Assembly: GCA_903834195.1 (NCBI GenBank)
Contig: CAILIB010000020.1
Location: 14,084 to 78,083 of the forward strand
Direction: 5' to 3'
Length of the DNA: 64,000 nt
DNA from: an uncultured Candidatus Berkelbacteria bacterium
GTDB taxonomy: Bacteria; Patescibacteriota; UBA1384; CAILIB01
How positions within the stretch are numbered: position 1 is the first letter of the stretch; each line of letters begins with the position of its first letter. Below, piece after piece: positions 1 to 64,000 of this stretch. The notes under the pieces are model-generated. The model had not been told where the DNA came from and did not search any database. It worked only from the letters and a program-made list of their open reading frames with translations. Made by a program: the position numbers and the translations under genes.

Positions 1-32
1 AACAGACACAACGGGCAATTAAAGGAGAGAAA

Positions 33-866
33 ATGGCAAAAAAAGCACTTGATAGCATATCAAAAGGCGCGAACACTGAAGGTGAAGCTACTGAACCGGT
101 AGTTGAAACCATTACACCTCACACCGAACCCAGCAATGAGCCTATACCAACAGCTACTGAACAAGCTGCGCCTGTTCCTGCTGCAAGTTTGGAGTCAACT
201 GCATCAGCTGCCACAGCTATTCCTGTTGCAACAACGCCTAGCACTTCAGATGCTAATGGAATTCCTGTTGCTACTCCAACTGCATCAACTACACCTCCGG
301 GCACAGCAACGCCGCCAAACGAGTTTGAAAGTCTTTTCCCAGAACCCGGCACTGCCTTAAGTGCACCTCCAAGTTGGGTATGGTGGGTAGTTCTGCTTGT
401 TGTTTCACTTATTATTGGTGGAGTAGGCTACGCAATTGCTAAAAACAAGATAAATACCTGGCTTGCTGTCGCAACACCATCACCAACTGCGTTAGTTAGC
501 CAAAGCCCTACAGTCTCTCCGACAACAAAGACTACAGCTACTCCGAGTCCTACTCCAACACCAACAAGCACCCCTACAGCAACTGCAACTCCAAATAGCT
601 TAATTACTATCAGGGTTCTCAACGGAACTACTCAGTCTGGTCTTGCCTCAACAGTGAAGACAATGCTTACAAAAGCAGGTTTTACGGTTCGCACCATAGG
701 TAACGCAGCAACCCAGAATTATACTGCGACAATGATTTACTACCAAACAGGCAAATTAGACGCTGCAAAGGCCGTTCAGAACGCTCTGACGGGCTATACA
801 GCCACACTTCAAGAGTCTGCACAGGCGAATCCAGATAACGTACTGGTAATTCTAGGTAAGAAGTAA
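33..866 (+). CDS. Membrane protein with S/T/P-rich N-terminal region, one TM helix and a C-terminal LytR_C domain
   Basis: Translation shows a low-complexity T/P/S-rich segment, a hydrophobic helix (WVWWVVLLVVSLIIGGVGYAIA) and a C-terminal motif ITIRVLNGTTQSGLA...KAGFTV typical of the LytR_C (LytR cell-envelope-related C-terminal) domain. Confidence 0.55.
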   Translation: MAKKALDSISKGANTEGEATEPVVETITPHTEPSNEPIPTATEQAAPVPAASLESTASAATAIPVATTPSTSDANGIPVATPTASTTPPGTATPPNEFESLFPEPGTALSAPPSWVWWVVLLVVSLIIGGVGYAIAKNKINTWLAVATPSPTALVSQSPTVSPTTKTTATPSPTPTPTSTPTATATPNSLITIRVLNGTTQSGLASTVKTMLTKAGFTVRTIGNAATQNYTATMIYYQTGKLDAAKAVQNALTGYTATLQESAQANPDNVLVILGKK

Positions 867-1997
867 ATGAAAAAAAGTGGTTGGTACCGTAATTTAAGTA
901 CCACACAACGTCGAAAACTGCTTGGGACTGTAATTGGTTCTGTTCTTCTTATTACACTGGGAGCTATTGGTTTCCTGACGAAAAGCTCTCCTGATAGCGG
1001 ATCATCTTGTATTTTGTGCTTAAATTCCACAGCAACACCTACCGCAACTGCAACAGTTATTCCCACAGCAACACCAGCCCCTCTTGTAAGTCGATCGCTT
1101 GACGGCGTTTTAGTTCCCCAAGATAAAGCTTCAATTCGCCCTTTGGCAGTTATGATTGAAAATCACCCAGATGCTCGTCCACAAAGTGGCCTTTCAAGTG
1201 CCAATTTAGTGTACGAAGCCATTGCTGAAGGTGGGATTACTCGGTTCATGGCAGTTTTTGCCGACCCAAGCGTAGCAGTTCGCGTAGGACCTGTTCGAAG
1301 TGCTCGGACGTATTTTCTCGACTTTGCAACCGAACTAAATGCATATTACGCCCACGTGGGTGGAAACATTGATGCACTTGATCAGATCAAGCAGCAGGGT
1401 GGCGTAGGGAACTTAGACCAATTTAGTGTTGGTGCGCCAGTATACGGACGCGATAGCAGCCGCAAGGTAGCCATTGAACACACCATGTATTCTTCTACCG
1501 ATAAGTTATGGAACTACGCACAGACAAAAGACATGACGCCGTTTACAAGTTCATATACACCGTGGAAGTTTATTGATAGTGCACTTCCAGGTGCGCATCC
1601 AGCTACCGAGCCAGTTGTAAGTATTAATTTCTCAACTGCATCATACAAGGTTACATGGACGTATGATGGAACACACAATATTTACCTCAGAAACCTCGCT
1701 GGAGCAGCACATATCGACGCAAATACTAATACCCAAATTAGTGCAAGTAATATTGTTCTTGAAACAGTAAATCACACACATATCACAACCCGAATGGGTG
1801 AGGATGGCTGGCGATTCCAATTAACTGGATCAGGTACAGGGGTCCTAATACAAAATGGATCCGCCCGACCAATCTCCTGGAAGAAGAGTGGTACTGGACG
1901 GACCATTTATAGTAATTCAGATGGAACAGAAGTAAGTTTTGTGCGCGGCACTACCTGGGTTGAACTAGTTCATCCAGAAACCGCAGTGAGCTACTAA
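867..1997 (+). CDS. DUF3048 domain protein (YerB-like)
   Basis: The N-terminal TM helix is followed by a T/P-rich linker. The conserved block LAVMIENHPDARPQSGLSSANLVYEAIAEGGITRFMAVF is characteristic of DUF3048. Confidence 0.55.
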   Translation: MKKSGWYRNLSTTQRRKLLGTVIGSVLLITLGAIGFLTKSSPDSGSSCILCLNSTATPTATATVIPTATPAPLVSRSLDGVLVPQDKASIRPLAVMIENHPDARPQSGLSSANLVYEAIAEGGITRFMAVFADPSVAVRVGPVRSARTYFLDFATELNAYYAHVGGNIDALDQIKQQGGVGNLDQFSVGAPVYGRDSSRKVAIEHTMYSSTDKLWNYAQTKDMTPFTSSYTPWKFIDSALPGAHPATEPVVSINFSTASYKVTWTYDGTHNIYLRNLAGAAHIDANTNTQISASNIVLETVNHTHITTRMGEDGWRFQLTGSGTGVLIQNGSARPISWKKSGTGRTIYSNSDGTEVSFVRGTTWVELVHPETAVSY

Positions 1998-2809
1998 AAC
2001 TTCGACCAACAGTGCCTTGAGGCGTTCCATGCATCTATCCCGCCTTGGGATATTTTCCATGCAGCAGCCTCGGCATTTGCTGTAGCGTCCCAAATTGAAC
2101 GACCAGCTTGACCTGCAGGGGTTGCGCGGAAAGTTGAAGGCATAAACTGGAACAACCCAGAAGCTGACGAACCACTTTTATTGCGATCACTTGGGTCATA
2201 CCCAGATTCACAATAGGCAATGTGGATTAAGAGGTCAGCGTCAACGCCATACTCAGCAGCAGCATTACGAATGATATTCTTAATATCTTCCTCGCCTGGA
2301 ATGCTAGATTGAGTATTTTGGGCACTCTGAGCAGCTACAGCGGCAAGCTGAGCTTGACGATCCTGCTCAATTTGAGCGGCAGCTGCATCTTTTTCAGCCT
2401 GCACACGAGCAGCCTCAGCTGCGGCAGCATCTGCATTTTGTTGAGCAATAACAGCATCAGCCTGCTCGGTGGCAAGACTTTTACCAATTGCGACGGGTTG
2501 AAGCGCAGGCGATGAAATCAGAATTGATTTCTCATCATCCTTGCTGAAGGTGAGCGCACCAACCACAGAAGTGGAGATGCGCACCTGTCTCGGAATGGGG
2601 CCGGAATCATCAGAAGCAGCCTGCACAGGTGAAACCAGTGTAGCTAATGGAATAGGACCGAGCGCAATTCGTGCCGCAACAAGCCCTAAAGCCAGTCTTT
2701 GTGATGAACGCCAGTTGATTTTCGGCTGTGAAGCACGCAACTGACTTATCCGATATTTAGCAAGAATTGAAGTTCTTGCTGCCCCCCGTTTAATACGAGT
2801 TAAAATCAT
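1994..2809 (-). CDS. Lytic transglycosylase (SLT domain) with a coiled-coil A/Q-rich linker
   Basis: The C-terminus carries the SLT catalytic-core signature HIAYCESGYDP...SASGLFQFMPSTF (E-S ... GL-Q). An upstream AAAEAARVQAEKDAAAAQIE region looks coiled-coil. Confidence 0.6.
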   Translation of the reverse strand: MILTRIKRGAARTSILAKYRISQLRASQPKINWRSSQRLALGLVAARIALGPIPLATLVSPVQAASDDSGPIPRQVRISTSVVGALTFSKDDEKSILISSPALQPVAIGKSLATEQADAVIAQQNADAAAAEAARVQAEKDAAAAQIEQDRQAQLAAVAAQSAQNTQSSIPGEEDIKNIIRNAAAEYGVDADLLIHIAYCESGYDPSDRNKSGSSASGLFQFMPSTFRATPAGQAGRSIWDATANAEAAAWKISQGGIDAWNASRHCWSKF

Positions 2810-2897
2810 ACGAGGAATACTTTACCATTCTAAGCCTATTATGTCAATTCCATAGACGAATAATGATTATTCTTCATCAGTAATTCATTAGTTTGTA

Positions 2898-3362
2898 ATG
2901 AATATTTTTAAACACCAAATGTGGTATAGTTTAGCCATGCGCGACAACAAATGGCTGGCAGATTTACTCTTCCGACTGCACGCTGAATACTACGCCGATG
3001 TACCAATCATGAACCTGGTTTTGGTTCGTTTTGCACGCGCGAGCAAAACACGATTAGGCAGTATTATTGCCCGACCACGCAAAGGCCATAAAGAAATGGT
3101 AACCACCATTACAATAAATGAGCTTTTTCGAAATGAGGAAGAAGTCCCTGAATATGTAATCATAGCAACGTTGCTGCACGAGTTTGCCCACTACGCACAC
3201 GGATTTCACTCACCACTTCCACAAAAATACAGATACCCCCATCGTGGTGGCATCGTAAATAAAGAAATTAGAGCAAGAGGCGGGGGAGAAATCCTCAAAC
3301 AACAGGAGTCCTGGATAAAAAACTCATACAAACCGTTCTTACGAAGTAAACGACTCATATGA
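2898..3362 (+). CDS. Putative HExxH zinc metallopeptidase (SprT/DUF45-like)
   Basis: An HEFAHYAHGFH motif (HExxH plus a downstream H) sits in a small protein of about 150 aa. The family assignment is tentative. Confidence 0.35.
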   Translation: MNIFKHQMWYSLAMRDNKWLADLLFRLHAEYYADVPIMNLVLVRFARASKTRLGSIIARPRKGHKEMVTTITINELFRNEEEVPEYVIIATLLHEFAHYAHGFHSPLPQKYRYPHRGGIVNKEIRARGGGEILKQQESWIKNSYKPFLRSKRLI

Positions 3363-3724
3363 CACCACCAAGCATTTTCACCAAAATTATTAACCGAGAA
3401 GTTCCTGCTGATATTCTTTTTGAGAATGAACGCATAATAGTCATCAAGGATATTAAGGCAGATGCACCGATTCACTATCTTGGCATTACAAAGCATCCCT
3501 ACCTTAACCTCGACGATTTACTCACATCAAGTAATCAAGAAAAAGAGTTACTTTGGGAACTATTTACCACACTCGCATCTCTTGCAGATCAAGCCGGAAT
3601 TAAAGAAAGTGGGTATCGCATAATTACAAATAACGGACCCGACGCACGACAAGTTGTACCCCACCTTCACATACATTTACTCGGTGGAGAACCCCTAAAC
3701 ATTCAAGATCACCCACAAGCTTGA
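3359..3724 (+). CDS. HIT-family (histidine triad) hydrolase
   Basis: The N-terminus IFTKIINREVPADILFENE and the histidine triad HLHIHLLGG are both present. Confidence 0.8.
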   Translation: MTPPSIFTKIINREVPADILFENERIIVIKDIKADAPIHYLGITKHPYLNLDDLLTSSNQEKELLWELFTTLASLADQAGIKESGYRIITNNGPDARQVVPHLHIHLLGGEPLNIQDHPQA

Positions 3725-3781
3725 TTTTTCCTAAGTCTTTAGGTAGAATCAGCCCTGTACTAAATTAATGATTCTCCTGGA

Positions 3782-3973
3782 ATGATCGTTACTCGCAAAG
3801 AAAAAGAAACAAACCAGCAGGTGCTTCGTCGTTTCAATCGCCTTATGCAGCAGGATGTTAAGCTGAAGAAGGTTCGAGACAAGAAGAACTTCGCTAAAGA
3901 GCCAAACCGTTTCGCTCGCCTTCAGAGCGCCCTGCGTAAAGCGCAGTTGCGTGACGAAAAGCAGTGGTACTAA
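3782..3973 (+). CDS. rpsU: 30S ribosomal protein S21
   Basis: A 63-aa basic protein with the LRRFNRLMQQ...ARLQSALRKAQLR pattern typical of bS21. It lies immediately upstream of yqeY, a conserved adjacency. Confidence 0.6.
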   Translation: MIVTRKEKETNQQVLRRFNRLMQQDVKLKKVRDKKNFAKEPNRFARLQSALRKAQLRDEKQWY

Positions 3974-4010
3974 CCGCTCTGGTTTTTATACACAAGTAAT
4001 AAGGCAGACA

Positions 4011-4451
4011 ATGGCACTACAGGAAACCCTGACCGCCGACCTCAAAACTGCCATGCTCAGCCGAGACACTCAAACTGTCTCGGTTTTGCGTATGCTGCAG
4101 TCTACGCTCAAATATAGCCAAATTGAGGCCGGAAAAGCACTCACAGACGAAGAAATCGTTATACTTATTCGAAAAGAAGTTAAAAAGCGTAACGAATCAG
4201 CAGCTGCGTACAAAAATGCTCAACAGACTGAGCGAGCTGATGCCGAACTTGCTGAATCAGAGATACTAAAGAAATATTTACCTGCAAGCATTGATCCAGC
4301 TATCATTCGCACCTTTTTAGAGAGCGAGGCTAAGGCTTTTGGTCAACTAGAACCAAAGCATAAAGGCGATCTTATTAAAGCTGCAATGCAAAAGTTTGCT
4401 GGTCAAACTGACGGCAAAACTGTATCAGATATTGTTAATAGCCTGTTTTAA
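4011..4451 (+). CDS. yqeY: GatB/YqeY-domain protein
   Basis: The sequence LQETLTADLKTAMLSRDTQTVSVLRMLQSTLKYSQIEAGKALTDEEIVILIRKEVKKRNESAAAYK is typical of the YqeY family. The start is moved to the internal ATG at 4011 because the ORF-track start at 3951 overlaps rpsU. Confidence 0.7.
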   Translation: MALQETLTADLKTAMLSRDTQTVSVLRMLQSTLKYSQIEAGKALTDEEIVILIRKEVKKRNESAAAYKNAQQTERADAELAESEILKKYLPASIDPAIIRTFLESEAKAFGQLEPKHKGDLIKAAMQKFAGQTDGKTVSDIVNSLF

Positions 4452-4452
4452 C

Positions 4453-4905
4453 GTGCCTGTTCATTTTCTTGCGTCTCCTGAAGATATCGTAGAAATAGGG
4501 GAGAACGACCTCATTTCACTTTCAAATTCGTATGATGCACTTTTCCCTGGCGAGTCTTTTGCCTGCGATCTTACACTCATAAGCCTCGAAGAAATCCAAA
4601 ACCTCAACCGAGATCACCGTAATATCGACACACCTACTGATGTTCTCAGTTTTCCAACATTCTCAGATCAAGTTGAACTACATACCGCAGCTAAAGATCA
4701 TGAAGTTCTCCTAGGCTCAGTTGTAATTGCGCGCGAAAAGGCCATTGAATACGGCGAAACACTCATACAACTCACTCATCATGGGCTCCTACACCTGATG
4801 GGGGAGGACCACGAGACTAATTTGACTCGCTGGCAAGCCCAAGAAGAGCGTATACTAGTAGAGTTAGCTAAATCACACATTACATTCCCAGCAGTTACCG
4901 TATGA
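4453..4905 (+). CDS. ybeY: Endoribonuclease YbeY (rRNA maturation factor)
   Basis: TDVLSFP and the zinc-binding HHGLLHLMGEDHE motif are present. A GTG start is proposed at 4453, directly after the yqeY stop, whereas the ORF-track start at 4396 would overlap yqeY. The exact start is uncertain. Confidence 0.75.
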   Translation: MPVHFLASPEDIVEIGENDLISLSNSYDALFPGESFACDLTLISLEEIQNLNRDHRNIDTPTDVLSFPTFSDQVELHTAAKDHEVLLGSVVIAREKAIEYGETLIQLTHHGLLHLMGEDHETNLTRWQAQEERILVELAKSHITFPAVTV

Positions 4906-5273
4906 CACAGTTTAACTACCGCAAATTCTTCCGCAGTTTTAAATACGCCATCCGTGGACTTGTCCGCCTTATTGAAACTGAACAAAATGCACGTGTGCAT
5001 TTAATGGCCAGTGTCCTCCTCGGAATTGCATCAGTAGCATTCAAGCTGTCACATACCGAAGTTGCAGTACTTTTCTTCGCTGTAGTACTCGTATTTGCAG
5101 TTGAAATTATTAACACAGCAATAGAAAAACTACTTGATGTTGTGCATCCTGAGAGTCATTCTCAAATAGCCTTTGTAAAAGATGCCCTTGCTGGATCTGT
5201 ACTAATTGCAGCTACCATTGCCCTGGCAGTAGCCTTTTTCATATTCTACCCCCACGTACGCGACCTATTTTAG
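4902..5273 (+). CDS. dgkA: Diacylglycerol/undecaprenol kinase (DgkA family)
   Basis: A 3-TM small protein with the conserved AVEIINTAIEKLLD core. It overlaps the ybeY stop by 4 nt (ATGA), matching the conserved ybeY-dgkA arrangement. Confidence 0.7.
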   Translation: MTQFNYRKFFRSFKYAIRGLVRLIETEQNARVHLMASVLLGIASVAFKLSHTEVAVLFFAVVLVFAVEIINTAIEKLLDVVHPESHSQIAFVKDALAGSVLIAATIALAVAFFIFYPHVRDLF

Positions 5274-5295
5274 GTCTTTTATCTGCCAAATAACC

Positions 5296-5324
5296 TTGTA
5301 AGGGCCGGAAAAGGTCCGTATACT
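5296..5324 (+). promoter_or_regulatory. Candidate sigma70-type promoter of ftsA (TTGTAA-17 nt-TATACT)
   Basis: The -35 TTGTAA is at 5296-5301, followed by a 17-nt spacer and the -10 TATACT at 5319-5324. The ftsA ATG lies only about 8 nt downstream, which implies a near-leaderless transcript. Confidence 0.3.
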
Positions 5325-5332
5325 ACGTTTAT

Positions 5333-6571
5333 ATGAGTCAAAGAAACGTTATTGTCGGTATCGATGTAGGCAGCACTAAAATTGCTACTACTATTGGTCA
5401 CATGCAGGAGAATGGTATCGATATCATTGGAGTTGGCTATGCCGCATCCAATGGACTTCGAAAGGGAATGGTTGTTGATATTGAAGAAACAGTATCTTCT
5501 ATCTCAGCCTCACTTGAAGAAGCTGAGCGCATGAGCGGACTACCAGTTACAGAAGCTGTGGTATCCATTGGTGGAATCCACATCCAATCTTCAGCTTCAA
5601 AAGGTGTAATTGCTGTTTCAAGCCCAAATGGAGAAATTACAGATAACGATGTACTTCGGGTACTCGACGCTGCACGCGCAGTAAGTGTCCCACCTAACCG
5701 TGAAATCCTTCACGCTCTCCCACGCAGTTACGCAATTGATGGACAATCTGGTATTAAAGACCCATTAGCCATGACTGGTATCCGCTTAGAGGTTGATACT
5801 CAGGTGATCAGTGGAGCAACCGCTCCAATTAAGAACTTGAATAAGTGCTTAGCTCAGGCAGGTGTAAATGTTACTGAAATGGTATTTACTCCACTTGCAG
5901 CAGCACGAGCAGTTCTTTCAAAGCGACAACGCGAAATTGGTGTATGTATCTTAGATATCGGTGGAAGCACAACGAGCTTCGCTATATTTGAAGAAGGTGA
6001 CGTACTTCATGCAGGAGTACTCCCAATTGGCGCCGCACACATTACAAACGATATTGCGATCGGACTTCGCACTTCTATTGATAATGCTGAAATTATCAAA
6101 GTTAAACACGGTTCAGCCCTTCCTGAAAAAATTGATCCAGACGTTGAAATTGATCTTGCAAAAATTGATAAGCATGAAGAAGGCAAAATTAACCGCAAAT
6201 ACGTAGCTGAGATCATCGAAGCCCGTATGCACGAGATTCTTACCATGGTCCGCGATGAACTTCGTAAAGTAGGCCGAGAAGGTACATTGCCTGCCGGAAT
6301 TATCCTTACCGGAGGAGGTGCAAAACTGGACGGCATTGTGGAAATGGCCAAACATGTTCTCAAATTGCCTGTACAGGTTGGGCAACTCACACATGATGTC
6401 TCCGGTATGGTTGACAACATATCCGACCCTCTGTATGCTTCAAGTGTCGGATTGATGCTTTGGGGTATGGAAGCTACAAATGCTTCCTCAAGCCACAAAC
6501 GCTCACATTCTAATGCCTTGGGGGGAGCATTGGATCGCGCAAAAACCTTGTTCAAGAATATCCTGCCGTAA
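5333..6571 (+). CDS. ftsA: Cell division protein FtsA
   Basis: An actin-like ATPase with N-terminus VGIDVGSTKIATTIG and with S(I/V)GG and ILTGGGA motifs. It is immediately followed by ftsZ. Confidence 0.9.
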   Translation: MSQRNVIVGIDVGSTKIATTIGHMQENGIDIIGVGYAASNGLRKGMVVDIEETVSSISASLEEAERMSGLPVTEAVVSIGGIHIQSSASKGVIAVSSPNGEITDNDVLRVLDAARAVSVPPNREILHALPRSYAIDGQSGIKDPLAMTGIRLEVDTQVISGATAPIKNLNKCLAQAGVNVTEMVFTPLAAARAVLSKRQREIGVCILDIGGSTTSFAIFEEGDVLHAGVLPIGAAHITNDIAIGLRTSIDNAEIIKVKHGSALPEKIDPDVEIDLAKIDKHEEGKINRKYVAEIIEARMHEILTMVRDELRKVGREGTLPAGIILTGGGAKLDGIVEMAKHVLKLPVQVGQLTHDVSGMVDNISDPLYASSVGLMLWGMEATNASSSHKRSHSNALGGALDRAKTLFKNILP

Positions 6572-6590
6572 TACTATTTAATCTCTCCCC

Positions 6591-7907
6591 ATGATGAATC
6601 GAAGTTCCGGGGCACGCACTCAGTTCACTCCTCAACATAACCCAGCTGGTCCAGATGGATACGCTGTTATTCGTGTTGTTGGCGTAGGCGGCGGAGGCTC
6701 AAACACAGTTCAACGAATGATAAACTCCAAAATGCGTGGAGTTGAATTTGTTGCAATTAATACCGATGCACAGGCTCTCTCTAATAATGACGCCTCGGTA
6801 AAAATTCAAATTGGTAAGGAAACCACGCGCGGTCTTGGTTCAGGAGCTGATCCTGAAGTTGGACGCCGTTCTGCTGAAGAGAATAAAGAAGAGATCTACG
6901 AAACCCTTAAAGGTTCCGACATGGTTTTCATTACCTGTGGTATGGGTGGTGGAACTGGTACAGGTGCATCTCCATTTGTTGCTTCAATTGCTAAAGAACT
7001 TGGTGCACTTACAGTAGGTGTTGTTACAAAACCGTTCGCTTTCGAAGGTCAACGCCGTCGTAAGGTTGCTGATTTAGGTATTCAGGATCTTAAAGAAAAC
7101 GTAGACACTCTCATTACAATTCCAAACGATCGTCTACTCCAAGTTATCGATAAGAAAACTTCTTTATTCGATGCCTTCGGCGTAGTTGATGATGTACTTC
7201 GCCAAGGTGTACAAGGTATTTCAGATCTTATCACTTTGCCTGGTATCATTAACCTCGACTTTGCTGACGTTAAAGCCATCATGCAAGATGCAGGTTCAGC
7301 ACTTATGGGAATCGGCCGCTCTTCTGGTGACAACCGCGCAATCGAGGCTGCTCGCTCAGCAATTGATAGCCCACTCTTGGAACTGTCTATCGATGGTGCC
7401 AAAGGTATTCTGTTCTCTATTGCTGGTGGAACTGACCTTGGTATGTACGAAATTGATGAAGCTGCTAAAGCAATTACCGAAGCCGCTGACGCAGATGCAA
7501 ATATTATCTTCGGTACCATTATCGATGAAGCCATGCAGGGCGAAGTTAAAATCACAGTTGTTGCAACTGGATTTGAACAAGAAACCAATAAGCAACAAGG
7601 TCGTCGCTTCGTTATTGGTGGTAACACTATGGGAATGCCAATGCAGCGCCCAAACACTCCAGAATACGGCCAACCAAGCACTCCACAGCAAGATCAGAAC
7701 CAATACGCTCCTCAACCACAGCAAGCGCCTGTACAGCCTCAGTACGCTTCTCCGTATGACCCAGCTCCTGTACGCCCTGATTTTAATCAGCAACCTCAAC
7801 CACTTCCGCGCTACCACACAGAGGCACCTCAACAGCGTCAACCTGAACCTCAGGGTGATGAAGAAGAACTTGAAGTTCCAACCTTCATTCGACGCAAACT
7901 TAAGTAA
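6591..7907 (+). CDS. ftsZ: Cell division GTPase FtsZ
   Basis: The tubulin signature [10 protein letters not shown] and the T7 loop NLDFADV are present, and the C-terminal tail is Q/P-rich. Confidence 0.95.
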
Positions 7908-7920
7908 TATACTTCAAATT

Positions 7921-7944
7921 AACCGGCTTCGGCCGGTTTTTTTG
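7921..7944 (+). terminator. Rho-independent terminator after ftsZ
   Basis: The hairpin AACCGGC-TTCG-GCCGGTT is followed by TTTTTTTG. Confidence 0.75.
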
Positions 7945-8051
7945 TGTCCTGCCCGTAGACAAAACCACAACATGTAGTAATTGAATGCTTCCCAAGCAGA
8001 TAATTTCCCTATCAATAGTCGAGGTATATAGGGGAGCAAGATGTAGTGGTA

Positions 8052-8082
8052 GTACAATATGTATATCTACCATATGTAGTAG
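8052..8082. promoter_or_regulatory. Two adjacent NrdR-box-like palindromes upstream of nrdR-nrdJ
   Basis: TAGTACAATATGTATA (8050-8065) and CTACCATATGTAGTAG (8067-8082) both fit the core C-w-A-T-A-T-r-T-w-G of the NrdR box consensus. They lie just 5' of the nrdR ATG at 8090. Confidence 0.5.
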
Positions 8083-8089
8083 AAATACG

Positions 8090-8530
8090 ATGATTTGCCC
8101 CAAATGCAAGCACACAGAGAGTCAAGTAGTTGATTCTCGAGATGCACAAGAAGGTGTGCGTCGCCGTCGCGAGTGCCTGGGCTGCCGCTTCAGATACACC
8201 ACGTACGAACGCATTGAAAACCCAACAATTGTAGTTACAAAGAAAGACGGGAGCAAGGAGCGTTTCAACAGCGAAAAAGTTCGCAAAGGAGTTGCAACTG
8301 CCTGCAAAAACCGTCCAGTTTCAGACATACAAATCGACGACGTAGTTAGTGAAGTGGAACACTTAGTCTACTTCTCTGGCCGCGAAGAGATCACATCTCA
8401 TGAAATAGGTGACTACGTTCGAGCATGCTTACAAAAACTAGACGAGGTCGCATACGTACGCTTCGTTTCGGTATACCAAGCCTTCTCAGATATCGATGAA
8501 TTCACCAAAACAATTAACACCCTTAGTTAA
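8090..8530 (+). CDS. nrdR: Transcriptional repressor NrdR
   Basis: It starts MICPKCKHTESQVVDSRDAQEGVRRRRECLGCRFRYTTYE, which is the zinc ribbon plus ATP-cone. The start is set at ATG 8090 because the ORF-track start at 7985 adds a non-homologous extension that would cover the operator. Confidence 0.85.
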   Translation: MICPKCKHTESQVVDSRDAQEGVRRRRECLGCRFRYTTYERIENPTIVVTKKDGSKERFNSEKVRKGVATACKNRPVSDIQIDDVVSEVEHLVYFSGREEITSHEIGDYVRACLQKLDEVAYVRFVSVYQAFSDIDEFTKTINTLS

Positions 8531-8539
8531 TCTTCAGTC

Positions 8540-11500
8540 ATGCCAACCAGTTCTACTCCATTAGTTCATCGTTTTTTCACTACGCCTGATGTCGAACCAT
8601 TCGACATGGTTGACTGGGAAAAGCGCAATTCAAAAATTATCAATGAAAAAGGAACCACCATCTTTGAACTAAAAGATGCTGAGATTCCAGCAGAGTGGAC
8701 TCAACTTGCCACTGATATTGTAGTTTCAAAGTACTTCCGCAAAGCAGGTGTACCAGAAACCGGTAATGAAGTAAGTGTTCGTCAAGTTATCTACCGCATT
8801 GCGCGCAGTATTCGTGAAGCTGGTGAGTCATTCGGCAACTACTTTACGAGCAAGGAAGAAGCCGACGCATTTGAAAAGGAACTTACGTATATCCTTGTTA
8901 CTCAACGCGGCGCATTTAACTCACCAGTATGGTTTAATTGTGGCCTCTATCAACGGTATGGTATTGAGGGAACTCACGGCAACTGGTACTGGGATTTCGA
9001 CAACAACAAGATTAATCAGCTCGAACACAACTACGTGCGCCCACAGTGTTCTGCCTGTTTCATTCAGGGTGTGAGTGATGACCTTATGGACATGTTCGAC
9101 CTCTTAAAAGCTGAGGCGACACTGTTTAAATACGGATCTGGAACTGGTACCAATTTCTCGAATATCCGTGGACGTGGCGAAATGCTATCCGGCGGAGGAA
9201 GCTCCTCTGGACTACTCTCATTCTTGAAAGTATTTGATGCAGCTGCTGGATCTATTAAGTCAGGTGGAACAACACGTCGTGCCGCCAAGATGGTTTGTCT
9301 CGACATCGATCACCCAGAAATTATGGATTTCATTAACTGGAAAGTTACTGAAGAAAAAAAAGTAGCAGCACTGGTTGCTGGAGGATATAGCTCAGATTTC
9401 AATGGTGATGCATACGGTACAGTAACTGCGCAAAACTCCAACAACTCAGTACGCGTTACTGACGAGTTCATGAAAGCTGTTGCTGAAGATGGCACTTGGA
9501 ACACAATAGCCCGTACAACAGGTGGAGTAATGAGCACACTACGTGCTCGAGAAATCTGGGATGCTCTTGGTAAGGCTGCCTGGCAATGTGCCGACCCTGG
9601 CGTGCAGTACGATACAACAGTGAACGACTGGCATACGTGTTCGAACACAGATCGCATCAATGCGTCTAACCCATGTTCCGAGTACATGTTCTTGGACAAC
9701 TCAGCATGTAACTTAGCATCAATTAACTTAATTAAGTTTCTTGATGATGAGGGACACTTTGACATCGAAGCGTACCGTCAAGCGATTCGCATTCTCTTTG
9801 TAGCTCAAGATATTCTGGTTGACTTCTCTTCCTACCCAACCAAGATGATTGGCCAAAACAGTCACGATTACCGTCCTCTCGGTCTTGGCTACGCCAATAT
9901 TGGAACACTTCTCATGTGTAAGGGAATTGCCTACGATAGCCCAGAGGCATTTGCAATCACAGGTGCACTAACTGCAATTCTAACCGGACATGCCTACGTA
10001 GTATCTTCAGAAATGGCAGCCCTTAAGGGACCATTCAACGGCTACGCCAAAAATAAGCAGCCAATGATCCGGGTCATGAAGAAGCACCGTGATGCTTCGT
10101 ATCAAATTAGCGAAGAATTCTGCCCTGAGAACCTTCTTCTTGCTGCTCAGGAAGACTGGGAAGAAGCTGTCCGTCTTGGTGAAATCAACGGCTACCGAAA
10201 CGCGCAAGCCACAGTTATTGCTCCTACTGGAACCATTGGTCTTCTCATGGACTGTGATACAACTTCAATCGAACCTGACTTTGCGCTTGTGAAGTTCAAG
10301 AAGCTTGCAGGAGGTGGACACTTCAAGATTGTGAACCAATCTGTTCCAACCGCGCTCGCGAACCTCGGGTACAGCCAGAAGGAAATTGACGATATTATTA
10401 CCTACGCCGTTGGTACTGGATCACTTTCAGATGCTCCATTTATCAACCGTGATTCACTCATGGCACGTGGTATTACATCAGAAGATATCGCTAAAGTTGA
10501 GAAGCTTCTCCCAAGCACATTTGAACTTGCTCATACCTTCAACGGAATGAATATCAGCGAAGCAAGTCTCGTTGGTGCAGATTTGCCAGCAGATTCATTC
10601 AGCAATCCTTCATTCGACTTCCTTAAAGCGATCGGCTTTACTGCGAAAGAAATTGAAGAAGCAAACAAATTTGTCTGTGGAATGATGACAGTAGAAGGTG
10701 CACCTCATTTGAAAGAGGAGCACTTACCAATCTTCGATTGTGCCAACAAATGCGGAAAGTACGGCACTCGCTTCATCGAACCTATGGGACACGTTCGCAT
10801 TATGGCAGCTGCCCAGCCATTTATCTCTGGTGCTATCTCAAAAACTGTAAACCTACCAAACGAGGCTACAGTTGATGAAATCAAGGACATCTACCTACAA
10901 GGTTGGAAACTTGGACTAAAGGCCATCGCCATGTACCGCGACGGTTCTAAGCTTTCACAGCCACTGAATAGCGCGGGGACTAAAGACAAAGACGCTGACA
11001 AGAACGAAGAGGTGAAAGAAGTTGGAATTAAGCCAGCTGCAGAAATTGCATCTGCACCAGTGGGAGTTCGTCGACGTCTCGCAGATGAACGTGAATCTGT
11101 AACTCACAAGTTCTCAATTGCTGGTCATGAAGGCTTCATTACTGTTGGACTGTATGAAGACGGCACACCAGGCGAAATCTTCATCCGCATGTCCAAGATG
11201 GGAAGCGTACTTGCAGGTCTCATGGACTCATTCGCAATTTCAATCTCAATTGGTCTACAGTACCAAGTTCCGCTCGAAGTACTTGTGAACAAGTTCAGTC
11301 ACGTGCGTTTCGAACCTTCCGGAATGACTACTAATCCAAACATTCGAATCGCTAAGTCAATCGTTGATTACGTATTCCGATGGATGGGAATGAAGTTCCT
11401 CGACCTCGATTCTCAACTGCAAATCGGCTACAACAACATGCCAAAAGCAATGGAGTCTGAAGTTGACGATATCACTGGCTCCTCAGCTACACTCACCATT

Positions 11501-11731
11501 GGTGTAGACACGATCAAAGAGAAGGTTACTCCGGTAACTGTACCTACAGCAGTTAATCAGACCATCCGACTTGAGATTCAAAATGAGAAAGTGACCGAAA
11601 CAACAAAGAAGAAATTCAGTTTCGATGCTACAGGTGATGCTCCAACCTGTTCAAACTGTGGCGGAATGACTAAGCGAAATGGTGCCTGCCACGTCTGTCT
11701 CGACTGTGGTGAAACAAGCGGTTGTTCCTAG
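8540..11731 (+). CDS. nrdJ: Class II (adenosylcobalamin-dependent) ribonucleotide reductase NrdJ
   Basis: The RNR catalytic fingerprints SNPCSEYMFLDNSACNLASINL and GYSSDF are present, together with the class II C-terminal region and a terminal CxxC...CxxC zinc ribbon. It follows nrdR after a 9-nt gap. Confidence 0.85.
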   Translation: MPTSSTPLVHRFFTTPDVEPFDMVDWEKRNSKIINEKGTTIFELKDAEIPAEWTQLATDIVVSKYFRKAGVPETGNEVSVRQVIYRIARSIREAGESFGNYFTSKEEADAFEKELTYILVTQRGAFNSPVWFNCGLYQRYGIEGTHGNWYWDFDNNKINQLEHNYVRPQCSACFIQGVSDDLMDMFDLLKAEATLFKYGSGTGTNFSNIRGRGEMLSGGGSSSGLLSFLKVFDAAAGSIKSGGTTRRAAKMVCLDIDHPEIMDFINWKVTEEKKVAALVAGGYSSDFNGDAYGTVTAQNSNNSVRVTDEFMKAVAEDGTWNTIARTTGGVMSTLRAREIWDALGKAAWQCADPGVQYDTTVNDWHTCSNTDRINASNPCSEYMFLDNSACNLASINLIKFLDDEGHFDIEAYRQAIRILFVAQDILVDFSSYPTKMIGQNSHDYRPLGLGYANIGTLLMCKGIAYDSPEAFAITGALTAILTGHAYVVSSEMAALKGPFNGYAKNKQPMIRVMKKHRDASYQISEEFCPENLLLAAQEDWEEAVRLGEINGYRNAQATVIAPTGTIGLLMDCDTTSIEPDFALVKFKKLAGGGHFKIVNQSVPTALANLGYSQKEIDDIITYAVGTGSLSDAPFINRDSLMARGITSEDIAKVEKLLPSTFELAHTFNGMNISEASLVGADLPADSFSNPSFDFLKAIGFTAKEIEEANKFVCGMMTVEGAPHLKEEHLPIFDCANKCGKYGTRFIEPMGHVRIMAAAQPFISGAISKTVNLPNEATVDEIKDIYLQGWKLGLKAIAMYRDGSKLSQPLNSAGTKDKDADKNEEVKEVGIKPAAEIASAPVGVRRRLADERESVTHKFSIAGHEGFITVGLYEDGTPGEIFIRMSKMGSVLAGLMDSFAISISIGLQYQVPLEVLVNKFSHVRFEPSGMTTNPNIRIAKSIVDYVFRWMGMKFLDLDSQLQIGYNNMPKAMESEVDDITGSSATLTIGVDTIKEKVTPVTVPTAVNQTIRLEIQNEKVTETTKKKFSFDATGDAPTCSNCGGMTKRNGACHVCLDCGETSGCS

Positions 11732-11747
11732 ACCTAGCACATTGACG

Positions 11748-11784
11748 ATAGAGCCCTGTACAATAAGGGCTCTATCTCTTTTAT
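11748..11784 (+). terminator. Terminator-like hairpin after nrdJ
   Basis: ATAGAGCCC-(10 nt loop)-GGGCTCTAT is followed by CTCTTTTAT. Confidence 0.5.
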
Positions 11785-11791
11785 ATTCATC

Positions 11792-14563
11792 ATGTCTGAA
11801 CACGCACTTACCTCTGAACAACTGGCGGCCGTCACCCACAAGGACGGTCCTTGTTTAGTAGTTGCCGGTGCTGGTACTGGAAAAACTACAGTAATTACAC
11901 AACGGATTGCACATTTAATTCAGGAACATGGCGTAACTCCTGATCAAGTTCTTGCGTTAACATTTACTGACAAGGCTGCTGGCGAAATGCAGGGGAGACT
12001 AGATGAGCTATTGCCATACGGAACATTCATTACAACTTCTACATTTCATGGCTTTTGTAATGATTTAATTCGTCGGCACGCCTATCGAATTGGAATTAAT
12101 CCAGAAGCTCGCCTTATAACTGAAGCTGATCAGACGGCAATATTGCGCGAGTACATTGAGCAACTACCACTTCGGCACTATCGTCGAACCTACAATCCAA
12201 CTCCACTTTTAAAGCAGATCGCCCACTATATTGAAAATGCCAAAGAAGCTCAGCTACAACCTGAGCAACTTATCACACATGCTGAAAATGCTATTAAAAA
12301 TGCATTTGATGAGGCTGAAGCTGAGTCTGCTGAACAGTATTTGGAATTAGCTCAATGCTACAAGGTTGCTGCACAGCTCTACGAAAAACTCGAGGTGCTA
12401 ACCTACGCAGATCTTTTAAGACATACCCGAGACATCCTTCAAAGTTCGGCTTCAGTTCGAAAAAAGGAGCAGGATCGTTTTCAGTATCTTTTAATCGACG
12501 AGTATCAAGACACAAACAGTATTCAGGCTGAAATTGCCTATTTACTTGCAGGTGATCGTGCCAATTTATTTGTTGTAGGGGATGATGATCAAGCAATTTA
12601 CCGTTTTCGTGGTGCCAACGTAAAGAATATTCTCGATTTCAAAGAGCGCTTTCCAAACGCGGTAGTAGTAACGCTTACCGAAAACTACCGATCGACCCAG
12701 CCAATTTTGGATGCTGCATATAAACTGATTCAGAATAATAACCCCCACCGGCTTGAGACCTACCTCAACATTAGTAAGAAACTAAACTCCAACAAAGAGG
12801 GTACTGTAGAGCCGATTTATCTACACCACAGCACTGGCGCACATGAGGCAGAAAATGTTGCGAGTGAAATTGAACGACTCATAACTTCTGGTGAATTTGC
12901 TGCAACAGATATTGCCATCATCGCTCGTTCTCACAACCAACTTGATCCTTTTGAAGAAGAGCTTCAAACGCTAAAGGTTCCAATAAATCGAATTAAGGAA
13001 GGCAATTTCTATCAAGAACCAAGTGTAGTACAAGCTTTGGCATATTTACGCTTTCTGAGTGCACCTCAAAATAGTGAGAATCTTTTTCACTTACTCACCG
13101 GTGAGCCTTTTAGCATTGCAGGGGAAGACGTAATTAACTGGAATGTAAGTGCGCGTAAAAATCACCTCAGTCTCTGGGATACGCTCAATAAACCTGATTC
13201 AGATCTGTCAGAATCACTAAGTTTTGCAGTTCAATTCTACAAAAGTGCACTCCACGAGCATGCGTCTGATACGCCATCCACTGCCTTACGACTCTATATT
13301 CACGAATCTAAGTGGCAGACTAAACTTGTTGATGCCGGCGAGGAACGTGCAGCAATTCACCTCATGAGCTTATACAATCAGGCACGTACATTTCAGCTAC
13401 TTCACCAGCCAACCAGTGTAGCTAGTTTTGTTGACCACTGTGATCGACTCATTTCCAGTGGAGAGAATATTAATGTTCAGTCAGAAGTTGATACAGCTCG
13501 AGAAGGGGTTACGCTTATCACTGCCCACAGTAGCAAAGGTCTCGAGTTCCCAGTGGTTTTTGTAGTTAACATGGTCATGCGCCGCTTTCCACTCCAAATT
13601 AACGGGGGAGATCTAAAGCTTCCTGCAGAATTAATTACACCACTTAAGGATAATGTTCCTCACGAAGAAGAACGTCGGCTCGCATATGTCGCGTTCACAC
13701 GTGCAAAAGAACTTCTTTATATAACTGATGCTGAGCGCTACGGAGCTAATAAGACTACTTCAAAAGCCTCGCCATTTATTGCTGAATCTTTAGGAATTGA
13801 TATGCCGCCTGAATTTGCCGATCAACCCCTGCGAAGCATTGCGTTTACTACTCAAGATACACCTGATACACGTGAACCTCTTCGTTTTCCTAGCCAGTTA
13901 AGCGCATCGGCACTAGAAGCTTTCGACAGTAATCCTGCCCGTTTTTACGAACAGTACGTCATGCAGATTATTCCTGAGGATCTGGTTGCAATCGAGTTTG
14001 GTAATGCTGTGCACAATACACTTCGTGACGTTCTCAACGCGCGACGTGAGCATATTTCATTAGATATCGTAAAAACGTTTACTCAGTACTGGGTAGGTGA
14101 AGGATATATTACTGCGGAGATTCGCGATGAGGAGTTCAAAGAGGGTGTAGACATGGTAGTCCGATATTTAGAAATGCTCGGTACAGACTACTGCCCACCG
14201 TTAATAGAAGAAACTCTCAGTTTACGTCTACCAAATGGATTCCGCGTTGTAGGAAAGGTAGATTGTATTGAAGATACTGGAAGTGGTCACTTACGTATTG
14301 TGGATTACAAAACCGGCAGTAAAAGCGCGAAGGAATCTGATGTACGAGACAATCTGCCACTTGCCATTTATGCTGCAGCACTTACCCAACAAGGAAAAGT
14401 TGTCGATGAAGTATGTCTTCGATACTTACGCACAGGAAGTCATCCAAACTTCAAAATTACCCAAAGTTTTATAGATACAAAGGTTACATACACCGAGGAA
14501 CTCGTAGAACGGATTCGTTCTGCCTATAAGATGCGACAGTTTCCGGATACTGGAAAGTTCTAG
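11792..14563 (+). CDS. UvrD/PcrA-family helicase fused to a C-terminal PD-(D/E)XK (RecB-like) nuclease domain
   Basis: The N-terminal Walker A GAGTGKTT sits in UvrD helicase motifs, including DEYQDTN. The C-terminus carries IVDYKTG and a Cys cluster typical of a RecB/AddB-type nuclease. Confidence 0.75.
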   Translation: MSEHALTSEQLAAVTHKDGPCLVVAGAGTGKTTVITQRIAHLIQEHGVTPDQVLALTFTDKAAGEMQGRLDELLPYGTFITTSTFHGFCNDLIRRHAYRIGINPEARLITEADQTAILREYIEQLPLRHYRRTYNPTPLLKQIAHYIENAKEAQLQPEQLITHAENAIKNAFDEAEAESAEQYLELAQCYKVAAQLYEKLEVLTYADLLRHTRDILQSSASVRKKEQDRFQYLLIDEYQDTNSIQAEIAYLLAGDRANLFVVGDDDQAIYRFRGANVKNILDFKERFPNAVVVTLTENYRSTQPILDAAYKLIQNNNPHRLETYLNISKKLNSNKEGTVEPIYLHHSTGAHEAENVASEIERLITSGEFAATDIAIIARSHNQLDPFEEELQTLKVPINRIKEGNFYQEPSVVQALAYLRFLSAPQNSENLFHLLTGEPFSIAGEDVINWNVSARKNHLSLWDTLNKPDSDLSESLSFAVQFYKSALHEHASDTPSTALRLYIHESKWQTKLVDAGEERAAIHLMSLYNQARTFQLLHQPTSVASFVDHCDRLISSGENINVQSEVDTAREGVTLITAHSSKGLEFPVVFVVNMVMRRFPLQINGGDLKLPAELITPLKDNVPHEEERRLAYVAFTRAKELLYITDAERYGANKTTSKASPFIAESLGIDMPPEFADQPLRSIAFTTQDTPDTREPLRFPSQLSASALEAFDSNPARFYEQYVMQIIPEDLVAIEFGNAVHNTLRDVLNARREHISLDIVKTFTQYWVGEGYITAEIRDEEFKEGVDMVVRYLEMLGTDYCPPLIEETLSLRLPNGFRVVGKVDCIEDTGSGHLRIVDYKTGSKSAKESDVRDNLPLAIYAAALTQQGKVVDEVCLRYLRTGSHPNFKITQSFIDTKVTYTEELVERIRSAYKMRQFPDTGKF

Positions 14564-14611
14564 TAAGGACCTGGCGTGTACGGAGAATGTTTGGTATAGT
14601 CATTATATGCA

Positions 14612-14770
14612 CAAATTAAAAGTCGCCTCACGGTAGGAATCATGCGTAAGTGCACCTACGGTGCACGTTCGATACTTTTAATTTGCGCATACACCTCCTT
14701 TCCTTAACAGGAGTCGCCTCACAGCTTGAACCATGCATACGTGCACCTACGGTGCACGTTCGATACTCCT
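14612..14770 (+). repeat. Two tandem ~56-nt direct repeats, each a nested hairpin (outer stem + inner GTGCACC/GGTGCAC hairpin)
   Basis: Repeat 1 (14621-14676) and repeat 2 (14712-14767) share AGTCGCCTCAC...ATGC..GTGCACCTACGGTGCACGTTCGATACT. Repeat 1 is flanked by a 12-bp perfect inverted repeat (CAAATTAAAAGT/ACTTTTAATTTG) and repeat 2 by AGGAGT/ACTCCT. Confidence 0.6.
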
Positions 14771-14818
14771 TCAAGCGAACTAATAAACACACAATATACC
14801 CAAGTTAGTACTCCCTAA

Positions 14819-15859
14819 ATGGATATAATCCTTGCTCTCACAACACTAATTTTTGCTGCGGCACTTGTTTTTGTTGTGCTCAAACAAAAGCCAAAAGTTT
14901 CTCCAGAGCAACAACAGATGGAGTTGCAGGCGATAATTCAACAAAGTACCCAGCAACAACTTCAGACAATCTTACTCCAGCTAAACCAGCACCAGAGTGT
15001 TCAACAGAACAGCGCTACACAACTTCATAACCGCGTAGCTGAAACTGGTAAGGTGGTGTACGAACTCCAGAGCAAATTAACTGCTCTAGAAGAAGGGAAT
15101 AAACGCATCCTCGACATGAGTAAGGGGATTACCGATTTGCAAAATATTCTCCAGGCACCAAAACTTCGTGGCGAACGTGGTGAAATGTGGCTTGAAGAAC
15201 TACTTGCACAGATGATTCCGCGCAACCGTTTCAAGATGCAACATCATTTCAAAAGCGGTGAGATTTGTGATGCGGTAATCATGCTACGTGATGACCTCAT
15301 TCTCCCAATTGATTCAAAGTTTTCGCTAGAAAACTTCAAGAAAATGATTGCCTGTGAAGATAAAACTGAGCAAAAGGTATACGAGAAGAACTTTAATACC
15401 GACATCAAAAAGCGCATTGATGAAATTGCCAAGAAATACATCCTGCCAGCCGAGGGAACGCTCAGTTTTGCATTTATGTATATTCCAGCTGAAAACGTGT
15501 ATTACCAGGCTTTTGTTGAGGACACTGCCAATAACAATCTTCAGCGTTACGCCTTCGATAAACACGTAATCCCGGTTTCACCGAATTCAATTTATCCATA
15601 TCTTGAAATCATGATGTTCGGTTTGCGCGGGCTTGAAATTGAAAAAGGTGCCCATCAGGTTCAACAAAGCTTATCCGGTATACAGAAAGAATTAGGTAAA
15701 TTTGAGGAAGATTACCGCAAAGTTGGAGTTCACCTAAAGAACGCTCAGGGCAGTTTCGACACAAGTGATAAGCGACTCTCAAACATTCAAAACAAACTAG
15801 AAACTATTGGTGCTAAAGATACGCCAGAAAACCTCTTAACTGCGGAGATTATCGAATGA
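14819..15859 (+). CDS. rmuC: DNA recombination protein RmuC
   Basis: An N-terminal TM helix and a Q-rich coiled coil are followed by the RmuC core GERGEMWLEELLAQMIP...DAVIMLRDDLILPIDSKF. Confidence 0.8.
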   Translation: MDIILALTTLIFAAALVFVVLKQKPKVSPEQQQMELQAIIQQSTQQQLQTILLQLNQHQSVQQNSATQLHNRVAETGKVVYELQSKLTALEEGNKRILDMSKGITDLQNILQAPKLRGERGEMWLEELLAQMIPRNRFKMQHHFKSGEICDAVIMLRDDLILPIDSKFSLENFKKMIACEDKTEQKVYEKNFNTDIKKRIDEIAKKYILPAEGTLSFAFMYIPAENVYYQAFVEDTANNNLQRYAFDKHVIPVSPNSIYPYLEIMMFGLRGLEIEKGAHQVQQSLSGIQKELGKFEEDYRKVGVHLKNAQGSFDTSDKRLSNIQNKLETIGAKDTPENLLTAEIIE

Positions 15860-16818
15860 CAACATGGACCGTTCAACCAGGGGAAGAGGATCGCTTAGAT
15901 CGCTTTATTAGTCAGCGCGTAGAGATTTCGCGCGCAATTGTTCAGAAGCAAATTGAAGAGGGGTTTGTAACAGTAAACAACACTGTTCACACAAGTTCAA
16001 AGTTAAAGGTGCTCGAAGGAACAGTTATAACTTTTGTTGACCCAATCGAGCCACCAGCGTTTCCAATCGGGGAGTCAGTTGCGATTGATTGTATCTATGA
16101 AGATGCCGATCTTCTCGTAGTTAACAAGCCGAGCGGAATGATTGTACATCCAAATAACAGTGAGGAAACCGGCACACTCGTTCATGCGCTCATCGCAAAG
16201 TACCCTGAAATTACCAAGGCTATTTACGATCCCGAAAATCCAGTCAGTCGACTACGTCCTGGTATAGTTCACCGTCTTGATAAAGATACGTGCGGACTTA
16301 TGGTCGTTGCAAAAACAGAAGCTGCACTTTTGAATTTAGCGGGACAATTCCACGAGCACACTGTCGATAAAACCTATCGTACTCTGTTATACGGCAATAT
16401 GGTTGACCCTCGCACAGTTGATGCCCCAATTCAACGTAAAGGTGGTCAAGATAAGAATAGGATGCGCGCCAGCCACGACTCATCACAGGGACGTTTTGCT
16501 GTTTCGCATTTCAAACCACTCGAAGTATTTGCCCCATACGCCAAGTGGCCTGAAGAAATGGTTACACTAACTGAAGTGCGGATTGAAACTGGTCGCACAC
16601 ATCAAATTCGCGTTCATGCCAAGTTTATTGGTCACCCTGTCATGGGAGATACTCTGTATGGGAACAAGCCTTCTATTAAACTGAGTGAAAAAATTGGTGC
16701 CACACATCAGTTATTGCAGTCGTGCGCACTTAGCTTTACCCATCCAACCACAGGCAAACGCATGTCTTTTGCACTTGAAACAACGCCGTGGCTTGAAGGT
16801 ATTCGGTCAGCCGAATAA
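15856..16818 (+). CDS. rluD: RluA-family 23S rRNA pseudouridine synthase (RluD-like) with S4 domain
   Basis: An N-terminal S4-like RNA-binding region is followed by the catalytic HRLDKDTCGLMVVAKT motif. It overlaps the rmuC stop by 4 nt. Confidence 0.8.
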   Translation: MTTWTVQPGEEDRLDRFISQRVEISRAIVQKQIEEGFVTVNNTVHTSSKLKVLEGTVITFVDPIEPPAFPIGESVAIDCIYEDADLLVVNKPSGMIVHPNNSEETGTLVHALIAKYPEITKAIYDPENPVSRLRPGIVHRLDKDTCGLMVVAKTEAALLNLAGQFHEHTVDKTYRTLLYGNMVDPRTVDAPIQRKGGQDKNRMRASHDSSQGRFAVSHFKPLEVFAPYAKWPEEMVTLTEVRIETGRTHQIRVHAKFIGHPVMGDTLYGNKPSIKLSEKIGATHQLLQSCALSFTHPTTGKRMSFALETTPWLEGIRSAE

Positions 16819-16827
16819 CAGAAAAGA

Positions 16828-16847
16828 GCGCCAGGATTACCTGGCGC
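16828..16847 (-). terminator. Hairpin terminator (GCGCCAGG-ATTA-CCTGGCGC) downstream of the TrpF-like gene
   Basis: On the minus strand the hairpin is followed by TCTTTTCTG, and it sits between convergent genes. Confidence 0.5.
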
Positions 16848-16853
16848 AGAAAC

Positions 16854-17633
16854 TCACGTACGTAGCATGTTGAATACCGACATTAGATATTCATCGCAAG
16901 CATCAAGATCAATACCTCCTCCAGGTTTTTGTATTTTTCCCTGTGCATCTGTGCCAAATTCGATGCCAGAACTTCGTAAAACACCTAAGCTTGGTACTGT
17001 TTCAGCACACAGACCTCCTGAAAGCACTACATCGATTGGTTGATATCGTACTATTTCCAATATCGGAGATAGCACTTTAATATCAAGTAAGGTGCCGGTT
17101 CCAATACTCGGATCGAGAATTACGCTATTTATGAGCTCGCCATCAATATATGGCTTCAGCAATTCATAAATGTGGATTGGATCCTCACGCAGCAGATCAG
17201 GACCAACGGAAAGTATCACATACGCATTTGGATACGTACAGCGTAACCAATAGAGATTATCAATACTTGGCCAGGTCAAATTGAATTGAAAGCCACCCAA
17301 TCCATCGCCGGCGATTGCATTGATTCGTTGAATGTCAGTCCGAAATTCCTCGGGCATATCGGTGTGAAAATGAATGAGCGGCAGTGCACCCAATTCACAT
17401 GCGGTAGAAACGAGTTTTGAGACTGCCGTCATAGGTGGGAAACTGTGTGGATGCTTATTCGACATTCCACGTACGGTTTTTGACGAGATTAATATTCCAG
17501 CCATAAACACAAATTCTTTGTGATTTTCAGCTCTGAGAAATTGGGACTGAATCATTCTGAATGACATTGCTGCACTACGAATTTCAGCTGGATTCATAAA
17601 TCCAGTAATGCCGATGGTTCTATACTTTTTCAT
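16854..17633 (-). CDS. TIM-barrel protein resembling phosphoribosylanthranilate isomerase (TrpF family)
   Basis: The N-terminus YRTIGITG and the C-terminal blocks ILDPSIGTGTLLD, VVLSGGLCAETV and SGIEFGTDAQGKI parallel the TrpF motifs LLDS-GGTG, ILAGGL-PENV and SSGVE-GKKD. The match is by memory, not a profile search. Confidence 0.4.
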   Translation of the reverse strand: MKKYRTIGITGFMNPAEIRSAAMSFRMIQSQFLRAENHKEFVFMAGILISSKTVRGMSNKHPHSFPPMTAVSKLVSTACELGALPLIHFHTDMPEEFRTDIQRINAIAGDGLGGFQFNLTWPSIDNLYWLRCTYPNAYVILSVGPDLLREDPIHIYELLKPYIDGELINSVILDPSIGTGTLLDIKVLSPILEIVRYQPIDVVLSGGLCAETVPSLGVLRSSGIEFGTDAQGKIQKPGGGIDLDACDEYLMSVFNMLRT

Positions 17634-17751
17634 ATGGTACCTTGCTGAAGCTTCAGCCCTCAGAGCATAAAAAAATCAACCCAAATCATCTAGACAAAAT
17701 TATTTGACTCAATTTTTTTGTACATTCTGCTACTCTGGAAAAAAGAAGATT

Positions 17752-18420
17752 ATGCATGCAATTCAATCACACATTCTTTCACGACTGATCGAGCAATCTC
17801 CACGGCGATTTAGCGAACTTAAACCTCAGGAAACCGAGAGTAACCTTTTCATGTACCACTTGGGCAAGCTAATTCAACAGGGGACAATCGAAAAAAGTGA
17901 AGGAATCTATACATTAACACCGGCTGGTAAACAACTAATTGACCAACTAAGCAGTATTGACCTCAAACCCCGTATCCAACCTAAGGTGCTTACAGATATC
18001 ATTTGTCGCAACGAAGCAGGGGAATGGCTACTTTTCCAACGCTCACGAGAGCCATTTCGTGGCATGATTGGTTTTCCATCAGGGAAAATTCACCTTGGCG
18101 AATCAATGCTGGAAGCTGCCACGAGAGAACTGCAATCCCAGACTGGATATATTGCCACGTTACTGCATTACGGAAACGCATATATGACGACGTATCAGAA
18201 TAATGTGCTCAATCAACATGTACTCACACACGTTTTCTTGGGAGAAATCACAGGTGGAGAGAAACTTGAAAAAAACCATCTTGGACATTGTTTCTGGGCA
18301 AAACTTGATCAGCTTGATCTGCACCAACCACAGTACTTTCCAGGTTTAGCGGTATTGGTGGAAGAAGTTAATAAGGCACACACTACTCAGTTCTTTAACG
18401 AGTACACGTTTAACCTTTGA
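17752..18420 (+). CDS. Winged-helix (N-terminal) - NUDIX hydrolase (C-terminal) fusion protein
   Basis: The N-terminus HILSRLIEQSPRRFSELK...YHLGKLIQQGTIEK looks like a wHTH. The Nudix box GKIHLGESMLEAATRELQSQTGY (Gx5Ex7REUxEExGU) is present. The start is placed at ATG 17752 rather than the ORF-track start at 17704. Confidence 0.7.
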   Translation: MHAIQSHILSRLIEQSPRRFSELKPQETESNLFMYHLGKLIQQGTIEKSEGIYTLTPAGKQLIDQLSSIDLKPRIQPKVLTDIICRNEAGEWLLFQRSREPFRGMIGFPSGKIHLGESMLEAATRELQSQTGYIATLLHYGNAYMTTYQNNVLNQHVLTHVFLGEITGGEKLEKNHLGHCFWAKLDQLDLHQPQYFPGLAVLVEEVNKAHTTQFFNEYTFNL

Positions 18421-18455
18421 CAGTTTATTCTCGGCACTGTAGTCTACATATACAG

Positions 18456-18480
18456 GGGCTGCGCCTCTTTTTTTATACTT
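18456..18480 (+). terminator. Terminator-like hairpin + T7 run after the Nudix gene
   Basis: The hairpin AGGGGCTGCGCCTCT is followed by TTTTTTTAT. Confidence 0.45.
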
Positions 18481-18483
18481 CAT

Positions 18484-19146
18484 ATGTCTACTCCAGCAAA
18501 CAGCCGAACTCGGGTTACAATTTCTCTTACCAAAGAAGTTGCACAGATGATCGATGAAACCATTGATGGTATTCGTATTCGCAATCGATCACATGCAATT
18601 GAAACGCTTGTAAGTGAAAGTTTGCATGTTGCTCAGCTTCGTCAGGCAGTTATTTTAGCTGGGGGAGATCAGGCAATCAAACGAATACCTGCCATTCAAC
18701 AGATACTTCGTACTCTGGCTGAAAATGGGATCTTTGAAGCTACAATTGCGGTTGGGTATTTAGGAGATCAACTCAAGGAAAAACTTGGAACCGGGGAAAG
18801 TCTCGGCATGCGAATCTCATATGTACGCTCTGATTTGGGAACTGGTGGTGCATTACTTCAACTCAAGAATCAGCTCAAACACACCTTTCTCGTTGCCAAC
18901 ATTGATCGACCTGTAGAGTTTGATCTGAAAAATTTGATTAAGTTTCACCGAGAACATGCTCCACTTGTTACAATTGCCACACGCTCTCTCACCGAACTCA
19001 CTGGCATCTACGTTATGGAACCAAAACTATTCGCATTTATTCCACCTGGATTCTGTATGCTAGAAGACACCGTATTCCATGAGATGACAAAACAAGGTAA
19101 GCTGTTACCGTACCCGATATTAAAAGATTATTCCGAAAAGCATTAG
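18484..19146 (+). CDS. Ribbon-helix-helix (NikR/CopG-like) domain fused to a sugar-phosphate nucleotidyltransferase-like domain
   Basis: The N-terminus RVTISLTKEVAQMIDETIDGIRIRNRSHAIETLV closely parallels the NikR RHH (RVTITL...NRSEAIRDIL). Downstream, AVILAGGD...DLGTGGAL...YVMEP resembles the NTP_transferase fold with a degenerate GxGTRL motif. Confidence 0.5.
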   Translation: MSTPANSRTRVTISLTKEVAQMIDETIDGIRIRNRSHAIETLVSESLHVAQLRQAVILAGGDQAIKRIPAIQQILRTLAENGIFEATIAVGYLGDQLKEKLGTGESLGMRISYVRSDLGTGGALLQLKNQLKHTFLVANIDRPVEFDLKNLIKFHREHAPLVTIATRSLTELTGIYVMEPKLFAFIPPGFCMLEDTVFHEMTKQGKLLPYPILKDYSEKH

Positions 19147-19150
19147 CCCT

Positions 19151-20416
19151 ATGCGACAAAAACTCTGGATCACATTCGCCTGTATCATTCTCCTCGCCAT
19201 TGGTGCAACCTATGTAGCACTTCCGCAAACCACATTTATCAAGGGTATTAACCGTGATGTTACGCTTCGGCAAGGACTCGATCTTAAAGGTGGTGTTCAC
19301 CTGGAATACGAAGCTGATACCTCAAAAGTTTCAGGTAGTACTGATGCTGCCATGGAAGGCGTTCGAAGTGTGTTCGAGAATCGTGTTAACGCACTTGGTG
19401 TAACTGAACCAGATATTCGTATCGGTAATACTGCCAACAAGCCAAGTATTATCATTGACCTACCTGGAGTAAGTGATGTTGATAAGGCAAAGCAAATCTT
19501 AGGTGCCACTGCAAAACTCGAATTTAAAGATGGAAATGGAACTGTTGTTCTCGAAGGAAAAGATATTATTCCTGATCAAACCGTTGCACAACCACAACAG
19601 TCTGCAAGTACAAGCGGATTAGCTTCTGCGAGTAGTTGGGAAGTAGATATTGTCCTAACCGATGATGGCAAAACTAAGTTTGCCACGGCCACTACTGCTA
19701 ATGTAAACAAACAAATTGGTATCTTCCTTGACGATATTCTTATCTCAGCACCTACGGTAAACCAGCCTATTACCGACGGAAAAGCAGTTATTACCGGTAA
19801 TTTCACTGCGCAAGCTGCACGTGATTTTGCCCTTAAACTTAAGAGTGGTGCATTACCAGTACCTGTTACCCTCGTGCAAGAACAGTCAGTTGGCGCAAGT
19901 CTGGGTGCAGATGCAATTAGCGCAAGTCTTCTCGCTGGCGTGATCGGAATTGTGCTCATCCTAATCTTCATGATTGCCTACTACCGTTTCTGCGGTCTCC
20001 TGGCAAGTTTCGCACTTGTTCTCTACTCTATCCTCAATATTGCACTCTATAAGCTTTTACCCGTCACTATGACGCTTGCTGGTATTGCTGGTTTCATTAT
20101 TTCAATCGGTATTGCTGTGGATACCAACGTGCTTACATTTGAGCGTCTAAAAGAAGAACTCCGCAGTGGTAAACCAGTTCCAGTAGCTGTACAAGAGTCA
20201 TTCCGCCGAGCCTGGACGAGTATTCGTGATTCACACATTGCCGGACTTATTTCAGCAAGTATCATCTTCTTATTTGCAAGCGGATCCGTTCGAGGTTTCG
20301 CACTTGTACTGATTATTGGTACCTTACTTAGTCTTTTCTCAGCTATTACTGTTACCCGTAACTGGATGCTCCTTGTGGCTGGAAGTCGCCGCCTGCAGCG
20401 TTTCCTCAACTTGTAA
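19151..20416 (+). CDS. secD: Protein translocase subunit SecD
   Basis: A signal-anchor and large periplasmic domain (LDLKGGVHLEYEAD) are followed by a 6-TM C-terminal region. It is immediately followed by secF. Confidence 0.9.
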   Translation: MRQKLWITFACIILLAIGATYVALPQTTFIKGINRDVTLRQGLDLKGGVHLEYEADTSKVSGSTDAAMEGVRSVFENRVNALGVTEPDIRIGNTANKPSIIIDLPGVSDVDKAKQILGATAKLEFKDGNGTVVLEGKDIIPDQTVAQPQQSASTSGLASASSWEVDIVLTDDGKTKFATATTANVNKQIGIFLDDILISAPTVNQPITDGKAVITGNFTAQAARDFALKLKSGALPVPVTLVQEQSVGASLGADAISASLLAGVIGIVLILIFMIAYYRFCGLLASFALVLYSILNIALYKLLPVTMTLAGIAGFIISIGIAVDTNVLTFERLKEELRSGKPVPVAVQESFRRAWTSIRDSHIAGLISASIIFLFASGSVRGFALVLIIGTLLSLFSAITVTRNWMLLVAGSRRLQRFLNL

Positions 20417-20428
20417 GCACACACTCTT

Positions 20429-21385
20429 ATGAATACATCTGCTTTCAACATCACAGGTAAGCGCAAAGTCTGGTATGCGCTCTCAATTCTCTTGATTCTT
20501 CCAGGTATAGTTTCGCTTTTTGTTTGGCACTTAAACGTTGGTATCGACTTCAAGGGCGGTACAATGCAACAGATAACGTTTGCCAATACTCGTCCTGCAA
20601 TTGACCAGCTCCGTAGTGAAGTTGATAAGCTTTCACTACGTGGTTCAACTGTTCAGGAAACCGGGGACAAAGGTGTAATTATTCGCTTTGCTAATCAAGA
20701 TGGCTTAGACCCACACACAACAGCAAATAACATCTCTGCAGCATTCGGCAAACTATCTCCACTTAATACCGATCCAAAGTTAAACAGCTTCCAGAACATT
20801 GGCGGTTCAGTAGCTCAAGACACTACTCGTAACGCTATTACAGCAGTTCTTTTGACCTGTGTAGCCATTATTCTCTTCATTGCCTTCTCGTTCCGATCTG
20901 TTCCAAAACCTGCTAACTCCTGGCGCTTTGCTGTTACCACCATTCTCGCCTTGGCTCACGACCTTCTCTTTGTAGTTGGCGCCTATTCAATCATTGGACA
21001 CTTCTTCCCATCAATTGAGGTTGATTCACTCTTCATTACTGCACTCTTAACCATCCTTGGTTTCTCAGTAAACGACACCATCGTGGTATTTGACCGTATC
21101 CGTGAGAACCTACGTCGAACTAAGCAGAATGTTGATTTCGAAGAGATTACCAATGCAAGCTTAAATCAGACCCTAGCTCGCTCGATTAACACCTCTATGA
21201 CCGTTCTGATCGTGCTTGTAGCCCTTCTTCTACTCGGTGGAGAGAGTATTCGCAATTTCATCCTTGCACTTACCCTTGGTGTAGCCATTGGAACCTATTC
21301 TTCAATCTTCAACGCATCACCTCTGTTGGTAACCTGGCAGAAATGGGCTGATTCCCGAGCTCCTCAGCAGGCTAAGCGTCGCTAA
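20429..21385 (+). CDS. secF: Protein translocase subunit SecF
   Basis: The N-terminus GKRKVWYALSILLILPGIVSL, the block GIDFKGGT and the C-terminal TM bundle with the VNDTIVVFDRIREN motif are present. Confidence 0.9.
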   Translation: MNTSAFNITGKRKVWYALSILLILPGIVSLFVWHLNVGIDFKGGTMQQITFANTRPAIDQLRSEVDKLSLRGSTVQETGDKGVIIRFANQDGLDPHTTANNISAAFGKLSPLNTDPKLNSFQNIGGSVAQDTTRNAITAVLLTCVAIILFIAFSFRSVPKPANSWRFAVTTILALAHDLLFVVGAYSIIGHFFPSIEVDSLFITALLTILGFSVNDTIVVFDRIRENLRRTKQNVDFEEITNASLNQTLARSINTSMTVLIVLVALLLLGGESIRNFILALTLGVAIGTYSSIFNASPLLVTWQKWADSRAPQQAKRR

Positions 21386-21940
21386 ATGAAACCGGGGCGA
21401 ATCTTTATAGTTGCGGGAATTTCTGGAAGCGGAAAGGGGACTGTCTCAGATAAGCTAATCGAGAGACATAAAAACTTAGTACGGCCAATTTCAGTCACCA
21501 GCCGAACACCTCGGCCAGGGGAGCGATTTGCTGCCCACTACTATTTTGTTGATAAAACAATCTTCGAGTGGCTAATTGAGACAGAACAACTTCTTGAGCA
21601 CACTACAGTGTGGATGAGTCATTATTACGGCAGTCTGCGATTATCTGTCGAACAATCACTCAAAGAGGGGAGCGACGTTCTTTTTGAAGTAAATACTCAC
21701 GGAATTGAACAAATTACCGCCGTGTTCCCTACTACTAAAACTGTTTTTATTCAGGCACCAAGTGAAGCCGAACAGCGTATCCGCCTGGAACTTAGGGGAA
21801 CAGTGGGAGCAGAGCAAGATGAACGCGTACAAGGCGCTAAGAGCGAGCTTGAATGGGCCGAAGCACACAAATTACACATTGTTACCAATGACGATCTAGG
21901 ACGCACCCTAGAAGAGATTGAAGCATACTTCGAACTATAA
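21386..21940 (+). CDS. gmk: Guanylate kinase
   Basis: The P-loop GISGSGKGT, the GMP-binding ISVTSRTPRPGE...YYFV, and the C-terminal NDDLGRTLEEIEAYF are all present. Confidence 0.8.
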   Translation: MKPGRIFIVAGISGSGKGTVSDKLIERHKNLVRPISVTSRTPRPGERFAAHYYFVDKTIFEWLIETEQLLEHTTVWMSHYYGSLRLSVEQSLKEGSDVLFEVNTHGIEQITAVFPTTKTVFIQAPSEAEQRIRLELRGTVGAEQDERVQGAKSELEWAEAHKLHIVTNDDLGRTLEEIEAYFEL

Positions 21941-22167
21941 CGCAGAAGGGAAGTACTGTGCATCACTATGTATTCAGTATTTTCACGTCACATAGTGAGA
22001 CGAAGGACACAAAACAATAGCACCACACATGCTAACGTGAAGTACTAAATGTTCGGTTTATAATGTCTCCGAATGTATCTTCTAAGAAATAATAGGACAA
22101 ATTTAGGCAGACTATAATACCAATAAGGTATCGTTAATCAGCTTGTAAATATAGCTACAGGAGCCAA

Positions 22168-25100
22168 TTATAATTCAATCTTTATTCCCTCTTCTAATGA
22201 GATAGGCTCACCTAACGTACTCATTAAGTGCACGTTTTGCTGTACATTTGGGAGCACTTCCCGCTCTTCAACGACTTGTGGGACGTTCGATGTATGTTCG
22301 GTTAGGGAAGGCAAGCTGGGGGAGTCATCAATAATCATCGGGACTAATTCTGATCCTTCCTCAACACCTCCATTCATCCCCTCAAGGCTCCTTTGCTGTT
22401 CCTTTTCAGCAGCTTTAGCAGCTCGACGAGCAAGAACATCAGATTCCTTTTCACCCAAATACCACCTGTTCCCTCCGCGTTGAGACACTTCCTTATATGC
22501 CCAGCCATCTATGACTTTGAGTGGCTTTTCACGGATCGGTCGACGTTCCCTATTCTGATCTTCCTGAACCTGGTTAACAGGTTCAATTATCGCTGCACTT
22601 GGAACAATTTGCTCAGGAACAACTACTTCTGGTGCAGAAACTACTCCCTGCTCTACTACTTCTTCAGGTTTGAGTCCCCTACTCGGCTCTACAACGACTG
22701 GCGGCGGCGTTGTAAATGTTCTCTGTTGTACAGGTTTAAATGGTGCATCAGGAATAACCACTGGACGTGGAGCTGCAACCTGTTGACGCTGCTGTTGATT
22801 TATGTTCGGTTTCTGTTCGTTATGATATGAAACAGGCTGGTTGAGGATTTGCGCTGCAATTTTTTGCGCCTCTTCTGCCTCACGTTTTCGCTTATACCCA
22901 GCAGTCTCATCTATAATATCTTCAACTTGCTCTCTAGGACGAGCAAAGTGTTGATGGGAATACTCAACTACCCTATCCCTAAAATTTGTATCAACTTTCT
23001 TTGGTGGTAATGTCATCGCTGAAAATGCCTGCGAAGCAACACCATCTACCAGCAACTTAATATAGACCCGAGCCATTTGCAGGTTCACCATATCATCAGG
23101 ACCAAATACAGGTGCAAATTCACGAGCTAAGGCTTCAGCATCTTTTGAACCAACACGGAAACAGATAATACTACCAACGTTACCAAAGACAGCCTCACGT
23201 ACTTCATCCGCCATCTGATCGATATACTGGTGAGCAATGGTTAAGCCAAGATTATACTTACGAGCTTCTGAGAGAATCGTCGCAAAAGAATCAGTTGCAA
23301 AGTTCTGGAACTCGTCTACGTACAAGAAACAGTCTGGACGCTGATCAAACGACACATCAGCACGACTCATCGCCGCAAGCTGTACACGTGTAATCATCAT
23401 TGTTCCAAGTAGTGCTGAATTGTCTTCCCCGATTTTACCCTTTGACAGGTTTACGACGAGAATTTTTTGCTCGTCCATCACTTGGCGAATATCAAAAGCA
23501 GACTTTGGCTGACCAACAATATTACGAATCAAGCTTGTTGAAAGAAATTGCCCAACCTTGTTCAAGATTGACCCCATTTCTTCAACCTGTTGTTTTTGCT
23601 CTTTGGCAGCCCATTCATTTTTCCAGAAATCGAGCACAACTGGATCTTTGATCTGTGGAATTACCCAGTTACGAAAACCAGGGTCGGTCAAAATACGTGG
23701 AATACCAAGCATAGTTGGATTCTCAGTATCGAGCAGGGCAAGTGTTGCATTTCGTAGGATATACTCCAAACGAGGTCCCCAAGAGTTTCCGAAAATCTTT
23801 TTAAGTGCACCAACGAATCCTGAAGCGATATTCCCCTTTTGATCTGGATGAGAAATATCGAGCACATTAAATGCAATCGGAAATTCGCGATCAGATGGAT
23901 CAAATACAATCGTATCTTTAATACGATGCTCTGGAACTGACTCAATCACTTTATCTGCAAGCTCTCCGTGCGGATCCACCACAATAACGCCACGACCCTC
24001 ATTAATGTCATCAATGATCATGTTCTCTAGCAGCGTTGACTTTCCTGCACCAGATTTACCAATGATATAGATATGACGCTTACGATCGTTCAATTTAATA
24101 CCAAACTCTTCAACGTGATTACGGAAATCAGTTTTACCAAGTACAGTAAGATCCATTGCAGGAACTTCACTACTCAACGGAACATTCGGTGGAGCTTCAG
24201 CTTTCTTACTACCGGCCCATGAAATTGCTCCACTTTCCACACTAGCAGCAGGGAAGTGATACACCGACGCAAGCTCTTCAATATTGAGCACATTCCCCTT
24301 CTTTTCGAATTCACGGGCAATGTACTGCAACCAACTTGGGTAGTGATCAATTTTAATCTCACCACTCTTGAACCCATTCAGGTTTGTAGTATTGTACTGC
24401 TTGAACGCAGCTAGCGTAGCTTGAATCCGTGCACGCGCACTATTCTCATCCGTACCGATTACAACTAAACGAAAAATAGTTGAGAACCCAAGCTTAGTAA
24501 TCTTTGATTCAATCCCTTTAAGCGCAGCTTCCTGGGGCGAAGATAACTTAGGTGGCTCCCCTGGTTTAGATTCCTCAAAACCAGTTCCCGGGCTAGCGAT
24601 TTCTCGAATTAACTTTACACTAAACCCTGCTGCTCGCATCACTGGATGAGGCTTTTTAGCACCAGGCGTCTTCCCTGCACGCATTGCACCAACGTGAGAC
24701 ACCCCTTTATTTTGCCAATCATCCCCTACTGGTTGAACAACCATTTGTAACCAAATTTGTTCCTTATTTTCAAGATTGTCCATTACAGCCATCAACCCAG
24801 CGAGTGGGTCAATATCAGAACTTGAATAGGTCTTAATTGGGTATACATCATCTTTGGTGAGCTGAATCTCGGCAATTGCTACGTGGAGACCTTCAAGATG
24901 TGCCTCAGCTGTGTAATCTGTAACTTGTTTTATTTGCAACTCGGGGTACTGCGCATAGAGCTGACCTTCAACAAACTCCCGCAACTGCAATGGTGTAAAG
25001 ACATAAAAGACAATTGAATCTTCTTTGGCGACAATCTCAAAAGAAACGTACTCCTGTACAACCTGATCACCCTTAAAGATTCCATGGAGAGCCGAAAAAA

Positions 25101-25227
25101 ACTGCTCTGCAGATGCAGGGCCTTTCTCATTCTTCTTAGGCACCTGAATTGCGAGCACAACAAAGCTCTGAGAGGCCAGCCAGTCAGCACGACGCTTGAG
25201 ATTTTTCGTACTCTTAAAGAGTGCCAT
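22168..25227 (-). CDS. TraD/VirD4-family (type IV coupling protein-like) P-loop ATPase, paralog 1, with ~390-aa unknown N-terminal domain and Q/P-rich C-terminal tail
   Basis: Walker A IIGKSGAGKST is followed by VVDPHGE and then VFDPSDREFPIAFNVLD (compare TraD LNPLDER). Walker B YVDEFQNF and ARKYNLGLTIAHQ...GNVGSIICFRVGSKDAEALAREF match a TraG-D_C-like domain. The N-terminal domain is homologous to that of the paralog at 25889-28393. Confidence 0.6.
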   Translation of the reverse strand: MALFKSTKNLKRRADWLASQSFVVLAIQVPKKNEKGPASAEQFFSALHGIFKGDQVVQEYVSFEIVAKEDSIVFYVFTPLQLREFVEGQLYAQYPELQIKQVTDYTAEAHLEGLHVAIAEIQLTKDDVYPIKTYSSSDIDPLAGLMAVMDNLENKEQIWLQMVVQPVGDDWQNKGVSHVGAMRAGKTPGAKKPHPVMRAAGFSVKLIREIASPGTGFEESKPGEPPKLSSPQEAALKGIESKITKLGFSTIFRLVVIGTDENSARARIQATLAAFKQYNTTNLNGFKSGEIKIDHYPSWLQYIAREFEKKGNVLNIEELASVYHFPAASVESGAISWAGSKKAEAPPNVPLSSEVPAMDLTVLGKTDFRNHVEEFGIKLNDRKRHIYIIGKSGAGKSTLLENMIIDDINEGRGVIVVDPHGELADKVIESVPEHRIKDTIVFDPSDREFPIAFNVLDISHPDQKGNIASGFVGALKKIFGNSWGPRLEYILRNATLALLDTENPTMLGIPRILTDPGFRNWVIPQIKDPVVLDFWKNEWAAKEQKQQVEEMGSILNKVGQFLSTSLIRNIVGQPKSAFDIRQVMDEQKILVVNLSKGKIGEDNSALLGTMMITRVQLAAMSRADVSFDQRPDCFLYVDEFQNFATDSFATILSEARKYNLGLTIAHQYIDQMADEVREAVFGNVGSIICFRVGSKDAEALAREFAPVFGPDDMVNLQMARVYIKLLVDGVASQAFSAMTLPPKKVDTNFRDRVVEYSHQHFARPREQVEDIIDETAGYKRKREAEEAQKIAAQILNQPVSYHNEQKPNINQQQRQQVAAPRPVVIPDAPFKPVQQRTFTTPPPVVVEPSRGLKPEEVVEQGVVSAPEVVVPEQIVPSAAIIEPVNQVQEDQNRERRPIREKPLKVIDGWAYKEVSQRGGNRWYLGEKESDVLARRAAKAAEKEQQRSLEGMNGGVEEGSELVPMIIDDSPSLPSLTEHTSNVPQVVEEREVLPNVQQNVHLMSTLGEPISLEEGIKIEL

Positions 25228-25231
25228 TTAA

Positions 25232-25852
25232 TTATATAAGGTTATCAATTACTGCCCATTTTGCAGGCTTTTCTGACGGCACCATAACCATTACACGATC
25301 ACCTGCTTTTAAGCCGTAGAGTGACATATAGTACGTCACACAGGCAGTGAGAATATTATAGGTTGTTCCTTCATCAGTATCTACAACACAATGGTTTCCT
25401 TCCATACGCAGAGTTCCCGCCATTGTTTTGCGCTCGATAGGCCCGAGTTGTTTGTACAAATATTTACCATCTTTGGTAATGTACAGCTTTAGTGGATCAC
25501 CTTCCACAAGCTTACTCTTACTCGCGTAGTTTGGTAGAACTTGGTAACTCTTACCTTGTGCATCAAGCATGCGCTCACCATCAAAGATACCTTCAATAGC
25601 TTCATCTTCTACACGCGGAGCCATTTGCATAAACCCTACTGGAGTTGCTGTATCAGAACCATCTGCATCTAGAGTAACTCCACTATCTGTAGGTGGAATA
25701 TATGAAGCACTAAGAGGAGTGATGTTTGTACTCGTTGAAACGAGATGTCGTAAGGTACGCACATCATTTTCGATTGTCTCAATAAGTCGGAGGATTCGCT
25801 CTGCATTGAGCTGTCCCGCCGCATCTTCTATGATTTCTGTATTATCTTCCAT
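25232..25852 (-). CDS. Hypothetical protein (coiled-coil N-terminus, beta-rich C-terminus)
   Basis: An ORF of native composition wedged between the two ATPase paralogs, with 4-nt and 36-nt gaps. No recognisable motif was found. Confidence 0.4.
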   Translation of the reverse strand: MEDNTEIIEDAAGQLNAERILRLIETIENDVRTLRHLVSTSTNITPLSASYIPPTDSGVTLDADGSDTATPVGFMQMAPRVEDEAIEGIFDGERMLDAQGKSYQVLPNYASKSKLVEGDPLKLYITKDGKYLYKQLGPIERKTMAGTLRMEGNHCVVDTDEGTTYNILTACVTYYMSLYGLKAGDRVMVMVPSEKPAKWAVIDNLI

Positions 25853-25888
25853 TTGGTGTTTATATTAGTGTTTGTATTGCTTTCTATT

Positions 25889-28393
25889 TCACCGTGATGA
25901 TATCACACTACGTGCACGCATGCGAATTTCAGCCTCTACCACATCCCGATCTCGGCCATACTTTAACCGAGAGAGCTGCCGCACTGCCTCGCCTACCTGA
26001 ATGTTTTCATGTGCATCCGGCGCATAGGATGTAACATTGAACGGCTCGGTAGGAGCACCGTCAATAAGCATCCGAATATAGAAATTATATTTCTCTGTAT
26101 TCACCAGGTCATCTATTTGAACTGGGTCCATTTCCTTCTGGAGGAATTCAGCATCAAGCGCGCCAATACGCCAGGAAATCATGGTTCCAATGTTACCCAT
26201 AATCGCATCGCGCGTATCGTCGTCCAACTGTTTAATAAACTGGTTGGTAATATTAAGTGAAAGAGCGTACTTACGTGCTTCGGACAGAATTGTTGCAAAG
26301 GTTTTAGAGGTAAAGTTCTGGAACTCATCCACATAAAGGAAAAATGGCCGACGTTCTGGTTCTGGTATATTTTGACGTGAAAAAGCCGAAATTTGAATTT
26401 TTCCTGAAATAATCATTCCCAAAAGCTGAGCATTCATTTCACCAAGCAAGCCTTTAGGCAACGTTACGAGGAGAATCTTACCTGAGTCCATGACCTCTCG
26501 GAAATTAAAGGCACTATCTTGCTGACCAATAATTGGTCGCATAATATCGTTACTCGTAAACTGAGTAAGTTTTGAGGTAATATATGGAACAATGTTCTGC
26601 AGCGCTGCGTCTCCCCCAGCTTTTTCAGCTTCTTTCGTCCAGAAGTCTACCACAACTTGGTTACGACATTTGGAAAGCTTCATTTTTCGAAACTCCTCAT
26701 CTGCTAACACTTTTGGAATTTCCATAAGCGTTGAACCACTTTCTGGATCTTCCATCAGGAGCAACATTGCATTGCGCATATACTGTTCGAAAATAGGTCC
26801 ACCTGTCGCACGAAGATCGTACAACTTGTCGAAAATTGAAATCATTTCATTGATCACCATTGTTTTTTGCTCTGGGTAGCGAGCATCAAACTCAAGCAGG
26901 TTCAGTGCAATTGGGCGCGTTGTGTCGGAAGGATCAAAGATGATCACATCTTCAGCCCGTTCTTTTGGAATATGCTTAATAATCCATTCAATAGCGTCAC
27001 CGTTTGGATCCATATAACAGACACCGTGACCATTGCGGATATCTTGCAGAATCATGTTCTGGAACATAACAGTCTTACCAACACCAGTTTTTCCAATCAT
27101 GTAGAGGTGTCGCATACGGTCGGTATACTGCATATACACTGGCAACTGTGCTCCACGGAATTGACTAAATCCAAGTGCCACACCACTGGTTGGCATGTTT
27201 GTAGGTGGCGCCAGTTTACGTGAACCAAGCCATTGAATATTCGGTGTGTCGAGATGACGGTTAGGAAAGTGTAGAACACTTGTCAGTTCTTCTGTGTTCA
27301 TAATCAAATCGGTCTGTGATTTTGCAAAGGTTCGCGTAATATACGGTACCAAAAGATCTCGGTCACCCATATTAGACGTTTTGAACCCATTTGATTCAGG
27401 CGACTGGTACTGCTGGAACGAAGAAAGCATAATCTGCACCTGACTCTTTGCCTCAATTTTTGTGTTTGCGCGCGCCACACACCGAATTTGAACCTCAAGC
27501 GCAACCTTGCTTCCTTTATCTACAAGAAGCTTAGCCTGCTGTTCTTGCAATGCGGTGAGACGAACATTTCCACTACTAATGTTATTGGCTTCATTTGAAG
27601 CTGACTCACTCTCAGAACTAGAAGCAATTGCTTTACCCACCTCTTTAACTCCACCAAAAATCTTGTGCAAAAGGCCCTTCTCTTTTGAACTAAATTGCTT
27701 TCCTTGTTGAACGTTTTGAAGTGCATCTTCAATCGATTTTTGCCACGACTGATCAGCTGGGCGAACTAATATCTGAAAAGCTGCCTTCCCCTGCTGAACT
27801 TTAGAGAGTGAATTTGTAATTGCATTAAGTGGATCACCTTCCAGACTTTTGTACGTCCGAATTGGAAAAATGTACGGTTTAAGCATTTTTAATGCAGCAA
27901 CTTCACTTTCCCCACCTTTTTCAGCAAAAATATCGTAATCGTGCGCAGGTTCAATTTGCGCACTTGGGTACTGAGAGTGAATCTGTCGCTCCATCTGCTC
28001 AATGTACTCACCAGGTGTAACTACGTAGAAATAAATTTCTCCATGATGCGTTACAATTTCAAATGAAAATGTTGGTTGACCATGGATTAATTGACGAAAA
28101 TACTTAGTTTCATGAAAGTGTTGCATCACCGAAAAAACCGGCTCCATTAAGCCAATTAACTCCTTCGGATCACGACGCTCCTCGTCCTCTTTTTGCTGTT
28201 TAGGAAGGAGAACTTTTATGGCTTTCAGGGATTCAAAACGTAGCTTCTCAGATTCTGCCCGCTTTTTTGATATGTAAATCCACACTGCAATGCAGCCTAT
28301 AATCAGCACTGCTGCGGTTATACCGAAAAGCAATCCGGCAGAAATGCCGGAATTGCTTGCAGGACTAGCTGTAGAGTAGTCGTACTGACTCAT
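25889..28393 (-). CDS. TraD/VirD4-family (T4CP-like) P-loop ATPase, paralog 2, with N-terminal TM helix
   Basis: It carries an N-terminal TM helix (GLLFGITAAVLIIGCIAVWIYI), Walker A MIGKTGVGKTV, then MDPNGD and IIFDPSDTTRPIALNLLEF. Walker B LYVDEFQNF is followed by ARKYALSLNITNQ...GNIGTMISWRIGALDAEFLQKEM. It shares the N-domain blocks FYVVTP..QYP and ELTSVLHFP with paralog 1. Confidence 0.6.
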   Translation of the reverse strand: MSQYDYSTASPASNSGISAGLLFGITAAVLIIGCIAVWIYISKKRAESEKLRFESLKAIKVLLPKQQKEDEERRDPKELIGLMEPVFSVMQHFHETKYFRQLIHGQPTFSFEIVTHHGEIYFYVVTPGEYIEQMERQIHSQYPSAQIEPAHDYDIFAEKGGESEVAALKMLKPYIFPIRTYKSLEGDPLNAITNSLSKVQQGKAAFQILVRPADQSWQKSIEDALQNVQQGKQFSSKEKGLLHKIFGGVKEVGKAIASSSESESASNEANNISSGNVRLTALQEQQAKLLVDKGSKVALEVQIRCVARANTKIEAKSQVQIMLSSFQQYQSPESNGFKTSNMGDRDLLVPYITRTFAKSQTDLIMNTEELTSVLHFPNRHLDTPNIQWLGSRKLAPPTNMPTSGVALGFSQFRGAQLPVYMQYTDRMRHLYMIGKTGVGKTVMFQNMILQDIRNGHGVCYMDPNGDAIEWIIKHIPKERAEDVIIFDPSDTTRPIALNLLEFDARYPEQKTMVINEMISIFDKLYDLRATGGPIFEQYMRNAMLLLMEDPESGSTLMEIPKVLADEEFRKMKLSKCRNQVVVDFWTKEAEKAGGDAALQNIVPYITSKLTQFTSNDIMRPIIGQQDSAFNFREVMDSGKILLVTLPKGLLGEMNAQLLGMIISGKIQISAFSRQNIPEPERRPFFLYVDEFQNFTSKTFATILSEARKYALSLNITNQFIKQLDDDTRDAIMGNIGTMISWRIGALDAEFLQKEMDPVQIDDLVNTEKYNFYIRMLIDGAPTEPFNVTSYAPDAHENIQVGEAVRQLSRLKYGRDRDVVEAEIRMRARSVISSR

Positions 28394-28419
28394 TTATTTT
28401 TACCCCCTCCTTAAATTCT

Positions 28420-31400
28420 TCAGGTCGTTTTATGAACAGATGATGCATCAATTGGAGTAGTAAAACCCCCTCTAATTTTTTCCTGTGCAGCAAGTAACTT
28501 AGATATCATCTCTACTCGTGCTGCCCTAAATATTCCACCTTGATCAATATTTCCAGTAATGCCTACATTTTCACGTGCAGCATTCTGAAACTCTCTACCT
28601 GCGTCACCGATGGTACGGAATACCTGATTTTCAGTAAATTGCCGACCTGGGTAAAGATCTCCCATCAAGTACTCACCCAATGCCTGAATATTAATTTCAT
28701 TCTGATTTAGAACATCTGGAATCTGCCCTCCCCATGATCTTGCTCGAGTTACCCATGATTCTTTAATAGCATCTCTATTTAATTCAGAATCACTTATTGG
28801 TAAGAGTTCACGCTCCCCTGCAGCTGGTACCACAGGTGGATTATCAATTCTGTTTCTTAGTCCGGCGAGAAAATCTGCAAACTCGTCAAGATTAAACTCA
28901 CGAGCAACCTCTTCCACCTTACTTAAGCCATCTACTAATTCCTCACTGGAATACTCATTGAATTTGTCTGCATAAATCGTACGCGCAATACCTAGCAACA
29001 CATCATTAGTTAAATCAATTGAATCTAAACCTGTTGGAGTATTAGGAACATTACCCTCTGCAATAATTCTAGCAAAATACTCTCTATAAAATGATTCAAC
29101 ATCACTAACAGTCTTTTTATCATGAATGTCACCCATTTCAATGTAAAGTTTGCCAGCAGCATTATTAAATGCTTGTTCTAGATCTGCTTGAACCACACCA
29201 GCACCTAAAACCTCAGGTATTGCATATTGAATAGCTACTAATCGTTGATGAATGTCATCAGCTGAAAAAGTTGAAATTTGACTTCTCAGTTTTGCATTCT
29301 CTTCATCTGAGAATATTAATTCTACAATTTCATCAGACGAATCATCATCTGCAGGATCAAATGCATTCAACTCTGAGATTAAATCATCTGGTATATCATC
29401 GATCTTTTCTAATCCAATACCTTTAAGTAATTCAGATTCAGGAGTTGGAGCTACTTCTGGAACTTGTAAGACATTGCTTAAAGCATCTTCAGTATTATAT
29501 TCATCACTTGCGAGAAGAGTACCGCGGGCTGTTGTAAGCAGATTGACCAATCGATCCCTATTTCCAGTTCCTGAGGCTATATTTTCTAGTGCATTTAAAC
29601 ACTGTGAAATACGTAGAATAACATCATCCAACATGATATTACTCTCTGATCCAAGAAAGAGATCATGCCCAATCCCCCTAAATGTATGAGGCAGAACTGT
29701 TAACCCTTCAGGTATATCTGCTTGATTAACAAGCACTGTCACTATATCTTTTTCAATCTTTTCCTGACTAATCCTCTCAGTGATATCAATTCCACTATTA
29801 CTAGAATCTAATCGATCTGAGACCGCCATACAAATCGCTGTAAGATCCTCACCATACAAAGCCAGTTCAGGGTTTATGCCAGCTGTTTCAAGTTCGGCAC
29901 GTACATGGAAATATTCAGCTGCTGCATACACAAGACTAGTAGCATTATCCAGGTTAGAAATAGCATTACGAAAACGCTGTAATTTTGCATCAATTTCTAG
30001 GTCAGCCTCACTGTGTGGCTCTGGACGATTATTTAACTCAGACTGCATCAAGCCCATCCACGGATTTGCAACAATCTTTAACTCACGCTTAGCATGCTCA
30101 ACAAATGCACCTTCATCAGCAATATTATTCAGAGCTAAATAGTAAGGATTATCTTGAACTTTAACCCCAGAATCGGTAGAAATTGGATGCGCATCCGGAT
30201 TCACTAAGCGATCATACTGATACTTATTATCTTCAAGCATCTTAGCATGAATACTTTTGAGCTTTTCAGCAATTTGCAGATAAAACTCATGCTCAGCTCT
30301 GGTCTTATTATTAAACTGATCTGGTCGAGTCTTATCGTTATCAGTACTAAACCGTGGGTCCTTTTCTCCATTCCGCGAATCATTTTCATCATCAATATCA
30401 GCCATATTCTTGCGAGCTGCGATACCATTAACAATATCAATAAGCAACTGCAAGCGGTTAGCGTACTCTGTTTTTGCAATTATACTTGTACGATCAGCAA
30501 AACCTTTTGCACGTTCCTGCGGAGTTTGAAGGTAGTTAAACAATCCAGCATCTGAATCTAAGCCAGCCAAAATATCTTCAATAGGTTTCATCCAACCTAA
30601 CTGATGATCGCCACGTACATTCGCTGCCTGGTCTTCACTAAGATTGGCAGGTGCATCATTCGGCGTCACATTTACATGATCTAATACCTGCTCATAGAGA
30701 TTGGAACGTAGAACACTTTCGAGGTCACGATTTTCAGCTTCGATAATCGTTAGCACGTTAACAGCTGCACGAACTTGTTCCTTAGTATATTCCCGAATTT
30801 CTTCAGGATTTAACTTCTTCTTTTCCTTGTCTTTGTCCTTATCCTTGTCTTTATCTTTGTCTTTATCTTTGTCTTTTGAATCTTCACCAACTACTTTAAA
30901 TGCACTTCCAACACGATCCTCACCTCGAGCTAATTCAACTAAGTCTCGGGTCATTTCTTGCCAACGAGGGTGGAACTTGCGACCATTTTCACCAATGATT
31001 TCTTCTGGAACAAACTCAACCATTCCAAGTTTGTCGCCAAGTTCTGTGCGAAGGCCATCAATATATTCTTTATTCTCCAGATCCTTACGTGAAACAACAA
31101 TAACTGCACGAAATTCGCCTTCTGCATTCTCTAGAAGCTTCTTCAAATTTTCAATCTGATCTTTATCAGCAAAGTAAATTGTTCCGCCTTTATCAGCATC
31201 ATTCCATTGAGTATCAGTAATCGCACGAAGTTTATCGAAGAGACCCTCATGACCGTTACGTTTGAGAAACTCACGATGACCCTTTACCTTATTCTGAAGT
31301 TCTTTGAGTTTTTCTCTCCCTGAAAGCTCAGTGGTAATGTCCATCTCATCAATCTTCTTGGCATTCAAACGCCTTTGTTCAGCCTCATCAATCATCTTCT

Positions 31401-33576
31401 GCTTATTGCGGTAAGCTTCCGAATTTGGATCTTCAGGAGAACCAGGACGAACTGTTGAACGACCAGTAAGTGGTTGATAGAGTCGCTCTAAATTAGAAAT
31501 ACCACGTGCAGATCCATACTTCTGAGTAAGTCTGTTACTAGCTGAGTTAACCATCGAAAACCCAGCATCCAACCCCGCAGCCGCAGTGACCCAACCTAAA
31601 TCAGGACCAAAAGTATTCATCAAAATCTGCCACTGTGGATTTGAATGAATTGCAGCATGCATTAATGGATTTGTCCCATTAGCAATACCAGCAAGCTGAC
31701 TCAACTGAATAGGAGATGTCACACCAGATGGATCCATCAGATGCCAGTTCGCATTGAGGAAGTTCTGCGTAACGTGAGGCATGTTGTGTGCCAACGCAGT
31801 AGTATCTGTATTATTCAATACAACATGCCAAGCATTATCTGCTGGATTAAATACTACGTGATGACCAATACCAGCAGCATGTGTTAGATGCGATACAGGA
31901 TCAGTAATATTAGCTGAATACGGTGTAAGGTGAGTTGTATGTGTTAATGGATTGTACACATCAGTTGCATGCCCAAAGTTCACATTACTTCCAACCATAT
32001 CTACACCATGTGACTTCGCAGCAGCAAGTGAGTTTAGTGCATCTAGTCCTGAACCAATACCACCTCCAAGCACTTGTCCTAAGAAGCGACTCCACGCAAC
32101 TTTCTTGTCTGTCTTACGGAGCTGTTCTTCGAACGTTTCCACAGCATCAGCACCCTCACCGCCACCGCCTTTTTGAGCACCTCGTGCACGAGACTCAGCT
32201 GTTTCCTTAAGAGAAGTAACGATCATGTTAAACTGTCGGGTCAGATCTTCCTCACTCATCTCTGAGTTTTCCAACGCAGAAGCTGCTGCCGACTGGTTTT
32301 TGAAAAGTGTTTCAAGAATATTGTCAAATGCAGCGTCACCAAGACTTTTTCCATTCTCTTTCTTACCGTGCAAAGCTTTGTCTTGCATGGAGCGCGCAAT
32401 CCAGCTTGCGATACCAGAGCCGATAATGCCTCCTGCGATTGCAGGAATAGCTACACCACCAGTAACCAAACACATGATTCCTGCTGCTGCAACACTTGAT
32501 ACACCTGTTCTCGCTACATCACCAAGCACTTTCCCCATGAGACGTGGAAATCTGTTGGTTAACTTGGTTTTCATGTTTTCGACAAAACCAGCCTTCTTAT
32601 TCGCTACTGGCTTTTCTGTACCATCAATTTTAATGAGAACTTCACCACCTTCTTCCTTAGCGAAGGTGCCGTCCTGATTCTTATCATGGATGCCGTAGTG
32701 TTTGAGTGCATCTTGCCAACCACTAAAGTTGAGCGACTTTAAGTACACCTCAGTCATAGCCGAGCTACGCCCGTTATGTGCCAAGTTACCAAGCACAACC
32801 TTCATTTGGTCAGGAGAGAGATTTTCCCCTGCTTGTGCACGAGCTACGTAGTTCTGCGCCAGTGCATTCTCGTATGCGAGGAACTTACCTTCACGCTTAT
32901 CACGCTCCCGCTGCTCTAAGTCACTAGCAGCCTTATCGCCGTTCAACTTTTGGTCGGCCAACTCTTTACCCACTGAGTTGCGAATATCGTTGTACTCTCT
33001 CTCAAGTTGATCAACACTCATGGTACGTATACCATCCTGAGCAGCTTCGTACGCGCCTTGGTCAAACTTTGGTTGAGGTGGAACTTTTGGCTTTGGCTTC
33101 TCTACTGGCTTAGGTGCTTCAACAGGCTTTTCCTCTTCCTTACCTTTGCCAGATTCTTTATTGCTATCACCCTCAATAAAAGCCACTGTAGTAGTCGTTG
33201 TAACCACATCTCCGTTAGGTAACACTTTTTTAGAGACAGTTGTCCCTGTTGGAGTAACTACTGGTGACGTAGGAGTAGCTGTTGTCTGAACAGGTTCAAC
33301 TGTAGCAGTAGGAGCAACAGGGGTTCGTTTCTTCACCTTTATCGGCGTAGCTTTAGCTGGTGGTGTGACAGTAGGGGTAGTGGCAGTTCCCACTACTGGT
33401 TCATTTGTTTCAGCCCCCACTACAGGAGGAGTCTCATCCTTTTTCACTGCAGGGGTCGATTCACCAACTTCGGCAGTACCTGTTGATGCAGGTGTTGCTT
33501 CGCTATCATTTTTTACTGTAGCATCACTATTTTCAGCAGCTGATACTCCACCACCACCGACTAACTCTTGTAACAT
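28420..33576 (-). CDS. Giant (1718-aa) protein of unknown function with glycine-zipper TM segments, His-rich block and (KD)n tract
   Basis: A single uninterrupted ORF with a T/P-rich N-terminal region and Gly-zipper hydrophobic segments (VSSVAAAGIMCLVTGGVAIPAIAGGIIGSGIASWIA and VLGGGIGSGLDAL). A His-rich segment (HLTHAAGIGHHVVFNP...) and KDKDKDKDKDKDKDKEKKK are present. The reading frame is tightly coupled to the flanking genes. Confidence 0.5.
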   Translation of the reverse strand: MLQELVGGGGVSAAENSDATVKNDSEATPASTGTAEVGESTPAVKKDETPPVVGAETNEPVVGTATTPTVTPPAKATPIKVKKRTPVAPTATVEPVQTTATPTSPVVTPTGTTVSKKVLPNGDVVTTTTTVAFIEGDSNKESGKGKEEEKPVEAPKPVEKPKPKVPPQPKFDQGAYEAAQDGIRTMSVDQLEREYNDIRNSVGKELADQKLNGDKAASDLEQRERDKREGKFLAYENALAQNYVARAQAGENLSPDQMKVVLGNLAHNGRSSAMTEVYLKSLNFSGWQDALKHYGIHDKNQDGTFAKEEGGEVLIKIDGTEKPVANKKAGFVENMKTKLTNRFPRLMGKVLGDVARTGVSSVAAAGIMCLVTGGVAIPAIAGGIIGSGIASWIARSMQDKALHGKKENGKSLGDAAFDNILETLFKNQSAAASALENSEMSEEDLTRQFNMIVTSLKETAESRARGAQKGGGGEGADAVETFEEQLRKTDKKVAWSRFLGQVLGGGIGSGLDALNSLAAAKSHGVDMVGSNVNFGHATDVYNPLTHTTHLTPYSANITDPVSHLTHAAGIGHHVVFNPADNAWHVVLNNTDTTALAHNMPHVTQNFLNANWHLMDPSGVTSPIQLSQLAGIANGTNPLMHAAIHSNPQWQILMNTFGPDLGWVTAAAGLDAGFSMVNSASNRLTQKYGSARGISNLERLYQPLTGRSTVRPGSPEDPNSEAYRNKQKMIDEAEQRRLNAKKIDEMDITTELSGREKLKELQNKVKGHREFLKRNGHEGLFDKLRAITDTQWNDADKGGTIYFADKDQIENLKKLLENAEGEFRAVIVVSRKDLENKEYIDGLRTELGDKLGMVEFVPEEIIGENGRKFHPRWQEMTRDLVELARGEDRVGSAFKVVGEDSKDKDKDKDKDKDKDKDKEKKKLNPEEIREYTKEQVRAAVNVLTIIEAENRDLESVLRSNLYEQVLDHVNVTPNDAPANLSEDQAANVRGDHQLGWMKPIEDILAGLDSDAGLFNYLQTPQERAKGFADRTSIIAKTEYANRLQLLIDIVNGIAARKNMADIDDENDSRNGEKDPRFSTDNDKTRPDQFNNKTRAEHEFYLQIAEKLKSIHAKMLEDNKYQYDRLVNPDAHPISTDSGVKVQDNPYYLALNNIADEGAFVEHAKRELKIVANPWMGLMQSELNNRPEPHSEADLEIDAKLQRFRNAISNLDNATSLVYAAAEYFHVRAELETAGINPELALYGEDLTAICMAVSDRLDSSNSGIDITERISQEKIEKDIVTVLVNQADIPEGLTVLPHTFRGIGHDLFLGSESNIMLDDVILRISQCLNALENIASGTGNRDRLVNLLTTARGTLLASDEYNTEDALSNVLQVPEVAPTPESELLKGIGLEKIDDIPDDLISELNAFDPADDDSSDEIVELIFSDEENAKLRSQISTFSADDIHQRLVAIQYAIPEVLGAGVVQADLEQAFNNAAGKLYIEMGDIHDKKTVSDVESFYREYFARIIAEGNVPNTPTGLDSIDLTNDVLLGIARTIYADKFNEYSSEELVDGLSKVEEVAREFNLDEFADFLAGLRNRIDNPPVVPAAGERELLPISDSELNRDAIKESWVTRARSWGGQIPDVLNQNEINIQALGEYLMGDLYPGRQFTENQVFRTIGDAGREFQNAARENVGITGNIDQGGIFRAARVEMISKLLAAQEKIRGGFTTPIDASSVHKTT
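30825..30878. repeat. Hexanucleotide microsatellite (YTTRTC)n ~9 units encoding the (KD)n tract of the giant protein
   Basis: The tandem units ctttgt ccttat ccttgt ctttat ctttgt ctttat ctttgt ctttt are visible on the plus strand. Confidence 0.8.
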
Positions 33577-33588
33577 GGTAGTAAAAGA

Positions 33589-33951
33589 TTAAACAGCAAC
33601 AGGCTGTGCAGGGCTAGTAGCAACTTGGAATGTAACCGCCAATTCAAGACGATACTGAATCGCCTCTTCAAGCATTCGAGCAACAATATCGATACCGCGT
33701 GCCTCAAAAAACTTCATAAGTTCATCGCCTTCAAGAAGATCCATTTGTTCACGATCTTCAGGAGAAAGATCTTCTACAATCGAGAGCAAGAGACGTGCCT
33801 GAATTGTATCGTTCATTGCATCTAAATATTCCTCTTTTTCAGAGTCGCTCATACTTCCCAAACCGAGAAGGTTAAAGATGTCTTCGTTTAGAATGTCGTC
33901 GATAGTGATTGGCTTTGCCATAGGAGAATGTGCACTTGTTTCTTCTATCAT
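33589..33951 (-). CDS. Small acidic hypothetical protein (first gene of the ATPase/giant-protein operon)
   Basis: A 120-aa D/E-rich protein that ends 12 nt upstream of the giant ORF. No recognisable motif was found. Confidence 0.4.
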   Translation of the reverse strand: MIEETSAHSPMAKPITIDDILNEDIFNLLGLGSMSDSEKEEYLDAMNDTIQARLLLSIVEDLSPEDREQMDLLEGDELMKFFEARGIDIVARMLEEAIQYRLELAVTFQVATSPAQPVAV

Positions 33952-33984
33952 ACATCACCTTTATTGTTTGCAACAATAGACTAT

Positions 33985-34021
33985 ATAAACAAAATCCCCC
34001 AGAGCCGATGGCCCAAGGGGG
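33985..34021 (-). terminator. Terminator hairpin (CCCCCTTGGGCCATCGGCTCTGGGGG + ATTTTGTTT on minus strand) after the Pro-rich gene
   Basis: On the minus strand, a G/C stem is followed by a T-rich run. It separates the 34042-34629 gene from the downstream operon. Confidence 0.5.
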
Positions 34022-34041
34022 AAATGATTCATTACCCGGAA

Positions 34042-34629
34042 TCACGGGTGTCGACGAGATGCGCGACGTAAGCGGGCACGGGCTTGGGAAAGCCTGTGCT
34101 TACCGTACGCCAGTGTCCCGGCGATCACTGCCACAGAAAGCAGTATTGCTGCGATAGTTACAACCCATGACGCTACCCATTGTGGTGAGTTTTGGTCAGA
34201 GTTGTCTGGCATGTATAAGCCAGAATGTTCCAGTGGCGGAATCGCCGAAGTTGTTGCAGGCGCAACAGGTGTCGACGGCAGTGGAGTTTTTTTCGTCGGC
34301 GGTACTTGGTGCCCACTTGAATGAGCATGTTTCGTGCCGCGGACCCTCCCACCAGTTCTCGGCGGTGACGATGGTACAGGAGGATCTTCCTCCTGGTTCA
34401 CCCTGATCGTAATATGCTGACCCTCAGGATCAGCATCACGAAACCGCACGACGTCACCCCCATACATAGGGAGCCTAGCTTTCTCAGCTGGAGGTAGTGC
34501 TGGTGCTCGTGGAGTATGAACCACCTTTGGTGGAGCCGCTGGTGGCTCCGGGTCGAGGGTCATTCCTTGCTGCGCAAAGGCAGCAGCGGAAATAACCAGA
34601 GTACCGAGGCATGCGACCAGAAATTTCAT
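34042..34629 (-). CDS. Secreted Pro-rich protein with signal peptide and C-terminal TM anchor; GC-rich gene
   Basis: The N-terminal signal MKFLVACLGTLVISAAAFAQQ and a P/A-rich body are followed by a C-terminal hydrophobic helix plus an RR-rich tail. GC content is visibly higher than in flanking DNA. Confidence 0.45.
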   Translation of the reverse strand: MKFLVACLGTLVISAAAFAQQGMTLDPEPPAAPPKVVHTPRAPALPPAEKARLPMYGGDVVRFRDADPEGQHITIRVNQEEDPPVPSSPPRTGGRVRGTKHAHSSGHQVPPTKKTPLPSTPVAPATTSAIPPLEHSGLYMPDNSDQNSPQWVASWVVTIAAILLSVAVIAGTLAYGKHRLSQARARLRRASRRHP

Positions 34630-34737
34630 CCGTCTCCCTCTTTGCGCTCAGGCAAAGAATACGCGAATCACCTGTTTCCAGATGAGACGATGTGTTAGGG
34701 TACCACAAAACCTGCGTTTTGTCAATCCGCTAACAGA

Positions 34738-35943
34738 TTAATACGTAAAAACTGCGCGTAATTCTTTAATTTTTCCAAGTATAATTGCAGCACGCATGTG
34801 TTCAGTAATCCTGTGTAACACAGCAATATTATGAAGCGTAAGAATCCTATACCCGAGCATTTCATGCTCTTTCAGGTAATGGCACAAGGTTGAACGAGAA
34901 AAACCCTGCAAATCTGTTGGTAATACCCCTGGACAGCTAAGAAGCGGGCGAACATCATCTTTTAACCGAGCATTGTTCATATTCCAGCTCTCAACCTTCA
35001 AATGCTCTGTAAGCAATGTTTCAGTGTCCCCTGTCCAAAAAGCTTCTTCAGCTTTTTCTGTTCCTGTAAGCATCCAAACAGCCCCATGACGAGCTAAGCG
35101 AGATGGGGCAACGCAATCATACATATCCACACCACGCATTGTGGCCTCGATTATATCGAGAGGCTCACCAAGCCCCATAAAATAACGCGGCTTGTTTTCT
35201 GGCAATAACGAGGTAATTGAAGAGGTTGCCACCCACATATCAGGTTTACTTTCACCAATCGCCAAACCGCCGATGGCATTTCCTGGCAAGTCGTGCGCAG
35301 AAATATAGGCAGCAGATTCTCGATGTAATTCAGTATGAATACCACCCTGTACAATGCCGAAAAGCGCTTGCTTGGTAATAACCCCTGCTTTCCACTGGTT
35401 CACCGAACGATCTAACCATCGATGCGTACGCTGCATGGCGTCTTGAGCAGCATGTGTATCGGACATTCCATACACCGGCTGATCAAAGGCCATCATAATA
35501 TCAGCACCAAGTTTTTGCTGAACTTGAATCGAGTGCTCTGGGCTAAACAAGTGTTTTGAACCATCTAAATGCGAGAAAAAAGTAATTCCTTCTTCAGAAA
35601 CTTTACGCATCGCTTTTTTCTCACGGCCGTTAATTGCTTTTTCACCAAGTGAGAATACTTGAAACCCACCACTGTCGGTCAAAATGGGTGCGTTATACTG
35701 CATAAACCCATGTAAACCACCGGTTTGTGCAACTAAATCCTCCCCTGGCCGCAGGTACATGTGGTAGGTATTGGCCAGAATCGTCTGAGAACCCACAGTT
35801 TGCAATTCTACCGGCGAGACACCTTTAACCGCCCCATGTGTGCCTACAGGCATAAACATGGGGGTAGTAACAGTGCCGTGCGGAGTTGTAAACTCTGCTA
35901 CACGGGCCAATCCGTCTTGCGCGGCAATCTTAAATTCAAACAT
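34738..35943 (-). CDS. tgt: Queuine tRNA-ribosyltransferase (tRNA-guanine transglycosylase)
   Basis: The N-terminus FEFKIAAQDGLARVAEFTTPHGTVTTPMFMPVGT, the blocks ANTYH and DCVAPSR, and GLGEP-like motifs are present. Confidence 0.85.
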   Translation of the reverse strand: MFEFKIAAQDGLARVAEFTTPHGTVTTPMFMPVGTHGAVKGVSPVELQTVGSQTILANTYHMYLRPGEDLVAQTGGLHGFMQYNAPILTDSGGFQVFSLGEKAINGREKKAMRKVSEEGITFFSHLDGSKHLFSPEHSIQVQQKLGADIMMAFDQPVYGMSDTHAAQDAMQRTHRWLDRSVNQWKAGVITKQALFGIVQGGIHTELHRESAAYISAHDLPGNAIGGLAIGESKPDMWVATSSITSLLPENKPRYFMGLGEPLDIIEATMRGVDMYDCVAPSRLARHGAVWMLTGTEKAEEAFWTGDTETLLTEHLKVESWNMNNARLKDDVRPLLSCPGVLPTDLQGFSRSTLCHYLKEHEMLGYRILTLHNIAVLHRITEHMRAAIILGKIKELRAVFTY

Positions 35944-36593
35944 TAAATTTCTACCCGTTCACCAACATCTAAAATACGTACATCAACTTTCCCTTTGAGT
36001 TGGTCAGCAACCTCATGTGCAGGCTCACCATCTGGCCACATATGGTAGTGCACTGGAATGGTAACCCCACTCCATCCAAGCCGTTCTACGTATGCTACAG
36101 CTTCTTCAGGACCAAAGGTATACCCTTTGCCACCCACTGGAATCATCAGGACGTCATACGATTCTTGTGGGGTATTCTCTAATGGTACAAACATATCTCC
36201 CAAATACCAAAGCGACTTTCTGCCAACTGAAATGATAAATCCAGCGTTTTCGACCGGAAATGTGACATTCGGGCCGTGATCTGACTCTGTAAATGTAATC
36301 GTAAATGGTGTTCCTTCAATTTTTACGGTCTGACCAATTGCAGAAACACTTACTTTTAATTGTGTCTCAGTTAGGAGTTCAGCAACTTGAGCGACTGTAT
36401 ACACAGGTGCAGCCATAGCATTTAACCTATCTATAACAAAGTGATCTGGATGAATATGTGAAACAAGCACAGCACTCACTATTCCCATGAGCGCAAAACT
36501 TTGGTCAGATACTCGGTTTCCAATATCAACAGCTAGTCGATAGCCATTACTCTCAACAACAAATGATGAGTGTTCTAGTTTTGTGATAACCAT
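35943..36593 (-). CDS. MBL-fold metallo-hydrolase
   Basis: The metal-binding motif is HIHPDHF (HxHxDH), with downstream conserved His residues. Confidence 0.7.
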   Translation of the reverse strand: MVITKLEHSSFVVESNGYRLAVDIGNRVSDQSFALMGIVSAVLVSHIHPDHFVIDRLNAMAAPVYTVAQVAELLTETQLKVSVSAIGQTVKIEGTPFTITFTESDHGPNVTFPVENAGFIISVGRKSLWYLGDMFVPLENTPQESYDVLMIPVGGKGYTFGPEEAVAYVERLGWSGVTIPVHYHMWPDGEPAHEVADQLKGKVDVRILDVGERVEI

Positions 36594-36635
36594 AGATCTC
36601 CTTTCCTGTGCACGGTAACAAATTCTAAGATAAAG

Positions 36636-36660
36636 AAAAAGCCCCGGTTACCCGGGACCT
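36636..36660 (-). terminator. Rho-independent terminator after rplL
   Basis: The minus strand reads CCCGG-GTAA-CCGGG followed by GCTTTTTCTTT. Confidence 0.55.
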
Positions 36661-36679
36661 TCTCTAATTCAGTAGAAAA

Positions 36680-37060
36680 CTACTTAACTTCAACTGAAGC
36701 ACCAGCAGCTTTGAGCTTTTCAACAGCAGCGTCAGCTTCTTCCTTCTTCACGTTGGAGATAACTTCCTTAGGAGCGCCATCTACAAGGTCCTTAGCTTCC
36801 TTAAGACCTAGGTCTGAACGGATTTCACGAACTGCTTTGATAGCGTTGATCTTGCTAGCACCACCGTCGGTTAGGACAACAGTGAAAGAAGTCTTTTCTT
36901 CAGCAGGAGCAGCATCAGCAGCAGCTGCAGGCATAGCACCCATCATCATAGGAGCAGCAGCAGAAACACCGAACTTCTCTTCGAGTTCTTTTACGAGCTC
37001 TGAAAGCTCAAGTACGTTTAGTTTTTCGATCTGTTCGATCAGTTTTGAAAAATCAGCCAT
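36680..37060 (-). CDS. rplL: 50S ribosomal protein L7/L12
   Basis: [32 protein letters not shown], an Ala-rich hinge, and the C-terminal domain [12 protein letters not shown]...[12 protein letters not shown] are present. Confidence 0.9.
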
Positions 37061-37089
37061 TGTGGATAATTTATATGTTGTAAATAAGA

Positions 37090-37614
37090 TTAAGCGGCCT
37101 TCGAGTCACGAACGGCAGAAAGCACGTTAACGAGACCACGAATGTTGCCAGCAAGTACGTTGACGAAGCCTGAGAGAGGAGCTTGAAGGGTTCCAACCAG
37201 CTGACCAAGAAGCTGTTCGCGACTTGGAAGCTTAGCAAGAGCTTCAACCTGAGCTGCGGTAACGAAATTACCGTCAACAATTCCACCGAGGACTTTTAGG
37301 TTTTCAATATCCTTTGTGAACGGCATAAGCAGACGAGCTGCAGCAACCGGATCAGCATAGGAGTAGATCAGCGCAAGTGGTTGATCAAGGAGTTCAGCAG
37401 GAACGTCAGTCTTTGTTTCTTCAAGGGCGCGCTTCAGGAGGCTATTTTTAGCAACCTGGAACTGGAGCCCGTGTTCGTAAAGACCATCGCGGATCTGCTC
37501 AATCTCATCAACTTTCACTGCCTGTGTACCAACCAGAACGACACCTTGTGAGCGTCCTAAACGATCGGTAAGTTTGGAAAGAATTTCTTCCTTCTGCACC
37601 CGCGTTTTTGGCAT
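37090..37614 (-). CDS. rplJ: 50S ribosomal protein L10
   Basis: [19 protein letters not shown]...[11 protein letters not shown] is present. The start is set at ATG 37614 because the ORF-track start at 37752 adds a non-homologous extension over the leader. Confidence 0.85.
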
Positions 37615-37623
37615 AGTGTTATG

Positions 37624-37692
37624 TTTGATACCCTCTTTGAGAACTGACTCACGACATGAGTAAGGGTTGAGGTTCCCAAAGAGGGTATCAAA
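37624..37692 (-). promoter_or_regulatory. Structured rplJ 5' leader: 16-bp perfect inverted repeat (TTTGATACCCTCTTTG / CAAAGAGGGTATCAAA) around a 37-nt loop
   Basis: The perfect inverted repeat spans 37624-37639 and 37677-37692. Its position immediately 5' of rplJ is consistent with an L10(L12)4 autoregulatory leader. The loop contains the CCTCAACCCTTAC motif also found in the rplA leader. Confidence 0.45.
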
Positions 37693-37907
37693 TTTCCGAG
37701 TTAATAAGGTAATAAAATAAAAAATTCGCTCAGAGACAGAGCGAAACATCACACAACTCGCGTTGATATGCGCCTCGGCAGGACTTCTTCCGTTAGGATG
37801 CCTACTGTCTCTGGTACAAAGATACTTTACCTGATTTCCAGGTTGAGGTCAATACTTGGGTAAAAAAATATGTTTGACCGGGGGTGCCGGCCAAACATGA
37901 AGCGGAT

Positions 37908-38438
37908 TCACTTCTTTTCCTTGAGTAATTGCTCGATGAACCACTCAAGTATATAACCCAGGTTCTCCGGATCCGCTTTCTGAACTGCAGCTATGGCAGC
38001 AAGCGGGAAGTACTCTTGAATAAGAGGATACCCCTCGTCACCGACGTGGTCGTCGACTTCAAAAACTGGGTATCCGACACTATTCAACCCTACTTTGAAT
38101 CTAGGATCGAAGAGTGTGAGCTCGGGCGGACCCTTAAGCCCTTGATTGAAGTTGAAGTGGTAGCAACGTACCGATTCGTCGCACAGAAAGATCAGGAACA
38201 AGCCATCCACCGATGATCCGTAAATCTTGTTGAAAAAAACACACGGATTCCTGGAGTAATTTTCTGGCCCCCATTGCGCAGAAGAATAATTTCCTACTAG
38301 AGCACTTTGTGCAACTTCCGGGGTAACTTCAACACACGACTGTTTCGGAAGCTTGCGAAGCAACTTCTCAATCGGAATGACAGCATTAACCGGCTCTTTC
38401 TTCCCTGACTGACGAACCTGCAGATATAAAGACATCAC
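37908..38438 (-). CDS. Hypothetical protein inserted within the ribosomal-protein cluster
   Basis: A 176-aa ORF with coding-like composition and no recognisable motif. Confidence 0.35.
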   Translation of the reverse strand: MMSLYLQVRQSGKKEPVNAVIPIEKLLRKLPKQSCVEVTPEVAQSALVGNYSSAQWGPENYSRNPCVFFNKIYGSSVDGLFLIFLCDESVRCYHFNFNQGLKGPPELTLFDPRFKVGLNSVGYPVFEVDDHVGDEGYPLIQEYFPLAAIAAVQKADPENLGYILEWFIEQLLKEKK

Positions 38439-38611
38439 ATTTCCTTCTCCCTTAACCCAGGAAGTGGGCTCCGTTAGGAGATTATCGAATATACCACAAG
38501 TAGTTCATTATTTCAATTAGAAACGCCTTATCAGATTGACAAATCTAGTAAATAATGGTTAAATAACACATTCGAAACGAACTTTCGACAACACGTGCTT
38601 TTAGGAGAAAA

Positions 38612-39217
38612 ATGAAAAAAATCCTCACATTACCCGCCGGAAACCCAGTGGAATTTCGTTGGACAAACAGGAAGGGTGTAAAAAAACGATTCCTGATTCC
38701 TGGTTCGCTTTGGGTGACCATCGTGACTATGTTACTTATGGCACTCACCTTCGCTTATGCCAAAACCCTAACCTGGCAAATCGGAGTAGGTGTAACCCTT
38801 ATGCTTCTGATCCATGAATTAGGGCACTTATACGCTGCTAAAAAGTGTGGATACTTGGCCAGTGTGCCGATATTCATACCATACCTCGGCGCAGCTGTAA
38901 TTTGTCCTCAGATTCTAAGAAGTCGCAATGAGGCGTACGTCGGCTATTACGGACCACTATTTGCAGCGATTGCGAGTATTAATCTGCTCCTGTTCACTAT
39001 CCTGTGGCCAGGACATCACCATGACGTCGCACTCGTAAATCAGGCGAGTTTGTCAGTTAACGTTTTCAACATGATCCCACTCAGGTTTCTCGATGGTGGA
39101 CGCATACTTGCGAAAAATGCTTCGCCGCGTCGACACCATGCAGATTGGGTCAGGTGCTATGTAATCCTGACGGTGGGTCAGATTGCATTGTGGGTTATTC
39201 AAGCATTCTACTACTAA
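38612..39217 (+). CDS. Small membrane metalloprotease, M50 (site-2 protease)-like
   Basis: The motif HELGH sits within a TM helix, a downstream FLDGGRIL (LDG motif) is present, and the protein has several TM segments. Confidence 0.55.
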   Translation: MKKILTLPAGNPVEFRWTNRKGVKKRFLIPGSLWVTIVTMLLMALTFAYAKTLTWQIGVGVTLMLLIHELGHLYAAKKCGYLASVPIFIPYLGAAVICPQILRSRNEAYVGYYGPLFAAIASINLLLFTILWPGHHHDVALVNQASLSVNVFNMIPLRFLDGGRILAKNASPRRHHADWVRCYVILTVGQIALWVIQAFYY

Positions 39218-39320
39218 CCTAACTAAAGCACGTGGTATTGAGTCGGTCCAAATGTATTGGGCCGGCTTTTTTTGTATACCAAAAACCCCGCCTTGCAGCG
39301 GGGTTTTCTCTCGATTCAGT

Positions 39321-40274
39321 TTAGAGCTGAACTTTTACACCAGGTCCCATTGTAGGAGCGAGTGAAACTGAAACTACCTTACCACCTTGGAGAATTGACT
39401 CCATAGTGCGGAAATTTTCAGCAATTTGCTCAGTCTTGAACGAAATTCGGCCAAGTGACATGTGAAGAACACCAGTTTTATCGGTACGATATTCAACACG
39501 TCCACCACTGATTTCTTTTGTAACTTTCTCGATATCTTCTGTAACTGTACCAGCTTTAGGAGATGGCATCAGACCTTTAGGACCAAGAAGCTTAGCAAAC
39601 TTAGCAAGCTTTGGCATTTGAGCAGGAGTTGCAATCAGAACGTCAAAGTCGAGCTTACCTGCAGCAATTGCTTCAATAGTTGCATCATCAGCAACAGCAA
39701 CTTTCTTAGTTTTACCTGTTCCGTGTGGAAGAACGATTGTTCCGCGAACACCTTCAACCTTAAGCTTTGCATGAAGTTCGATGGTACCATCAAACTTTGT
39801 AGTTGATGTCTTCTTTACAAGCTCAATCGCTTCTTCAAGTGGATACTGCTTGTTGCGTTCAACTAGAGCAACAACCTGACGATACTTCTTGCCGCGAAGA
39901 CGGAGTGGGTCAAGTTTCTTGGTTGAAACAGGCTCAGCAGTCTTACCTTCAGATACGCGCTTTGCAGCTGCTTTCTTAGCCTTTTCTGAAGTACTCTCAC
40001 GATTCTTGTGCTTTTTTTCACCTTCTTCTGCAACGATTTCAGCATCAAGCTCAGCAACATCTGCCTCAAGAGCTTCTTCTTCGTCAGTTACCAAAACCTG
40101 CTCGTCAGCTTCTAGCGCTGTAGCATTGTCGGTGTTCATAGCAGACATTTCTGCAGGAATAACATCGTCGGTATCGGTAATTTCGTCCATTACCTCATCC
40201 ATTGATGTGTTCTCTTCTAAATTCTGGTGAAGTGCGTCATGCAGTTCACTTGGGTCAAGTACTTCTTTGTCCAT
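39321..40274 (-). CDS. rplA: 50S ribosomal protein L1 with ~90-aa acidic N-terminal extension
   Basis: The C-terminal 230 aa match L1 ([14 protein letters not shown]...[14 protein letters not shown]...[19 protein letters not shown]). The start is set at ATG 40274, which is preceded by GGAGGT. The ORF-track start at 40340 is a TTG and would cover the leader hairpin. Confidence 0.8.
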
Positions 40275-40325
40275 TGGACCTCCGGTGGTAGTAACGCTCA
40301 GATTCTGAGCTCCCACAATTACGTT

Positions 40326-40390
40326 GATATACCTCTTCAAAACGCTGCCCGACGACGCGGTAAGAGTTGAGGGTTTTGAAGAGGTATATC
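40326..40390 (-). promoter_or_regulatory. Structured rplA 5' leader: 18-bp perfect inverted repeat (GATATACCTCTTCAAAAC / GTTTTGAAGAGGTATATC) around a 29-nt loop
   Basis: The perfect inverted repeat spans 40326-40343 and 40373-40390. The loop carries CCTCAACTCTTAC (mRNA sense). A second small hairpin, GCTCAGAATCTGAGC, lies between this element and the SD. It is a candidate L1 autoregulatory site. Confidence 0.45.
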
Positions 40391-40409
40391 AACTTCTTCT
40401 AATAAATTG

Positions 40410-40988
40410 TTATAAGTGGAACGTTTCAGTAGAAATCGTTCCGTATTTCAGCCACTCTACCAGGTTTGGCACGAGTTTGTCAATCACTACATCAACGGTT
40501 TTTGTGTCATGAGCAGGCATACGTTGCAGTACATAGTCCTCAAGTGCAGGTAAATGTGCAGCAAGTTCTGCTTTTTGCTCATATAACCCCACTCCAACCC
40601 GTACCCGCCAGAAATCATCTGGCCCTAGTGCTGTAATAATTGATTTCCAGCCATTATGACCCCCATCCCCGCCGGACTGGCGAATACGTACGCTTCCAGG
40701 AGCAACATACACATCGTCAGCCACTATACAGAGCTGCTCAGGCTTTAAATCATAATAATCAGCCAGAGTACGTATCGGCTTTCCCGAGTTATTCATAAAC
40801 TGCTGTGGCTTCACCAGAAAACACTTCTCACCTTCAATATTGGTTTCAATTACCAAACTATCATGGAGGCGCTTCCACGTTTTCTCACCTAAGGACGTAG
40901 CAACTGCATCTAAACAGGCAAAACCGATGTTATGCCGCGTTTTATCGTACTGTTCCCCTGGATTACCCAGGCCGATCAGCGCACGCAT
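40410..40988 (-). CDS. pth: Peptidyl-tRNA hydrolase
   Basis: The N-terminus MRALIGLGNPGEQYDKTRHNIGF and the block HNGWKSI are present. Confidence 0.85.
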   Translation of the reverse strand: MRALIGLGNPGEQYDKTRHNIGFACLDAVATSLGEKTWKRLHDSLVIETNIEGEKCFLVKPQQFMNNSGKPIRTLADYYDLKPEQLCIVADDVYVAPGSVRIRQSGGDGGHNGWKSIITALGPDDFWRVRVGVGLYEQKAELAAHLPALEDYVLQRMPAHDTKTVDVVIDKLVPNLVEWLKYGTISTETFHL

Positions 40989-40989
40989 C

Positions 40990-41310
40990 CTACAACCCTA
41001 GGCCAGCTGGTAGATTCAAATCTCCCGCAATTTTCTTCATTTGCTCTGTAGCAACTGCTTGCGCCTTTGAAATAGCTTGTCCTGTTACATTCAGGATAGC
41101 CTTTTCAAGTTCACGCTTCTTGTCTGGCTCTAACCAGCTCTCGTCGATTTTAATATCGATCATGCGCTGCTCACCATTGAACACAACTGTAATTAAGCCA
41201 TCGGTTGAAGAGGCTTCAATTTCGGTTTCTTTTAGCTCTTTCTGCAAGGCGCGCGCCTTCTTTACCATTGAGTACGTATCTTTGGCTTTGGAAAATGGAT
41301 TCTGTGACAT
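40990..41310 (-). CDS. ybaB: Nucleoid-associated protein YbaB/EbfC family
   Basis: A 106-aa protein with ...GLITVVFNGEQRMIDIKIDES...LEKAILNVTGQA... that ends ...LPAGLGL. Confidence 0.7.
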   Translation of the reverse strand: MSQNPFSKAKDTYSMVKKARALQKELKETEIEASSTDGLITVVFNGEQRMIDIKIDESWLEPDKKRELEKAILNVTGQAISKAQAVATEQMKKIAGDLNLPAGLGL

Positions 41311-41319
41311 ATTCTTGGA

Positions 41320-42405
41320 TTACTGTTCGGCTAGATAAATTAATTCAGATTCGATGAACGGAGCAAGTTCACCATCAAGGACGGCTGAGATATTCGCGGT
41401 TTCATAATTTGTGCGATGATCTTTCACCATCTGGTACGGTTGCATTACGTAGGAACGAATCTGATTTCCCCACGTCCCCTCTTTAAACTCCCCTTTTAGT
41501 CTAGCAACTTCCTCAGCATTTTTCAGCTCTTGCAGACGTGCTAACTTAGATTGCAGTATTTTCAGTGCTGTAGCCTTATTTTGCACCTGACTGCGCTCGT
41601 TTTGAATAGCTACAACAATTCCGGTTGGAAGGTGAGTTATACGAACTGCAGAATCTGTAGTATTAACATGCTGACCGCCTGCTCCACCCGATCGATACAC
41701 GTCTATCCGCAAATCAGATTCAGGAATGACAGCTTCTTTACTTGCCTCAGCTTCTGGAATTACTTCAACTAACGCAAAGCTCGTTTGGCGCAGGTTTTTA
41801 GCATTAAACGGCGAAAGACGAACAAGTCGGTGTACGCCGGCCTCTCCTTTCAACAACCCAAACGCCATCCGCCCCTTTACCTCAATGGTGACAGATTTTA
41901 CTCCAGCTTCTTCACCTTGATTACGGTCGAGAATAGTGGCTGACCAACTTGAGCGATCAAACGAGAGTGTACGATCTTGAACTTCTTCAGTTTTCCCCTG
42001 CTCAACATAGCGCAGAAACATACGTTCGAGAATTTGCGCCCAATCTTGTGCATCTACGCCACCAGTTCCAGCGTGAATGGTAAGCACTGCATTTGCACTA
42101 TCCTGACGATGAGATAGTAGTGCCTGACGCTCAAGGTTTTTCACTTCTTCCTCAATTGCAGTAAGTTCCTCCTGATTTGCATCTGTACTTAACTCAATGA
42201 GAATTTGGAGATCGTCCCAATCTGAGAGAAGTTTTTCGGTACTAGAAATCTCAGCCATCACTGCAACTGCTTGCTCTTGTTCTGACCAAAAATCGGAAGC
42301 TTCAGAAATAGTTCGCAACTCAGTAAGACGGGTTCGCTTTTGCTCGATTTGTAGAATAGTTGTGAGTGGCTCAATACGCGCACTCAACTCTGAAATAGTT
42401 GGCAT
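41320..42405 (-). CDS. prfB: Peptide chain release factor 2
   Basis: The GGQ motif (GGAGGQHVNTTDSAVRITH) and the SPF tripeptide (RLSPFNAKN) are both present. The ORF is full-length in one frame, with no programmed +1 frameshift site. Confidence 0.85.
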   Translation of the reverse strand: MPTISELSARIEPLTTILQIEQKRTRLTELRTISEASDFWSEQEQAVAVMAEISSTEKLLSDWDDLQILIELSTDANQEELTAIEEEVKNLERQALLSHRQDSANAVLTIHAGTGGVDAQDWAQILERMFLRYVEQGKTEEVQDRTLSFDRSSWSATILDRNQGEEAGVKSVTIEVKGRMAFGLLKGEAGVHRLVRLSPFNAKNLRQTSFALVEVIPEAEASKEAVIPESDLRIDVYRSGGAGGQHVNTTDSAVRITHLPTGIVVAIQNERSQVQNKATALKILQSKLARLQELKNAEEVARLKGEFKEGTWGNQIRSYVMQPYQMVKDHRTNYETANISAVLDGELAPFIESELIYLAEQ

Positions 42406-42467
42406 ATTGGCACTGTATCAGAAAAAGAGCTCCCGGAGGAGCTCTTATTTCTTTTTACAACTATCTT

Positions 42468-44600
42468 TTACAAGATGTCGAGATTGCGGAGACGATTATG
42501 TAAGCGCTTCTTGAGAAGGTACCAACGAGTACCGTAACCAGCACCAGATAGACCCATTAGTCCAACGAGACCAAGCTCGGCTTCAGGACCAGTGTGTGGT
42601 AACTGAATTGGAGGGGTAGGTGTTGTAGTTGGAGGTGTTGGAGTAGGCTTTACTGAACATGCAAGTTCAGTTGCTTTTGCAGTATCACTTACTGTTGGAA
42701 CCTGATCACCAGATGCGTATGCAGTATTTACGATACTCAAGTTTGATGTAAGACATGCGTTAACCGATGCCTTAAAGACAACTGTTTTACCAAGACCAGG
42801 AGCAAGATCAGTTAAGATAAATCCTTGACCAAGAAATGCATTTTGATCAGTAATTGGCTGCACTTCATCATCAATCGTAAGACTATTCGAGATGTAGGTA
42901 ATCCCGGCTGGAATTACATCATGAAGAATCGGATTGGTAATTGTTGCGTTACCGTTGTTAAGAACTGTAATACGGTAGGTAAGAACCTGACCAGCAGTTA
43001 CATTTCCAGCATCATTTACATATGTACCATTCTCAACTTTTACATCCTTTTGGATGATCAGACCTTTAGTACAGCTGAAGATTACATCAGCATTGTCACG
43101 AGCCTGGAGTTTACCTTGGTAATACACTTCAGCCCAGTTTGAGAGTAGTGAAGGAAGATTACAGTTGCCTGTTACTTCAGCATTGAAAATGATTTCTTTG
43201 CTACCAGTACTTCCGTGAGTCATGCTTGCAATGGTATATCCATTGTTCACGATTGAATTATCAGCAACTGGAACACCATTTACCGTAAGACCACCCTTGT
43301 AGATGATACCTGCAGGAAGTAAATCCTTAATGGTTACATTCTGAGCGTCATCAGTACCTGTATCTTGTACGGTAATACGATAGTTCAAAATATCACCAGG
43401 AGCAGCGCTTCCCAAACGTTGGTCGTACCACATTTGAGTTTGATCCTTACGAACTTCTTTCACAATTGAGAAAGAAACCGTGTGGATATGCTGATTTAAG
43501 ATTGTAACAGTCACACAGTTTGTAGGAGTTGAAAGTCCAACGAAACTTGATACTGCACAGTTCTGTAAATTGGTTGAATCTGCAGGAAACTTGGTAGTAT
43601 CTGCAACTTTAACCTGGAACATGAGGTAGAGTGCTGAAGAAGGTGTAGGAGCCATGTCTTCAAAAGCCCATGTAATCTTATTACCATCAAACACTGAACG
43701 ACTATCGAGTAAGTTCACGCGGTAATCGGCGTTGTTACGCTTAATAACGATGAATGAACTATTTGGAATGTAGGTAAAGCGCGGGTCAAGCGCATCAGTA
43801 ATCTGAGGAGCAAGACCAGTTGCTGTACCAGTGTTCTGTAAGAAAATCTTATAATCAATAATGTCGCCTGGACGAGCTGTTGCGGTTGTACCGAAGTCAG
43901 CCTGACCATTGTCGAGCATTACGCGCTTATTAGTATTGATCTGAGCAGAACCGCCCTCGATCCGAACTTGGATCTGAACAGCTTGTGCATAGGTCCAACA
44001 CCCTTGTTGATCACCAAGATTAATACCATTGGTAGTAATATCGTCACCATTTACGCCGGTTGGGAAGGATTGCTGAGCAACGAGCTTAACAAGATTTCCG
44101 TTTGCATCTACTTTCGTAGTGTAGTAGGTAGCAGAACCTTGCACGTAGGTAAGAGCAGATGGCTTTGTAGCATCTACTTCTACTACTCCTCGTACTGATG
44201 CTGCATTGTCTGCCGAAACAGTACCAGTTGGATGGAATACTGTAGCAGTACCCGAACCAAGGTCAATTTTGAGACGAACATTATGGGCAACAGAGTGGAG
44301 AATACTGTTGTGGTCCCAAATGAGGAAGTTAACTACATCACCTTGTTGTGCAGTAATATGATTACCCCACGCCTGACCTGGAGCAGCAACCTGAAAAGTT
44401 GGGAGCTCGCCGGTTGGCGCACTGTTAAACTGAGGAGCATCAGCAGATGCGCTCATTGGTGATGAAATTGCGAAGATAGCCAGTGCGGAAAGTCCGACAG
44501 CTGCCTTAGCGGTTTTCGTAAATGTTTTGCGAAGAAGAGTTGTAATCTTCATGCGAATGTAGTTAATAACGTATACAAGTTGAATACTCGTTTGTACCAT
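42468..44600 (-). CDS. LPXTG-anchored surface protein with repeated beta-domains (DUF11-like)
   Basis: An N-terminal signal peptide is followed by repeated Ig-like segments (…VLTYRITV.NNG…) and a TPTPPTTTPTPP linker. The C-terminus has LPHTG, a hydrophobic helix and KKR, which is a classic sortase sorting signal. Confidence 0.7.
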   Translation of the reverse strand: MVQTSIQLVYVINYIRMKITTLLRKTFTKTAKAAVGLSALAIFAISSPMSASADAPQFNSAPTGELPTFQVAAPGQAWGNHITAQQGDVVNFLIWDHNSILHSVAHNVRLKIDLGSGTATVFHPTGTVSADNAASVRGVVEVDATKPSALTYVQGSATYYTTKVDANGNLVKLVAQQSFPTGVNGDDITTNGINLGDQQGCWTYAQAVQIQVRIEGGSAQINTNKRVMLDNGQADFGTTATARPGDIIDYKIFLQNTGTATGLAPQITDALDPRFTYIPNSSFIVIKRNNADYRVNLLDSRSVFDGNKITWAFEDMAPTPSSALYLMFQVKVADTTKFPADSTNLQNCAVSSFVGLSTPTNCVTVTILNQHIHTVSFSIVKEVRKDQTQMWYDQRLGSAAPGDILNYRITVQDTGTDDAQNVTIKDLLPAGIIYKGGLTVNGVPVADNSIVNNGYTIASMTHGSTGSKEIIFNAEVTGNCNLPSLLSNWAEVYYQGKLQARDNADVIFSCTKGLIIQKDVKVENGTYVNDAGNVTAGQVLTYRITVLNNGNATITNPILHDVIPAGITYISNSLTIDDEVQPITDQNAFLGQGFILTDLAPGLGKTVVFKASVNACLTSNLSIVNTAYASGDQVPTVSDTAKATELACSVKPTPTPPTTTPTPPIQLPHTGPEAELGLVGLMGLSGAGYGTRWYLLKKRLHNRLRNLDIL

Positions 44601-44645
44601 TTATAGCAAGATTTGTCAATAGATTATTAGATTCAGGAGCATATT

Positions 44646-44690
44646 TTCTACAAAAAAAGTCCCCCCGTACACATGGCACGGAGGGCTTAG
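44646..44690 (-). terminator. Terminator hairpin + T7 run (minus strand) after the secreted-protein gene pair
   Basis: The minus strand reads CCCTCCGTGCCATGTGTACGGGGGG followed by ACTTTTTTTG. Confidence 0.55.
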
Positions 44691-44710
44691 GGATTTCTCC
44701 CGACGAGTTG

Positions 44711-45736
44711 TCACCCACGTCGCGTGGGTTTTGGTTGATTGTATTGTCCGGTACCGTTCCCGACGGTGAGGCCGGGAATATCCCCAGAATTGAATCTTTC
44801 CCAGTTATTGGGACCAGTTTCATTCGGGAGGATTGGTACTTTGACCGGCATTGAGTCCGGCGGGATGACTACCCCTGTGGGGCAGTACCCATAGGTCGGA
44901 ACACCCTGGGAGTTGCAACCGTACGAGTTAAAGCACAGGTAGATCATGTCTTGCGAGAAGACACGCTCAGTTGAAGGAATCGAGTCGTACGACCATTTTC
45001 CAACCGGAAGATTAGGATAAAGTGTCGGTACTGCACAAGGCAACTTAGCAACGTACCGTGCTTCAGGTTTAGCCTCAGCTTCCAGGGTTAACCCTTCTGC
45101 TGATGCTTCCAACTGTTGCACGTTAATTGCAGCACTGTCCGGCAACGTGATCACCACCTCTCTTCGCCCGAAGGTGAAGTAAGGGTTGAAACATTGCGGG
45201 TCAGCGATAATGCCGTCGATGAAGATGATATCGTACTTCGACGTTCCATCCCCGAGAGCCACCTTCAAGATGATTGTTCGCACTGGCTTTGGAAGCCGGA
45301 GCATCGAATCATCCTGGTAGGTCCACCCATCGGTGTACCCCCAAACTCCGGTTTTACTGGAGTAAGAGGTACCCATGGGGCCGTAAACAGCGAAGTCCTC
45401 GGTGCCCTGCTGGCACAGAATTACTTCACCGTTCCAGAAATACTTATACAGCTTTCCGTCGGGTGTGTATTTTCTGTGGTAATGACGAGCATAAACCCCT
45501 GGGGAAAGTGACTTCCCATAAAGCTTTTGTGCCTCCTCATTTGTGAGACGAGGAGCTAACGCCTTATTGAACCTGGGAGAGAGTGGATTATCCACAATAC
45601 ACTCCCATTTCAGATCACTACCCGGGACAGAGAATGTCTGTCCGAGGAGTGTATCAGGATTCTTGTCTGGGGCCGCCGAGATCGCCAAGGGCGAAAACGC
45701 GACCACTAGTGCCAAAAACTTGAGCGACCAAGTCAT
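44711..45736 (-). CDS. Secreted hypothetical protein (signal peptide), GC-shifted island gene 2
   Basis: The signal peptide is MTWSLKFLALVVAFSPLAISA. The start is set at ATG 45736, giving a 4-nt overlap with the upstream gene. GC content is higher than in the surrounding genome. Confidence 0.45.
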   Translation of the reverse strand: MTWSLKFLALVVAFSPLAISAAPDKNPDTLLGQTFSVPGSDLKWECIVDNPLSPRFNKALAPRLTNEEAQKLYGKSLSPGVYARHYHRKYTPDGKLYKYFWNGEVILCQQGTEDFAVYGPMGTSYSSKTGVWGYTDGWTYQDDSMLRLPKPVRTIILKVALGDGTSKYDIIFIDGIIADPQCFNPYFTFGRREVVITLPDSAAINVQQLEASAEGLTLEAEAKPEARYVAKLPCAVPTLYPNLPVGKWSYDSIPSTERVFSQDMIYLCFNSYGCNSQGVPTYGYCPTGVVIPPDSMPVKVPILPNETGPNNWERFNSGDIPGLTVGNGTGQYNQPKPTRRG

Positions 45737-46947
45737 TTTACGCTCTCCTTGCCGATCTCTCGACCTTCGCAATCATAAGAAACCGTGCCTGTGCGACCGT
45801 ACCGGTCAGACCACGAAATCGTGAACTTCGCACGAAGTGCGTAGTTCACTTTAACATAGTCACCCGGTTTTACCCGGGTTGTAAGTTCGTTCGAGTTTCT
45901 GCCAGCGAAATTCCGTTCGGCTACCAGAGAGATCTCAAGGACGTATCCCAGCTTGTCGTTTTGAATGACAAAGTAGTTTTCGTCCTTTCTGATAATCTCA
46001 AATCGTCGGTTAGGCATGGCCATCTCTGTTACGAAATGGCGATACTTCGACGGTTTTACATCGACGGGAGGCTTTCGATCTTCTGGCTTTTTATCACCAT
46101 CCTGATCGAAGTGTTTCCGGGGGTCGATTACGTCGCCGCCAACATCTTCTTGGTTCTGCTTAGAAGGTTCTCTCTGTGCTCGCGCAAGTGCCTCTTCAGC
46201 ACTTTTTCGCTTTGCAATTTCGAGGTCAAGCTGTCGTTGCAGCTCATTGTGCTGAGATGTTTCAGTAGTTAACTGTCCCATATCCGCATCAACTGCATTA
46301 ATAACAGATTGAGGAGTCTCCAACACCGGTATATGGTGCTGGTTAACCCACTCATTAAGCCGCTGGTACCATGAATAAAGTCGCTCTTTCGAAGCTTCGT
46401 TCGGCCATGGATATGTGGTCATAAGCAGGAACGTATCCTTACTTGTTGATCCAGAACCATCCTTTGCAAAGGTCGGACCAAGTCCGAAAATCTTCACATC
46501 AGTATAGTCCCGACCAGTTTTGTAATCCCAGATCGTAGCAAAGGCTGCGACTTTTTGGAGGATTTTTGTGTCATCGAGCGAAAGCTCAACGTACAATCCC
46601 CCGTCCGTGTCGTGATTAAGTGGAAGTTTTACTCCGGCGAACCGAACGTAGAATTTCCCTTCCTCTGCCTTACCAAGCGCATCTTTTTTGCGCCTGTCTA
46701 CAATGCCATCGAGATAGCATCGCAACTTACCAGCTTTGAATCCCCTCGGAACGAAGGGAAATACCATCTGGTCAGGCCCAAGAGGAATCAGGTCAACATC
46801 GTTGACGCGAACCGTTGGGACATTGAGGATAGTTCCGTTCCCTGCCGTTGTACGGTGGGTGACGGAAGCCTGGGACATGACCGTTGCAGGGAGAATCCCT
46901 ACGCCGATCATGGCCAGAGTGACGAGGAGGGTGTTTCGAAAAATCAT
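45733..46947 (-). CDS. Secreted hypothetical protein (signal peptide, central coiled coil), GC-shifted island gene 1
   Basis: The signal/TM MIFRNTLLVTLAMIGVGILPATVMSQA and a coiled-coil segment ELQRQLDLEIAKRKSAEEALARAQ are present, with no recognisable enzymatic motif. Confidence 0.45.
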   Translation of the reverse strand: MIFRNTLLVTLAMIGVGILPATVMSQASVTHRTTAGNGTILNVPTVRVNDVDLIPLGPDQMVFPFVPRGFKAGKLRCYLDGIVDRRKKDALGKAEEGKFYVRFAGVKLPLNHDTDGGLYVELSLDDTKILQKVAAFATIWDYKTGRDYTDVKIFGLGPTFAKDGSGSTSKDTFLLMTTYPWPNEASKERLYSWYQRLNEWVNQHHIPVLETPQSVINAVDADMGQLTTETSQHNELQRQLDLEIAKRKSAEEALARAQREPSKQNQEDVGGDVIDPRKHFDQDGDKKPEDRKPPVDVKPSKYRHFVTEMAMPNRRFEIIRKDENYFVIQNDKLGYVLEISLVAERNFAGRNSNELTTRVKPGDYVKVNYALRAKFTISWSDRYGRTGTVSYDCEGREIGKESVK

Positions 46948-47365
46948 CAGGATCTCCTTGCAGTATCGAGAAAAAGTCGTGTGACAGTCAAATCGTAAAA
47001 TACAACCAACTTGTCAAATGTCGAGAGAAATTTTCGGGCGAACCGTACAACATTGTACGGTTTCCCTTGTAAAGCTGTGTGCCTTGCAAGGAAAACCGTG
47101 GGCCCTAAATAACGAAAAGCGCTTTTTCTCAGCGATCCAGCCAGGATTAGGGCGCGATCACAGAGACAAATGGAGGAAATGGCATAGAGCCTAAAAGACC
47201 ACTTGGTTGAGTACTGTGAAACAATCATCCACAAATCCCAGCCAGGTCGCTGGTAAAAAGCGCTTCGTTTCTTTTGTATTGAACATCGAGAGTGTTTTTC
47301 ACCGCTCGAATAAGGCAGTCTATAACAGAAAATAAAATTTGTCAAGAGATATTGGCCTCTAGAGC

Positions 47366-48745
47366 CTATCTCTGGACTATTTGACCTTCTGAAGTATCAA
47401 GAACTGTGTACCCTAATTGCGTAATTTCTGTACGAATTTGATCTGATAATGCGAAATCGCGGGCATCGCGGGCTGCCTGACGTTTCTCAAGTAATGCAGC
47501 AATTTCAGCTGGAACTTGAATTTGATCATTCTGATCTAAACGAAGCTGTAACACCTGATCAACGTTAGCCAAGAAAGCACGTTTTTCAGCCTTTGAGAGA
47601 TCTCCATTCACAGCATTCCACACCACAGCCATCGCAACTGGCATGTTCATATCTTCAGCAAGTGCTGCATCAAACTCCCCTATAAGCTGGAGCACTTCGG
47701 GCGTAAGCTGATCTTCAGCAGCTGACTGGTACACTGCGCGCAACTTCTTCAATGACTGCTCAGCGACCTGCAACCCATCAAATGTGAAGTTCAACTTACT
47801 GCGATAATTTGCACTATAGGAAAGCAATCTGAGTGCAATTGGGTCATAACCTTTTTCGATAATCTCTGGAATGGTATAGACATTGCCCAATGACTTGGAC
47901 ATTTTGCCGCCATCTACCAGAAGAAACTCACTATGGCACCAAAAACGAGCTAGTGGCTTACCTGTAACGGTTTCACTTTGCGCCATTTCATTTGGATGAT
48001 GCACCATAATATGATCTGCGCCACCACAGTGGATATCAATTGAATCACCGAGTGTAGCTCGAATAATTGCCGAGCATTCGATGTGCCAACCTGGAAAACC
48101 TGTCCCCCACGGACTTTCCCATTCCATGTGACGTTTCCCTGGTTCGATGGAGAACTTCCAGAGGGCGAAATCTGTTTTATTCAGCTTTTCGTCGTTCACA
48201 ACGCGAGCACCCTGCTGAAGGCCAGCAATATCAAGGCGAGCGAGCTCGCCGTAGTATGGTAATTTACTCGTATCAAAATAAATTCCATCAGAAGTGCTAT
48301 ACGTGTACCCTTTTTCTTCGAGTGAGCGAATCATCTCAATCTGCTCACCAATCATATCAGTGGCACGGACGAGTGGTTCAGGCACTTCTAGATTCAAGGT
48401 ATCAAGATCTTTCAAGAAGCGTTCTTCGTAGCGCTTCGCAACGTCCCAGGCGGTAATACCGTCACGACGTGCACCAACTTCCATTTTATCTTCACCATCA
48501 TCACTATCATCTACAAGATGACCAACGTCAGTAACATTCATCACACGTTCAACCTGATAGCCAAAGCGCCGTAATACCTTTACTAGCACATCCTCGAAAA
48601 TGAAGGTGCGGTAGTTACCAATATGTGGATCGCCGTACACTGTTGGGCCACAGGTATACATCTTCACCAAATTAGGGTGAAGCGTCGTGAACTCCTCTGT
48701 AGAGCGAGTAAGTGTGTTGTAGAGCTTAAATGGTACCGTCATCAA
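47366..48745 (-). CDS. cysS: Cysteinyl-tRNA synthetase
   Basis: The N-terminus [12 protein letters not shown]...MYTCGPTVY, the HIGN (HIGH-class) motif, the KMSKSLGN motif and the C-terminal DALR-like domain are present. Confidence 0.9.
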
Positions 48746-48989
48746 ATAAATCGTCGGCAGTTAATGGGGCATCGATTAAGTGACGCGGAATCATGTGAGC
48801 TTTTTGCTTACTTGACCCATCATCGTCTTCATCTACGACAACTTTATCAATTTCAGCGACAATTTCAGCATCTGGATCAAGAGAAGCAGGCTCAGTATCA
48901 AGTACCGCAAGTTCTTCCTCTTCTTGTATATCTTCTTGATCGGCGGCTTCGGTTGGGTCTAGTTCGTCATCAACGGGAGTGGTCGGCAT
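48726..48989 (-). CDS. Small highly acidic hypothetical ORF between recR and cysS
   Basis: An 87-aa D/E-rich ORF that overlaps both neighbours by 20 nt. It may instead be non-coding. Confidence 0.25.
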   Translation of the reverse strand: MPTTPVDDELDPTEAADQEDIQEEEELAVLDTEPASLDPDAEIVAEIDKVVVDEDDDGSSKQKAHMIPRHLIDAPLTADDLFDDGTI

Positions 48990-49617
48990 AGTGCACAGAA
49001 TTACGCCCCTCTAGGGCACGGGCTAAAGTTGTTGGATCAGCATATTCAATATCGCTTCCCATAGGTAGGCCGCGAGCAATTCGACTGATGGTCAGGAGAT
49101 TGCTATCGGTTAACGATTGAAGCTGTTGAGAGATGTATGAGGCTGTTGCCTCTCCCTCAAGCGAAGGATTTGTTGCAAGGATGACTTCCGTCCCCTCGCC
49201 CTTTCCTACGCGCGCTTCAATTCTATGCACTAAGAGCGCAATACGCAACTGGTCAGGGCCAATACCGTCCATTGGCGAGAGCACCCCTCCTAAAACGTGG
49301 TACAGGCCTCGATAACTCCCAGCTTTCTCTAGAGCGATAACATCGAGTGAACCCTCTACAACGCAGATTTGATCGGTATTACGACCAGTATCTGAGCAGA
49401 TTGTACATAGAGTATCAGTAGAGATATGGCCGCATTCTTCACATGGACGTAGCCCTTGCTGCACACCTTCTAATGCTCCAATAAAGCGATTAACGTCAAA
49501 CTGAGAGCGCTGTAAGAGGTGAAATGTTAACCGTGCGGCCATTTTTGGACCAATACCAGGAAGCCGACTAAACGCGTCTATAAGGTTCTGAACTGGCTCA
49601 GGCAGCTTGGCTGACAT
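48970..49617 (-). CDS. recR: Recombination protein RecR
   Basis: The HhH N-terminus LIDAFSRLPGIGPKMAARL, the C4 zinc finger (CEECGHISTDTLCTIC) and the Toprim domain are present. Confidence 0.9.
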   Translation of the reverse strand: MSAKLPEPVQNLIDAFSRLPGIGPKMAARLTFHLLQRSQFDVNRFIGALEGVQQGLRPCEECGHISTDTLCTICSDTGRNTDQICVVEGSLDVIALEKAGSYRGLYHVLGGVLSPMDGIGPDQLRIALLVHRIEARVGKGEGTEVILATNPSLEGEATASYISQQLQSLTDSNLLTISRIARGLPMGSDIEYADPTTLARALEGRNSVHYADHSR

Positions 49618-51646
49618 TCGATACGGCGTTAAATGCTTCTAAACTTGCGTCTTTAAATGGTAACTCAATTTTTTCTGATTCCAAATCTTCAATCTTTTTT
49701 GGAAGTTGTTCCTTTTTCCAAATCGCAAAACTACAACCTGGGTATCCGCTACAGCCGAAGAATACTCCTCGTTTAGCCTTCTTTTCATTAAGTGGTTTGC
49801 CACAGATTGGACAAATGAGACCTGTTGGTTGAGTCACCACAAGTGGAAGAGTGGTTTTACACTCAGGATACTTAGGACACGCTAAAAACCGCCCAAAGCG
49901 ACCATTTTTAATAATCATCATTGTTCCACAGGTTGGACATGGAACATCGCTTTCCTGAGTTGTATCTATACGCTCAATTTTGTCTGTACGCTCCTCAACT
50001 TGAGAATGGAATGGCCCCCAGAATGCTGTAAGTAGACCTTCGTAGTTTTCTTCACCGGTAGCTACTCGGTCGAGTTTTTCTTCCATATCCGCGGTGAAAT
50101 TGAGGTCAACAATTTCTGGGAAGTTATTTTTCAACAGATCTGTAACAATCTTGCCAATATCTTCTGGAATTAGACGACGTTGCTCAACACGTACATACAA
50201 ACGTGCAGTCAACGTGTCGATTGTTGGAGCGTACGTAGAAGGCCGACCAATACCTAATTCTTCAAGAGTCTTGATTAACGTTGCTTCTGAAAAACGTGGT
50301 GGCGGTTCAGTAAAATGCTGCTCAGGAAGTAATTGATTTAAGCTAAGCACCATCCCCTTTTCCAGAAGTGGAAGTAATGTATCTTCTTTACCGTCTTCAT
50401 GAAGTGCAGCGAGAAAACCTGGAAATACAATTCGCTGCCCATTAGCACGAAATACTGCATCTGCTGCTGTAATGTCAGCAGCAGTTTGCTCAAGCGCAGC
50501 TTCAGCCATTTGACTTGCCAGCGCACGACGACGAATCAGATCGTACACCTTTTGACCCTGAACATCGGTTGTAACTTCACTTCCGCGACGTGTTACATCT
50601 GTTGGACGAATAGCTTCGTGAGCTTCCTGTGCCTGTTTTTTGCTCGAATAGTGATTAGGTTTTTCAGGAATATACTGATCACCAAACGAACTTTTCACAT
50701 ACGAACGAATTGCATCTACTGCTACAGAAGCAAGTTCTACTGAATCAGTACGCATGTAGGTAATGTGACCAGCTTCATAGAGTCGCTGAGCCGAGCTCAT
50801 CGCAGACTTGGACGACATTCCCAACTTATTCACCGCATCCTGTTGGAAAGACGAAGTTGTATATGGAGCAGCCGGACGACGCTTAACTTGCTTTACTTCA
50901 ACACTATTCACCGTGTATCCAGCTTTAGATAAGCTTTCAACAATTAACTGCATTTCAGCTTCTGTTTTAATATCAAGCTGTTCTAATTTCTTACCTTTAT
51001 ACTGGCTCAAAGAAGCGGTGAACTGTTCAGCACTACCTGGTGCCTGTAATTCAGCTTTGAGAGACCAATATTCTACTGCATTAAACGCCTCACGTTCACG
51101 TTCACGATCAACTACAAGTCGCAGCGCAGCTGATTGCACACGACCAGCAGATAATCCTTTATAAATTTTCTTCCATAAAACTGGAGAAAGCGTATAGCCA
51201 ACCAGTCGATCCAATACCCGCCGAGCCTGTTGAGCATCAACTAAATCCTGATCAATTGCTCGAGGATGACTAATAGCATTTAAGATTGCAGGCTTTGTGA
51301 TTTCATCAAAAGTAATACGAAAAATCTTTAGGTCAGCACTTTCAGTTAAATCAAGCGCCTGTTTAATATGCCACGCAATGGCCTCCCCTTCTCGATCCAA
51401 GTCAGTTGCGAGATACACAACTTTCTTGCCTTTTACAGCCTCTTTGAGAGCTTTTACAGTTTTACGAGCTTTAAGTGGTACGAGGTATTGTGGAATAAAG
51501 TGATCATCAACATCTACCCCAAGTTTAGAACTTGGAAGATCACGAATATGACCCATACTTGCAACAACTTTATAATTGCTCCCTAGGTATTTTTCGATTG
51601 TTCCAGCTTTTGCTGGTGACTCCACAATTACGATGTTTTCAGCCAT
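49598..51646 (-). CDS. topA: DNA topoisomerase I
   Basis: The Toprim N-terminus IVESPAKAGTIEKYLG is followed by the type IA core and C-terminal Cys4 zinc ribbons (CPTCG..., CPICG...). Confidence 0.9.
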   Translation of the reverse strand: MAENIVIVESPAKAGTIEKYLGSNYKVVASMGHIRDLPSSKLGVDVDDHFIPQYLVPLKARKTVKALKEAVKGKKVVYLATDLDREGEAIAWHIKQALDLTESADLKIFRITFDEITKPAILNAISHPRAIDQDLVDAQQARRVLDRLVGYTLSPVLWKKIYKGLSAGRVQSAALRLVVDREREREAFNAVEYWSLKAELQAPGSAEQFTASLSQYKGKKLEQLDIKTEAEMQLIVESLSKAGYTVNSVEVKQVKRRPAAPYTTSSFQQDAVNKLGMSSKSAMSSAQRLYEAGHITYMRTDSVELASVAVDAIRSYVKSSFGDQYIPEKPNHYSSKKQAQEAHEAIRPTDVTRRGSEVTTDVQGQKVYDLIRRRALASQMAEAALEQTAADITAADAVFRANGQRIVFPGFLAALHEDGKEDTLLPLLEKGMVLSLNQLLPEQHFTEPPPRFSEATLIKTLEELGIGRPSTYAPTIDTLTARLYVRVEQRRLIPEDIGKIVTDLLKNNFPEIVDLNFTADMEEKLDRVATGEENYEGLLTAFWGPFHSQVEERTDKIERIDTTQESDVPCPTCGTMMIIKNGRFGRFLACPKYPECKTTLPLVVTQPTGLICPICGKPLNEKKAKRGVFFGCSGYPGCSFAIWKKEQLPKKIEDLESEKIELPFKDASLEAFNAVSNVSQAA

Positions 51647-52491
51647 TGATTTTGTTTACAGACGATATATCCGTCTATTTCTAATATTGAAAGCGTTGTA
51701 TGAAGGCGAGGAATATCCCAGCCAGTTGTTTGAATGAGCCCTTCAAGGGTATGGATTCCGCGTGAGACCAAATCATAGAGAAGTGCGGGTGACCCTGTCA
51801 AGGCTGGTTTAAGCGGAATTGCTGACTGCACGAGAGTTTCAGTACGATACAGTGCCAATATATCATCAGCTGAAGTAATTGGAGTTGCACCATCTTTTAA
51901 TAGCGCATTTACCCCAACGCTTTGCAGACGGGTTATATCTGAAGGCACCACACAAACAGTTCGTCCTAAATCATGAGCATGCCGTGCAGTAGTTAGTGTA
52001 CCTGATTTTTCACCAGCTTCCACAATGAGTACTACTGAACTTAATGCTGCGACTATCCGATTTCGAGCAGGAAAGTGGTATTGCTGTGGTCCTGTTCCAG
52101 GTGGATACTCGGAGATTACGCAACCTGTGGAACATATTTTTTTATATAATCCACCATGCGAGGCTGGATATATACGATCAAGCGCACTTCCTAAGACTGC
52201 CACACAGCGGCCACCTTCGGCAAGTACCGCACGATGTGCTGCCGCATCAACTCCGTATGCCAAACCTGAAACCACTACGAGTCCTGCTCTAACGAGCGAT
52301 GGGATAAGTAACCGAATTACAGCTTCGCCATAGGAACTTATGTCGCGACTCCCAACAATGCTTATAGCTGGTAACCCAAGAACACTCAAGTCACCATCAC
52401 AATACAAACACTCCGGTACAGGTTTAGCGTGAAGCAAATCACTTGGATACTGTTCAGATGTTGGTGTGAGTATTACTTGGGACATACCCAC
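51628..52491 (-). CDS. dprA: DNA processing protein DprA (Smf)
   Basis: The Rossmann-fold block IVGSRDISSYGEAV...VVSGLAYGVDAAAHRAVL...GVISEYPPGT...ARNRIVAALS is present. Confidence 0.85.
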   Translation of the reverse strand: MGMSQVILTPTSEQYPSDLLHAKPVPECLYCDGDLSVLGLPAISIVGSRDISSYGEAVIRLLIPSLVRAGLVVVSGLAYGVDAAAHRAVLAEGGRCVAVLGSALDRIYPASHGGLYKKICSTGCVISEYPPGTGPQQYHFPARNRIVAALSSVVLIVEAGEKSGTLTTARHAHDLGRTVCVVPSDITRLQSVGVNALLKDGATPITSADDILALYRTETLVQSAIPLKPALTGSPALLYDLVSRGIHTLEGLIQTTGWDIPRLHTTLSILEIDGYIVCKQNQWLKTS

Positions 52492-52522
52492 ACACTACTG
52501 CAGGCACATTCAAATTGGGATA

Positions 52523-54403
52523 CTACTCTACTGACGTATCTTTTGAGAATAGTGTAATCCCCAACTCCCTAGCCTGTTTTCCAATCTCTTCTTGAAGTAA
52601 CTGTGCATATAATAGTAATCCGATAGATTCCATATTTCCGTGCTGCTCATTACCGAGAATATTGCCCCCACCTCGAATTTCAAGGTCACGCAGCGCAATT
52701 CCCCATCCACTACCGAGTACATCAGCTTCCTTTAAAGCATTTAATCTCATCGTAGCAGTTTCAGAAACGCGTAAGCCTTCCGAACTTTCGTAAGGAGACC
52801 TTTCAATTCCACCTGTAAACAAGTATGCATATGCTTGTTTTGCACGACGACCCACTCGTCCACGTAATTGGTATAAATCAGACAATCCAAACCACTCACT
52901 ATGAAGCACTACTAATGTATTAGCATTTGGACAATCCAATCCATGCTCAACAATGCTTGAGGCAATCAGAATATCAACTTCTCCAGCCATAAAATCCCCC
53001 ATTCGCTGTGCCAAAGACTTCTGATGTAACTGTCCGTGTGCAACAGCGATACGTGCATTTGCGTAGGGTGTATCTGCAAGAAGTGTCCGTACCCTATCTT
53101 CTACAGCTGCAATAGATTGCACTCGGTTATGTACAACGTACGTTTGACCACCACGTTCTAACTCATTACAAAGCACAGAACGCAGATGGGCATCTGTATA
53201 TGGCTCAACTTCTGTCTGAATGGCCAAACGTCCTTTAGGGGCCGTTCTGAGCATGCTCAAGCCACGTAATCCAGACAAACTCATCGAGAGTGTGCGTGGA
53301 ATTGGCGTTGCAGAAAGAGAAAGCACATCTAAATGCGGGCGCAATTTCTTCAATTGTTCTTTATGTGCAACACCAAACTTTTGTTCTTCATCCACAATTA
53401 ATAAGCCTAGATCTTTCCAGCGCACGTTTTTACCAAGCAAACTATGTGTTCCAACCGCAATATCAATTGCACCTTCTTCTAAACGCTCACGTACAGATGC
53501 ATCTTTCCCACTGGTTAACCGACTCATATGTGCAACTTCTACCGGAAGAACATCAAACCGTTGTTTTAATAAGTTATAATGCTGCTCAACGAGAACTGTT
53601 GTTGGCGCAATAAAGGCAACCTGCTTTCCAGCTGCCATCACTTCAGCAGCAGCACGTAGCGCAACTTCTGTTTTACCGAAACCAACATCCCCACACAGCA
53701 ACCGATCCATAGGCTGATCAGTATCCTCTAAATCACTTAATATTTCGTTAAGTGATTTACTCTGATCCGAAGTAAGGTCAAATGGCACACTTTTAGCTAA
53801 TGCTTCTAACCATTCACCTGCTCGAGAATAACGAGTGCGTCCAGTTAGTTGCCGCGCTGCATAAATTTTCAAAAGTCCACGCGCAACTAAAATCAGATCA
53901 CGCTGAATTCTTTCTTTAGTATGTGCCCAGGCTTTTGAATATAACCTCGTAAGTCGCGGGTGCCGACTACCAATATACGGCATAAGCCCACCCTGGCGAC
54001 TCAGGGGAACTAACAAGCGATCGTTTCCAGCATACTGCAATGCAATATACTGCTCTTCATTTCCTTCTACGTTTTGTTGCGTTACAACACCTGAAAATAT
54101 ACCCACCCCATGGTACGGATGAACCACATATTCCCCAGGATGAATATCGCCGTGCCCAGTCTTTAATTGGTTAGGAAGCAAGTTCGGAAAGTCAGGAGTA
54201 ATTACCCATCCTTCACCATCCTTCTGTGCAATCTTTTCTAACTCCTCCCCGAAGAAGTGAAGTCGGTACGATATTGGACTTGATACTGGCCAACATTCAA
54301 TCAAATCCCCTCGTACAGCAAACTCACCTGACTTGTGAATAAAGTCAGTTTCGGTATATCCGTGTGAACGGAAAAAGCCAATTAGTTCGCTATAAGAAAC
54401 CAT
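52523..54403 (-). CDS. mfd: Mfd-like transcription-repair coupling factor, truncated form lacking the N-terminal UvrB-homology (D1-D2) modules
   Basis: It begins inside the D3-like segment (GEFAVRGDLIECWP...RLHFFGEEL). The RNAP-interaction motif GEYVVHPYHGVGIF and the SF2 translocase motifs (GDVGFGKTEVA, DEEQKFG) follow, with a short C-terminus. At 626 aa it is far shorter than the roughly 1150 aa of canonical Mfd. Confidence 0.65.
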   Translation of the reverse strand: MVSYSELIGFFRSHGYTETDFIHKSGEFAVRGDLIECWPVSSPISYRLHFFGEELEKIAQKDGEGWVITPDFPNLLPNQLKTGHGDIHPGEYVVHPYHGVGIFSGVVTQQNVEGNEEQYIALQYAGNDRLLVPLSRQGGLMPYIGSRHPRLTRLYSKAWAHTKERIQRDLILVARGLLKIYAARQLTGRTRYSRAGEWLEALAKSVPFDLTSDQSKSLNEILSDLEDTDQPMDRLLCGDVGFGKTEVALRAAAEVMAAGKQVAFIAPTTVLVEQHYNLLKQRFDVLPVEVAHMSRLTSGKDASVRERLEEGAIDIAVGTHSLLGKNVRWKDLGLLIVDEEQKFGVAHKEQLKKLRPHLDVLSLSATPIPRTLSMSLSGLRGLSMLRTAPKGRLAIQTEVEPYTDAHLRSVLCNELERGGQTYVVHNRVQSIAAVEDRVRTLLADTPYANARIAVAHGQLHQKSLAQRMGDFMAGEVDILIASSIVEHGLDCPNANTLVVLHSEWFGLSDLYQLRGRVGRRAKQAYAYLFTGGIERSPYESSEGLRVSETATMRLNALKEADVLGSGWGIALRDLEIRGGGNILGNEQHGNMESIGLLLYAQLLQEEIGKQARELGITLFSKDTSVE

Positions 54404-54456
54404 TTTTTATATTTGTATGAATCTGTATGAATTATTCATATCATACTAAACTAAAT

Positions 54457-54775
54457 GTTGACATACACCCTCCCGTATGGTACAAGTAGAACATACTCGT
54501 TCCTTGCAATAAGGGTCCGTGTATCTATCTACGCCGCCAACGATCTTTGCCCCTCCTTTGGATCGGGTCCCTCGGGACCGGCACGTAGATAGATACACGG
54601 ACCTTTTATATTATATCAAAGCATGAACTTTAACATTTGATTGAATTTCAAGGCAGAACTGAGCATTCGACTGAGGTGTACTATTACATTGAAGGAGAAG
54701 CGGAAGTTCTAACGATGAAATTCGGCAAATGTTAAAGTTCATAATAGAAAAAGCCCTGATTACTCAGGGCTTTTT
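54457..54775 (+). ncRNA. Candidate structured non-coding RNA/regulatory region between rplK and mfd (two long perfect inverted repeats + terminator)
   Basis: A TTGACA hexamer lies at 54457-54462. A 20-bp perfect inverted repeat (54514-54533 and 54584-54603, GGTCCGTGTATCTATCTACG) encloses an inner GGTCCC/GGGACC hairpin and is followed by TTTTATATT. A 17-bp perfect inverted repeat (54623-54639 and 54726-54742, ATGAACTTTAACATTTG) encloses 86 nt with nested GAATTTCA/TGAAATTC and AGAACT/AGTTCT stems. The strand and RNA identity are not established. Confidence 0.3.
54748..54775. terminator. Bidirectional rho-independent terminator after rplK (AAAAA-GCCCTGA-TTAC-TCAGGGC-TTTTT)
   Basis: A perfect 7-bp stem is flanked by an A5 run and a T5 run. 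It lies 16 nt downstream of the rplK stop. Confidence 0.75.
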
Positions 54776-54790
54776 CTAATTCAGAGAGAT

Positions 54791-55225
54791 TTAGTCGACG
54801 ATCTCTACACCCATTGAACGAGCTGTTCCAGCAATAACTTTCATTGCTTGTTCAATATCGCGAGAACTTAGGTCAGGCATCTTTCGTTCAGCAATCTTGC
54901 GAAGCTGTTCTTTGGTAAGCTTACCAATTTTGTCCTTCTTTGGATTTGCAGAGCCTGTCTTGATACCAAGTGCTTCCTTGATAAGAATAGCTGCAGGCGG
55001 TTGCTTCAGTACAAAGTCCATCGTACGATCTTCATAGATCGTAATTTCTACAGGAATGATGGTATCACCCATCTGACGAGTAGCTTCGTTAAACTTCGTA
55101 ACGAACTCCATAATGTTTACACCTTGAGGTCCAAGGGCAGTTCCGACAGGAGGTGCAGGTGTTGCCTTACCGGCGGGACACTGCAATTTCACAATCGCTT
55201 TAACTGGTTTAGTATTTTTGGCCAT
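54791..55225 (-). CDS. rplK: 50S ribosomal protein L11
   Basis: The blocks [37 protein letters not shown] and [13 protein letters not shown] are present. Confidence 0.9.
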
Positions 55226-55240
55226 GATTTCGAGATTTTC

Positions 55241-55834
55241 TTAAATGAGTTTCAACTGGAGATAGTCGAGAGTAACTGGAGTTTCACGACCGAACATTGA
55301 TACGAGCACGCGGATTTTACCCTTCTCATTATCAACTTCATCGATCTTAGCCTGGAAGCCTTTAAGTGCACCGTCAGTGATCTGTACCAGGTCACCTGGT
55401 TGCATTTCAATCTTGTACTTAGGCTCATCCTGGCCCATACGACGCTTAATGCCCTCAATTTCACCTGGAGACATTGGAGTAGGACGAACGCCGAATCCGA
55501 TAAAACCGGTTACATTTGGAGTGTTACGCACTACGTACCAAGAGTCGTCAGTTACAACCATATCTACCATTACGTAGCCAGGGAAGATTTTACGCTCTAC
55601 AGTGCGGCGCTTGCCGTTTTTGATTTCGATCTGCTTCTCAGTTGGAACGAGAACGTCGAAAATCTTGTCTTGCATATTGAGTGACTCAATACGTTGACGG
55701 AGGTTCTGTGCCACCTGATCTTCGTACCCAGCATAGGTATGAATAACGTACCAGTTACGGGCACCAGACTGCTTGCCGGTAGACTTTCCCAGCGAAGGAG
55801 TTGAACTATCAATTTGCTGCTCTTCTGAGGACAT
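55241..55834 (-). CDS. nusG: Transcription termination/antitermination factor NusG
   Basis: The NGN domain (WYVIHTYAGYEDQV...FPGYVMVDM) and the C-terminal KOW (GDLVQITDGALKGFQAKIDEVD) are present. Confidence 0.9.
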   Translation of the reverse strand: MSSEEQQIDSSTPSLGKSTGKQSGARNWYVIHTYAGYEDQVAQNLRQRIESLNMQDKIFDVLVPTEKQIEIKNGKRRTVERKIFPGYVMVDMVVTDDSWYVVRNTPNVTGFIGFGVRPTPMSPGEIEGIKRRMGQDEPKYKIEMQPGDLVQITDGALKGFQAKIDEVDNEKGKIRVLVSMFGRETPVTLDYLQLKLI

Positions 55835-55851
55835 GGGAGAAGATTAGGCGG

Positions 55852-56034
55852 TTACTTTATGATGAATGCCAGAAGTTTGAAGAAGGCGTAATCGAATACA
55901 CCAACTACAACTATCGCGAAGATCAGACCAACAATAACACTCGCAAAGTGCTTCATTACTGTTGGGAATGTTGGCCAAGAAACTTTTTTAAGTTCCGTAG
56001 CTACACCCTGAAAGTACGATGTAATACTGCTCAT
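55852..56034 (-). CDS. secE: Preprotein translocase subunit SecE
   Basis: A 60-aa single-TM protein (ELKKVSWPT...VIVGLIFAIVVVGVFD) immediately upstream of nusG. Confidence 0.8.
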   Translation of the reverse strand: MSSITSYFQGVATELKKVSWPTFPTVMKHFASVIVGLIFAIVVVGVFDYAFFKLLAFIIK

Positions 56035-56387
56035 GCCTCGGTTTTAGCAACTTTAGCTGCTTTGGCGGCTTTTACAGGTGCAATCGAAACAATCTTTACC
56101 TTAGTAATAAGTTGACGATGCCCAAGCGTACGACGCTGGCGCTTCTTTGACTTATAGGTAAAGACACGAATCTTCTTGCCTTTCATCTCTTCAACAACTT
56201 CGCCAGTTACCTGATATCCAGCTACAAGCGGACTACCAAGTTCTACTGATGCTCCGTCGGCAACCATGAGGACACGGTCGAACTGAACGGTTTCACCAGC
56301 TGCTGAGCTAAGTGTTTCGATGGCAATAACTTGTCCCGGTTCGACGCGGTACTGTTTTCCACCGGTTTCAATAATTGCGCTTGCCAT
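56031..56387 (-). CDS. rplU: 50S ribosomal protein L21
   Basis: It begins MASAIIETGGKQYRVEPGQVIAIE and contains GHRQ. An A/K-rich tail follows. It overlaps secE by 4 nt. Confidence 0.8.
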   Translation of the reverse strand: MASAIIETGGKQYRVEPGQVIAIETLSSAAGETVQFDRVLMVADGASVELGSPLVAGYQVTGEVVEEMKGKKIRVFTYKSKKRQRRTLGHRQLITKVKIVSIAPVKAAKAAKVAKTEA

Positions 56388-56471
56388 GTAGAAATATTAC
56401 TTCTGTACAGAACTTTTTACAGTTCTCAATTAAAAAAATTGGCCAATTGGTTTCTGAACTACAATACCAGG

Positions 56472-57593
56472 TCAGCGCTCGAAGGTCAACCGTTTATGCC
56501 TGGTTACAATAGATTGAGCAATTCCGATCAATAATGCATTCGTCACCATGGTAGTTCCACCATAACTTAAGAACGGCAAAGGGATACCTGTAACCGGCAT
56601 TATTCCGATATTCATACCGATATTTACCAAGAGTTCGAAGAACAGTTTTATCACGATACCGACACAGATCAACATACCAAATTCATCTTTAGCAATCCGC
56701 GCAGCAATAAGTAACCGAGCAGTAAGTACCCCAAAAAGTAATATCACCCCGTACGAACCAACTAACCCCCAAGCTTCTGCAATTCCAGCAAAGATAAAGT
56801 CAGCATGAGCAACTGGAAGAAAGTTCAACTGTGACTGTGTACCTTCACCTAATCCACGACCTAACAAACCTCCCGATCCAACAGCAATTTTTGACTGTTG
56901 TACGTTATATCCAGTCCCTTTTTTATCTCGACTCGGGTCAACAAAACTTGCTAAACGATCTTTTTGATAGCCTTTTAGTACGTTTGTGAATGGAGACACC
57001 CCATGAAATGATAAGGTTATAACCAGTGCAACCATAGCTACACCACAGATAATGAACACCTTTTGCCAGCGAACTGTTCGACTATAGAGCAACATTCCAA
57101 TCCCAGTAGCCACAACCACAAGAGAAGTACCTAAGTCTGGCTGCAATAAAATCGCAAGCGCCGGTACTGCAATCAGTAAAATAGCTAAAAAGAACTGCCT
57201 CCCAACAATAGGCTTTGTACTTCTTCCAAGCACCGCGGCGAGAATTAAAATAATGATCGCCTTAAAAATCTCCCCTGGCTGCAGCTGAAATGTACCAATA
57301 TTAATCCAGCGAGCTGCACCAAACGCAGTTTGTCCTTTCACTTGAACAATTGCCAAAAGTATTACACCAATTCCATATACCCACGGAACCCAGTTACGTA
57401 CATTTCGATAATCAGTAAGTGTAGCCAGTACCATAAGCACCAACCCAATACCCGCGAAAATACCTTGCCTAAGTGCTGTACCATACCCTGCAGTATCGTT
57501 TGTGAGGGTATAGATCATGACCACGCTTATACCCATGAGTATGAGCGGGAGGAGATAGAGCAGCGGATCAAGTGTCTTTAACCGGCTCCACAT
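56472..57593 (-). CDS. ftsW: SEDS-family peptidoglycan glycosyltransferase (FtsW/RodA)
   Basis: A 10-TM protein with the conserved SEDS blocks (GA.RWI..G.FQ.QP.E; DFIF; PVTGIPLPF.SYGG). FtsW versus RodA cannot be decided from sequence alone. Confidence 0.75.
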   Translation of the reverse strand: MWSRLKTLDPLLYLLPLILMGISVVMIYTLTNDTAGYGTALRQGIFAGIGLVLMVLATLTDYRNVRNWVPWVYGIGVILLAIVQVKGQTAFGAARWINIGTFQLQPGEIFKAIIILILAAVLGRSTKPIVGRQFFLAILLIAVPALAILLQPDLGTSLVVVATGIGMLLYSRTVRWQKVFIICGVAMVALVITLSFHGVSPFTNVLKGYQKDRLASFVDPSRDKKGTGYNVQQSKIAVGSGGLLGRGLGEGTQSQLNFLPVAHADFIFAGIAEAWGLVGSYGVILLFGVLTARLLIAARIAKDEFGMLICVGIVIKLFFELLVNIGMNIGIMPVTGIPLPFLSYGGTTMVTNALLIGIAQSIVTRHKRLTFER

Positions 57594-57601
57594 AGTATTA
57601 T

Positions 57602-60487
57602 TTACTTTGGAATACGAATACTCAGCGCAATTGTCTCACCATTCAACTCAATCTCCCCTTCAGGATTTGCTTCCCAAGTAGTTTCATCAACTACCAGGAA
57701 TGAATCTGCAAGTAATCCAGGTACTGCTAGTATCAGAGGCTCTACAATTGAACGGTGCTGTGGTGCCACATACAAATGTGCAAGCTGACCAGGCTGTAAC
57801 CCTGTTTGTTTACGCACATTCTGAAGTAAGCGCAAAAGCTCACGTACATCTCCAGCTTGCTGTAATTCATCTGAGATTCGCGTATCTAATCCTACAGCAA
57901 CCCCGAATTTATTTGCATCACTCCAGGCAAACCCATCTTCTGCCCCGGTTTCAACCATACGGACTGCAAGAACATTTAACTCTTCAGCAACAATATCTAA
58001 CAGATCATTACCGATTGGCTCAAGACCAGATACCACGGCTTCAGCAAGTGGTTGGCGCACTTTTAACTTCTGTTCTGCTCGCACTGAAAGCCCAGCTTCC
58101 ACCACAAGTCGCACGGTTTTCATATCTTTTTCAACCTGTTCGTTTTGAGCTTTAGCTACCGGCCAATCGAGTAAATGAACCGATTCAGGCATTGAATCTG
58201 TGCGCAAAGTTTGGTAAACGTGCTCAGTCATAAACGGAGTAAACGGCGCTAGAATTGCAGATAAGGTTTGCAGCAGTTCATACATTACAGCGAAAAATGT
58301 AGTGTCTGAACGACGGCGCGAACGACGCAAATACCACGTTGAAAGATCGCTCACATATTCTTCGATTGCCCGCCCTGCCCGCATAAAGTCATAGGCATCA
58401 AGTAATGTAGTAACTTCAGTAATTACAGCACTCTGACGACTCAAAATCCAACGATCCAAAACCGTAAGATCAGATTCGGTATACGTTGAAGACGCATCAA
58501 ATTCAGCCACATTTGCATACGTGACAAAATAATTAAAGACATTCCAGTACAGTAAAAGCGTTTTTCGGAAACTGGTTTGAACCTCTTTAATACTGAACGA
58601 TTTAGCCTCACCTGGTGAGTTTACCGTATATAGATACCATCGAATCGCATCAACACCGAGGATTTTGAATGTGTCCCACGGATTAAACACATTACCGAGA
58701 GACTTCGACATTTTCTTGCCGGTTTCATCCACTAAGTGACCCATACAGACCACATTTTTGTAAGCTTCTCGCTCGTCAACAATTGAACTAATTGCGAGAA
58801 GTGTATAAAACCACCCACGCGTCTGATCAACAGCTTCAGCAATAAAATCAGCTGGAACTTCTCCAAGCGCTGCACGACCAGATGCATACTGCATTGCTCC
58901 AGAGTCAAACCAGACATCAAGAACATACGGTTCACGAATATACTCTTCCCCATCTTTGACCAAGATAATATCATCAACCATTGGTCGGTGCGGATCAAAT
59001 TCAGCACTAATTAATGATGGGTCTTTTGCGAGCGACTTTAACTCTTCAAATGAACCAATACAGAGCATTCTCCCAGTTGGACTAATCCAAACAGGCATCG
59101 GAGTGCCCCAAAAACGTTCGCGAGAAACAGCCCAATCACGAGCTTCACGAATAAAATCACCAAAGCGTCCTTGCTGGATGTGACTTGGGGTCCATGAAAC
59201 CTTGCTATTGTACTCTGTAAGCTTTGTACGCATACGAGACATGCCGATATACCACGAATCCTTCGCATAGTACAAAAGCGGTGTCTTACAGCGCCAACAG
59301 TGCGGATACGAGTGGGTAATAGTTTGTTTACCGTACAATCGATCTTTTGCGGTCAAACTTTGCAAAATAGGAACAAGCGCATCTTTGACATACATTCCAG
59401 TAAACTCAGGCACATTCGGAAGAAAGTTCCCGTTTAAATCTACTGTATGCACACGAGCAAGGCCTTCTTTCTTACCAAGAATAAAGTCATCTTCACCATA
59501 CATTACTGCAGTGTGTACAATACCCGTACCATCAGTTGTAGTGACAAAATCTGCCAACACAACTTCGTATTTCTTACCCTCAGCATCTTCCAAAACCTCA
59601 GGATACAATGGGCGATACGTCTTTCCAGCTAACTCACTACCTGTACACGATGCAACGATCTCATACTCCCCTTTGAGAATTTCAAGACGTGATTTTGCCA
59701 AGATAAATCTGCCTTTTTCTTGCTGAACGGTCACATACTCAATTTCAGGACCAACGGCTAAGCCAACGTTTCCTGGAAGTGTCCAGGGTGTAGTTGTCCA
59801 TGCTAGAAAAGCAGTTGAAGGGTCGTCAGTAAGCGGGAATGTTACAAATACTGAGGTATCTTTAACATCTTGATATTCAAGTGCAACTTCAGCCGCGGAC
59901 AAGCCGGTTCCACAACGAGAACAGTACGGCACAACTTTGTAATCTTTAAAGACAAGTTGCTTATCCCAAATTTTCTTAAATGTAGCCCAGACACCTTCTA
60001 TGTACCCGCTATCATAGGTGATATACGGATTCTCGGTATCAGTCCAATACCCAACACGAGGCACGAACTGATCCCATTCCTTCTTAAATTCCCAAACACT
60101 TTCTCGACAAATTGCATTAAATTTAGCAATTGAGGCTTTCTCGTCCCCTGGCACCAAGTTAAGTACATCTTTCTTACTTGTGAGACCAAGCGCTTTTTCA
60201 ACCTGAACCTCTACGGGTAAGCCGTGCGTGTCCCAGCCAGCCTGGCGTGGAACATATTTACCCTTCATGGTTTGATACCGTCCTGCCAAGTCTTTAAACG
60301 ACATTGGAACTGCGGTATGAAGCGGCGGTTTAGCATTCGCAGTTGGAGGACCATCAAAAATGATGTACGGCTGCTTGCCCTTATTTTTTTCAACAGATTT
60401 CTTAAAAATTTTCTTTTCTTGCCAGAACGCTAAAACAGCTTCTTCTTGCGTTGCAAAGTTTGGTTGAGGTTCAACGGGTTTAAACAT
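57602..60487 (-). CDS. ileS: Isoleucyl-tRNA synthetase (noncanonical HIGH motif)
   Basis: The IleRS-specific blocks are GWDTHGLPVE, GTGIVHTAVMYGEDDF, WAVSRERFWGTPMPVW and KMSKSLGNV. The HIGH position reads PLHT instead of HxGH. Confidence 0.75.
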   Translation of the reverse strand: MFKPVEPQPNFATQEEAVLAFWQEKKIFKKSVEKNKGKQPYIIFDGPPTANAKPPLHTAVPMSFKDLAGRYQTMKGKYVPRQAGWDTHGLPVEVQVEKALGLTSKKDVLNLVPGDEKASIAKFNAICRESVWEFKKEWDQFVPRVGYWTDTENPYITYDSGYIEGVWATFKKIWDKQLVFKDYKVVPYCSRCGTGLSAAEVALEYQDVKDTSVFVTFPLTDDPSTAFLAWTTTPWTLPGNVGLAVGPEIEYVTVQQEKGRFILAKSRLEILKGEYEIVASCTGSELAGKTYRPLYPEVLEDAEGKKYEVVLADFVTTTDGTGIVHTAVMYGEDDFILGKKEGLARVHTVDLNGNFLPNVPEFTGMYVKDALVPILQSLTAKDRLYGKQTITHSYPHCWRCKTPLLYYAKDSWYIGMSRMRTKLTEYNSKVSWTPSHIQQGRFGDFIREARDWAVSRERFWGTPMPVWISPTGRMLCIGSFEELKSLAKDPSLISAEFDPHRPMVDDIILVKDGEEYIREPYVLDVWFDSGAMQYASGRAALGEVPADFIAEAVDQTRGWFYTLLAISSIVDEREAYKNVVCMGHLVDETGKKMSKSLGNVFNPWDTFKILGVDAIRWYLYTVNSPGEAKSFSIKEVQTSFRKTLLLYWNVFNYFVTYANVAEFDASSTYTESDLTVLDRWILSRQSAVITEVTTLLDAYDFMRAGRAIEEYVSDLSTWYLRRSRRRSDTTFFAVMYELLQTLSAILAPFTPFMTEHVYQTLRTDSMPESVHLLDWPVAKAQNEQVEKDMKTVRLVVEAGLSVRAEQKLKVRQPLAEAVVSGLEPIGNDLLDIVAEELNVLAVRMVETGAEDGFAWSDANKFGVAVGLDTRISDELQQAGDVRELLRLLQNVRKQTGLQPGQLAHLYVAPQHRSIVEPLILAVPGLLADSFLVVDETTWEANPEGEIELNGETIALSIRIPK

Positions 60488-60496
60488 GATTGAGAA

Positions 60497-60910
60497 CTAG
60501 ATGGAGTCGAGTGCGAAGTTGACGAGGAGGTCTGCGCGTTTGTTTTGAGCGCGAGGCACATGCGTAAATGTCGCGGTAAATGGTTGAGAGTGAAGGATCG
60601 TTTGAATCAATTGATAAATACCTTGAAGGGTAGTATCTCGAACCTTATAAATCCCCATAATTTGCCGAACCACGAGCTCGCTATCGAGCATAAACTGAAT
60701 CTGGGTAAATTCAGGTGGCGTGCATTTCCCGTCTCGAATGAACTCTAACGCACGTAATACAGCTGTGTATTCAGCCACATTATTGGTTGTATCGCCAATA
60801 TATTCAGAATATTCAAACGACCAGTCCCCGGCTTTCATAACCACACCAATAGCAGCTGGACCTGGATTTCCGCGTGCACCACCATCTGTATTGATCGTAA
60901 TTATCTGCAT
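60497..60910 (-). CDS. rnhA: Ribonuclease HI
   Basis: The N-terminus ITINTDGGARGNPGPAAIGVV and the blocks TNNVAEYTAVLRALE and NKRADLL are present. Confidence 0.75.
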   Translation of the reverse strand: MQIITINTDGGARGNPGPAAIGVVMKAGDWSFEYSEYIGDTTNNVAEYTAVLRALEFIRDGKCTPPEFTQIQFMLDSELVVRQIMGIYKVRDTTLQGIYQLIQTILHSQPFTATFTHVPRAQNKRADLLVNFALDSI

Positions 60911-60966
60911 GTGTGTAGTATTATAGGTATCAGCCTATCAGATTAGATCACTTCGTTCAAACCGAT

Positions 60967-61863
60967 TTACGGCTTTGGCAAATGTCGAATTGCTCGTAAT
61001 TTCGCCGAACGACTGCGTGGATTTGCCACTTCTTCAGTTCTACTTGCTACTACCGGCTTCTTACTGAGTAATTCGTACTCACCAGAGTCAGAGGCAGCTC
61101 GGAAGCGCTGCTTCACGATTCTATCTTCTAACGAGTGAAACGTAATAATTGCCAATACTCCACCAGTTGAGAGAAGTTCTAAGGCTTGATCCATCCCTTC
61201 TACAAGCGAGTCTAACTCTCGGTTTACTGCAATCCGCAACGCTTGGAAACTTCGCGTGGCTGGATGTGGTTTCTTGTGTCGCGCTGTTGGATGATACTGC
61301 TCAATAATAACCGCTGCTAAATCTGCAGTTTCGGTAAAGCGTTGCTTTTTACGTCGCTCTACAATTGCATGGGCAATCTTTTTAGCAAGACGTTCTTCAC
61401 CATACGATAGCAACATCTCAATAATGCGATGCTCAGGCCAGGTATTTACAATGGTCGCCGCTGACACTGTTCCATCAGGGTCCATTCTCATATCAAGCGG
61501 ACCGTTTTTCATAAATGAAAACCCTCGCTCCGGCGTATCAATTTGGTAACTCGAAACACCAATATCCATCAAGATACCATCAGCTGCAGTGATTATTTTC
61601 TTCTTTCGCAACTGAAACAACTCGGCAAAGTTACCCTGTAAATATTCAATTTTTTCACCAAGACGCTCTTCTGCAAACTCAAGTGCATACGGATCCTGAT
61701 CGATGCCAATAATACGAATTGGCTGTTTCGCCTCCTCTGCCCGAGCAATCATTTCAAGCGTATGACCTCCAAGTCCAAGCGTTGCATCAACAAACACTCC
61801 CCCTCGCTCTGGTCGAAGGGCATTCATCGTTTCCTCTAGAAGTACTGGAGTGTGTTCTGCCAT
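60967..61863 (-). CDS. rsmH: 16S rRNA (cytosine1402-N4)-methyltransferase RsmH (MraW)
   Basis: The N-terminus HTPVLLEETMNAL...GVFVDATLGLGGHT and the block DLGVSSYQID are present. Confidence 0.85.
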   Translation of the reverse strand: MAEHTPVLLEETMNALRPERGGVFVDATLGLGGHTLEMIARAEEAKQPIRIIGIDQDPYALEFAEERLGEKIEYLQGNFAELFQLRKKKIITAADGILMDIGVSSYQIDTPERGFSFMKNGPLDMRMDPDGTVSAATIVNTWPEHRIIEMLLSYGEERLAKKIAHAIVERRKKQRFTETADLAAVIIEQYHPTARHKKPHPATRSFQALRIAVNRELDSLVEGMDQALELLSTGGVLAIITFHSLEDRIVKQRFRAASDSGEYELLSKKPVVASRTEEVANPRSRSAKLRAIRHLPKP

Positions 61864-61867
61864 AGGG

Positions 61868-62755
61868 TTACGGATAGCGGAACCCTTGATTATCGAGATA
61901 CTCAGCTGTTTCTTTTATAACTGGAGTGGCAATTCCATGTTTTTCAATGAGATAGTGTGCTGATCCAATTTCACCAGCATGACCAATTACTTCTGCAGTT
62001 GTATACCCTTTTCCAATTGCACAATATCCAACTAACACACCACCCGATGGACTTGGTGTACAACTTGTCAATTGCAACAAATTAACCGTATTAACACCAA
62101 GTTGTAACGTATAGTTAATTGTAAACTTTATTGAGCGCTTTCCTGATAATTGAACTGTAAAATTAGGAGCTGCTTCAGCTGGCTGACTTGCTGGTGGTGT
62201 ACAAACCCCAGAACCATCATAATTTTGACACATAAAGTATGCCACACCTGTAACACTTGAGTTTGATGAAAACACAAAGTTATCACCTTCAATTACCGGT
62301 ATAGTTACCGAAGTCCCTGAAGGAAAATCAGCTGTCTGAAAAGCTTGTTTATTATATTTAGTTGCATCTGCAGCAAACTGACTCCCTTTAATAGCAATAA
62401 CATTCCGTATTGAAATGTCGTAATACGGACAATTACTCAACGTCAGGTCAACAACCACTGTTCCACAGTCAGTTCCAGAAAATTCTCGACGAACCGGAGT
62501 AAGTGGGTAGAATTCAGTTACAGTCTCATTTCCAAACTCTCCCCACGCATTCAATGCAGTTGATGCATTATTAAATCGCGCTAATGCTTCCTCAACGCCG
62601 GCTCGGCCAACTTGTCTCGCGCGGGATGAACTATCATACGAAGCAGACTGACGTGAATTCAAGAGTAAAATACGTGCACCAGTAACAGTAAGTACACTCA
62701 CAACAGTGAGAATTAAGACAACAATGAGGAGTGATGATCCGGATCGACGTATCAT
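61868..62755 (-). CDS. Pilin-like (minor pilin/pseudopilin-like) protein
   Basis: The N-terminal hydrophobic segment RRSGSSLLIVVLILTVVSVL lacks Glu5. The gene overlaps the upstream pilin gene by 4 nt. Confidence 0.4.
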   Translation of the reverse strand: MIRRSGSSLLIVVLILTVVSVLTVTGARILLLNSRQSASYDSSSRARQVGRAGVEEALARFNNASTALNAWGEFGNETVTEFYPLTPVRREFSGTDCGTVVVDLTLSNCPYYDISIRNVIAIKGSQFAADATKYNKQAFQTADFPSGTSVTIPVIEGDNFVFSSNSSVTGVAYFMCQNYDGSGVCTPPASQPAEAAPNFTVQLSGKRSIKFTINYTLQLGVNTVNLLQLTSCTPSPSGGVLVGYCAIGKGYTTAEVIGHAGEIGSAHYLIEKHGIATPVIKETAEYLDNQGFRYP

Positions 62756-63453
62756 TGGGAAATATTACTCATAACAGGAGAAGAAGTCACAACTGCAGTA
62801 TCACGAATAATTATTGGTGTTGATGCAAGTGTATTTGCACGAACCTCAACTCCTACAGCACCCTTATATACACCTGCCAATTCAATTTCAAACGCATCAG
62901 CATTTGCGACTGCGTTCGCATTATTCATTGCTTGAACCGTAAATGAAGGAATCTTAATAGTACTATCGGTAAGGTAATTTGCGGTGCCATTTGAAAGCGT
63001 AAAGAGTGCACCGATACTATTCAAGTTACACGAATTAAACGAATTTAGAGAACCTGAAAGAGTTGCAGTACTCGGTGGCACATACTGAAGCAAACGAGTC
63101 TTATCTGCTGAAGTCGAATCACTGTTTACACAAAATACTTCGTACTGATACACAGGCGTTGTGCAATCTGAACTTGGTAAGCATGTCTGAAGTACTAAAA
63201 TACTATTATTACCCCCTTGCGCACTTGTGTCTTGATTTATAGTTACCGCAGTTCCAGTTGACCGCGTTAGAGCAACCTTAAGACTGTCCATCGCAGATTG
63301 TAATTGAGATGATGTCCCCTGACTTCGCTGACCAGCATCTTGAACAGTTGAAGATGTAGCTAGAATAGCAATCACCATTACAGCAACTGTCGCAAAAAGT
63401 GCTGCGCTAATAAGAAGTTCTATAAGAGTAAATGCAGGTCGACGAGTTCTCAT
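62752..63453 (-). CDS. Type IV pilin-like protein (prepilin N-terminus)
   Basis: MRTRRPAFTLIELLISAALFATVAVMV is a class III signal with FTLIELL and Glu5. It has Ala rather than Gly at the -1 cleavage position. Confidence 0.6.
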   Translation of the reverse strand: MRTRRPAFTLIELLISAALFATVAVMVIAILATSSTVQDAGQRSQGTSSQLQSAMDSLKVALTRSTGTAVTINQDTSAQGGNNSILVLQTCLPSSDCTTPVYQYEVFCVNSDSTSADKTRLLQYVPPSTATLSGSLNSFNSCNLNSIGALFTLSNGTANYLTDSTIKIPSFTVQAMNNANAVANADAFEIELAGVYKGAVGVEVRANTLASTPIIIRDTAVVTSSPVMSNISQ

Positions 63454-64000
63454 TGGAATGAAGCTCCGGTTACATCTGCAAAAATTGTTGACCGTGTTAC
63501 TCCAGCTGATTGGTTCGCTCCGTATGGCCAGACCGTTACTTTAGCGACAAAATAAACGTATTGCTTTGATGCGTCACCACCAAATCCTGGCTTCTGAACC
63601 GCTTCTTTTGCTTTGGTAATCATCACCTGACGGTAGTAGTACGTATATCCAGCCGTGCCAACACCAGGTAATCCAGCAGTTATTGTCTTGCCTGCTAATG
63701 AATTACTCGCATTCTGATCTTTGGTGTAGGCAGCAAAATCAATTAACTGGAATGCACCAGCTGTTACCGTCGTTGGAACTGCAACTATCTCAGCATTATT
63801 GGTTCCAAACGCTGCAATAGTTGTACCACCACCCGAAGAATCTCGTACAGTAGTCGTATATCCATTACATATCACATCTGCTAATGGAGCAAGTTGACAC
63901 CATTTCAATTGAACGTTCTTAGGCGCACCACCAATTGCGAGCGTATATGGCACTACATACGCTGAAGTTACCACTGTACCAAGCTGACTTCCAAAATCAG
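63450..64000 (-). CDS. Hypothetical protein, 5'-partial (runs off window end), in pilin operon
   Basis: The ORF remains open upstream of the GTG at 63972-63974 to the window edge. It overlaps the downstream pilin gene by 4 nt. Confidence 0.3.
   Translation of the reverse strand, partial: DFGSQLGTVVTSAYVVPYTLAIGGAPKNVQLKWCQLAPLADVICNGYTTTVRDSSGGGTTIAAFGTNNAEIVAVPTTVTAGAFQLIDFAAYTKDQNASNSLAGKTITAGLPGVGTAGYTYYYRQVMITKAKEAVQKPGFGGDASKQYVYFVAKVTVWPYGANQSAGVTRSTIFADVTGASFQ

Follow-up and report, generated by a model that had tools for sequence, protein, structure and literature searches.

A tandem pair of hairpin-forming repeat units in a lineage-specific insertion between the promoter and the start codon of rmuC in a candidate-phyla-radiation bacterium

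What kind of element are two adjacent, nearly identical hairpin-forming sequences that lie directly upstream of the DNA-repair gene rmuC, and do they act on its expression? The stretch of DNA analysed here (the window, 64 kb) carries them in a gap of 255 nt between a gene for a UvrD-PDDEXK helicase-nuclease (11792-14563) and rmuC (14819-15859), where an earlier note on this DNA had correctly placed them. That note took the pair for a functional RNA or a protein-recognised structure on the strength of its outer stems. The identity of the open reading frame 14819-15859 as rmuC was established by the domain PF02646 and by homologues, which place the organism among the candidate-phyla-radiation (Patescibacteria-type) bacteria; the closest sampled relatives share 63-74% identity in RmuC. 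We have dissected the repeat units, compared the locus with that of related lineages and weighed the resemblance of the pair to known classes of elements. The reading that we favour, although with somewhat less than even confidence, is that of a small structured repeat similar to REP sequences or MITEs, situated in the gap between promoter and start codon and now transcribed as a leader of about 212 nt.

The two repeat units, 56 nt each, occupy positions 14621-14676 (copy 1) and 14712-14767 (copy 2) of the plus strand, form one direct-repeat family (D1) with the same orientation and a period of 91 nt, and score 92.6 and 93.8 bits, respectively, with a covariance model. The positions and length reported previously hold, and the identity, given as about 85%, is corrected to 88% (49/56 bases in register; blastn-short E = 2e-10). 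Each unit contains the perfect inner hairpin GTGCACC-TAC-GGTGCAC exactly as had been described: it was recovered by pattern search and by RNA and DNA folding at 14650-14666 (plus strand) in copy 1 and recurs at 14741-14757 in copy 2, where it is extended to 9 bp as ACGTGCACC-TAC-GGTGCACGT (14739-14759, plus strand; inverted repeat I13 and fold). The two copies are the only matches to the 17-nt hairpin in the window, the chance expectation being 0.12, and in both of them the palindrome is followed by the same 3' tail of 10 nt, GTTCGATACT. Unit positions 12-29, i.e. the middle 18 nt, account for every one of the seven differences between the copies (P = 0.0023), the initial 11 nt and the final 27 nt of the unit being identical, a clustering which indicates that the ends of the unit are constrained. 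The spacer of 35 nt (14677-14711, plus strand) is unrelated to the other flanks and includes CACCTCCTTTCC, which reads AAGGAGGTG on the minus strand; the motif AAGGAGG occurs only three times in the window (128 kb counting both strands). No direct similarity was found among the flanks and the spacer, and the sole significant match between them is the inverted repeat of left flank and spacer that builds the closing helix of copy 1. Since the spacer and flanks are unrelated while the unit ends are identical, a plain 91-nt tandem duplication with later neutral drift was excluded.

Each unit is closed by an outer helix of its own. In copy 1 the 5' arm TATGCACAAATTAAAAGT (14606-14623, plus strand) pairs with the 3' arm ACTTTTAATTTGCGCATA (14674-14691, plus strand) in both RNA and DNA folds (inverted repeat I2, 18 nt, 94% complementary), so that the stem claimed earlier at 12 bp is present and in fact longer, with a single mismatch that is A.C on the plus strand and G.U on the minus strand. 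In copy 2 the 6-bp helix between the Shine-Dalgarno-like arm AGGAGT (14709-14714, plus strand) and ACTCCT (14765-14770, plus strand) was confirmed as an inverted repeat and in the folds; as alternative partners AGGAGT has CCTCCT at 14694-14699 and ACTCCC at 14811-14816. The complementarity of the sequences outside the units was set against a background computed over all positions of the window. Outside copy 1 it extends over 9 perfect bp, one mismatch and 5 bp more (background P of at least 9 bp = 3e-5), and outside copy 2 over 3 bp, which is mildly unusual (P of at least 3 bp = 0.017). Both units fold better than shuffled sequences, with z = -4.8 (copy 1) and -3.0 (copy 2) for plus-strand RNA and z = -5.0 and -3.9 for DNA. 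The pair of hairpin repeats is a real and non-random feature, and its anatomy as a direct tandem pair with closing helices of different sequence was borne out by repeat search and folding. What did not survive, on two sequences, is the view that the outer stems carry the classic covariation signature of a functional RNA. Of the six outer pairs that can be compared, the four in A..T and AGT/ACT do not differ between the copies, and compensatory change is confined to the other two, AA/TT in one copy and GG/CC in the other. As 126 of 500 shuffles did equally well, covariation between two sequences is not significant.

The history of the gap could be read from related genomes. The gene order nrd, UvrD-PDDEXK helicase, rmuC, rluD-like is common to four related lineages, in which the helicase and rmuC are separated by only 39 nt (L007/L008), 45 nt (L009), 79 nt (L010/L011) or 20 nt (L019). 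In three of the four lineages a near-invariant motif TGTACGG(A/T)AAATGTTTGGTATAGT (TGTACGG..AATGTTTGGTATAGT) is followed by 6 nt and ATGGAAAT, L009 having TATTAT, 6 nt and ATG instead. The A of the rmuC ATG in the relatives lies 7 nt downstream of the extended -10 element, which implies that their rmuC mRNA is leaderless. The same layout, TGGTATAGT with 6 nt and ATG, recurs in the window at 2922-2939, and in this genome an ATG commonly lies 4-9 nt behind a -10 box. The window keeps the promoter block GTGTACGGAGAATGTTTGGTATAGT (14575-14600, plus strand), near-identical in L007/L008, L010/L011 and L019 and ending with the extended -10 TGGTATAGT (14592-14600, plus strand), as well as the ancestral start ACTCCC..ATGGATAT from 14811, in which the spacer ACTCCC and TAA precede the rmuC ATG at 14819 (14811-14821, plus strand). 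Between the -10 box and this start it has gained a lineage-specific insertion of 210 nt (14601-14810, plus strand) that holds both units. At the empty site of L007, TGGTATAGT is directly followed by ACTCTC ATGGAAATA (TAGT, then ACTCTC ATGGAAAT); at the filled site of the window, TGGTATAGT is followed by the 210 nt and then by ACTCCCTAA ATGGATATA. TAGT stands on either side of the insertion (14597-14600 and 14807-14810), a 4-nt match that could be due to chance, and no target-site duplication was found around the single units. At its right end the insertion was also compared with the promoter in inverted orientation, and the similarity was not significant. Before the rmuC ATG of the window there is no Shine-Dalgarno sequence, nor is there a -10-like hexamer nearby.

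Further copies of the units were sought with exact patterns, patterns allowing three mismatches, blastn-short and the covariance model with filters off, and none was found in the window. Contigs from other samples (L016, L017 and L018) overlap the window with 100% identity; L016 adds 9,968 nt on its left and L017 4,665 nt on its right, and in the resulting 78.6 kb of the genome no third copy was detected. Equally, the covariance model gave no match in about 89 kb of the relatives' loci (L007-L015, L019). Searching Rfam with cmscan over 14300-15100 at E <= 10 returned just two chance-level matches, both outside the units, and the whole window at gathering score returned only an L10 leader (37709-37832), so that membership in a known Rfam family was rejected in both modes. 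Scanning a genome collection with GTGCACCNNNGGTGCACGTTCGA revealed a palindromic repeat family of 71-77 nt in a Cellulomonas metagenome-assembled genome and one site in Solirubrobacteraceae. The Cellulomonas family has the motif GTGCACC-NNN-GGTGCAC-GTTCGA in common with the units; since by our own estimate about one chance match is expected for the 20 forced bases and the similarity beyond them extends to 0-3 nt in these hits, we judge the sequence identity to be coincidental. In one member of that family (L003) the outer arms differ yet stay complementary, which means that a conserved core with variable complementary stems also occurs in ordinary dispersed palindromic repeats. A metagenome pattern scan gave one unrelated high-GC match only, two pattern scans of viral collections gave no match, and blastn against phage and plasmid records returned nothing useful and no similarity to any plasmid record. 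No literature on comparable elements in Patescibacteria was found. When most genes of the 78.6 kb were annotated with Pfam, to which several of the proteins have no match, no transposase, integrase, RAYT or HUH gene was seen.

These comparisons bear directly on the cis-regulatory role put forward in the earlier note. The units lie downstream of a conserved promoter and are probably transcribed, and to that extent the proposal stands; the Rfam check produced no family for them, the core has no further copy in the 78.6 kb, in the relatives' 89 kb or in the public collections scanned, and every available relative lacks the element at the same intergenic position, all of which speaks against a conserved regulatory element. 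Present evidence does not support the element as a widespread new class of RNA.

We therefore prefer to regard the units as copies of a small non-coding hairpin-forming module that would have arrived, or been duplicated, inside the 210-nt insertion, which separates the extended -10 box in front of rmuC from the ATG of this formerly leaderless gene. Each unit is predicted to fold independently, closed by a helix made of its ends AGT/ACT and of whatever flanks them; the interior consists of the conserved junction strands CGCCTCAC and GTTCGAT, the variable 18-nt segment and the perfect GC-rich hairpin of 7-9 bp. As the promoter block is still conserved, we infer that it is still in use, and the units downstream of it are probably transcribed, now occupying the first 160 nt or so of the new leader. 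Its predicted 5' end, A14607, would lie at the foot of the long helix that closes copy 1 (18 bp), of which it would be the second base. The mobile or duplicative origin suggested here is a matter of interpretation, as is any effect on the expression of rmuC; such an effect, if there is one, would be structural (a 5'-terminal stem-loop, long helices, occlusion of AGGAG) rather than the sensing of a ligand. Several observations sit uneasily with a repeat element. Just two copies, adjacent to each other, are present in 78.6 kb, none was found in the public collections scanned, and the complementary flanks of both copies (p = 0.017 for copy 2) are more easily explained by selection for a closing helix than by insertion at random. 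If the repeat reading is true, the locus would illustrate cleanly how, in nature, a hairpin repeat has come between a leaderless promoter and the start codon in a candidate-phyla-radiation bacterium with a tiny genome. Such genomes would then still gain small structured insertions, and a gene that used to be leaderless would be able to tolerate a long leader even though it has no Shine-Dalgarno sequence.

Comparison with established classes limits how far this assignment may be taken. REP, BIME and REPIN sequences are repetitive extragenic palindromes mobilised by RAYT transposases (PMC3116915). The units resemble them as short hairpin-forming sequences grouped in one intergenic region, with a conserved core inside a longer imperfect palindrome and probable passive transcription with the neighbouring genes. 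They differ in being known from two adjacent copies only, with none other in 78.6 kb, in being direct and not inverted as in REPIN doublets, and in having a mostly non-palindromic unit of 56 nt whose hairpin lacks a GTAG-type tetranucleotide on the 5' side of its foot; no RAYT gene was seen among the majority of genes of the 78.6 kb that were annotated with Pfam. The MITEs and the palindromic elements of reduced genomes comprise the Correia, RUP and Rickettsia palindromic elements. With these the insertion shares its lineage specificity, its size class of 100-200 nt, its position in a promoter-proximal gap and its long stem-loops; the empty site of L007 can be set against the filled site of the window, and the flanking TAGT could be a target duplication. 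Unlike in MITEs, it is the interior that is conserved, the outer inverted repeats of the two copies differing except for AGT/ACT and one A..T pair, and neither dispersed copies nor a partner transposase were found in the 78.6 kb. There is a resemblance, and no more, to the ends or ORF-less derivatives of the IS200/IS605 family in the similar subterminal hairpins on the same strand, the conserved 3' sequence and the missing terminal inverted repeats; however, the distances from hairpin to end match no known members, no TnpA(Y1) or TnpB gene or further copy was found in 78.6 kb, and such a model leaves the 18-bp helix between left flank and spacer unexplained. We accordingly file the pair only as something that works like a small intergenic hairpin repeat, since it departs from both REP/REPIN and MITEs in their strict sense.

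Several further classes were considered and rejected. CRISPR arrays consist of at least three near-identical repeats of 23-50 nt with unique spacers and usually have cas genes; here there are just two 56-nt repeats, 88% identical and differing in the middle, one spacer of 35 nt and no cas domains nearby. For an integron attC site, GTTCGAT fails to match GTTRRRY, a partner RYYYAAC is missing from the other end and no integrase lies nearby. By inspection no T stem can form in GTTCGATAC, which disposes of a tRNA-like or T-arm reading, and hammerhead or other ribozymes were ruled out by the junction sequences and Rfam. Coding potential of the unit on the plus strand was rejected as well, the frames containing stops or only non-synonymous changes.

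The alternative with the most to be said for it, which we nevertheless regard as rather unlikely, is that the plus-strand leader has been selected as a cis-acting RNA, with two tandem modules that bind a protein or ligand, or serve stability or processing, and so control rmuC. The intact conserved promoter upstream of the units agrees with this, as do the difference in sequence between the two closing helices, the arrangement of the conserved strands opposite each other across the junction with the middle free to vary, and the restriction of the copies to one place in 78.6 kb, as expected of a locus-specific element. Proposed mechanisms are a 5'-terminal helix protecting the mRNA and the sequestration of AGGAG in module 2, for which three alternative CUCC partners are available. 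Two others would involve translation. A micro-ORF of 9 codons (ATG CAC AAA TTA AAA GTC GCC TCA CGG TAG, encoding MHKLKVASR; 14607-14636, plus strand), of putative function, begins 7 nt past the -10, at the predicted transcription start, in the geometry of the relatives' leaderless layout, and translation of this leaderless uORF might open module 1; the ATG exactly at +7 from the -10 box is counted in favour of the proposal. A second uORF of 30 codons with a TTG start (14726-14818) ends in TAA directly before the rmuC ATG and might couple translation to it. The uORFs have no comparative support. Copy 1 has its A.C mismatch on the plus strand, both copies fold better on the minus strand, and two sequences yield no significant covariation. 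Tandem riboswitch aptamers, the paired hairpins of guanidine-II and 5' stabiliser stem-loops likewise have two modules in series or a stem-loop at the predicted 5' end; unlike those structured leaders, the present one matches no Rfam family, is not conserved upstream of the orthologues and is itself a recent insertion. None of the relatives carries the element at its rmuC locus, rmuC being leaderless in them, and the gap contains no terminator or expression platform, nor has rmuC a Shine-Dalgarno sequence that could be sequestered. As these relatives are just 63-74% identical in RmuC, a young function confined to this lineage can still be envisaged. In the boldest form, which we hold to be distinctly unlikely, a new leader would have been added to a DNA-repair gene that previously had none. 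Transcripts from the conserved promoter would begin on the AUG of the leaderless 9-codon uORF, which traverses the 5' arm of module 1, translation of this uORF remodelling the two modules and thereby gating AGGAG and the second uORF that ends with TAA-ATG at rmuC; the device may then be one of translation attenuation or coupling, assembled from a duplicated hairpin module. Were the leader regulatory, a cis-regulatory RNA could be seen here as it arises, which is rarely possible.

Products of the minus strand and sites acting in DNA are readings to which we assign a low probability. On the minus strand, a small antisense or structured RNA with a three-way junction per unit, or two micro-ORFs for short basic peptides with HRRCTYA in common, would be expressed from the -10-like GGGTATATT (14802-14792). 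The minus strand does give the more stable fold: copy 1 reaches -35.8 kcal/mol there against -31.1 kcal/mol on the plus strand, and copy 2 reaches -25.4 against -21.0 kcal/mol. Its three-helix model is 95% paired and absorbs the changes between the copies as G.U pairs. As weak leads, a candidate micro-ORF of 16 codons, MRKLKVSNVHRRCTYA followed by a stop and preceded by AAGGAGGTGT (14640-14690, minus strand), has a candidate 12-codon counterpart in copy 2, AAGGAG with 8 nt and GTG (14719-14757, minus strand); AAGGAGGTGT-ATG and AAGGAG-N8-GTG thus precede the unit, the scarcity of AAGGAGG in both strands of the window adds weight to this, and 3/3 differences in the shared reading frame are at third codon positions. 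These statistics are based on two or three substitutions, in copy 2 the perfect hairpin includes the start codon of the ORF, and the peptides of 12-16 aa have no homologue among 5.8 billion proteins, against which six-frame translations of the unit were searched with the same outcome. In the promoter match the TG motif is missing its T, a promoter scan of 14300-15100 found no site, and no terminator was found.

At the level of DNA, which we consider just as improbable, a dimeric regulator would use the 17-bp palindromes as a pair of operators, or the hairpin and its conserved 10-nt tail would together be the substrate for a single-strand nuclease of the HUH type (a nic/oriT site, a rolling-circle origin or IS200/IS605 ends). 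HUH substrates usually consist of a hairpin followed by a conserved single-stranded tail. The identical perfect palindrome with the identical tail in both copies and the stability of the DNA folds suit such sites, and the genome encodes LexA and, 7.4 kb away, a TrwB-like coupling ATPase. The palindrome is absent upstream of lexA and elsewhere in the 78.6 kb, its centres, at about +51 and +142 relative to the predicted start, are in positions unusual for operators, the Pfam-annotated genes include no relaxase, Rep or TnpA, and no plasmid record is similar. A LexA operator in particular was rejected, the palindrome not being found upstream of lexA nor GAAC-N4-GTTC boxes in the gap. Avoidance of GTGCAC as a restriction site was not seen either (28 occurrences observed, 19.8 expected).

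The small-repeat reading preferred here has a possible parallel in the same genome. When about 30 kb were compared gene by gene, the only sizeable intergenic gains were the rmuC insertion and a second one at 54623-54745, and both form hairpins, which supports the view that the lineage acquires palindromic insertions. The units have no detectable homology to this second insertion or to the hairpin next to it (54511-54606), and the two insertions are unrelated in sequence; by analogy, the second insertion and the Cellulomonas family with its conserved core and variable arms may serve as precedents for a repeat. The region concerned runs from rplK to an mfd-like gene (54404-54790) and contains two very stable hairpins, with z about -9.5 each. 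That of 54623-54745, a near-perfect structure of about 120 nt, is absent from the relative L014. The other, at 54511-54606, matches no Rfam family and is conserved in L014 with three compensatory pairs; it is a genuine structured RNA.

Between rplK and an mfd-like gene the window carries a hairpin of about 96 nt (54511-54606), which is probably an undescribed structured RNA. It consists of a 50-nt three-way junction enclosed by a 23-bp closing helix, and is kept at the comparable locus of a relative with 75% Mfd identity (L014, about 9795-9895), with three compensatory pairs between the two (GTG/CAC to ACA/TGT). On the minus strand its loop reads AAAGGAGGGGCAAAG, with TGATATAAT immediately upstream on this strand, and no Rfam family matched the hairpin. 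Directly 3′ of the rplK terminator lies another, near-perfect hairpin of about 120 nt (54623-54745), with a minimum free energy of -52.8 kcal/mol and a z score against shuffled sequence of -9.5, present in a single copy within the window. This hairpin is missing from L014, which marks it as a second lineage-specific insertion of a MITE-like hairpin.

Upstream of rmuC a 25-nt block, TGTACGG..AATGTTTGGTATAGT, has been found in the window (14575-14600) and at the rmuC loci of related lineages (L007, 3970-3994; L010/L011; L019, 9970-9994), being nearly invariant among lineages that share just 63-74% RmuC identity. Such conservation exceeds the needs of a -10 box, so the block may include a regulator site. 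Its TGTTTGGTAT motif is similar to TGTTCGGTAT, which occurs twice upstream of lexA (7791 and 7825 of L016, a contig of the same strain that extends further to the left).

The core of the tandem units upstream of rmuC is matched in a Cellulomonas MAG (DAIQRI01), where it belongs to a dispersed family of palindromic repeats of 71-77 nt with nested outer arms (L001-L004 and L006 in this MAG, together with L005) and the core GTGCACC-NNN-GGTGCAC-GTTCGA(T). In one copy (L003) the outer arms differ and complementarity is retained. The core match between this family and the units in the window looks coincidental. Contigs from three other samples (L016, L017 and L018) share 100% identity with the window along 10.9, 11.2 and 2.9 kb, which indicates a population clonal among samples and devoid of within-species variation for testing the repeat element. 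Two of them, L016 and L017, come from separate assemblies and both stop at about 11,970-12,010 of the window, within the 5′ region of the helicase gene; the 82.7-kb contig continues through this point.

At many genes throughout the window a -10-like hexamer lies 4-9 nt ahead of the ATG and a Shine-Dalgarno sequence is lacking (for example at 2922-2939, at 5313-5335 and in the regions of 41320 and 56387), hence leaderless mRNAs appear to be common in this Berkelbacteria genome. Other genes of the same genome use AAGGAG.

Between pth and the rplA (L1) ORF on the minus strand lies an inverted repeat (40323-40393; 24 bp, 96% complementary, 23-nt loop), which may serve as an L1 leader or as a terminator. 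The gap of about 420 nt 3′ of cysS (46947-47365), of similar size in L014 (17066-17517), contains no ORF matching Pfam, holds a 32-nt imperfect inverted repeat (47117-47265) and gave nothing against Rfam at E <= 1 except a chance miRNA match; this gap is possibly a gene for a non-coding RNA. Within 22168-33576 the minus strand encodes a TrwB/VirD4-like coupling ATPase of 1019 aa and, after it, three proteins without a Pfam match (206, 834 and 1718 aa); this order is also kept in L019.

Follow-up and report, generated by a model that had tools for sequence, protein, structure and literature searches.

Two anciently diverged ATPases of the VirB4/VirD4 branch in a chromosomal gene cluster of a Candidatus Berkelbacteria bacterium: a possible membrane translocation motor

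What do two paralogous motor ATPases resembling coupling proteins (T4CPs) do beside a giant glycine-zipper protein, at a locus where other T4SS genes are missing? This question was raised by a 64,000-nucleotide stretch of an uncultured Candidatus Berkelbacteria bacterium (hereafter the window), in which ORF calling delimited one real cluster of five co-directional minus-strand genes, namely, A1 (22168-25227; 1019-aa ATPase of the A1 type), S206 (25232-25852; 206 aa), A2 (25889-28393; 834-aa ATPase of the A2 type), G1718 (28420-33576; 1718-aa giant protein) and S120 (33589-33951; 120 aa, DUF5663 family, PF18908). The ORF coordinates reproduced the gaps of 12, 26, 36 and 4 nt, read from S120 to A1, that had been given in the earlier note. 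Domain searches of the sizeable ORFs of the window detected no VirB4, VirB6, VirB8 or relaxase domain, in agreement with the earlier statement on T4SS genes. The cluster is chromosomal and lies in a housekeeping context in a genome of the ultrasmall Patescibacteria, and the synteny tgt ... secDF-rluD-rmuC is conserved at three other loci (L082, L084 and L085).

A1 and A2 are paralogs, as had been proposed: 728 aa can be aligned between them at 34% identity (E = 3e-134). Their translations carry the Walker A sequences GKSGAGKS and GKTGVGKT (the latter in A2), the motifs DPHGE/DPNGD and FDPSD, and the Walker B LYVDEFQNF, which was read in A2. These motifs and Pfam TrwB_AAD_bind scores above the cut-off (40.8 bits for A1 and 23.7 for A2 vs 20.5) support the proposed T4CP-like nucleotide-binding domain (NBD) in both; the proposed TraG-D_C-like block passed the profile in A1 (23.1 vs 22) and fell narrowly below it in A2 (20.4). 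The preceding N-domain, previously described as unrecognised, is Pfam PF26449 (DUF8128) in both proteins. A2 has a single TM helix near its N terminus (within aa 12-46), then DUF8128 at ~aa 100-400 and a TrwB/VirD4-like NBD at ~aa 415-800, and its gene is preceded by a strong Shine-Dalgarno sequence, AAGGAGG. In A1, DUF8128 spans aa ~20-335 (24223-25170, minus strand); the NBD (aa ~360-775; 22903-24150, minus strand) is TrwB/VirB4-like and contains an all-alpha insert, and a disordered Pro/Gln/Val-rich tail of ~250 aa (aa 776-1019) follows it. A TM helix is absent from A1 of this clade, and A1-type proteins in other lineages are membrane-anchored. Past the disordered linker, the C-terminal end of A1 (aa ~901-926; 22450..22527, minus strand) holds a conserved motif, KPLKVIDGWAYKEVSQRGGNRWYLGE, which occurs once in the window; Y911, G918 and W922 are invariant among A1-type homologs, K912 and E913 are nearly so, and the motif is a candidate partner-docking peptide.

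The A1/A2 N-domain has the fold of the VirB4 N-terminal domain: the 14 best Foldseek matches to it were all TrwK/VirB4 chains (E from 3e-7, probability 1.0). The NBD fold was equally near to VirB4, TrwB and DptH, and the NBD sequence was nearest to T4CPs; a family profile searched against PDB sequences matched DotL and TrwB, with VirB4 not among the matches. The earlier label of atypical T4CPs thus understates the proteins, because the N-domain fold makes their overall architecture VirB4-like. The likeness to VirB4/TrwK of R388 (PDB 7o42, 8rtb) lies in this fold. However, A1 and A2 satisfied no VirB4 sequence profile (no CagE_TrbE_VirB match; 13-25 bits with the NCBIfam VirB4/TraC models vs cut-offs of 325-590) and are not encoded beside virB3, virB6 or virB8, and canonical VirB4 exists separately in Patescibacteria (PMC12102498). 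The two proteins resemble T4CPs (TrwB, TraD, VirD4 and DotL) in NBD sequence. Canonical T4CPs have two TM helices immediately N-terminal of the NBD, whereas in the A2-like architecture a 350-aa VirB4-like domain lies between the membrane anchor and the NBD. Also unlike T4CPs, A1 lacks any TM helix, no relaxase or T4SS gene is linked, and the pair is duplicated into two ancient lineages that lie in housekeeping synteny.

A1 and A2 are anciently diverged paralogs within the VirB4/VirD4 branch of the FtsK-HerA ATPase superfamily, rather than ordinary FtsK/SpoIIIE or VirB4 proteins, whose profiles stayed below cut-off. Superfamily membership, the adjacency of the A1-type gene to ftsQ-ftsW-mraY in Saccharibacteria and the membrane anchoring of A2 and of A1-type proteins elsewhere could point to an FtsK-like chromosome-segregation translocase at the division septum. 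This reading is largely refuted and very improbable, since both proteins stayed under the 24-bit cut-off of Pfam FtsK_SpoIIIE (17.6 and 12.6 bits), the gamma domain is absent from A1 and A2, and Southlakia epibionticum possesses a canonical FtsK (4TM, alpha and gamma domains) that is itself essential.

T4CP homologues have been reported in 2,918 of 3,035 Patescibacteria genomes (5,713 genes, 148 of them near virB4), and VirB4 in 2,417 genomes (PMC12102498). The A1/A2 families are these already counted, unlinked homologues, and their presence in nearly all Patescibacteria (PMC12102498) contradicts the suggestion of a lineage-specific apparatus. In a neighbour-joining (NJ) tree, A2 fell within a deep paralogous clade, and the A1 and A2 types are ancient lineages with different conserved partners. 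At least 1508 A2-type homologs of ~830 aa were found in Berkelbacteria, Moranbacteria and Parcubacteria. The A2 type is accompanied by a DUF5663 protein (within three genes upstream at 13 of 61 metagenome loci), a large glycine-zipper protein (upstream at 18 of 43 loci) and an S206-family protein (directly downstream at 19 of 70 metagenome loci); a ~150-aa family, u150, lay directly upstream at 28 of 67 loci. The partner of the A1 type is a Sigma70_r4/HARE-HTH protein, encoded within two genes upstream at 50 of 69 informative loci and fused to the ATPase at locus L017. Neither a Sigma70_r4/HARE-HTH gene nor a u150 gene was found in the window, and partner sets therefore vary.

The association of the ATPase with a giant glycine-zipper protein, which the earlier note proposed to look for, recurs in other Patescibacteria. 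The five genes do not always occur together: A1-type and A2-type genes are adjacent in one clade only, between tgt and secDF, and occupy separate loci in most genomes, and an A2-A1 pair stands without the giant protein, S120 or S206 at L085, L004 and L006. At L002, the DUF5663 and large-protein pair occupies the opposite strand. Another conceivable role is in anti-phage defence, as a module centred on a TraD/HerA-like ATPase and comparable to MADS (mad8) or Dnd (DndH/DptH). The PADLOC mad8 model did match both NBDs (E = 2e-21 and 2.5e-19; DndH and HerA weakly), but the match was confined to the NBD, and no methyltransferase, nuclease or other MADS/Dnd component accompanied it. Near-universal, vertically inherited families in fixed housekeeping synteny, with one paralog essential in S. 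epibionticum, are untypical of defence islands, and we regard this role as highly unlikely.

The remaining three proteins were compared with their counterparts at related loci. S120 is acidic (26 D+E vs 8 K+R), its ATG is preceded at 5 nt by the Shine-Dalgarno-like AAGGTGA, and it shares 44% identity with an L082 protein for which a DUF5663 match is precomputed; homologs also occur at L002, L003 and L084. The N-terminal region of G1718 is of low complexity and its C-terminal half (~1000 aa) is acidic; the protein also has a hydrophobic glycine-zipper region and a His-rich block, and neither a signal peptide nor a Pfam domain was found in it. Of the glycine-zipper TM segments claimed earlier, aa 357-394 (32395..32508, minus strand; TGVSSVAAAGIMCLVTGGVAIPAIAGGIIGSGIASWIA; Kyte-Doolittle maximum 2.14) is the sole strongly hydrophobic one, and the other Gly-rich segments, including those flanking the His-rich block at ~aa 497-520 and 655-680, are weakly hydrophobic. 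Its length of 38 aa and its central Pro make a membrane hairpin probable; the protein has one clear hydrophobic hairpin rather than a polytopic core, and the VirB6-like fold that had been considered is not supported. The His-rich block (aa ~520-650; 31627..32019, minus strand) and the (KD)n tract were both recovered: of the 34 His residues, 10 fall between aa 501 and 600 and another 4 between aa 601 and 700, and the tract is encoded by a tandem repeat of period 6 with 9.8 copies (30819..30876, minus strand; score 67-81; DSKDKDKDKDKDKDKDKEKKK).

G1718 is a fast-evolving protein, and its sole detectable homology was between aa 251-515 and the 1172-aa protein at the same position in L082 (E = 1.5e-8, 20% identity). 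Large proteins of the same architecture adjoin DUF5663 and A2-type genes in other lineages, and the large proteins beside A2-type genes lack a signal peptide and carry one or two Gly/Ala-rich hydrophobic segments; common ancestry is not established, because an HMM of the other-lineage family did not match G1718. In S206, an N-terminal helix is accompanied by a beta-rich C-terminal domain of ~125 aa, which is conserved and bears the motif NYASKSKLVxGDxLKL...YKQxGP. A phmmer search of 1.84 billion representatives with S206 found 982 matches at E<=1e-3, of which 667 reached E<=1e-10, and every one ran via aa 82-206. S206 has no Pfam or PDB sequence match; it is presumed to be an adaptor of the A2-type ATPase. 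In layout only, the cluster resembles EssC/EccC with WXG100-type partners (type VII secretion), from which it differs in lacking an FHA domain, a tandem triple NBD, a WXG/LXG motif and any EsaA/EssB/EccB/EccD homolog.

Transposon data from S. epibionticum ML1 bear on function. SEML1_0293 has the Pfam content of A1 and the A1-type synteny (dprA-topA-'RpoS'-0293, in which an HTH protein precedes the ATPase), and Tn-seq classed it as NE at each of three time points (Wang et al. 2023, Cell, Tables S1 and S2). The TraD-like SEML1_0142 was ES at all three (class I essential; Wang et al. 2023), and the 139-aa gene upstream of it was GD/ES/ES (Wang et al. 2023, Tables S1 and S2). The annotation of SEML1_0142, its domain boundaries (NBD from ~residue 381) and its small upstream gene suggest that it is probably of the A2 type. 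The two genes lie at separate loci, with no giant glycine-zipper protein alongside.

A virB4 cluster may exist elsewhere in the genome and be served by A1 and A2. As orphan coupling proteins, they would be substrate receptors of a Patescibacteria T4SS (VirB4, VirB3, VirB6 and VirB2-like pilins) encoded elsewhere, and S120 and G1718 would be a chaperone and effector sent as a pair to the host bacterium. The T4CP-like NBD sequence, an A1 tail resembling the adaptor-binding tails of TraD and DotL, and the frequency of unlinked t4cp genes (PMC12102498) favour this possibility, as do the very fast evolution of G1718 and its missing signal peptide, both of which an effector would be expected to show, and its small acidic neighbour. 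[quoted passage not shown] Nevertheless, the N-terminal architecture of A1 and A2 is that of VirB4, T4CP-like genes occur in ~500 more genomes than VirB4 (PMC12102498), and the S. epibionticum T4SS genes were GD/ES/ES (Wang et al. 2023), a pattern matched neither by the non-essential A1-type gene nor by its paralog, ES already at T0. The T4SS cluster itself was reported without a recognisable coupling protein (Wang et al. 2023). We consider this alternative possible, though doubtful.

CedD function has been shown in Sulfolobales only (PMC11823120). The NCBIfam CedD model was among the better matches for A1 (E = 4e-9, 35.6 bits vs a cut-off of 600), the best matched stretch being the P-loop region only (aa 363-427). 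To our knowledge, no DUF8128-type N-domain has been described in CedD. As the closest characterised analog, this DNA importer also (PMC11823120) invites the reading that A1, alone or paired with A2, draws incoming DNA through the membrane in natural transformation, replacing ComFA, with HARE-HTH or S206-type adaptors binding DNA. Synteny of dprA-topA-(Sigma70_r4/HARE-HTH)-A1 across Saccharibacteria and in S. epibionticum, the fusion at L017, the non-essentiality of SEML1_0293, comEC, dprA and a ComF-like gene, and the absence of 'ComFA' from the S. epibionticum annotation (Wang et al. 2023, Tables S1 and S2) agree with it. In the window, however, dprA-topA-recR lies ~15 kb from the cluster, no HARE-HTH gene is present, and none of the five proteins has a detected DNA-binding domain. 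Adjacency of dprA and topA is widespread among bacteria anyway. Because comEC is dispensable but the probable A2-type gene belongs to essential class I, uptake cannot account for both paralogs, and we judge this explanation unlikely.

The reading that we prefer, with a probability of about one half, is that the cluster encodes a chromosomal membrane translocation motor not tied to a canonical T4SS cluster. Judging from homology and gene order, A2 would be a membrane-docked hexameric motor and S206 its adaptor. The N-domain of VirB4 has two tasks in the R388 T4SS, holding VirB3/VirB8 and pairing inner with outer VirB4 protomers; the VirB4-like N-domain of A2 could likewise be a binding surface for membrane partners. 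The DUF5663 protein and the giant glycine-zipper protein would form a lineage-variable membrane platform, channel or cargo of A2. A1 might join through the same N-domain as a second, soluble ring or partner, and its tail may recruit partners or substrate by analogy with the TraD and DotL tails. Such a motor would work independently of a canonical T4SS cluster, or at most cooperate loosely with one. The A1 type is most likely DNA-linked, because of its Sigma70_r4/HARE-HTH neighbour, its dprA-topA neighbourhood and its dispensability in S. epibionticum, like that of comEC. The DNA-binding neighbour could instead have a regulatory meaning; the HTH protein beside the S. epibionticum A1-type ATPase is essential, unlike that ATPase (Wang et al. 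2023). For the A2 type, the large membrane or surface proteins whose genes lie alongside are the most likely cargo; its probable S. epibionticum ortholog is essential.

Spacing alone suggests co-transcription of the five genes, since promoter-like and terminator-like sites were no more frequent in the region than in shuffled sequence. The interval 33952-33990, where a promoter had been placed, yielded no consensus sigma-70 site. The independent terminator reported upstream was recovered as a terminator-like hairpin on the minus strand (33996..34019; 8-bp stem with 4 GC pairs, then a T-rich tail), which ends the upstream gene U195 (34042-34629) and marks the 5' boundary of the cluster.

Five co-directional open reading frames (ORFs) were re-found on the minus strand, namely, the small protein S120 (33589-33951), the 1718-aa giant protein G1718 (28420-33576), the ATPase A2 (25889-28393), the small protein S206 (25232-25852) and the ATPase A1 (22168-25227), with intergenic gaps of 12, 26, 36 and 4 nt. 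The independent terminator claimed upstream was recovered as a terminator-like hairpin (34019-33996) that closes the preceding gene. The promoter proposed there was not recovered, as the scan gave no consensus sigma-70 site in that stretch. Across this region, sites resembling promoters or terminators were no more frequent than in shuffled controls. Shine-Dalgarno sites were weak or absent before G1718, S206 and A1, which suggests translational coupling of these genes. The single transcript put forward in the earlier note thus keeps its support from close spacing and the Shine-Dalgarno pattern and loses that from promoter and terminator signals, because the latter do not exceed shuffled controls. 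Rfam and tRNA scans gave no match inside the cluster.

Every sizeable ORF in the window was scanned against Pfam to place the cluster in its surroundings. The genes secD, secF and gmk lie to one side, and tgt, those of ribosomal proteins L7/L12, L10 and L1, pth, a ybaB-family gene, prfA, cysS, recR, topA, dprA and mfd lie on the opposite side; ftsA, ftsZ, nrdR, a class II RNR, a UvrD/PD-(D/E)XK helicase, rmuC and rluD were also identified in the window. VirB4, VirB6, VirB8, relaxase and any other type IV secretion system (T4SS) domain were absent from these ORFs, in agreement with the earlier note, and base composition across the cluster was unremarkable. The cluster is chromosomal and sits in a housekeeping context rather than in a mobile element.

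A1 and A2 are paralogs (34% identity across 728 residues, E = 3e-134), as proposed, and the Walker A, DPxGE, FDPSD and Walker B (LYVDEFQNF) motifs can be read in both translations. Both proteins exceed the Pfam gathering cut-off for TrwB_AAD_bind. In the main rival reading, A1 and A2 are orphan coupling proteins (T4CPs) of a T4SS encoded elsewhere. Two T4CP features are present: a TrwB-type nucleotide-binding domain (NBD), which family profiles recognise and which carries the Walker A and B motifs, and an all-alpha insert, seen in the A1 model as a helical bundle at aa 461-571 within the NBD. In structural comparison, 363/420 TrwB residues align to this model, and the Pfam match extends over positions 10-334 of the 387 in the profile. 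However, unlike canonical coupling proteins, and as the earlier note had it, neither ATPase carries a pair of transmembrane (TM) helices directly before the NBD. A2 has one hydrophobic segment (within aa 12-46), with the ~350-aa N-domain lying between it and the NBD. A1 has no hydrophobic segment and, in this clade, no TM helix; in other lineages, A1-type proteins do have one. For A1/A2, all equivalog-level NCBIfam models stay far below their cut-offs; the best TraD, TraG or VirD4 model was SXT_TraD (48.5/49.1 bits vs 366), and conju_CD1115 reached 48 bits against a cut-off of 250.

The N-domain shared by A1 and A2 was described as unrecognised and is in fact Pfam PF26449 (DUF8128), an assignment taken from precomputed Pfam matches of the identical database proteins P0001 and P0121. 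AlphaFold2 models were obtained for A1 residues 1-780 (77-sequence alignment, pLDDT 83.7, confident) and for the N-domain alone (88-sequence alignment, pLDDT 90.5, pTM 0.86, very confident), and folds were compared with the PDB by Foldseek. The VirB4 NBD fold was found in the C-terminal NBD and the VirB4 N-domain fold in the modelled N-domain; the N-domain fold argues against orphan coupling proteins. At the sequence level, CagE_TrbE_VirB was unmatched in Pfam, P-loop_TraG (13 bits) and AAA_10 (13.5 bits) fell under their cut-offs, and the NCBIfam models VirB4_plasma, CD1110 and TraC gave 16-25 bits vs cut-offs of 325-590. The family profile retrieved DotL and TrwB from PDB sequences and no VirB4 at E<=1. 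As modelled, A1 and A2 are thus ATPases of VirB4 architecture whose NBD sequence is T4CP-like; they lack defining features of both VirB4 and T4CP and are best regarded as a separate branch within the family. The genes virB3, virB6 and virB8 and pilin genes were absent from the window and from the relatives' loci L082-L086. The A1 tail is disordered over ~250 residues and ends in a motif conserved among homologs, with Y911, G918 and W922 invariant.

Other ATPase families were also considered. An FtsK-like translocase (FtsK/SpoIIIE) is poorly supported, as the motor profile, the gamma (winged-helix) domain and the 4TM N-domain were not found in A1 or A2. HerA was rejected: the DUF87 match covers only aa 376-446 of A1, the P-loop region (29.2 bits), the NCBIfam helicase_HerA model scored 16 bits vs 970, and the N-domain is VirB4-like in the model rather than a HAS barrel. 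An anti-phage defence ATPase of the MADS/Dnd kind (mad8, DndH/DptH) would fit the PADLOC mad8 profile, but this profile covers the NBD only, neither a methyltransferase nor a nuclease nor any further MADS/Dnd component is encoded with the ATPases, the non-ATPase proteins of the cluster have no PADLOC match and the context is housekeeping, so that this explanation is likewise poorly supported. On the NBDs, mad8 outscores TrwB_AAD_bind (A1 aa 361-723, E = 2e-21; A2 aa 425-774, E = 2.5e-19). This stronger match points to a sub-branch of the family that DUF8128 ATPases share with the mad8-type defence ATPases.

The cluster had been regarded as possibly lineage-specific, a view that its distribution contradicts: A1- and A2-type homologs number thousands, essentially all in Patescibacteria. 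In a neighbour-joining tree, the A2 clade lies outside every A1-type sequence, including those from metagenome-assembled genomes labelled Dojkabacteria, Gracilibacteria and Peregrinibacteria, which makes the duplication an old one. The cluster is real and biologically meaningful; it is not peculiar to one lineage, and its gene family is a known one.

Gene neighbourhoods were compared in 80 A1-centred loci from species-representative genomes and 80 A2-centred loci from metagenomes. Among the A1-centred loci, A2 is kept beside A1 only in the closest relatives, in the order A2-S206-HTH protein-A1 (L002, L003, L005, L079) or as A2-A1 directly (L004, L006). Saccharibacteria mostly have a single A1-type gene in the order der-pth-dprA-topA-X350-A1, convergent with ftsQ-ftsW-mraY. 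X350, a Sigma70_r4 + HARE-HTH protein, is encoded at most two genes upstream of the A1-type gene in 50/69 informative loci. In L017, a single 1340-aa ORF (7644-11666) fuses this protein to the A1-type ATPase, and the two could, judging from this fusion, physically interact. In L072-L075 and L077, two neighbouring ORFs encode DUF8128 (424-486 aa) and the NBD (500-668 aa) separately, for example at 4265-5629 and 5636-7474 in L072; two of these five genomes are labelled Buchananbacteria, a Sigma70_r4/HARE-HTH-type gene precedes the split ORFs, and the split parallels the TrsD/VirB4 split reported for Patescibacteria T4SS.

A2-type genes have different partners. In the metagenome loci, the ~150-aa family u150 lies directly upstream in 28/67, a DUF5663 protein at most three genes upstream in 13/61, a protein of at least 590 aa upstream in 18/43 and an S206-family protein downstream in 19/70. 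An A1-type gene follows downstream in 6/70, with tgt/secDF synteny in all that have flanking sequence. Three further loci were obtained by exact protein look-up: L082 has the same gene order and flanks as the window, L084 has an HTH protein in addition, and L085 has only tgt-(92 aa)-A2-A1-...-secFD. In L002, the DUF5663 and large-protein pair is on the strand opposite A2 and thus represents a separable sub-module. The Sigma70_r4/HARE-HTH and u150 partners were both sought in the window and were absent. In L005, the giant-protein slot upstream of A2 holds a 1302-aa protein (29-3937) without a glycine-zipper segment, in which the calcineurin-like metallophosphatase motif GDxHGD...GDxxDRG...GNHD was recognised by eye.

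S120 gave no match to local Pfam at E<=0.1. It is 44% identical to a 115-aa protein of L082, itself with a weak precomputed DUF5663 (PF18908) match, and is related to a 134-aa protein of L084 with an unmarked DUF5663 match; S120 is thus a candidate DUF5663-family protein. In G1718, the His-rich block and the (KD)n tract (a 6-nt repeat, 9.8 copies, 30819-30876) were re-found. Its glycine-zipper TM segments held up in part: the sole strongly hydrophobic stretch is aa 357-394, which is 38 residues long and has a proline near its middle, and the other Gly-rich segments are only weakly hydrophobic. A polytopic core of at least five TM helices, as in VirB6, was not seen in this hydrophobicity pattern. 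G1718 has no Pfam match, and its sequence similarity is limited to its positional counterpart in L082 (aa 251-515, 20% identity, E = 1.5e-8). The corresponding identities are 67% for A2, 54% for S206 and 44% for S120, which shows a much faster evolution of the giant protein than of the proteins encoded around it.

Large proteins encoded beside DUF5663/A2-type genes in other lineages have a hydrophilic N-terminus, no signal peptide, either a single Gly/Ala-rich hydrophobic segment or a pair of them spaced ~80-100 residues apart, and a long, variable remainder. A profile built from 11 such DUF5663-linked proteins did not match G1718, L082_1172 or L002_697; the giant proteins therefore share an architecture, and their common ancestry is conjectural. 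Sequence comparison likewise gave no support for reading G1718 as two fused proteins, a membrane protein of ~700 aa and an acidic one of ~537 aa, whose genes are separate in L003 and also, on opposite strands, in L002. In S206, the C-terminal ~125 residues form a conserved beta-rich domain, which is contained in 982 cluster representatives. S206 has no Pfam or PDB sequence match, and the best hit of a PDB profile search was DotY at an insignificant E = 0.43. Pfam scans of its homologs and ten longer family members gave nothing significant, with weak RuvA_N and RimP-SH3 hints.

Published surveys place these ATPases in a wider frame. Quinonero-Coronel et al. 2025 (PMC12102498) counted 5,713 VirD4-type T4CP homologues in 2,918/3,035 Patescibacteria genomes, with 148/5,713 near virB4 and VirB4 itself in 2,417 genomes, and raised the possibility of a T4CP gene exapted for another function. 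Such ATPases have so far been noted only as these unlinked "T4CP homologues", perhaps exapted (PMC12102498). DUF8128 ATPases thus occur in ~96% of surveyed genomes, at about two copies each, and exceed the T4SS itself; the wider distribution of the A1 and A2 families than of VirB4 speaks against orphan coupling proteins. According to Wang et al. 2023 (PMC10633639), no coupling protein can be recognised in the T4SS of S. epibionticum, and the tables of that study list two genes of the DUF8128-ATPase kind, SEML1_0293 and SEML1_0142. SEML1_0293 (921 aa, TrwB_AAD_bind) was called non-essential at all three time points (PMC10633639), and its context, dprA-...-topA-...-'RpoS'-0293, is the A1-type synteny of the loci compared here. 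SEML1_0142 (1019 aa, with a TraM-recognition-domain annotation and an NBD that begins near residue 381) was called essential already at T0, among 61 class I genes, and the 139-aa gene upstream of it, SEML1_0141, was scored GD/ES/ES (PMC10633639). By elimination and layout, SEML1_0142 is probably an A2-type gene with its u150 partner. These Tn-seq phenotypes are unlike those of T4SS genes, a further point against orphan coupling proteins. In the same organism, canonical FtsK is essential, comEC is dispensable and a ComF-like gene is present; ComFA is not named in the tables (PMC10633639). SEML1_0294, the Sigma70_r4/HARE-HTH protein annotated as RpoS, is called essential, unlike the adjoining A1-type ATPase (Wang et al. 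2023, Table S1), and the HTH protein therefore has a role beyond the ATPase. The nearest functional analog of A1/A2 is CedD of Sulfolobales, a chromosomal, unlinked VirD4-like ATPase needed for DNA import (PMC11823120). DUF8128 is not mentioned in the literature within searchable range. New relative to searchable papers are the VirB4-like fold predicted for DUF8128, the two lineages with distinct partner modules and the link to opposite Tn-seq phenotypes.

Much of bacterial diversity belongs to the Patescibacteria, which live attached to the cells of a host; to our knowledge, their transport of material across the envelope is mostly unknown. What the ATPases are, how they are built and that they are paralogs is established, as are their housekeeping surroundings on the chromosome and their conserved partner sets; from these, a mechanism can be proposed. 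A2 would be a membrane-docked hexameric motor whose VirB4-like N-domain binds partners in the membrane. Its platform, channel or cargo would be the glycine-zipper giant protein together with the DUF5663 protein, and S206 may act as an adaptor. A1 would be a soluble partner that joins A2 and recruits through its tail, and the pair would work independently of a T4SS cluster. The HARE-HTH partner, the dprA-topA neighbourhood and a dispensability like that of comEC lean towards DNA handling by the A1 type, and the A2 type leans towards handling the large envelope proteins encoded beside it. A more far-reaching reading, with a probability of roughly 0.3, is that Patescibacteria possess a second, previously undescribed, T4SS-independent translocation machine. 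Its motor would be an A2-type ATPase of VirB4 architecture with DUF8128, and its membrane part an oligomerising glycine-zipper giant protein with DUF5663, u150 and S206-type small proteins. The machine would be needed for viability on the host, a role suggested because SEML1_0142 is class I essential and SEML1_0141 is GD/ES/ES; the A1-type paralog would be a DNA-handling offshoot, and DUF8128 ATPases would be a third branch that keeps the ancestral VirB4/VirD4 architecture. The architecture of A1 and A2 also bears on the evolution of the VirB4/VirD4 split. The two S. epibionticum genes have opposite phenotypes, one class I essential and one dispensable, and this split, the VirB4-like N-domain and the two ancient lineages with their own conserved partners offer testable hypotheses in this genetically tractable species.

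Several minor observations were made around the cluster, all on the minus strand of the window. Two proteins encoded apart from each other, one with a type IV pilin N-methylation motif (62752-63453; weak, 19.5 bits) and one an SLT lytic-transglycosylase protein (1994-2809), are not linked to the cluster. An L10_leader (Rfam RF00557, 37709-37832, 46 bits vs a gathering score of 44) lies upstream of L10-L7/L12 and overlaps the 5' end of the longest L10 ORF call (GTG at 37752), which probably puts the actual start of L10 further downstream. The ORF of ribosomal protein L1 (39321-40340) encodes 339 aa from a TTG start, with the L1 domain in two stretches, and L1 of L085 has 240 aa; the length reflects either an N-terminal extension, an insertion or an over-called start. 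In dprA-topA-recR (48970-52491), recR overlaps the topA end by 20 nt, whereas in most Saccharibacteria dprA-topA is followed by a HARE-HTH gene and an A1-type ATPase rather than recR; the ATPase locus is therefore relocated relative to the latter. Between tgt and the cluster, a 195-aa protein (34042-34629) begins with a signal-like segment and has a TM anchor at its C-terminus, and non-homologous proteins of like layout occupy this interval in L082 (351 aa) and L084 (280 aa), which looks like a variable surface-protein slot. At 42468-46947, a 710-aa DUF11/CLIPPER-type repeat protein, probably on the surface, is followed by 353- and 404-aa proteins without a Pfam match, and similar CLIPPER-repeat proteins are encoded upstream of prfA in L085.

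Follow-up and report, generated by a model that had tools for sequence, protein, structure and literature searches.

The window, as we call the whole 64-kb stretch of DNA analysed here, which comes from an uncultured Patescibacteria genome, carries on its minus strand the genes rplA and rplJ, coding for the ribosomal proteins L1 and L10, and each of them has a long hairpin in its 5' UTR (elements A and J, respectively). Proceeding in the direction of transcription, we located the following genes and features in this region:

40454-40483, minus strand: promoter-like site in the 3' end of pth, TTGACA-18 nt-TG-n-TAGAGT (10/12 matches)
40323-40393, minus strand: hairpin element A, an inverted repeat of 71 nt
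40393-40373, minus strand: 5' arm of element A, GUUGAUAUACCUCUUCAAAAC
40372-40344, minus strand: loop of element A, followed by its 3' arm at 40343-40323
40360-40372, minus strand: motif CCUCAACUCUUAC in element A
40285-40316, minus strand: L1-binding-type structure of 32 nt, GUGG-GA-[GCUCAG AAU CUGAGC]-GUUACUA-CCAC
40283-40279, minus strand: Shine-Dalgarno sequence GGAGG of rplA, immediately after the L1-type structure
39321-40274, minus strand: rplA (L1), 317 aa
37824-37852, minus strand: promoter-like site of rplJ, TTGACC-17 nt-TAAAGT
37709-37832, minus strand: L10_leader (Rfam RF00557), of the type binding L10(L12)4, 46 bits at a gathering score of 44
37745-37725, minus strand: intrinsic terminator of the L10_leader
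37624-37692, minus strand: hairpin element J, an inverted repeat of about 70 nt
37692-37672, minus strand: 5' arm of element J, UUUGAUACCCUCUUUGGGAAC
37671-37645, minus strand: loop of element J, followed by its 3' arm at 37644-37624
37660-37672, minus strand: motif CCUCAACCCUUAC in element J, single-stranded, forming the internal loop's 5' side
37647-37661, minus strand: apical mini-hairpin of element J, ACUCA[UGUCG]UGAGU
37090-37614, minus strand: rplJ (L10), with its ATG start at 37614

Gene callers run through hairpin J and predict an L10 of 219 aa, which is a false extension; rplJ itself lacks a normally spaced Shine-Dalgarno sequence. The N terminus of L1 is extended by about 110 aa of acidic sequence, a clade-specific feature. 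The promoter-like sequence within pth is common to all relatives, although it is also coding sequence there; if it is used, transcription would start near 40447, with about 54 nt of rplA 5' UTR preceding the beginning of hairpin A.

The true autoregulatory leader of rplJ is the RNA at 37709-37832; hairpin J is a distinct element that lies downstream of both this leader and its terminator, between the latter and the start codon, and ends 9 nt upstream of the ATG. Members of the RF00557 family are defined by a score of at least 44 bits, a kink-turn stem, the GCCGAGG element and a terminator. Hairpin J resembles them in being a structured RNA in the rplJ 5' UTR of the same transcript, but it shows neither a kink-turn nor a GCCGAGG element, and the model does not match it. 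Upstream of rplA, an L1-binding-type structure starts 6 nt downstream of hairpin A, with the P1 helix formed by GUGG and CCAC and the P2 helix by the inner hairpin. Structures of mRNA interacting with L1 mimic H77-78 of 23S rRNA (Fu et al. 2013, PMC3616713). The structure was not detected by Rfam and is present at all 13 of the 13 clade loci, with or without a hairpin; it is 95% paired with double changes at five of its eight pairs, and none of 500 shuffles matched it. This predicted site at 40316-40285 is likely to be the real autoregulatory site of rplA. Hairpins J and A are optional extras beside these two RNAs and replace neither of them.

Element J consists of 21-nt arms, including one G·U pair, and a 27-nt loop, and element A of 21 perfect pairs, followed by a C·C mismatch and two further pairs, with 29 nt separating the 21-nt arms. 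The inverted repeats that a sequence-only reading of this DNA had reported in front of rplJ and rplA were thereby confirmed, and both proved longer than first described, with arms of 21 nt. The loop motif it had regarded as shared was recovered as well: on the mRNA strand both loops open with CCUCAACYCUUAC (37672-37660 in J and 40372-40360 in A), and the motif has no other exact match in the 64-kb window. Each module comprises an outer helix of about 21 bp, a single-stranded bulge of the form C(C/G)UCAACYCUUR, an apical hairpin of 3-5 bp with a YGUCRU loop and a short 3' bulge. Element A occupies the space between the pth stop codon (40410) and the rplA ATG (40274), more precisely that between the stop codon and the L1-binding-type structure. 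Both elements are sense-oriented in 5' UTRs of ribosomal protein genes, in a window with 56 intergenic gaps.

Several known types of sequence were considered as identities of the hairpins and rejected. They are not intrinsic terminators, because no U-run follows J or A on either strand and a terminator scan called neither of them. Covariance models of Rfam 15 were applied at the gathering threshold across the whole window and at E values up to 10 over 37500-40500, and J and A matched no curated RNA family in that range; the sole matches to the hairpins were spurious miRNA precursors scoring 17-18 bits at gathering scores of 180-249. A promoter inside the hairpin was rejected for lack of a usable -10 element, and an ECF-type promoter was likewise rejected from sequence. 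A leader peptide was discarded because the reading frames are inconsistent between the copies, and sequestration of the Shine-Dalgarno sequence because rplA has its own 40 nt further downstream than the hairpin, and rplJ lacks one in every relative.

Both hairpins fold independently at about -34 to -35 kcal/mol, alone as well as in folds of the whole UTR, with folding energies about 6.3-6.5 SD better than those of dinucleotide shuffles, none of which (0/200) was equal. They represent two of only four inverted repeats with arms of at least 17 nt in the window. An assembly artefact is excluded, as both regions recur with 100% identity in another, independently made assembly (ENA ERZ27313292, locus L099). 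The local alignment of the two loops exceeds that of all 300 of 300 shuffles, and an ungapped comparison of the 21-pair stems yielded 12 identical pairs, eight pairs changed on both sides and one changed on one side, with pairing retained in 42 of 42 cells and the arms differing at 9 of 21 positions. The only homologue found among the relatives, located before rplA in locus L081, has arms that diverge further and a stem of 17 bp, a tandem G·A and 4-6 bp. All three members conserve the bulge motif, and the apical mini-hairpin, as read by eye, is retained via compensatory changes, with CCG[CGUCGU]CGG in A and CUCA[UGUCA]UGAG in the L081 copy. Read on the mRNA strand, the sole imperfections in the stems of J and L081 take the form of G·U or U·G pairs, which would be A·C mismatches on the other strand; this strand argument has only two to three wobble pairs behind it. 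Because all stem differences are compensated and the imperfections are mRNA-sense G·U pairs, the comparison points to selection on the stems as RNA structures. Judged by their sequences, J and A are true paralogues. The similarity among the three members is a mosaic, the loop of J being nearest to the L081 rplA copy and its stem nearest to A, a pattern that agrees better with mobility or gene conversion than with a regulator passed on simply by vertical descent.

An asymmetric loop motif that is conserved while the stems covary could be explained by a shared cis-regulatory site, where one protein or RNA would read the bulge and apical loop to control both L1 and L10, or where the hairpins would serve as rRNA mimics for these proteins. 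Consistent with such a site, the two 5' UTRs that carry the copies belong to genes of functionally linked stalk proteins, and the hairpins before rplA in the window, in L081 and in a further locus (L089) end at a fixed distance of 5-6 nt ahead of the L1 site. However, rplA and rplJ already have canonical autoregulatory RNAs of their own, and the element is missing from most relatives. The L10_leader model does not match the hairpins even at E values up to 10 and matches 37709-37832 instead. Hairpin A shares with L1-interacting mRNA structures the location in the rplA 5' UTR, but not the short stem with a G-A bulge, and the uninterrupted 21-bp stems contain no GGGAG...ACCAC signature. A comparison with E. 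coli 16S and 23S rRNA revealed no convincing mimicry: the best match, of J to 23S positions 2593-2607 (14/15; p ~0.005 uncorrected), is not significant after correction for 32 tests and falls on neither the L1 nor the L10 site. We consider a shared cis-site improbable. Regarding the sequence-only reading as a whole, the paralogy of the elements and their position in the rplA and rplJ 5' UTRs are supported, whereas the notion that they replace or embody the autoregulatory leaders of L1 and L10 is not supported, given the separate RF00557 leader and L1-type site. The outcome which that reading had itself named as a refutation, namely no similarity to rRNA sites combined with no conservation in relatives, is essentially what was observed: the comparison with E. 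coli rRNA gave nothing convincing, and conservation in relatives is almost nil.

The distribution of the module bears on a second explanation. Of the approximately 13 lineages compared at rplA, only L081 yielded a homologue; the hairpin before rplA is absent in about 11 related lineages, one of them at 73% L1 identity, and that before rplJ is absent in 7 of 7 other loci examined. The rplJ spacer of locus L221 contains a 12-nt palindrome, AGATAGCTATCT. There is no third copy in 69 kb of this genome (64 kb + 5 kb), and an nhmmer search of about 1.2 Mb of DNA from other loci with a core profile returned no member beyond that of L081; the genome-wide repeat family offered as an option by the sequence-only reading could therefore not be demonstrated within this DNA. 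A search for contigs with the full L1 alignment suffered from patterns that were too generic, the best loci being 51% identical and mostly from Firmicutes and Saccharibacteria, and the clade-specific N-terminal region of L1 as a query led to eight loci on metagenome contigs, none with a family member. In viral contigs, a loose core pattern gave chance hits only, including one recurrent hit inside a phage ORF, and the exact J-type core gave no match, nor did a blastn search of J against plasmids and phages. The module is thus patchily present among relatives and lineage-restricted, and its absence from most of them indicates that it is dispensable.

Such a distribution would suit a selfish or nearly neutral palindromic insertion of the REP or MITE type, copied at the DNA level and with only incidental effects on the mRNA. 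Presence and absence are cleanly separated, the pth-rplA spacer measuring 41-61 nt without and 126-135 nt with the element. Two copies occur in this genome, the three members show mosaic similarity, and comparable spacers of related genomes are occupied by long hairpins with unrelated loops. The rplA-rplJ spacer is also a hot spot of gene gain, containing msrB, ddl, a 377-aa ORF or an M50 gene with a hypothetical gene, depending on the relative. REP/BIME, Correia/NEMIS and MITE-like repeats are likewise short palindromic intergenic inserts whose presence varies between close relatives, with more than one copy per genome, and such elements can affect the stability of flanking mRNA. Other observations speak against this explanation: no copies besides J and A were seen in the 69 kb, and the 1.2 Mb yielded none apart from that of L081; neither a target-site duplication nor any direct repeat was seen in their flanks; and no transposase is encoded nearby, an adjacent 176-aa ORF having been rejected as a candidate because it has no Pfam match. 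Moreover, the arms, which would be the part recognised by a transposase, vary while the asymmetric centre is conserved, the eight compensated pair differences without a single broken pair are unlike neutral decay, and each of the three copies is read in the same sense as the ribosomal protein gene that follows it. We regard palindromic insertion as the main rival to the processing stem proposed below and as rather unlikely.

The differing gene content between rplA and rplJ in relatives might also reflect a DNA-level site, that is, a recombination site, an attC-like cassette site or an operator palindrome. The two copies bracket rplA, the M50-like gene, the hypothetical gene and the L10 leader in direct orientation, their stems have GATA...TATC bases in common, and the palindrome in the L221 spacer may be added here. 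Integron attC sites share with the hairpins the form of an imperfect palindrome (60-140 bp) with a variable central part and single-strand folding; their definition calls for extrahelical bases and for the terminal motifs RYYYAAC (R'', 5') and GTTRRRY (R', 3'). In contrast, the elements end in GTTGATA...TATCAAC (A), TTTGATA...TATCAAA (J) and TTTTTCGATA...TATCGAAAAA (L081), which do not provide the R''/R' consensus in the right order; with perfect stems, no extrahelical bases, no cassette-boundary position and no integrase in the window, identity with attC was rejected. In addition, the inserted genes are not flanked by hairpins, a normal operator would not consist of half-sites separated by 50 bp, and the wobble pairs favour an RNA read from one of the two strands. 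A DNA-level function appears very improbable.

We tentatively favour the interpretation that the elements are accessory, lineage-restricted processing or stability stems of the RNase III substrate type, of which we infer the cleavage itself. They resemble the RNase III stems of the rnc and pnp leaders and of rRNA precursors in their perfect duplex of about 21-23 bp, corresponding to about two turns, in their location in untranslated regions of highly expressed translation genes, and in keeping their pairing while their sequence is free to change. The rplJL-rpoBC transcript of E. coli is processed by RNase III between rplL and rpoB. The stems of 21 bp in J and 21+2 bp in A reach the duplex length of RNase III substrates (about 20-22 bp or more); the smallest target of the enzyme has about 22 nt of duplex, and cleavage in the 5' UTR can raise or lower the stability of an mRNA (PMC5371410). 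The interpretation also draws on the independent folds, the compensated pairing and the strand of the wobble pairs, on the separateness of the hairpins from the canonical leaders, on the sense orientation of both copies in 5' UTRs and on the constant spacing between the rplA hairpins and the L1 site.

According to this proposal, the module would act as RNA on the mRNA strand, and its perfect duplex of two turns would be a processing or stability determinant, most likely as the substrate of an RNase III-type double-strand-specific endonuclease. Cleavage or binding at A would free the rplA message from upstream RNA derived from pth, and cleavage or binding at J would free the coding part of rplJ from its attenuator leader; the 5' ends set in this way may determine the half-life or translatability of both stalk-protein mRNAs. 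Its spread probably took place within the old rplA-rplJ neighbourhood, through duplication or copy-and-paste, and the element would be readily lost again. Several observations fit less well. The module is dispensable in relatives, and its mosaic similarities agree better with mobility or gene conversion. The conserved loop motif of J and A is not a known RNase III determinant and counts against a plain RNase III stem, because such a stem would not need it, and the window proteins scanned or listed include neither an rnc product nor an RNase III domain. Should the hairpins serve in processing or stability, an uncultured lineage with a reduced genome would have added an optional second post-transcriptional layer above the universal L1/L10 feedback, and such control layers would be quickly gained and lost; if they are merely tolerated palindromic inserts, the finding is an ordinary one. 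The annotation of the locus changes in that the regulatory RNAs proper are the Rfam L10 leader and, as predicted, the small L1-type site.

The conserved core within stems of free sequence but perfect pairing, as known from rRNA precursor stems, might alternatively be a source of a small RNA, with a 12-nt single-stranded 'seed' and the mini-hairpin being released through cleavage of the stem around them and acting in trans, or a Nus-factor signal similar to boxA/boxB, consisting of YCUUAC and the mini-hairpin. In element A, CUCUUAC is followed by a small hairpin and presumably matches part of the boxA of lambda nutR, but CCCUUAC in J and CCCUUGC in L081 deviate from boxA, and no complementary target of a small RNA was found in the window. 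With three members only, there are no statistics for either function; we give both functions very little credence. Also improbable, though somewhat less so, is a mobile RNA module selected for its structure and having its own function, whose bulge and mini-hairpin would be bound by a factor or released as a small RNA and would link the expression of L1 and L10 in a Patescibacteria lineage in which the rplK-rplA-rplJ cluster broke up; it would be one of a wider, so far unrecognised class of long stems at stalk-protein genes of this clade.

With regard to the processing stem that we prefer, the long hairpins of the clade are of interest irrespective of their loops. Of the eight in the clade DNA examined that have stems of at least 17 bp and at most two G·U pairs, seven flank one of the genes rplK, rplA, rplJ and rplL and have unrelated loops. 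This pattern suggests a role of the long duplex as such close to these genes; the enrichment is biased because the loci were sampled around rplA. The hairpins of L089/L094, L082 and L092 and those at 54.5 kb and 14.6 kb of the window were rejected as members of the family of J and A, as the similarity of their loops is not significant. The loop of the L089 hairpin resembles positions 1492-1505 of 16S rRNA by eye, but with a score of only p ~0.1.

Reading of the regions and an inverted-repeat search confirmed the two hairpins that the sequence-only reading had described in front of rplJ (J) and rplA (A), and its claim that they are paralogous was also right. The motif CCUCAACYCUUAC opens both loops and has exact matches in the 64 kb only at these two places, and the alignment of the J loop with the A loop was better than those of 300/300 shuffles. 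The folding of J and A was each about 6.3–6.5 SD above that of their own shuffles. The organism is an uncultured member of the Patescibacteria (CPR). Because both regions are 100% identical in L099, a locus from an independent second assembly of this organism, the hairpins are not assembly artefacts. The surrounding genes are arranged in the order prfB-like, ybaB, pth, rplA, M50-like, a 176-aa hypothetical, rplJ, rplL, an MBL-fold gene and tgt, all on the minus strand except the M50-like gene (plus), and rplK is located 14 kb away behind secE-nusG. The region contains the following features:

40410–40988, minus strand: pth
40323–40393, minus (coding) strand: element A; 21 perfect pairs, followed by a C·C mismatch and 2 pairs; 29 nt between the 21-nt arms
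40285–40316, minus strand: L1 site, GUGG-GA-[hairpin]-GUUACUA-CCAC
39321–40274, minus strand: rplA
37709–37832: full-length L10_leader (RF00557) before rplJ; Rfam 46 bits vs. a gathering score of 44
37745–37725: intrinsic terminator at the 3' end of the L10_leader
37624–37692, minus (coding) strand: element J; 21-nt arms, 27-nt loop, from region reading and the window-wide inverted-repeat search
37090–37614, minus strand: rplJ

rplJ and rplA already carry their ordinary feedback RNAs, and J and A are additional to them. A promoter-like site (TTGACC, 17 nt, TAAAGT) lies upstream of the L10_leader, and J is placed downstream of the L10_leader terminator, ending 9 nt before the rplJ ATG. Hairpin A begins 16 nt beyond the stop codon of pth and is followed 6 nt downstream by the L1 site, then by GGAGG and the ATG. 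Whole-UTR folds show the two hairpins, the terminator of the L10 leader and the L1 site as separate modules. The idea that J and A are the regulatory leaders of L10 and L1 is not supported, since the canonical L10_leader and L1 site are both present separately. A public L10 gene call (L099 12526–13185, equal to window 37090–37752, minus; 219 aa) is mis-annotated: it starts at an upstream GTG and extends across the terminator of the L10 leader and across hairpin J, where the reading frame happens to stay open.

The L1 site precedes rplA in 13/13 readable clade loci, such as L081 (5961–5992) and L082 (5963–5992), with equivalents in L085, L086, L089, L090–L093, L095, L221 and L222. In the alignment, 95% of cells are paired and 5/8 pairs show double-sided changes (e.g., GUGG/CCAC to AUGG/CCAU or to GUAG/CUAC), values reached by 0/500 shuffles. 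Rfam does not find the site at E values up to 10. L1-interacting mRNAs have been described as having, immediately before rplA in several phyla, a small stem whose bulge holds an unpaired A and a G-A pair (PMC3616713), and the site agrees with this description. The L1 protein of the clade carries a conserved acidic N-terminal extension of ~110 codons (about 39945–40274, minus; HDPLxQNxxEN...AEESAMNTD...), which is common to dozens of Patescibacteria homologues of 290–330 aa. Because this extension is distinctive, clade relatives are easily recognised; the few homologues bearing names are labelled as Patescibacteria group or as soil or uncultured MAGs.

Several other identities were rejected for J and A. 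They are not intrinsic terminators, as they have no U-tract and were not called by the terminator scan, and no Rfam family fits, ribozymes included. An attC site is excluded by end signatures which are in the wrong order and not conserved, and a classical MITE by the lack of a target duplication, the variable arms and the lack of a transposase nearby. Nor do they sequester a Shine-Dalgarno sequence: the true one of rplA lies 40 nt beyond hairpin A, and rplJ lacks such a sequence in every relative. Mimicry of the rRNA sites of L1 or L10 is not supported, as comparison with E. coli 23S rRNA (L220) gave nothing convincing. Across its loop and 3' arm, J (37645–37659, minus; GUCGUGAGUCAGUUC) matches positions 2593–2607 (GUCGUGAGACAGUUC, a universally conserved segment) at 14/15 nt, outside the sites of L1 and L10; A and L081, an rplA-region locus of a relative, retain just GUCRU...CAG/CG of this segment. 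As the sole match of this kind fails correction for 32 tests, it is probably due to chance.

The stems of J and A align without gaps over 21 pairs, of which 12 are identical, 8 changed on both sides and 1 on one side, leaving 42/42 cells paired. L081 (73% L1 identity) contains a clear homologue before rplA, UUUUUCGAUAGUAUCUG[GAAAACCGUCAACCCUUGCUCAUGUCAUGAGUCGCGUUUGA]CAGGUACUAUCGAAAAA. The single stem imperfection is G·U in J and U·G in L081, a wobble on the mRNA strand which would be an A·C mismatch on the opposite strand. A mini-hairpin in the loop shows compensatory changes (ACUCA[UGUCG]UGAGU in J, CCG[CGUCGU]CGG in A, CUCA[UGUCA]UGAG in L081), and all three share the conserved 5' bulge C(C/G)UCAACYCUUR. 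Neutrally decaying repeat copies are not expected to show such a pattern, which indicates that an RNA fold has been selected in the sense orientation, although it is supported by only three sequences.

The distribution of the hairpins is narrow, and by and large neither rRNA similarity nor conservation in relatives was found, the combination that the sequence-only reading had itself named as speaking against its proposal. The pth-rplA spacer is 41–61 nt long without a hairpin in L082/83, L084, L085, L086–88, L221, L222 and the P0002 gene table, and the L1 site immediately follows the pth stop in L090–L093 and L095. The region upstream of rplJ runs in all relatives from a promoter through the L10 leader and its terminator to a 13–66-nt spacer that lacks a Shine-Dalgarno sequence; among the relatives examined, the rplJ hairpin occurs only in the window species. 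A core profile search yielded no further copy in the window, 5 kb of extra same-genome sequence or ~1.2 Mb of other fetched DNA, and nothing real was found in the viral contigs, plasmids and phages searched. The main rival explanation, that J and A are nearly neutral palindromic inserts, seems to us somewhat less likely than the reading favoured below. The J loop is nearest to the L081 rplA copy and the J stem to A. This mosaic kinship is not explained by a single orthologous leader passed down vertically, but it is by duplication or gene conversion together with frequent loss, and long palindromes are known to be prone to deletion. The rplJ spacer of the hairpin-less L221 contains a perfect 12-nt palindrome, AGATAGCTATCT (~6940–6955), similar to the GATA...TATC bases in the stems of the hairpins, which could be a deletion scar, a seed or a coincidence.

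Further long hairpins were observed at these loci:

L089 9870–9952 and L094 5636–5718 (63% L1 identity): same place as A before rplA, 19–24-bp stem
L082 6995–7064: in the stretch from the rplA terminator to the rplJ promoter
L092 8686–8747: directly after the rplL stop codon
window 54511–54606: 23-bp stem, 48–50-nt GC-rich structured loop, between the rplK terminator (54745–54778) and mfd

Those of the relatives have stems of 18–24 bp beside stalk-protein genes and unrelated loops, the similarity of the L089/L094 loop to the J/A family not being significant. The hairpin at 54511–54606 recurs unchanged in the second assembly (L098 14060–14155), and its loop has no relation to the J/A family. 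Counting stems of at least 17 bp with few wobble pairs, 7/8 long hairpins in the scanned clade DNA flank rplK, rplA, rplJ or rplL, again with unrelated loops; by intergenic length, this clustering has a roughly estimated P of 0.001–0.01, subject to the bias of loci sampled around rplA. Within this rplA-biased sample, the pattern hints that the long stem itself may be of use near these genes. A comparable case is the RNase III site that separates rplL from rpoB in E. coli.

What stays constant is a perfect duplex, about two helical turns long, within untranslated sequence of a highly expressed mRNA. The best explanation, which we advance tentatively, is that J and A would serve as accessory processing or stability stems. 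RNase III is known to act on such duplexes, with a minimum target of ~22 nt, and its cleavage in 5' UTRs can either speed up or slow decay (PMC5371410). A processing or stability stem does not account for the conserved bulge and the fixed 5–6-nt spacing to the L1 site, and it and a neutral insert are not mutually exclusive. Stem-loops in UTRs and between genes form a broad class, of which J and A represent an uncharacterised, lineage-restricted member.

Some additional observations concern the same loci and the rest of the window. No Shine-Dalgarno sequence is present at normal spacing before rplJ in the window (37615–37630, minus), L081, L082, L085, L086, L089, L221 and L222, unlike most rplA genes of the clade, which have GGAG(G). 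The genes gained between rplA and rplJ differ between lineages, namely an M50-like peptidase and a 176-aa ORF without Pfam match in the window (37908–39217), msrB in L081 (7014–7370), a D-Ala-D-Ala ligase in L084 (1088–1975) and a 377-aa ORF in L089 (11037–12170), with no gained gene in L082, L085, L086, L221 and L222. The L089 hairpin loop contains AGUCGGUAACAAGG, resembling 16S rRNA 1493–1505, which was not significant when tested. A 1019-aa protein with TrwB/TraG-type (type IV secretion coupling protein) domains is encoded at 22168–25227 (minus) next to large ORFs of 1718 and 834 aa without Pfam match, one of which belongs to a family with DUF8128 in relatives. Two tandem copies of a ~55-nt core, CGCCUCAC...GUGCACCUACGGUGCACGUUCGAUACU, are located at 14606–14780 (plus) between a UvrD/PD-(D/E)XK helicase-nuclease gene and rmuC; Rfam gave no match for them up to E = 5. 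The first copy is inside an 18–21-bp inverted repeat, and the element shares with J and A the architecture of a conserved core and a long flanking stem.
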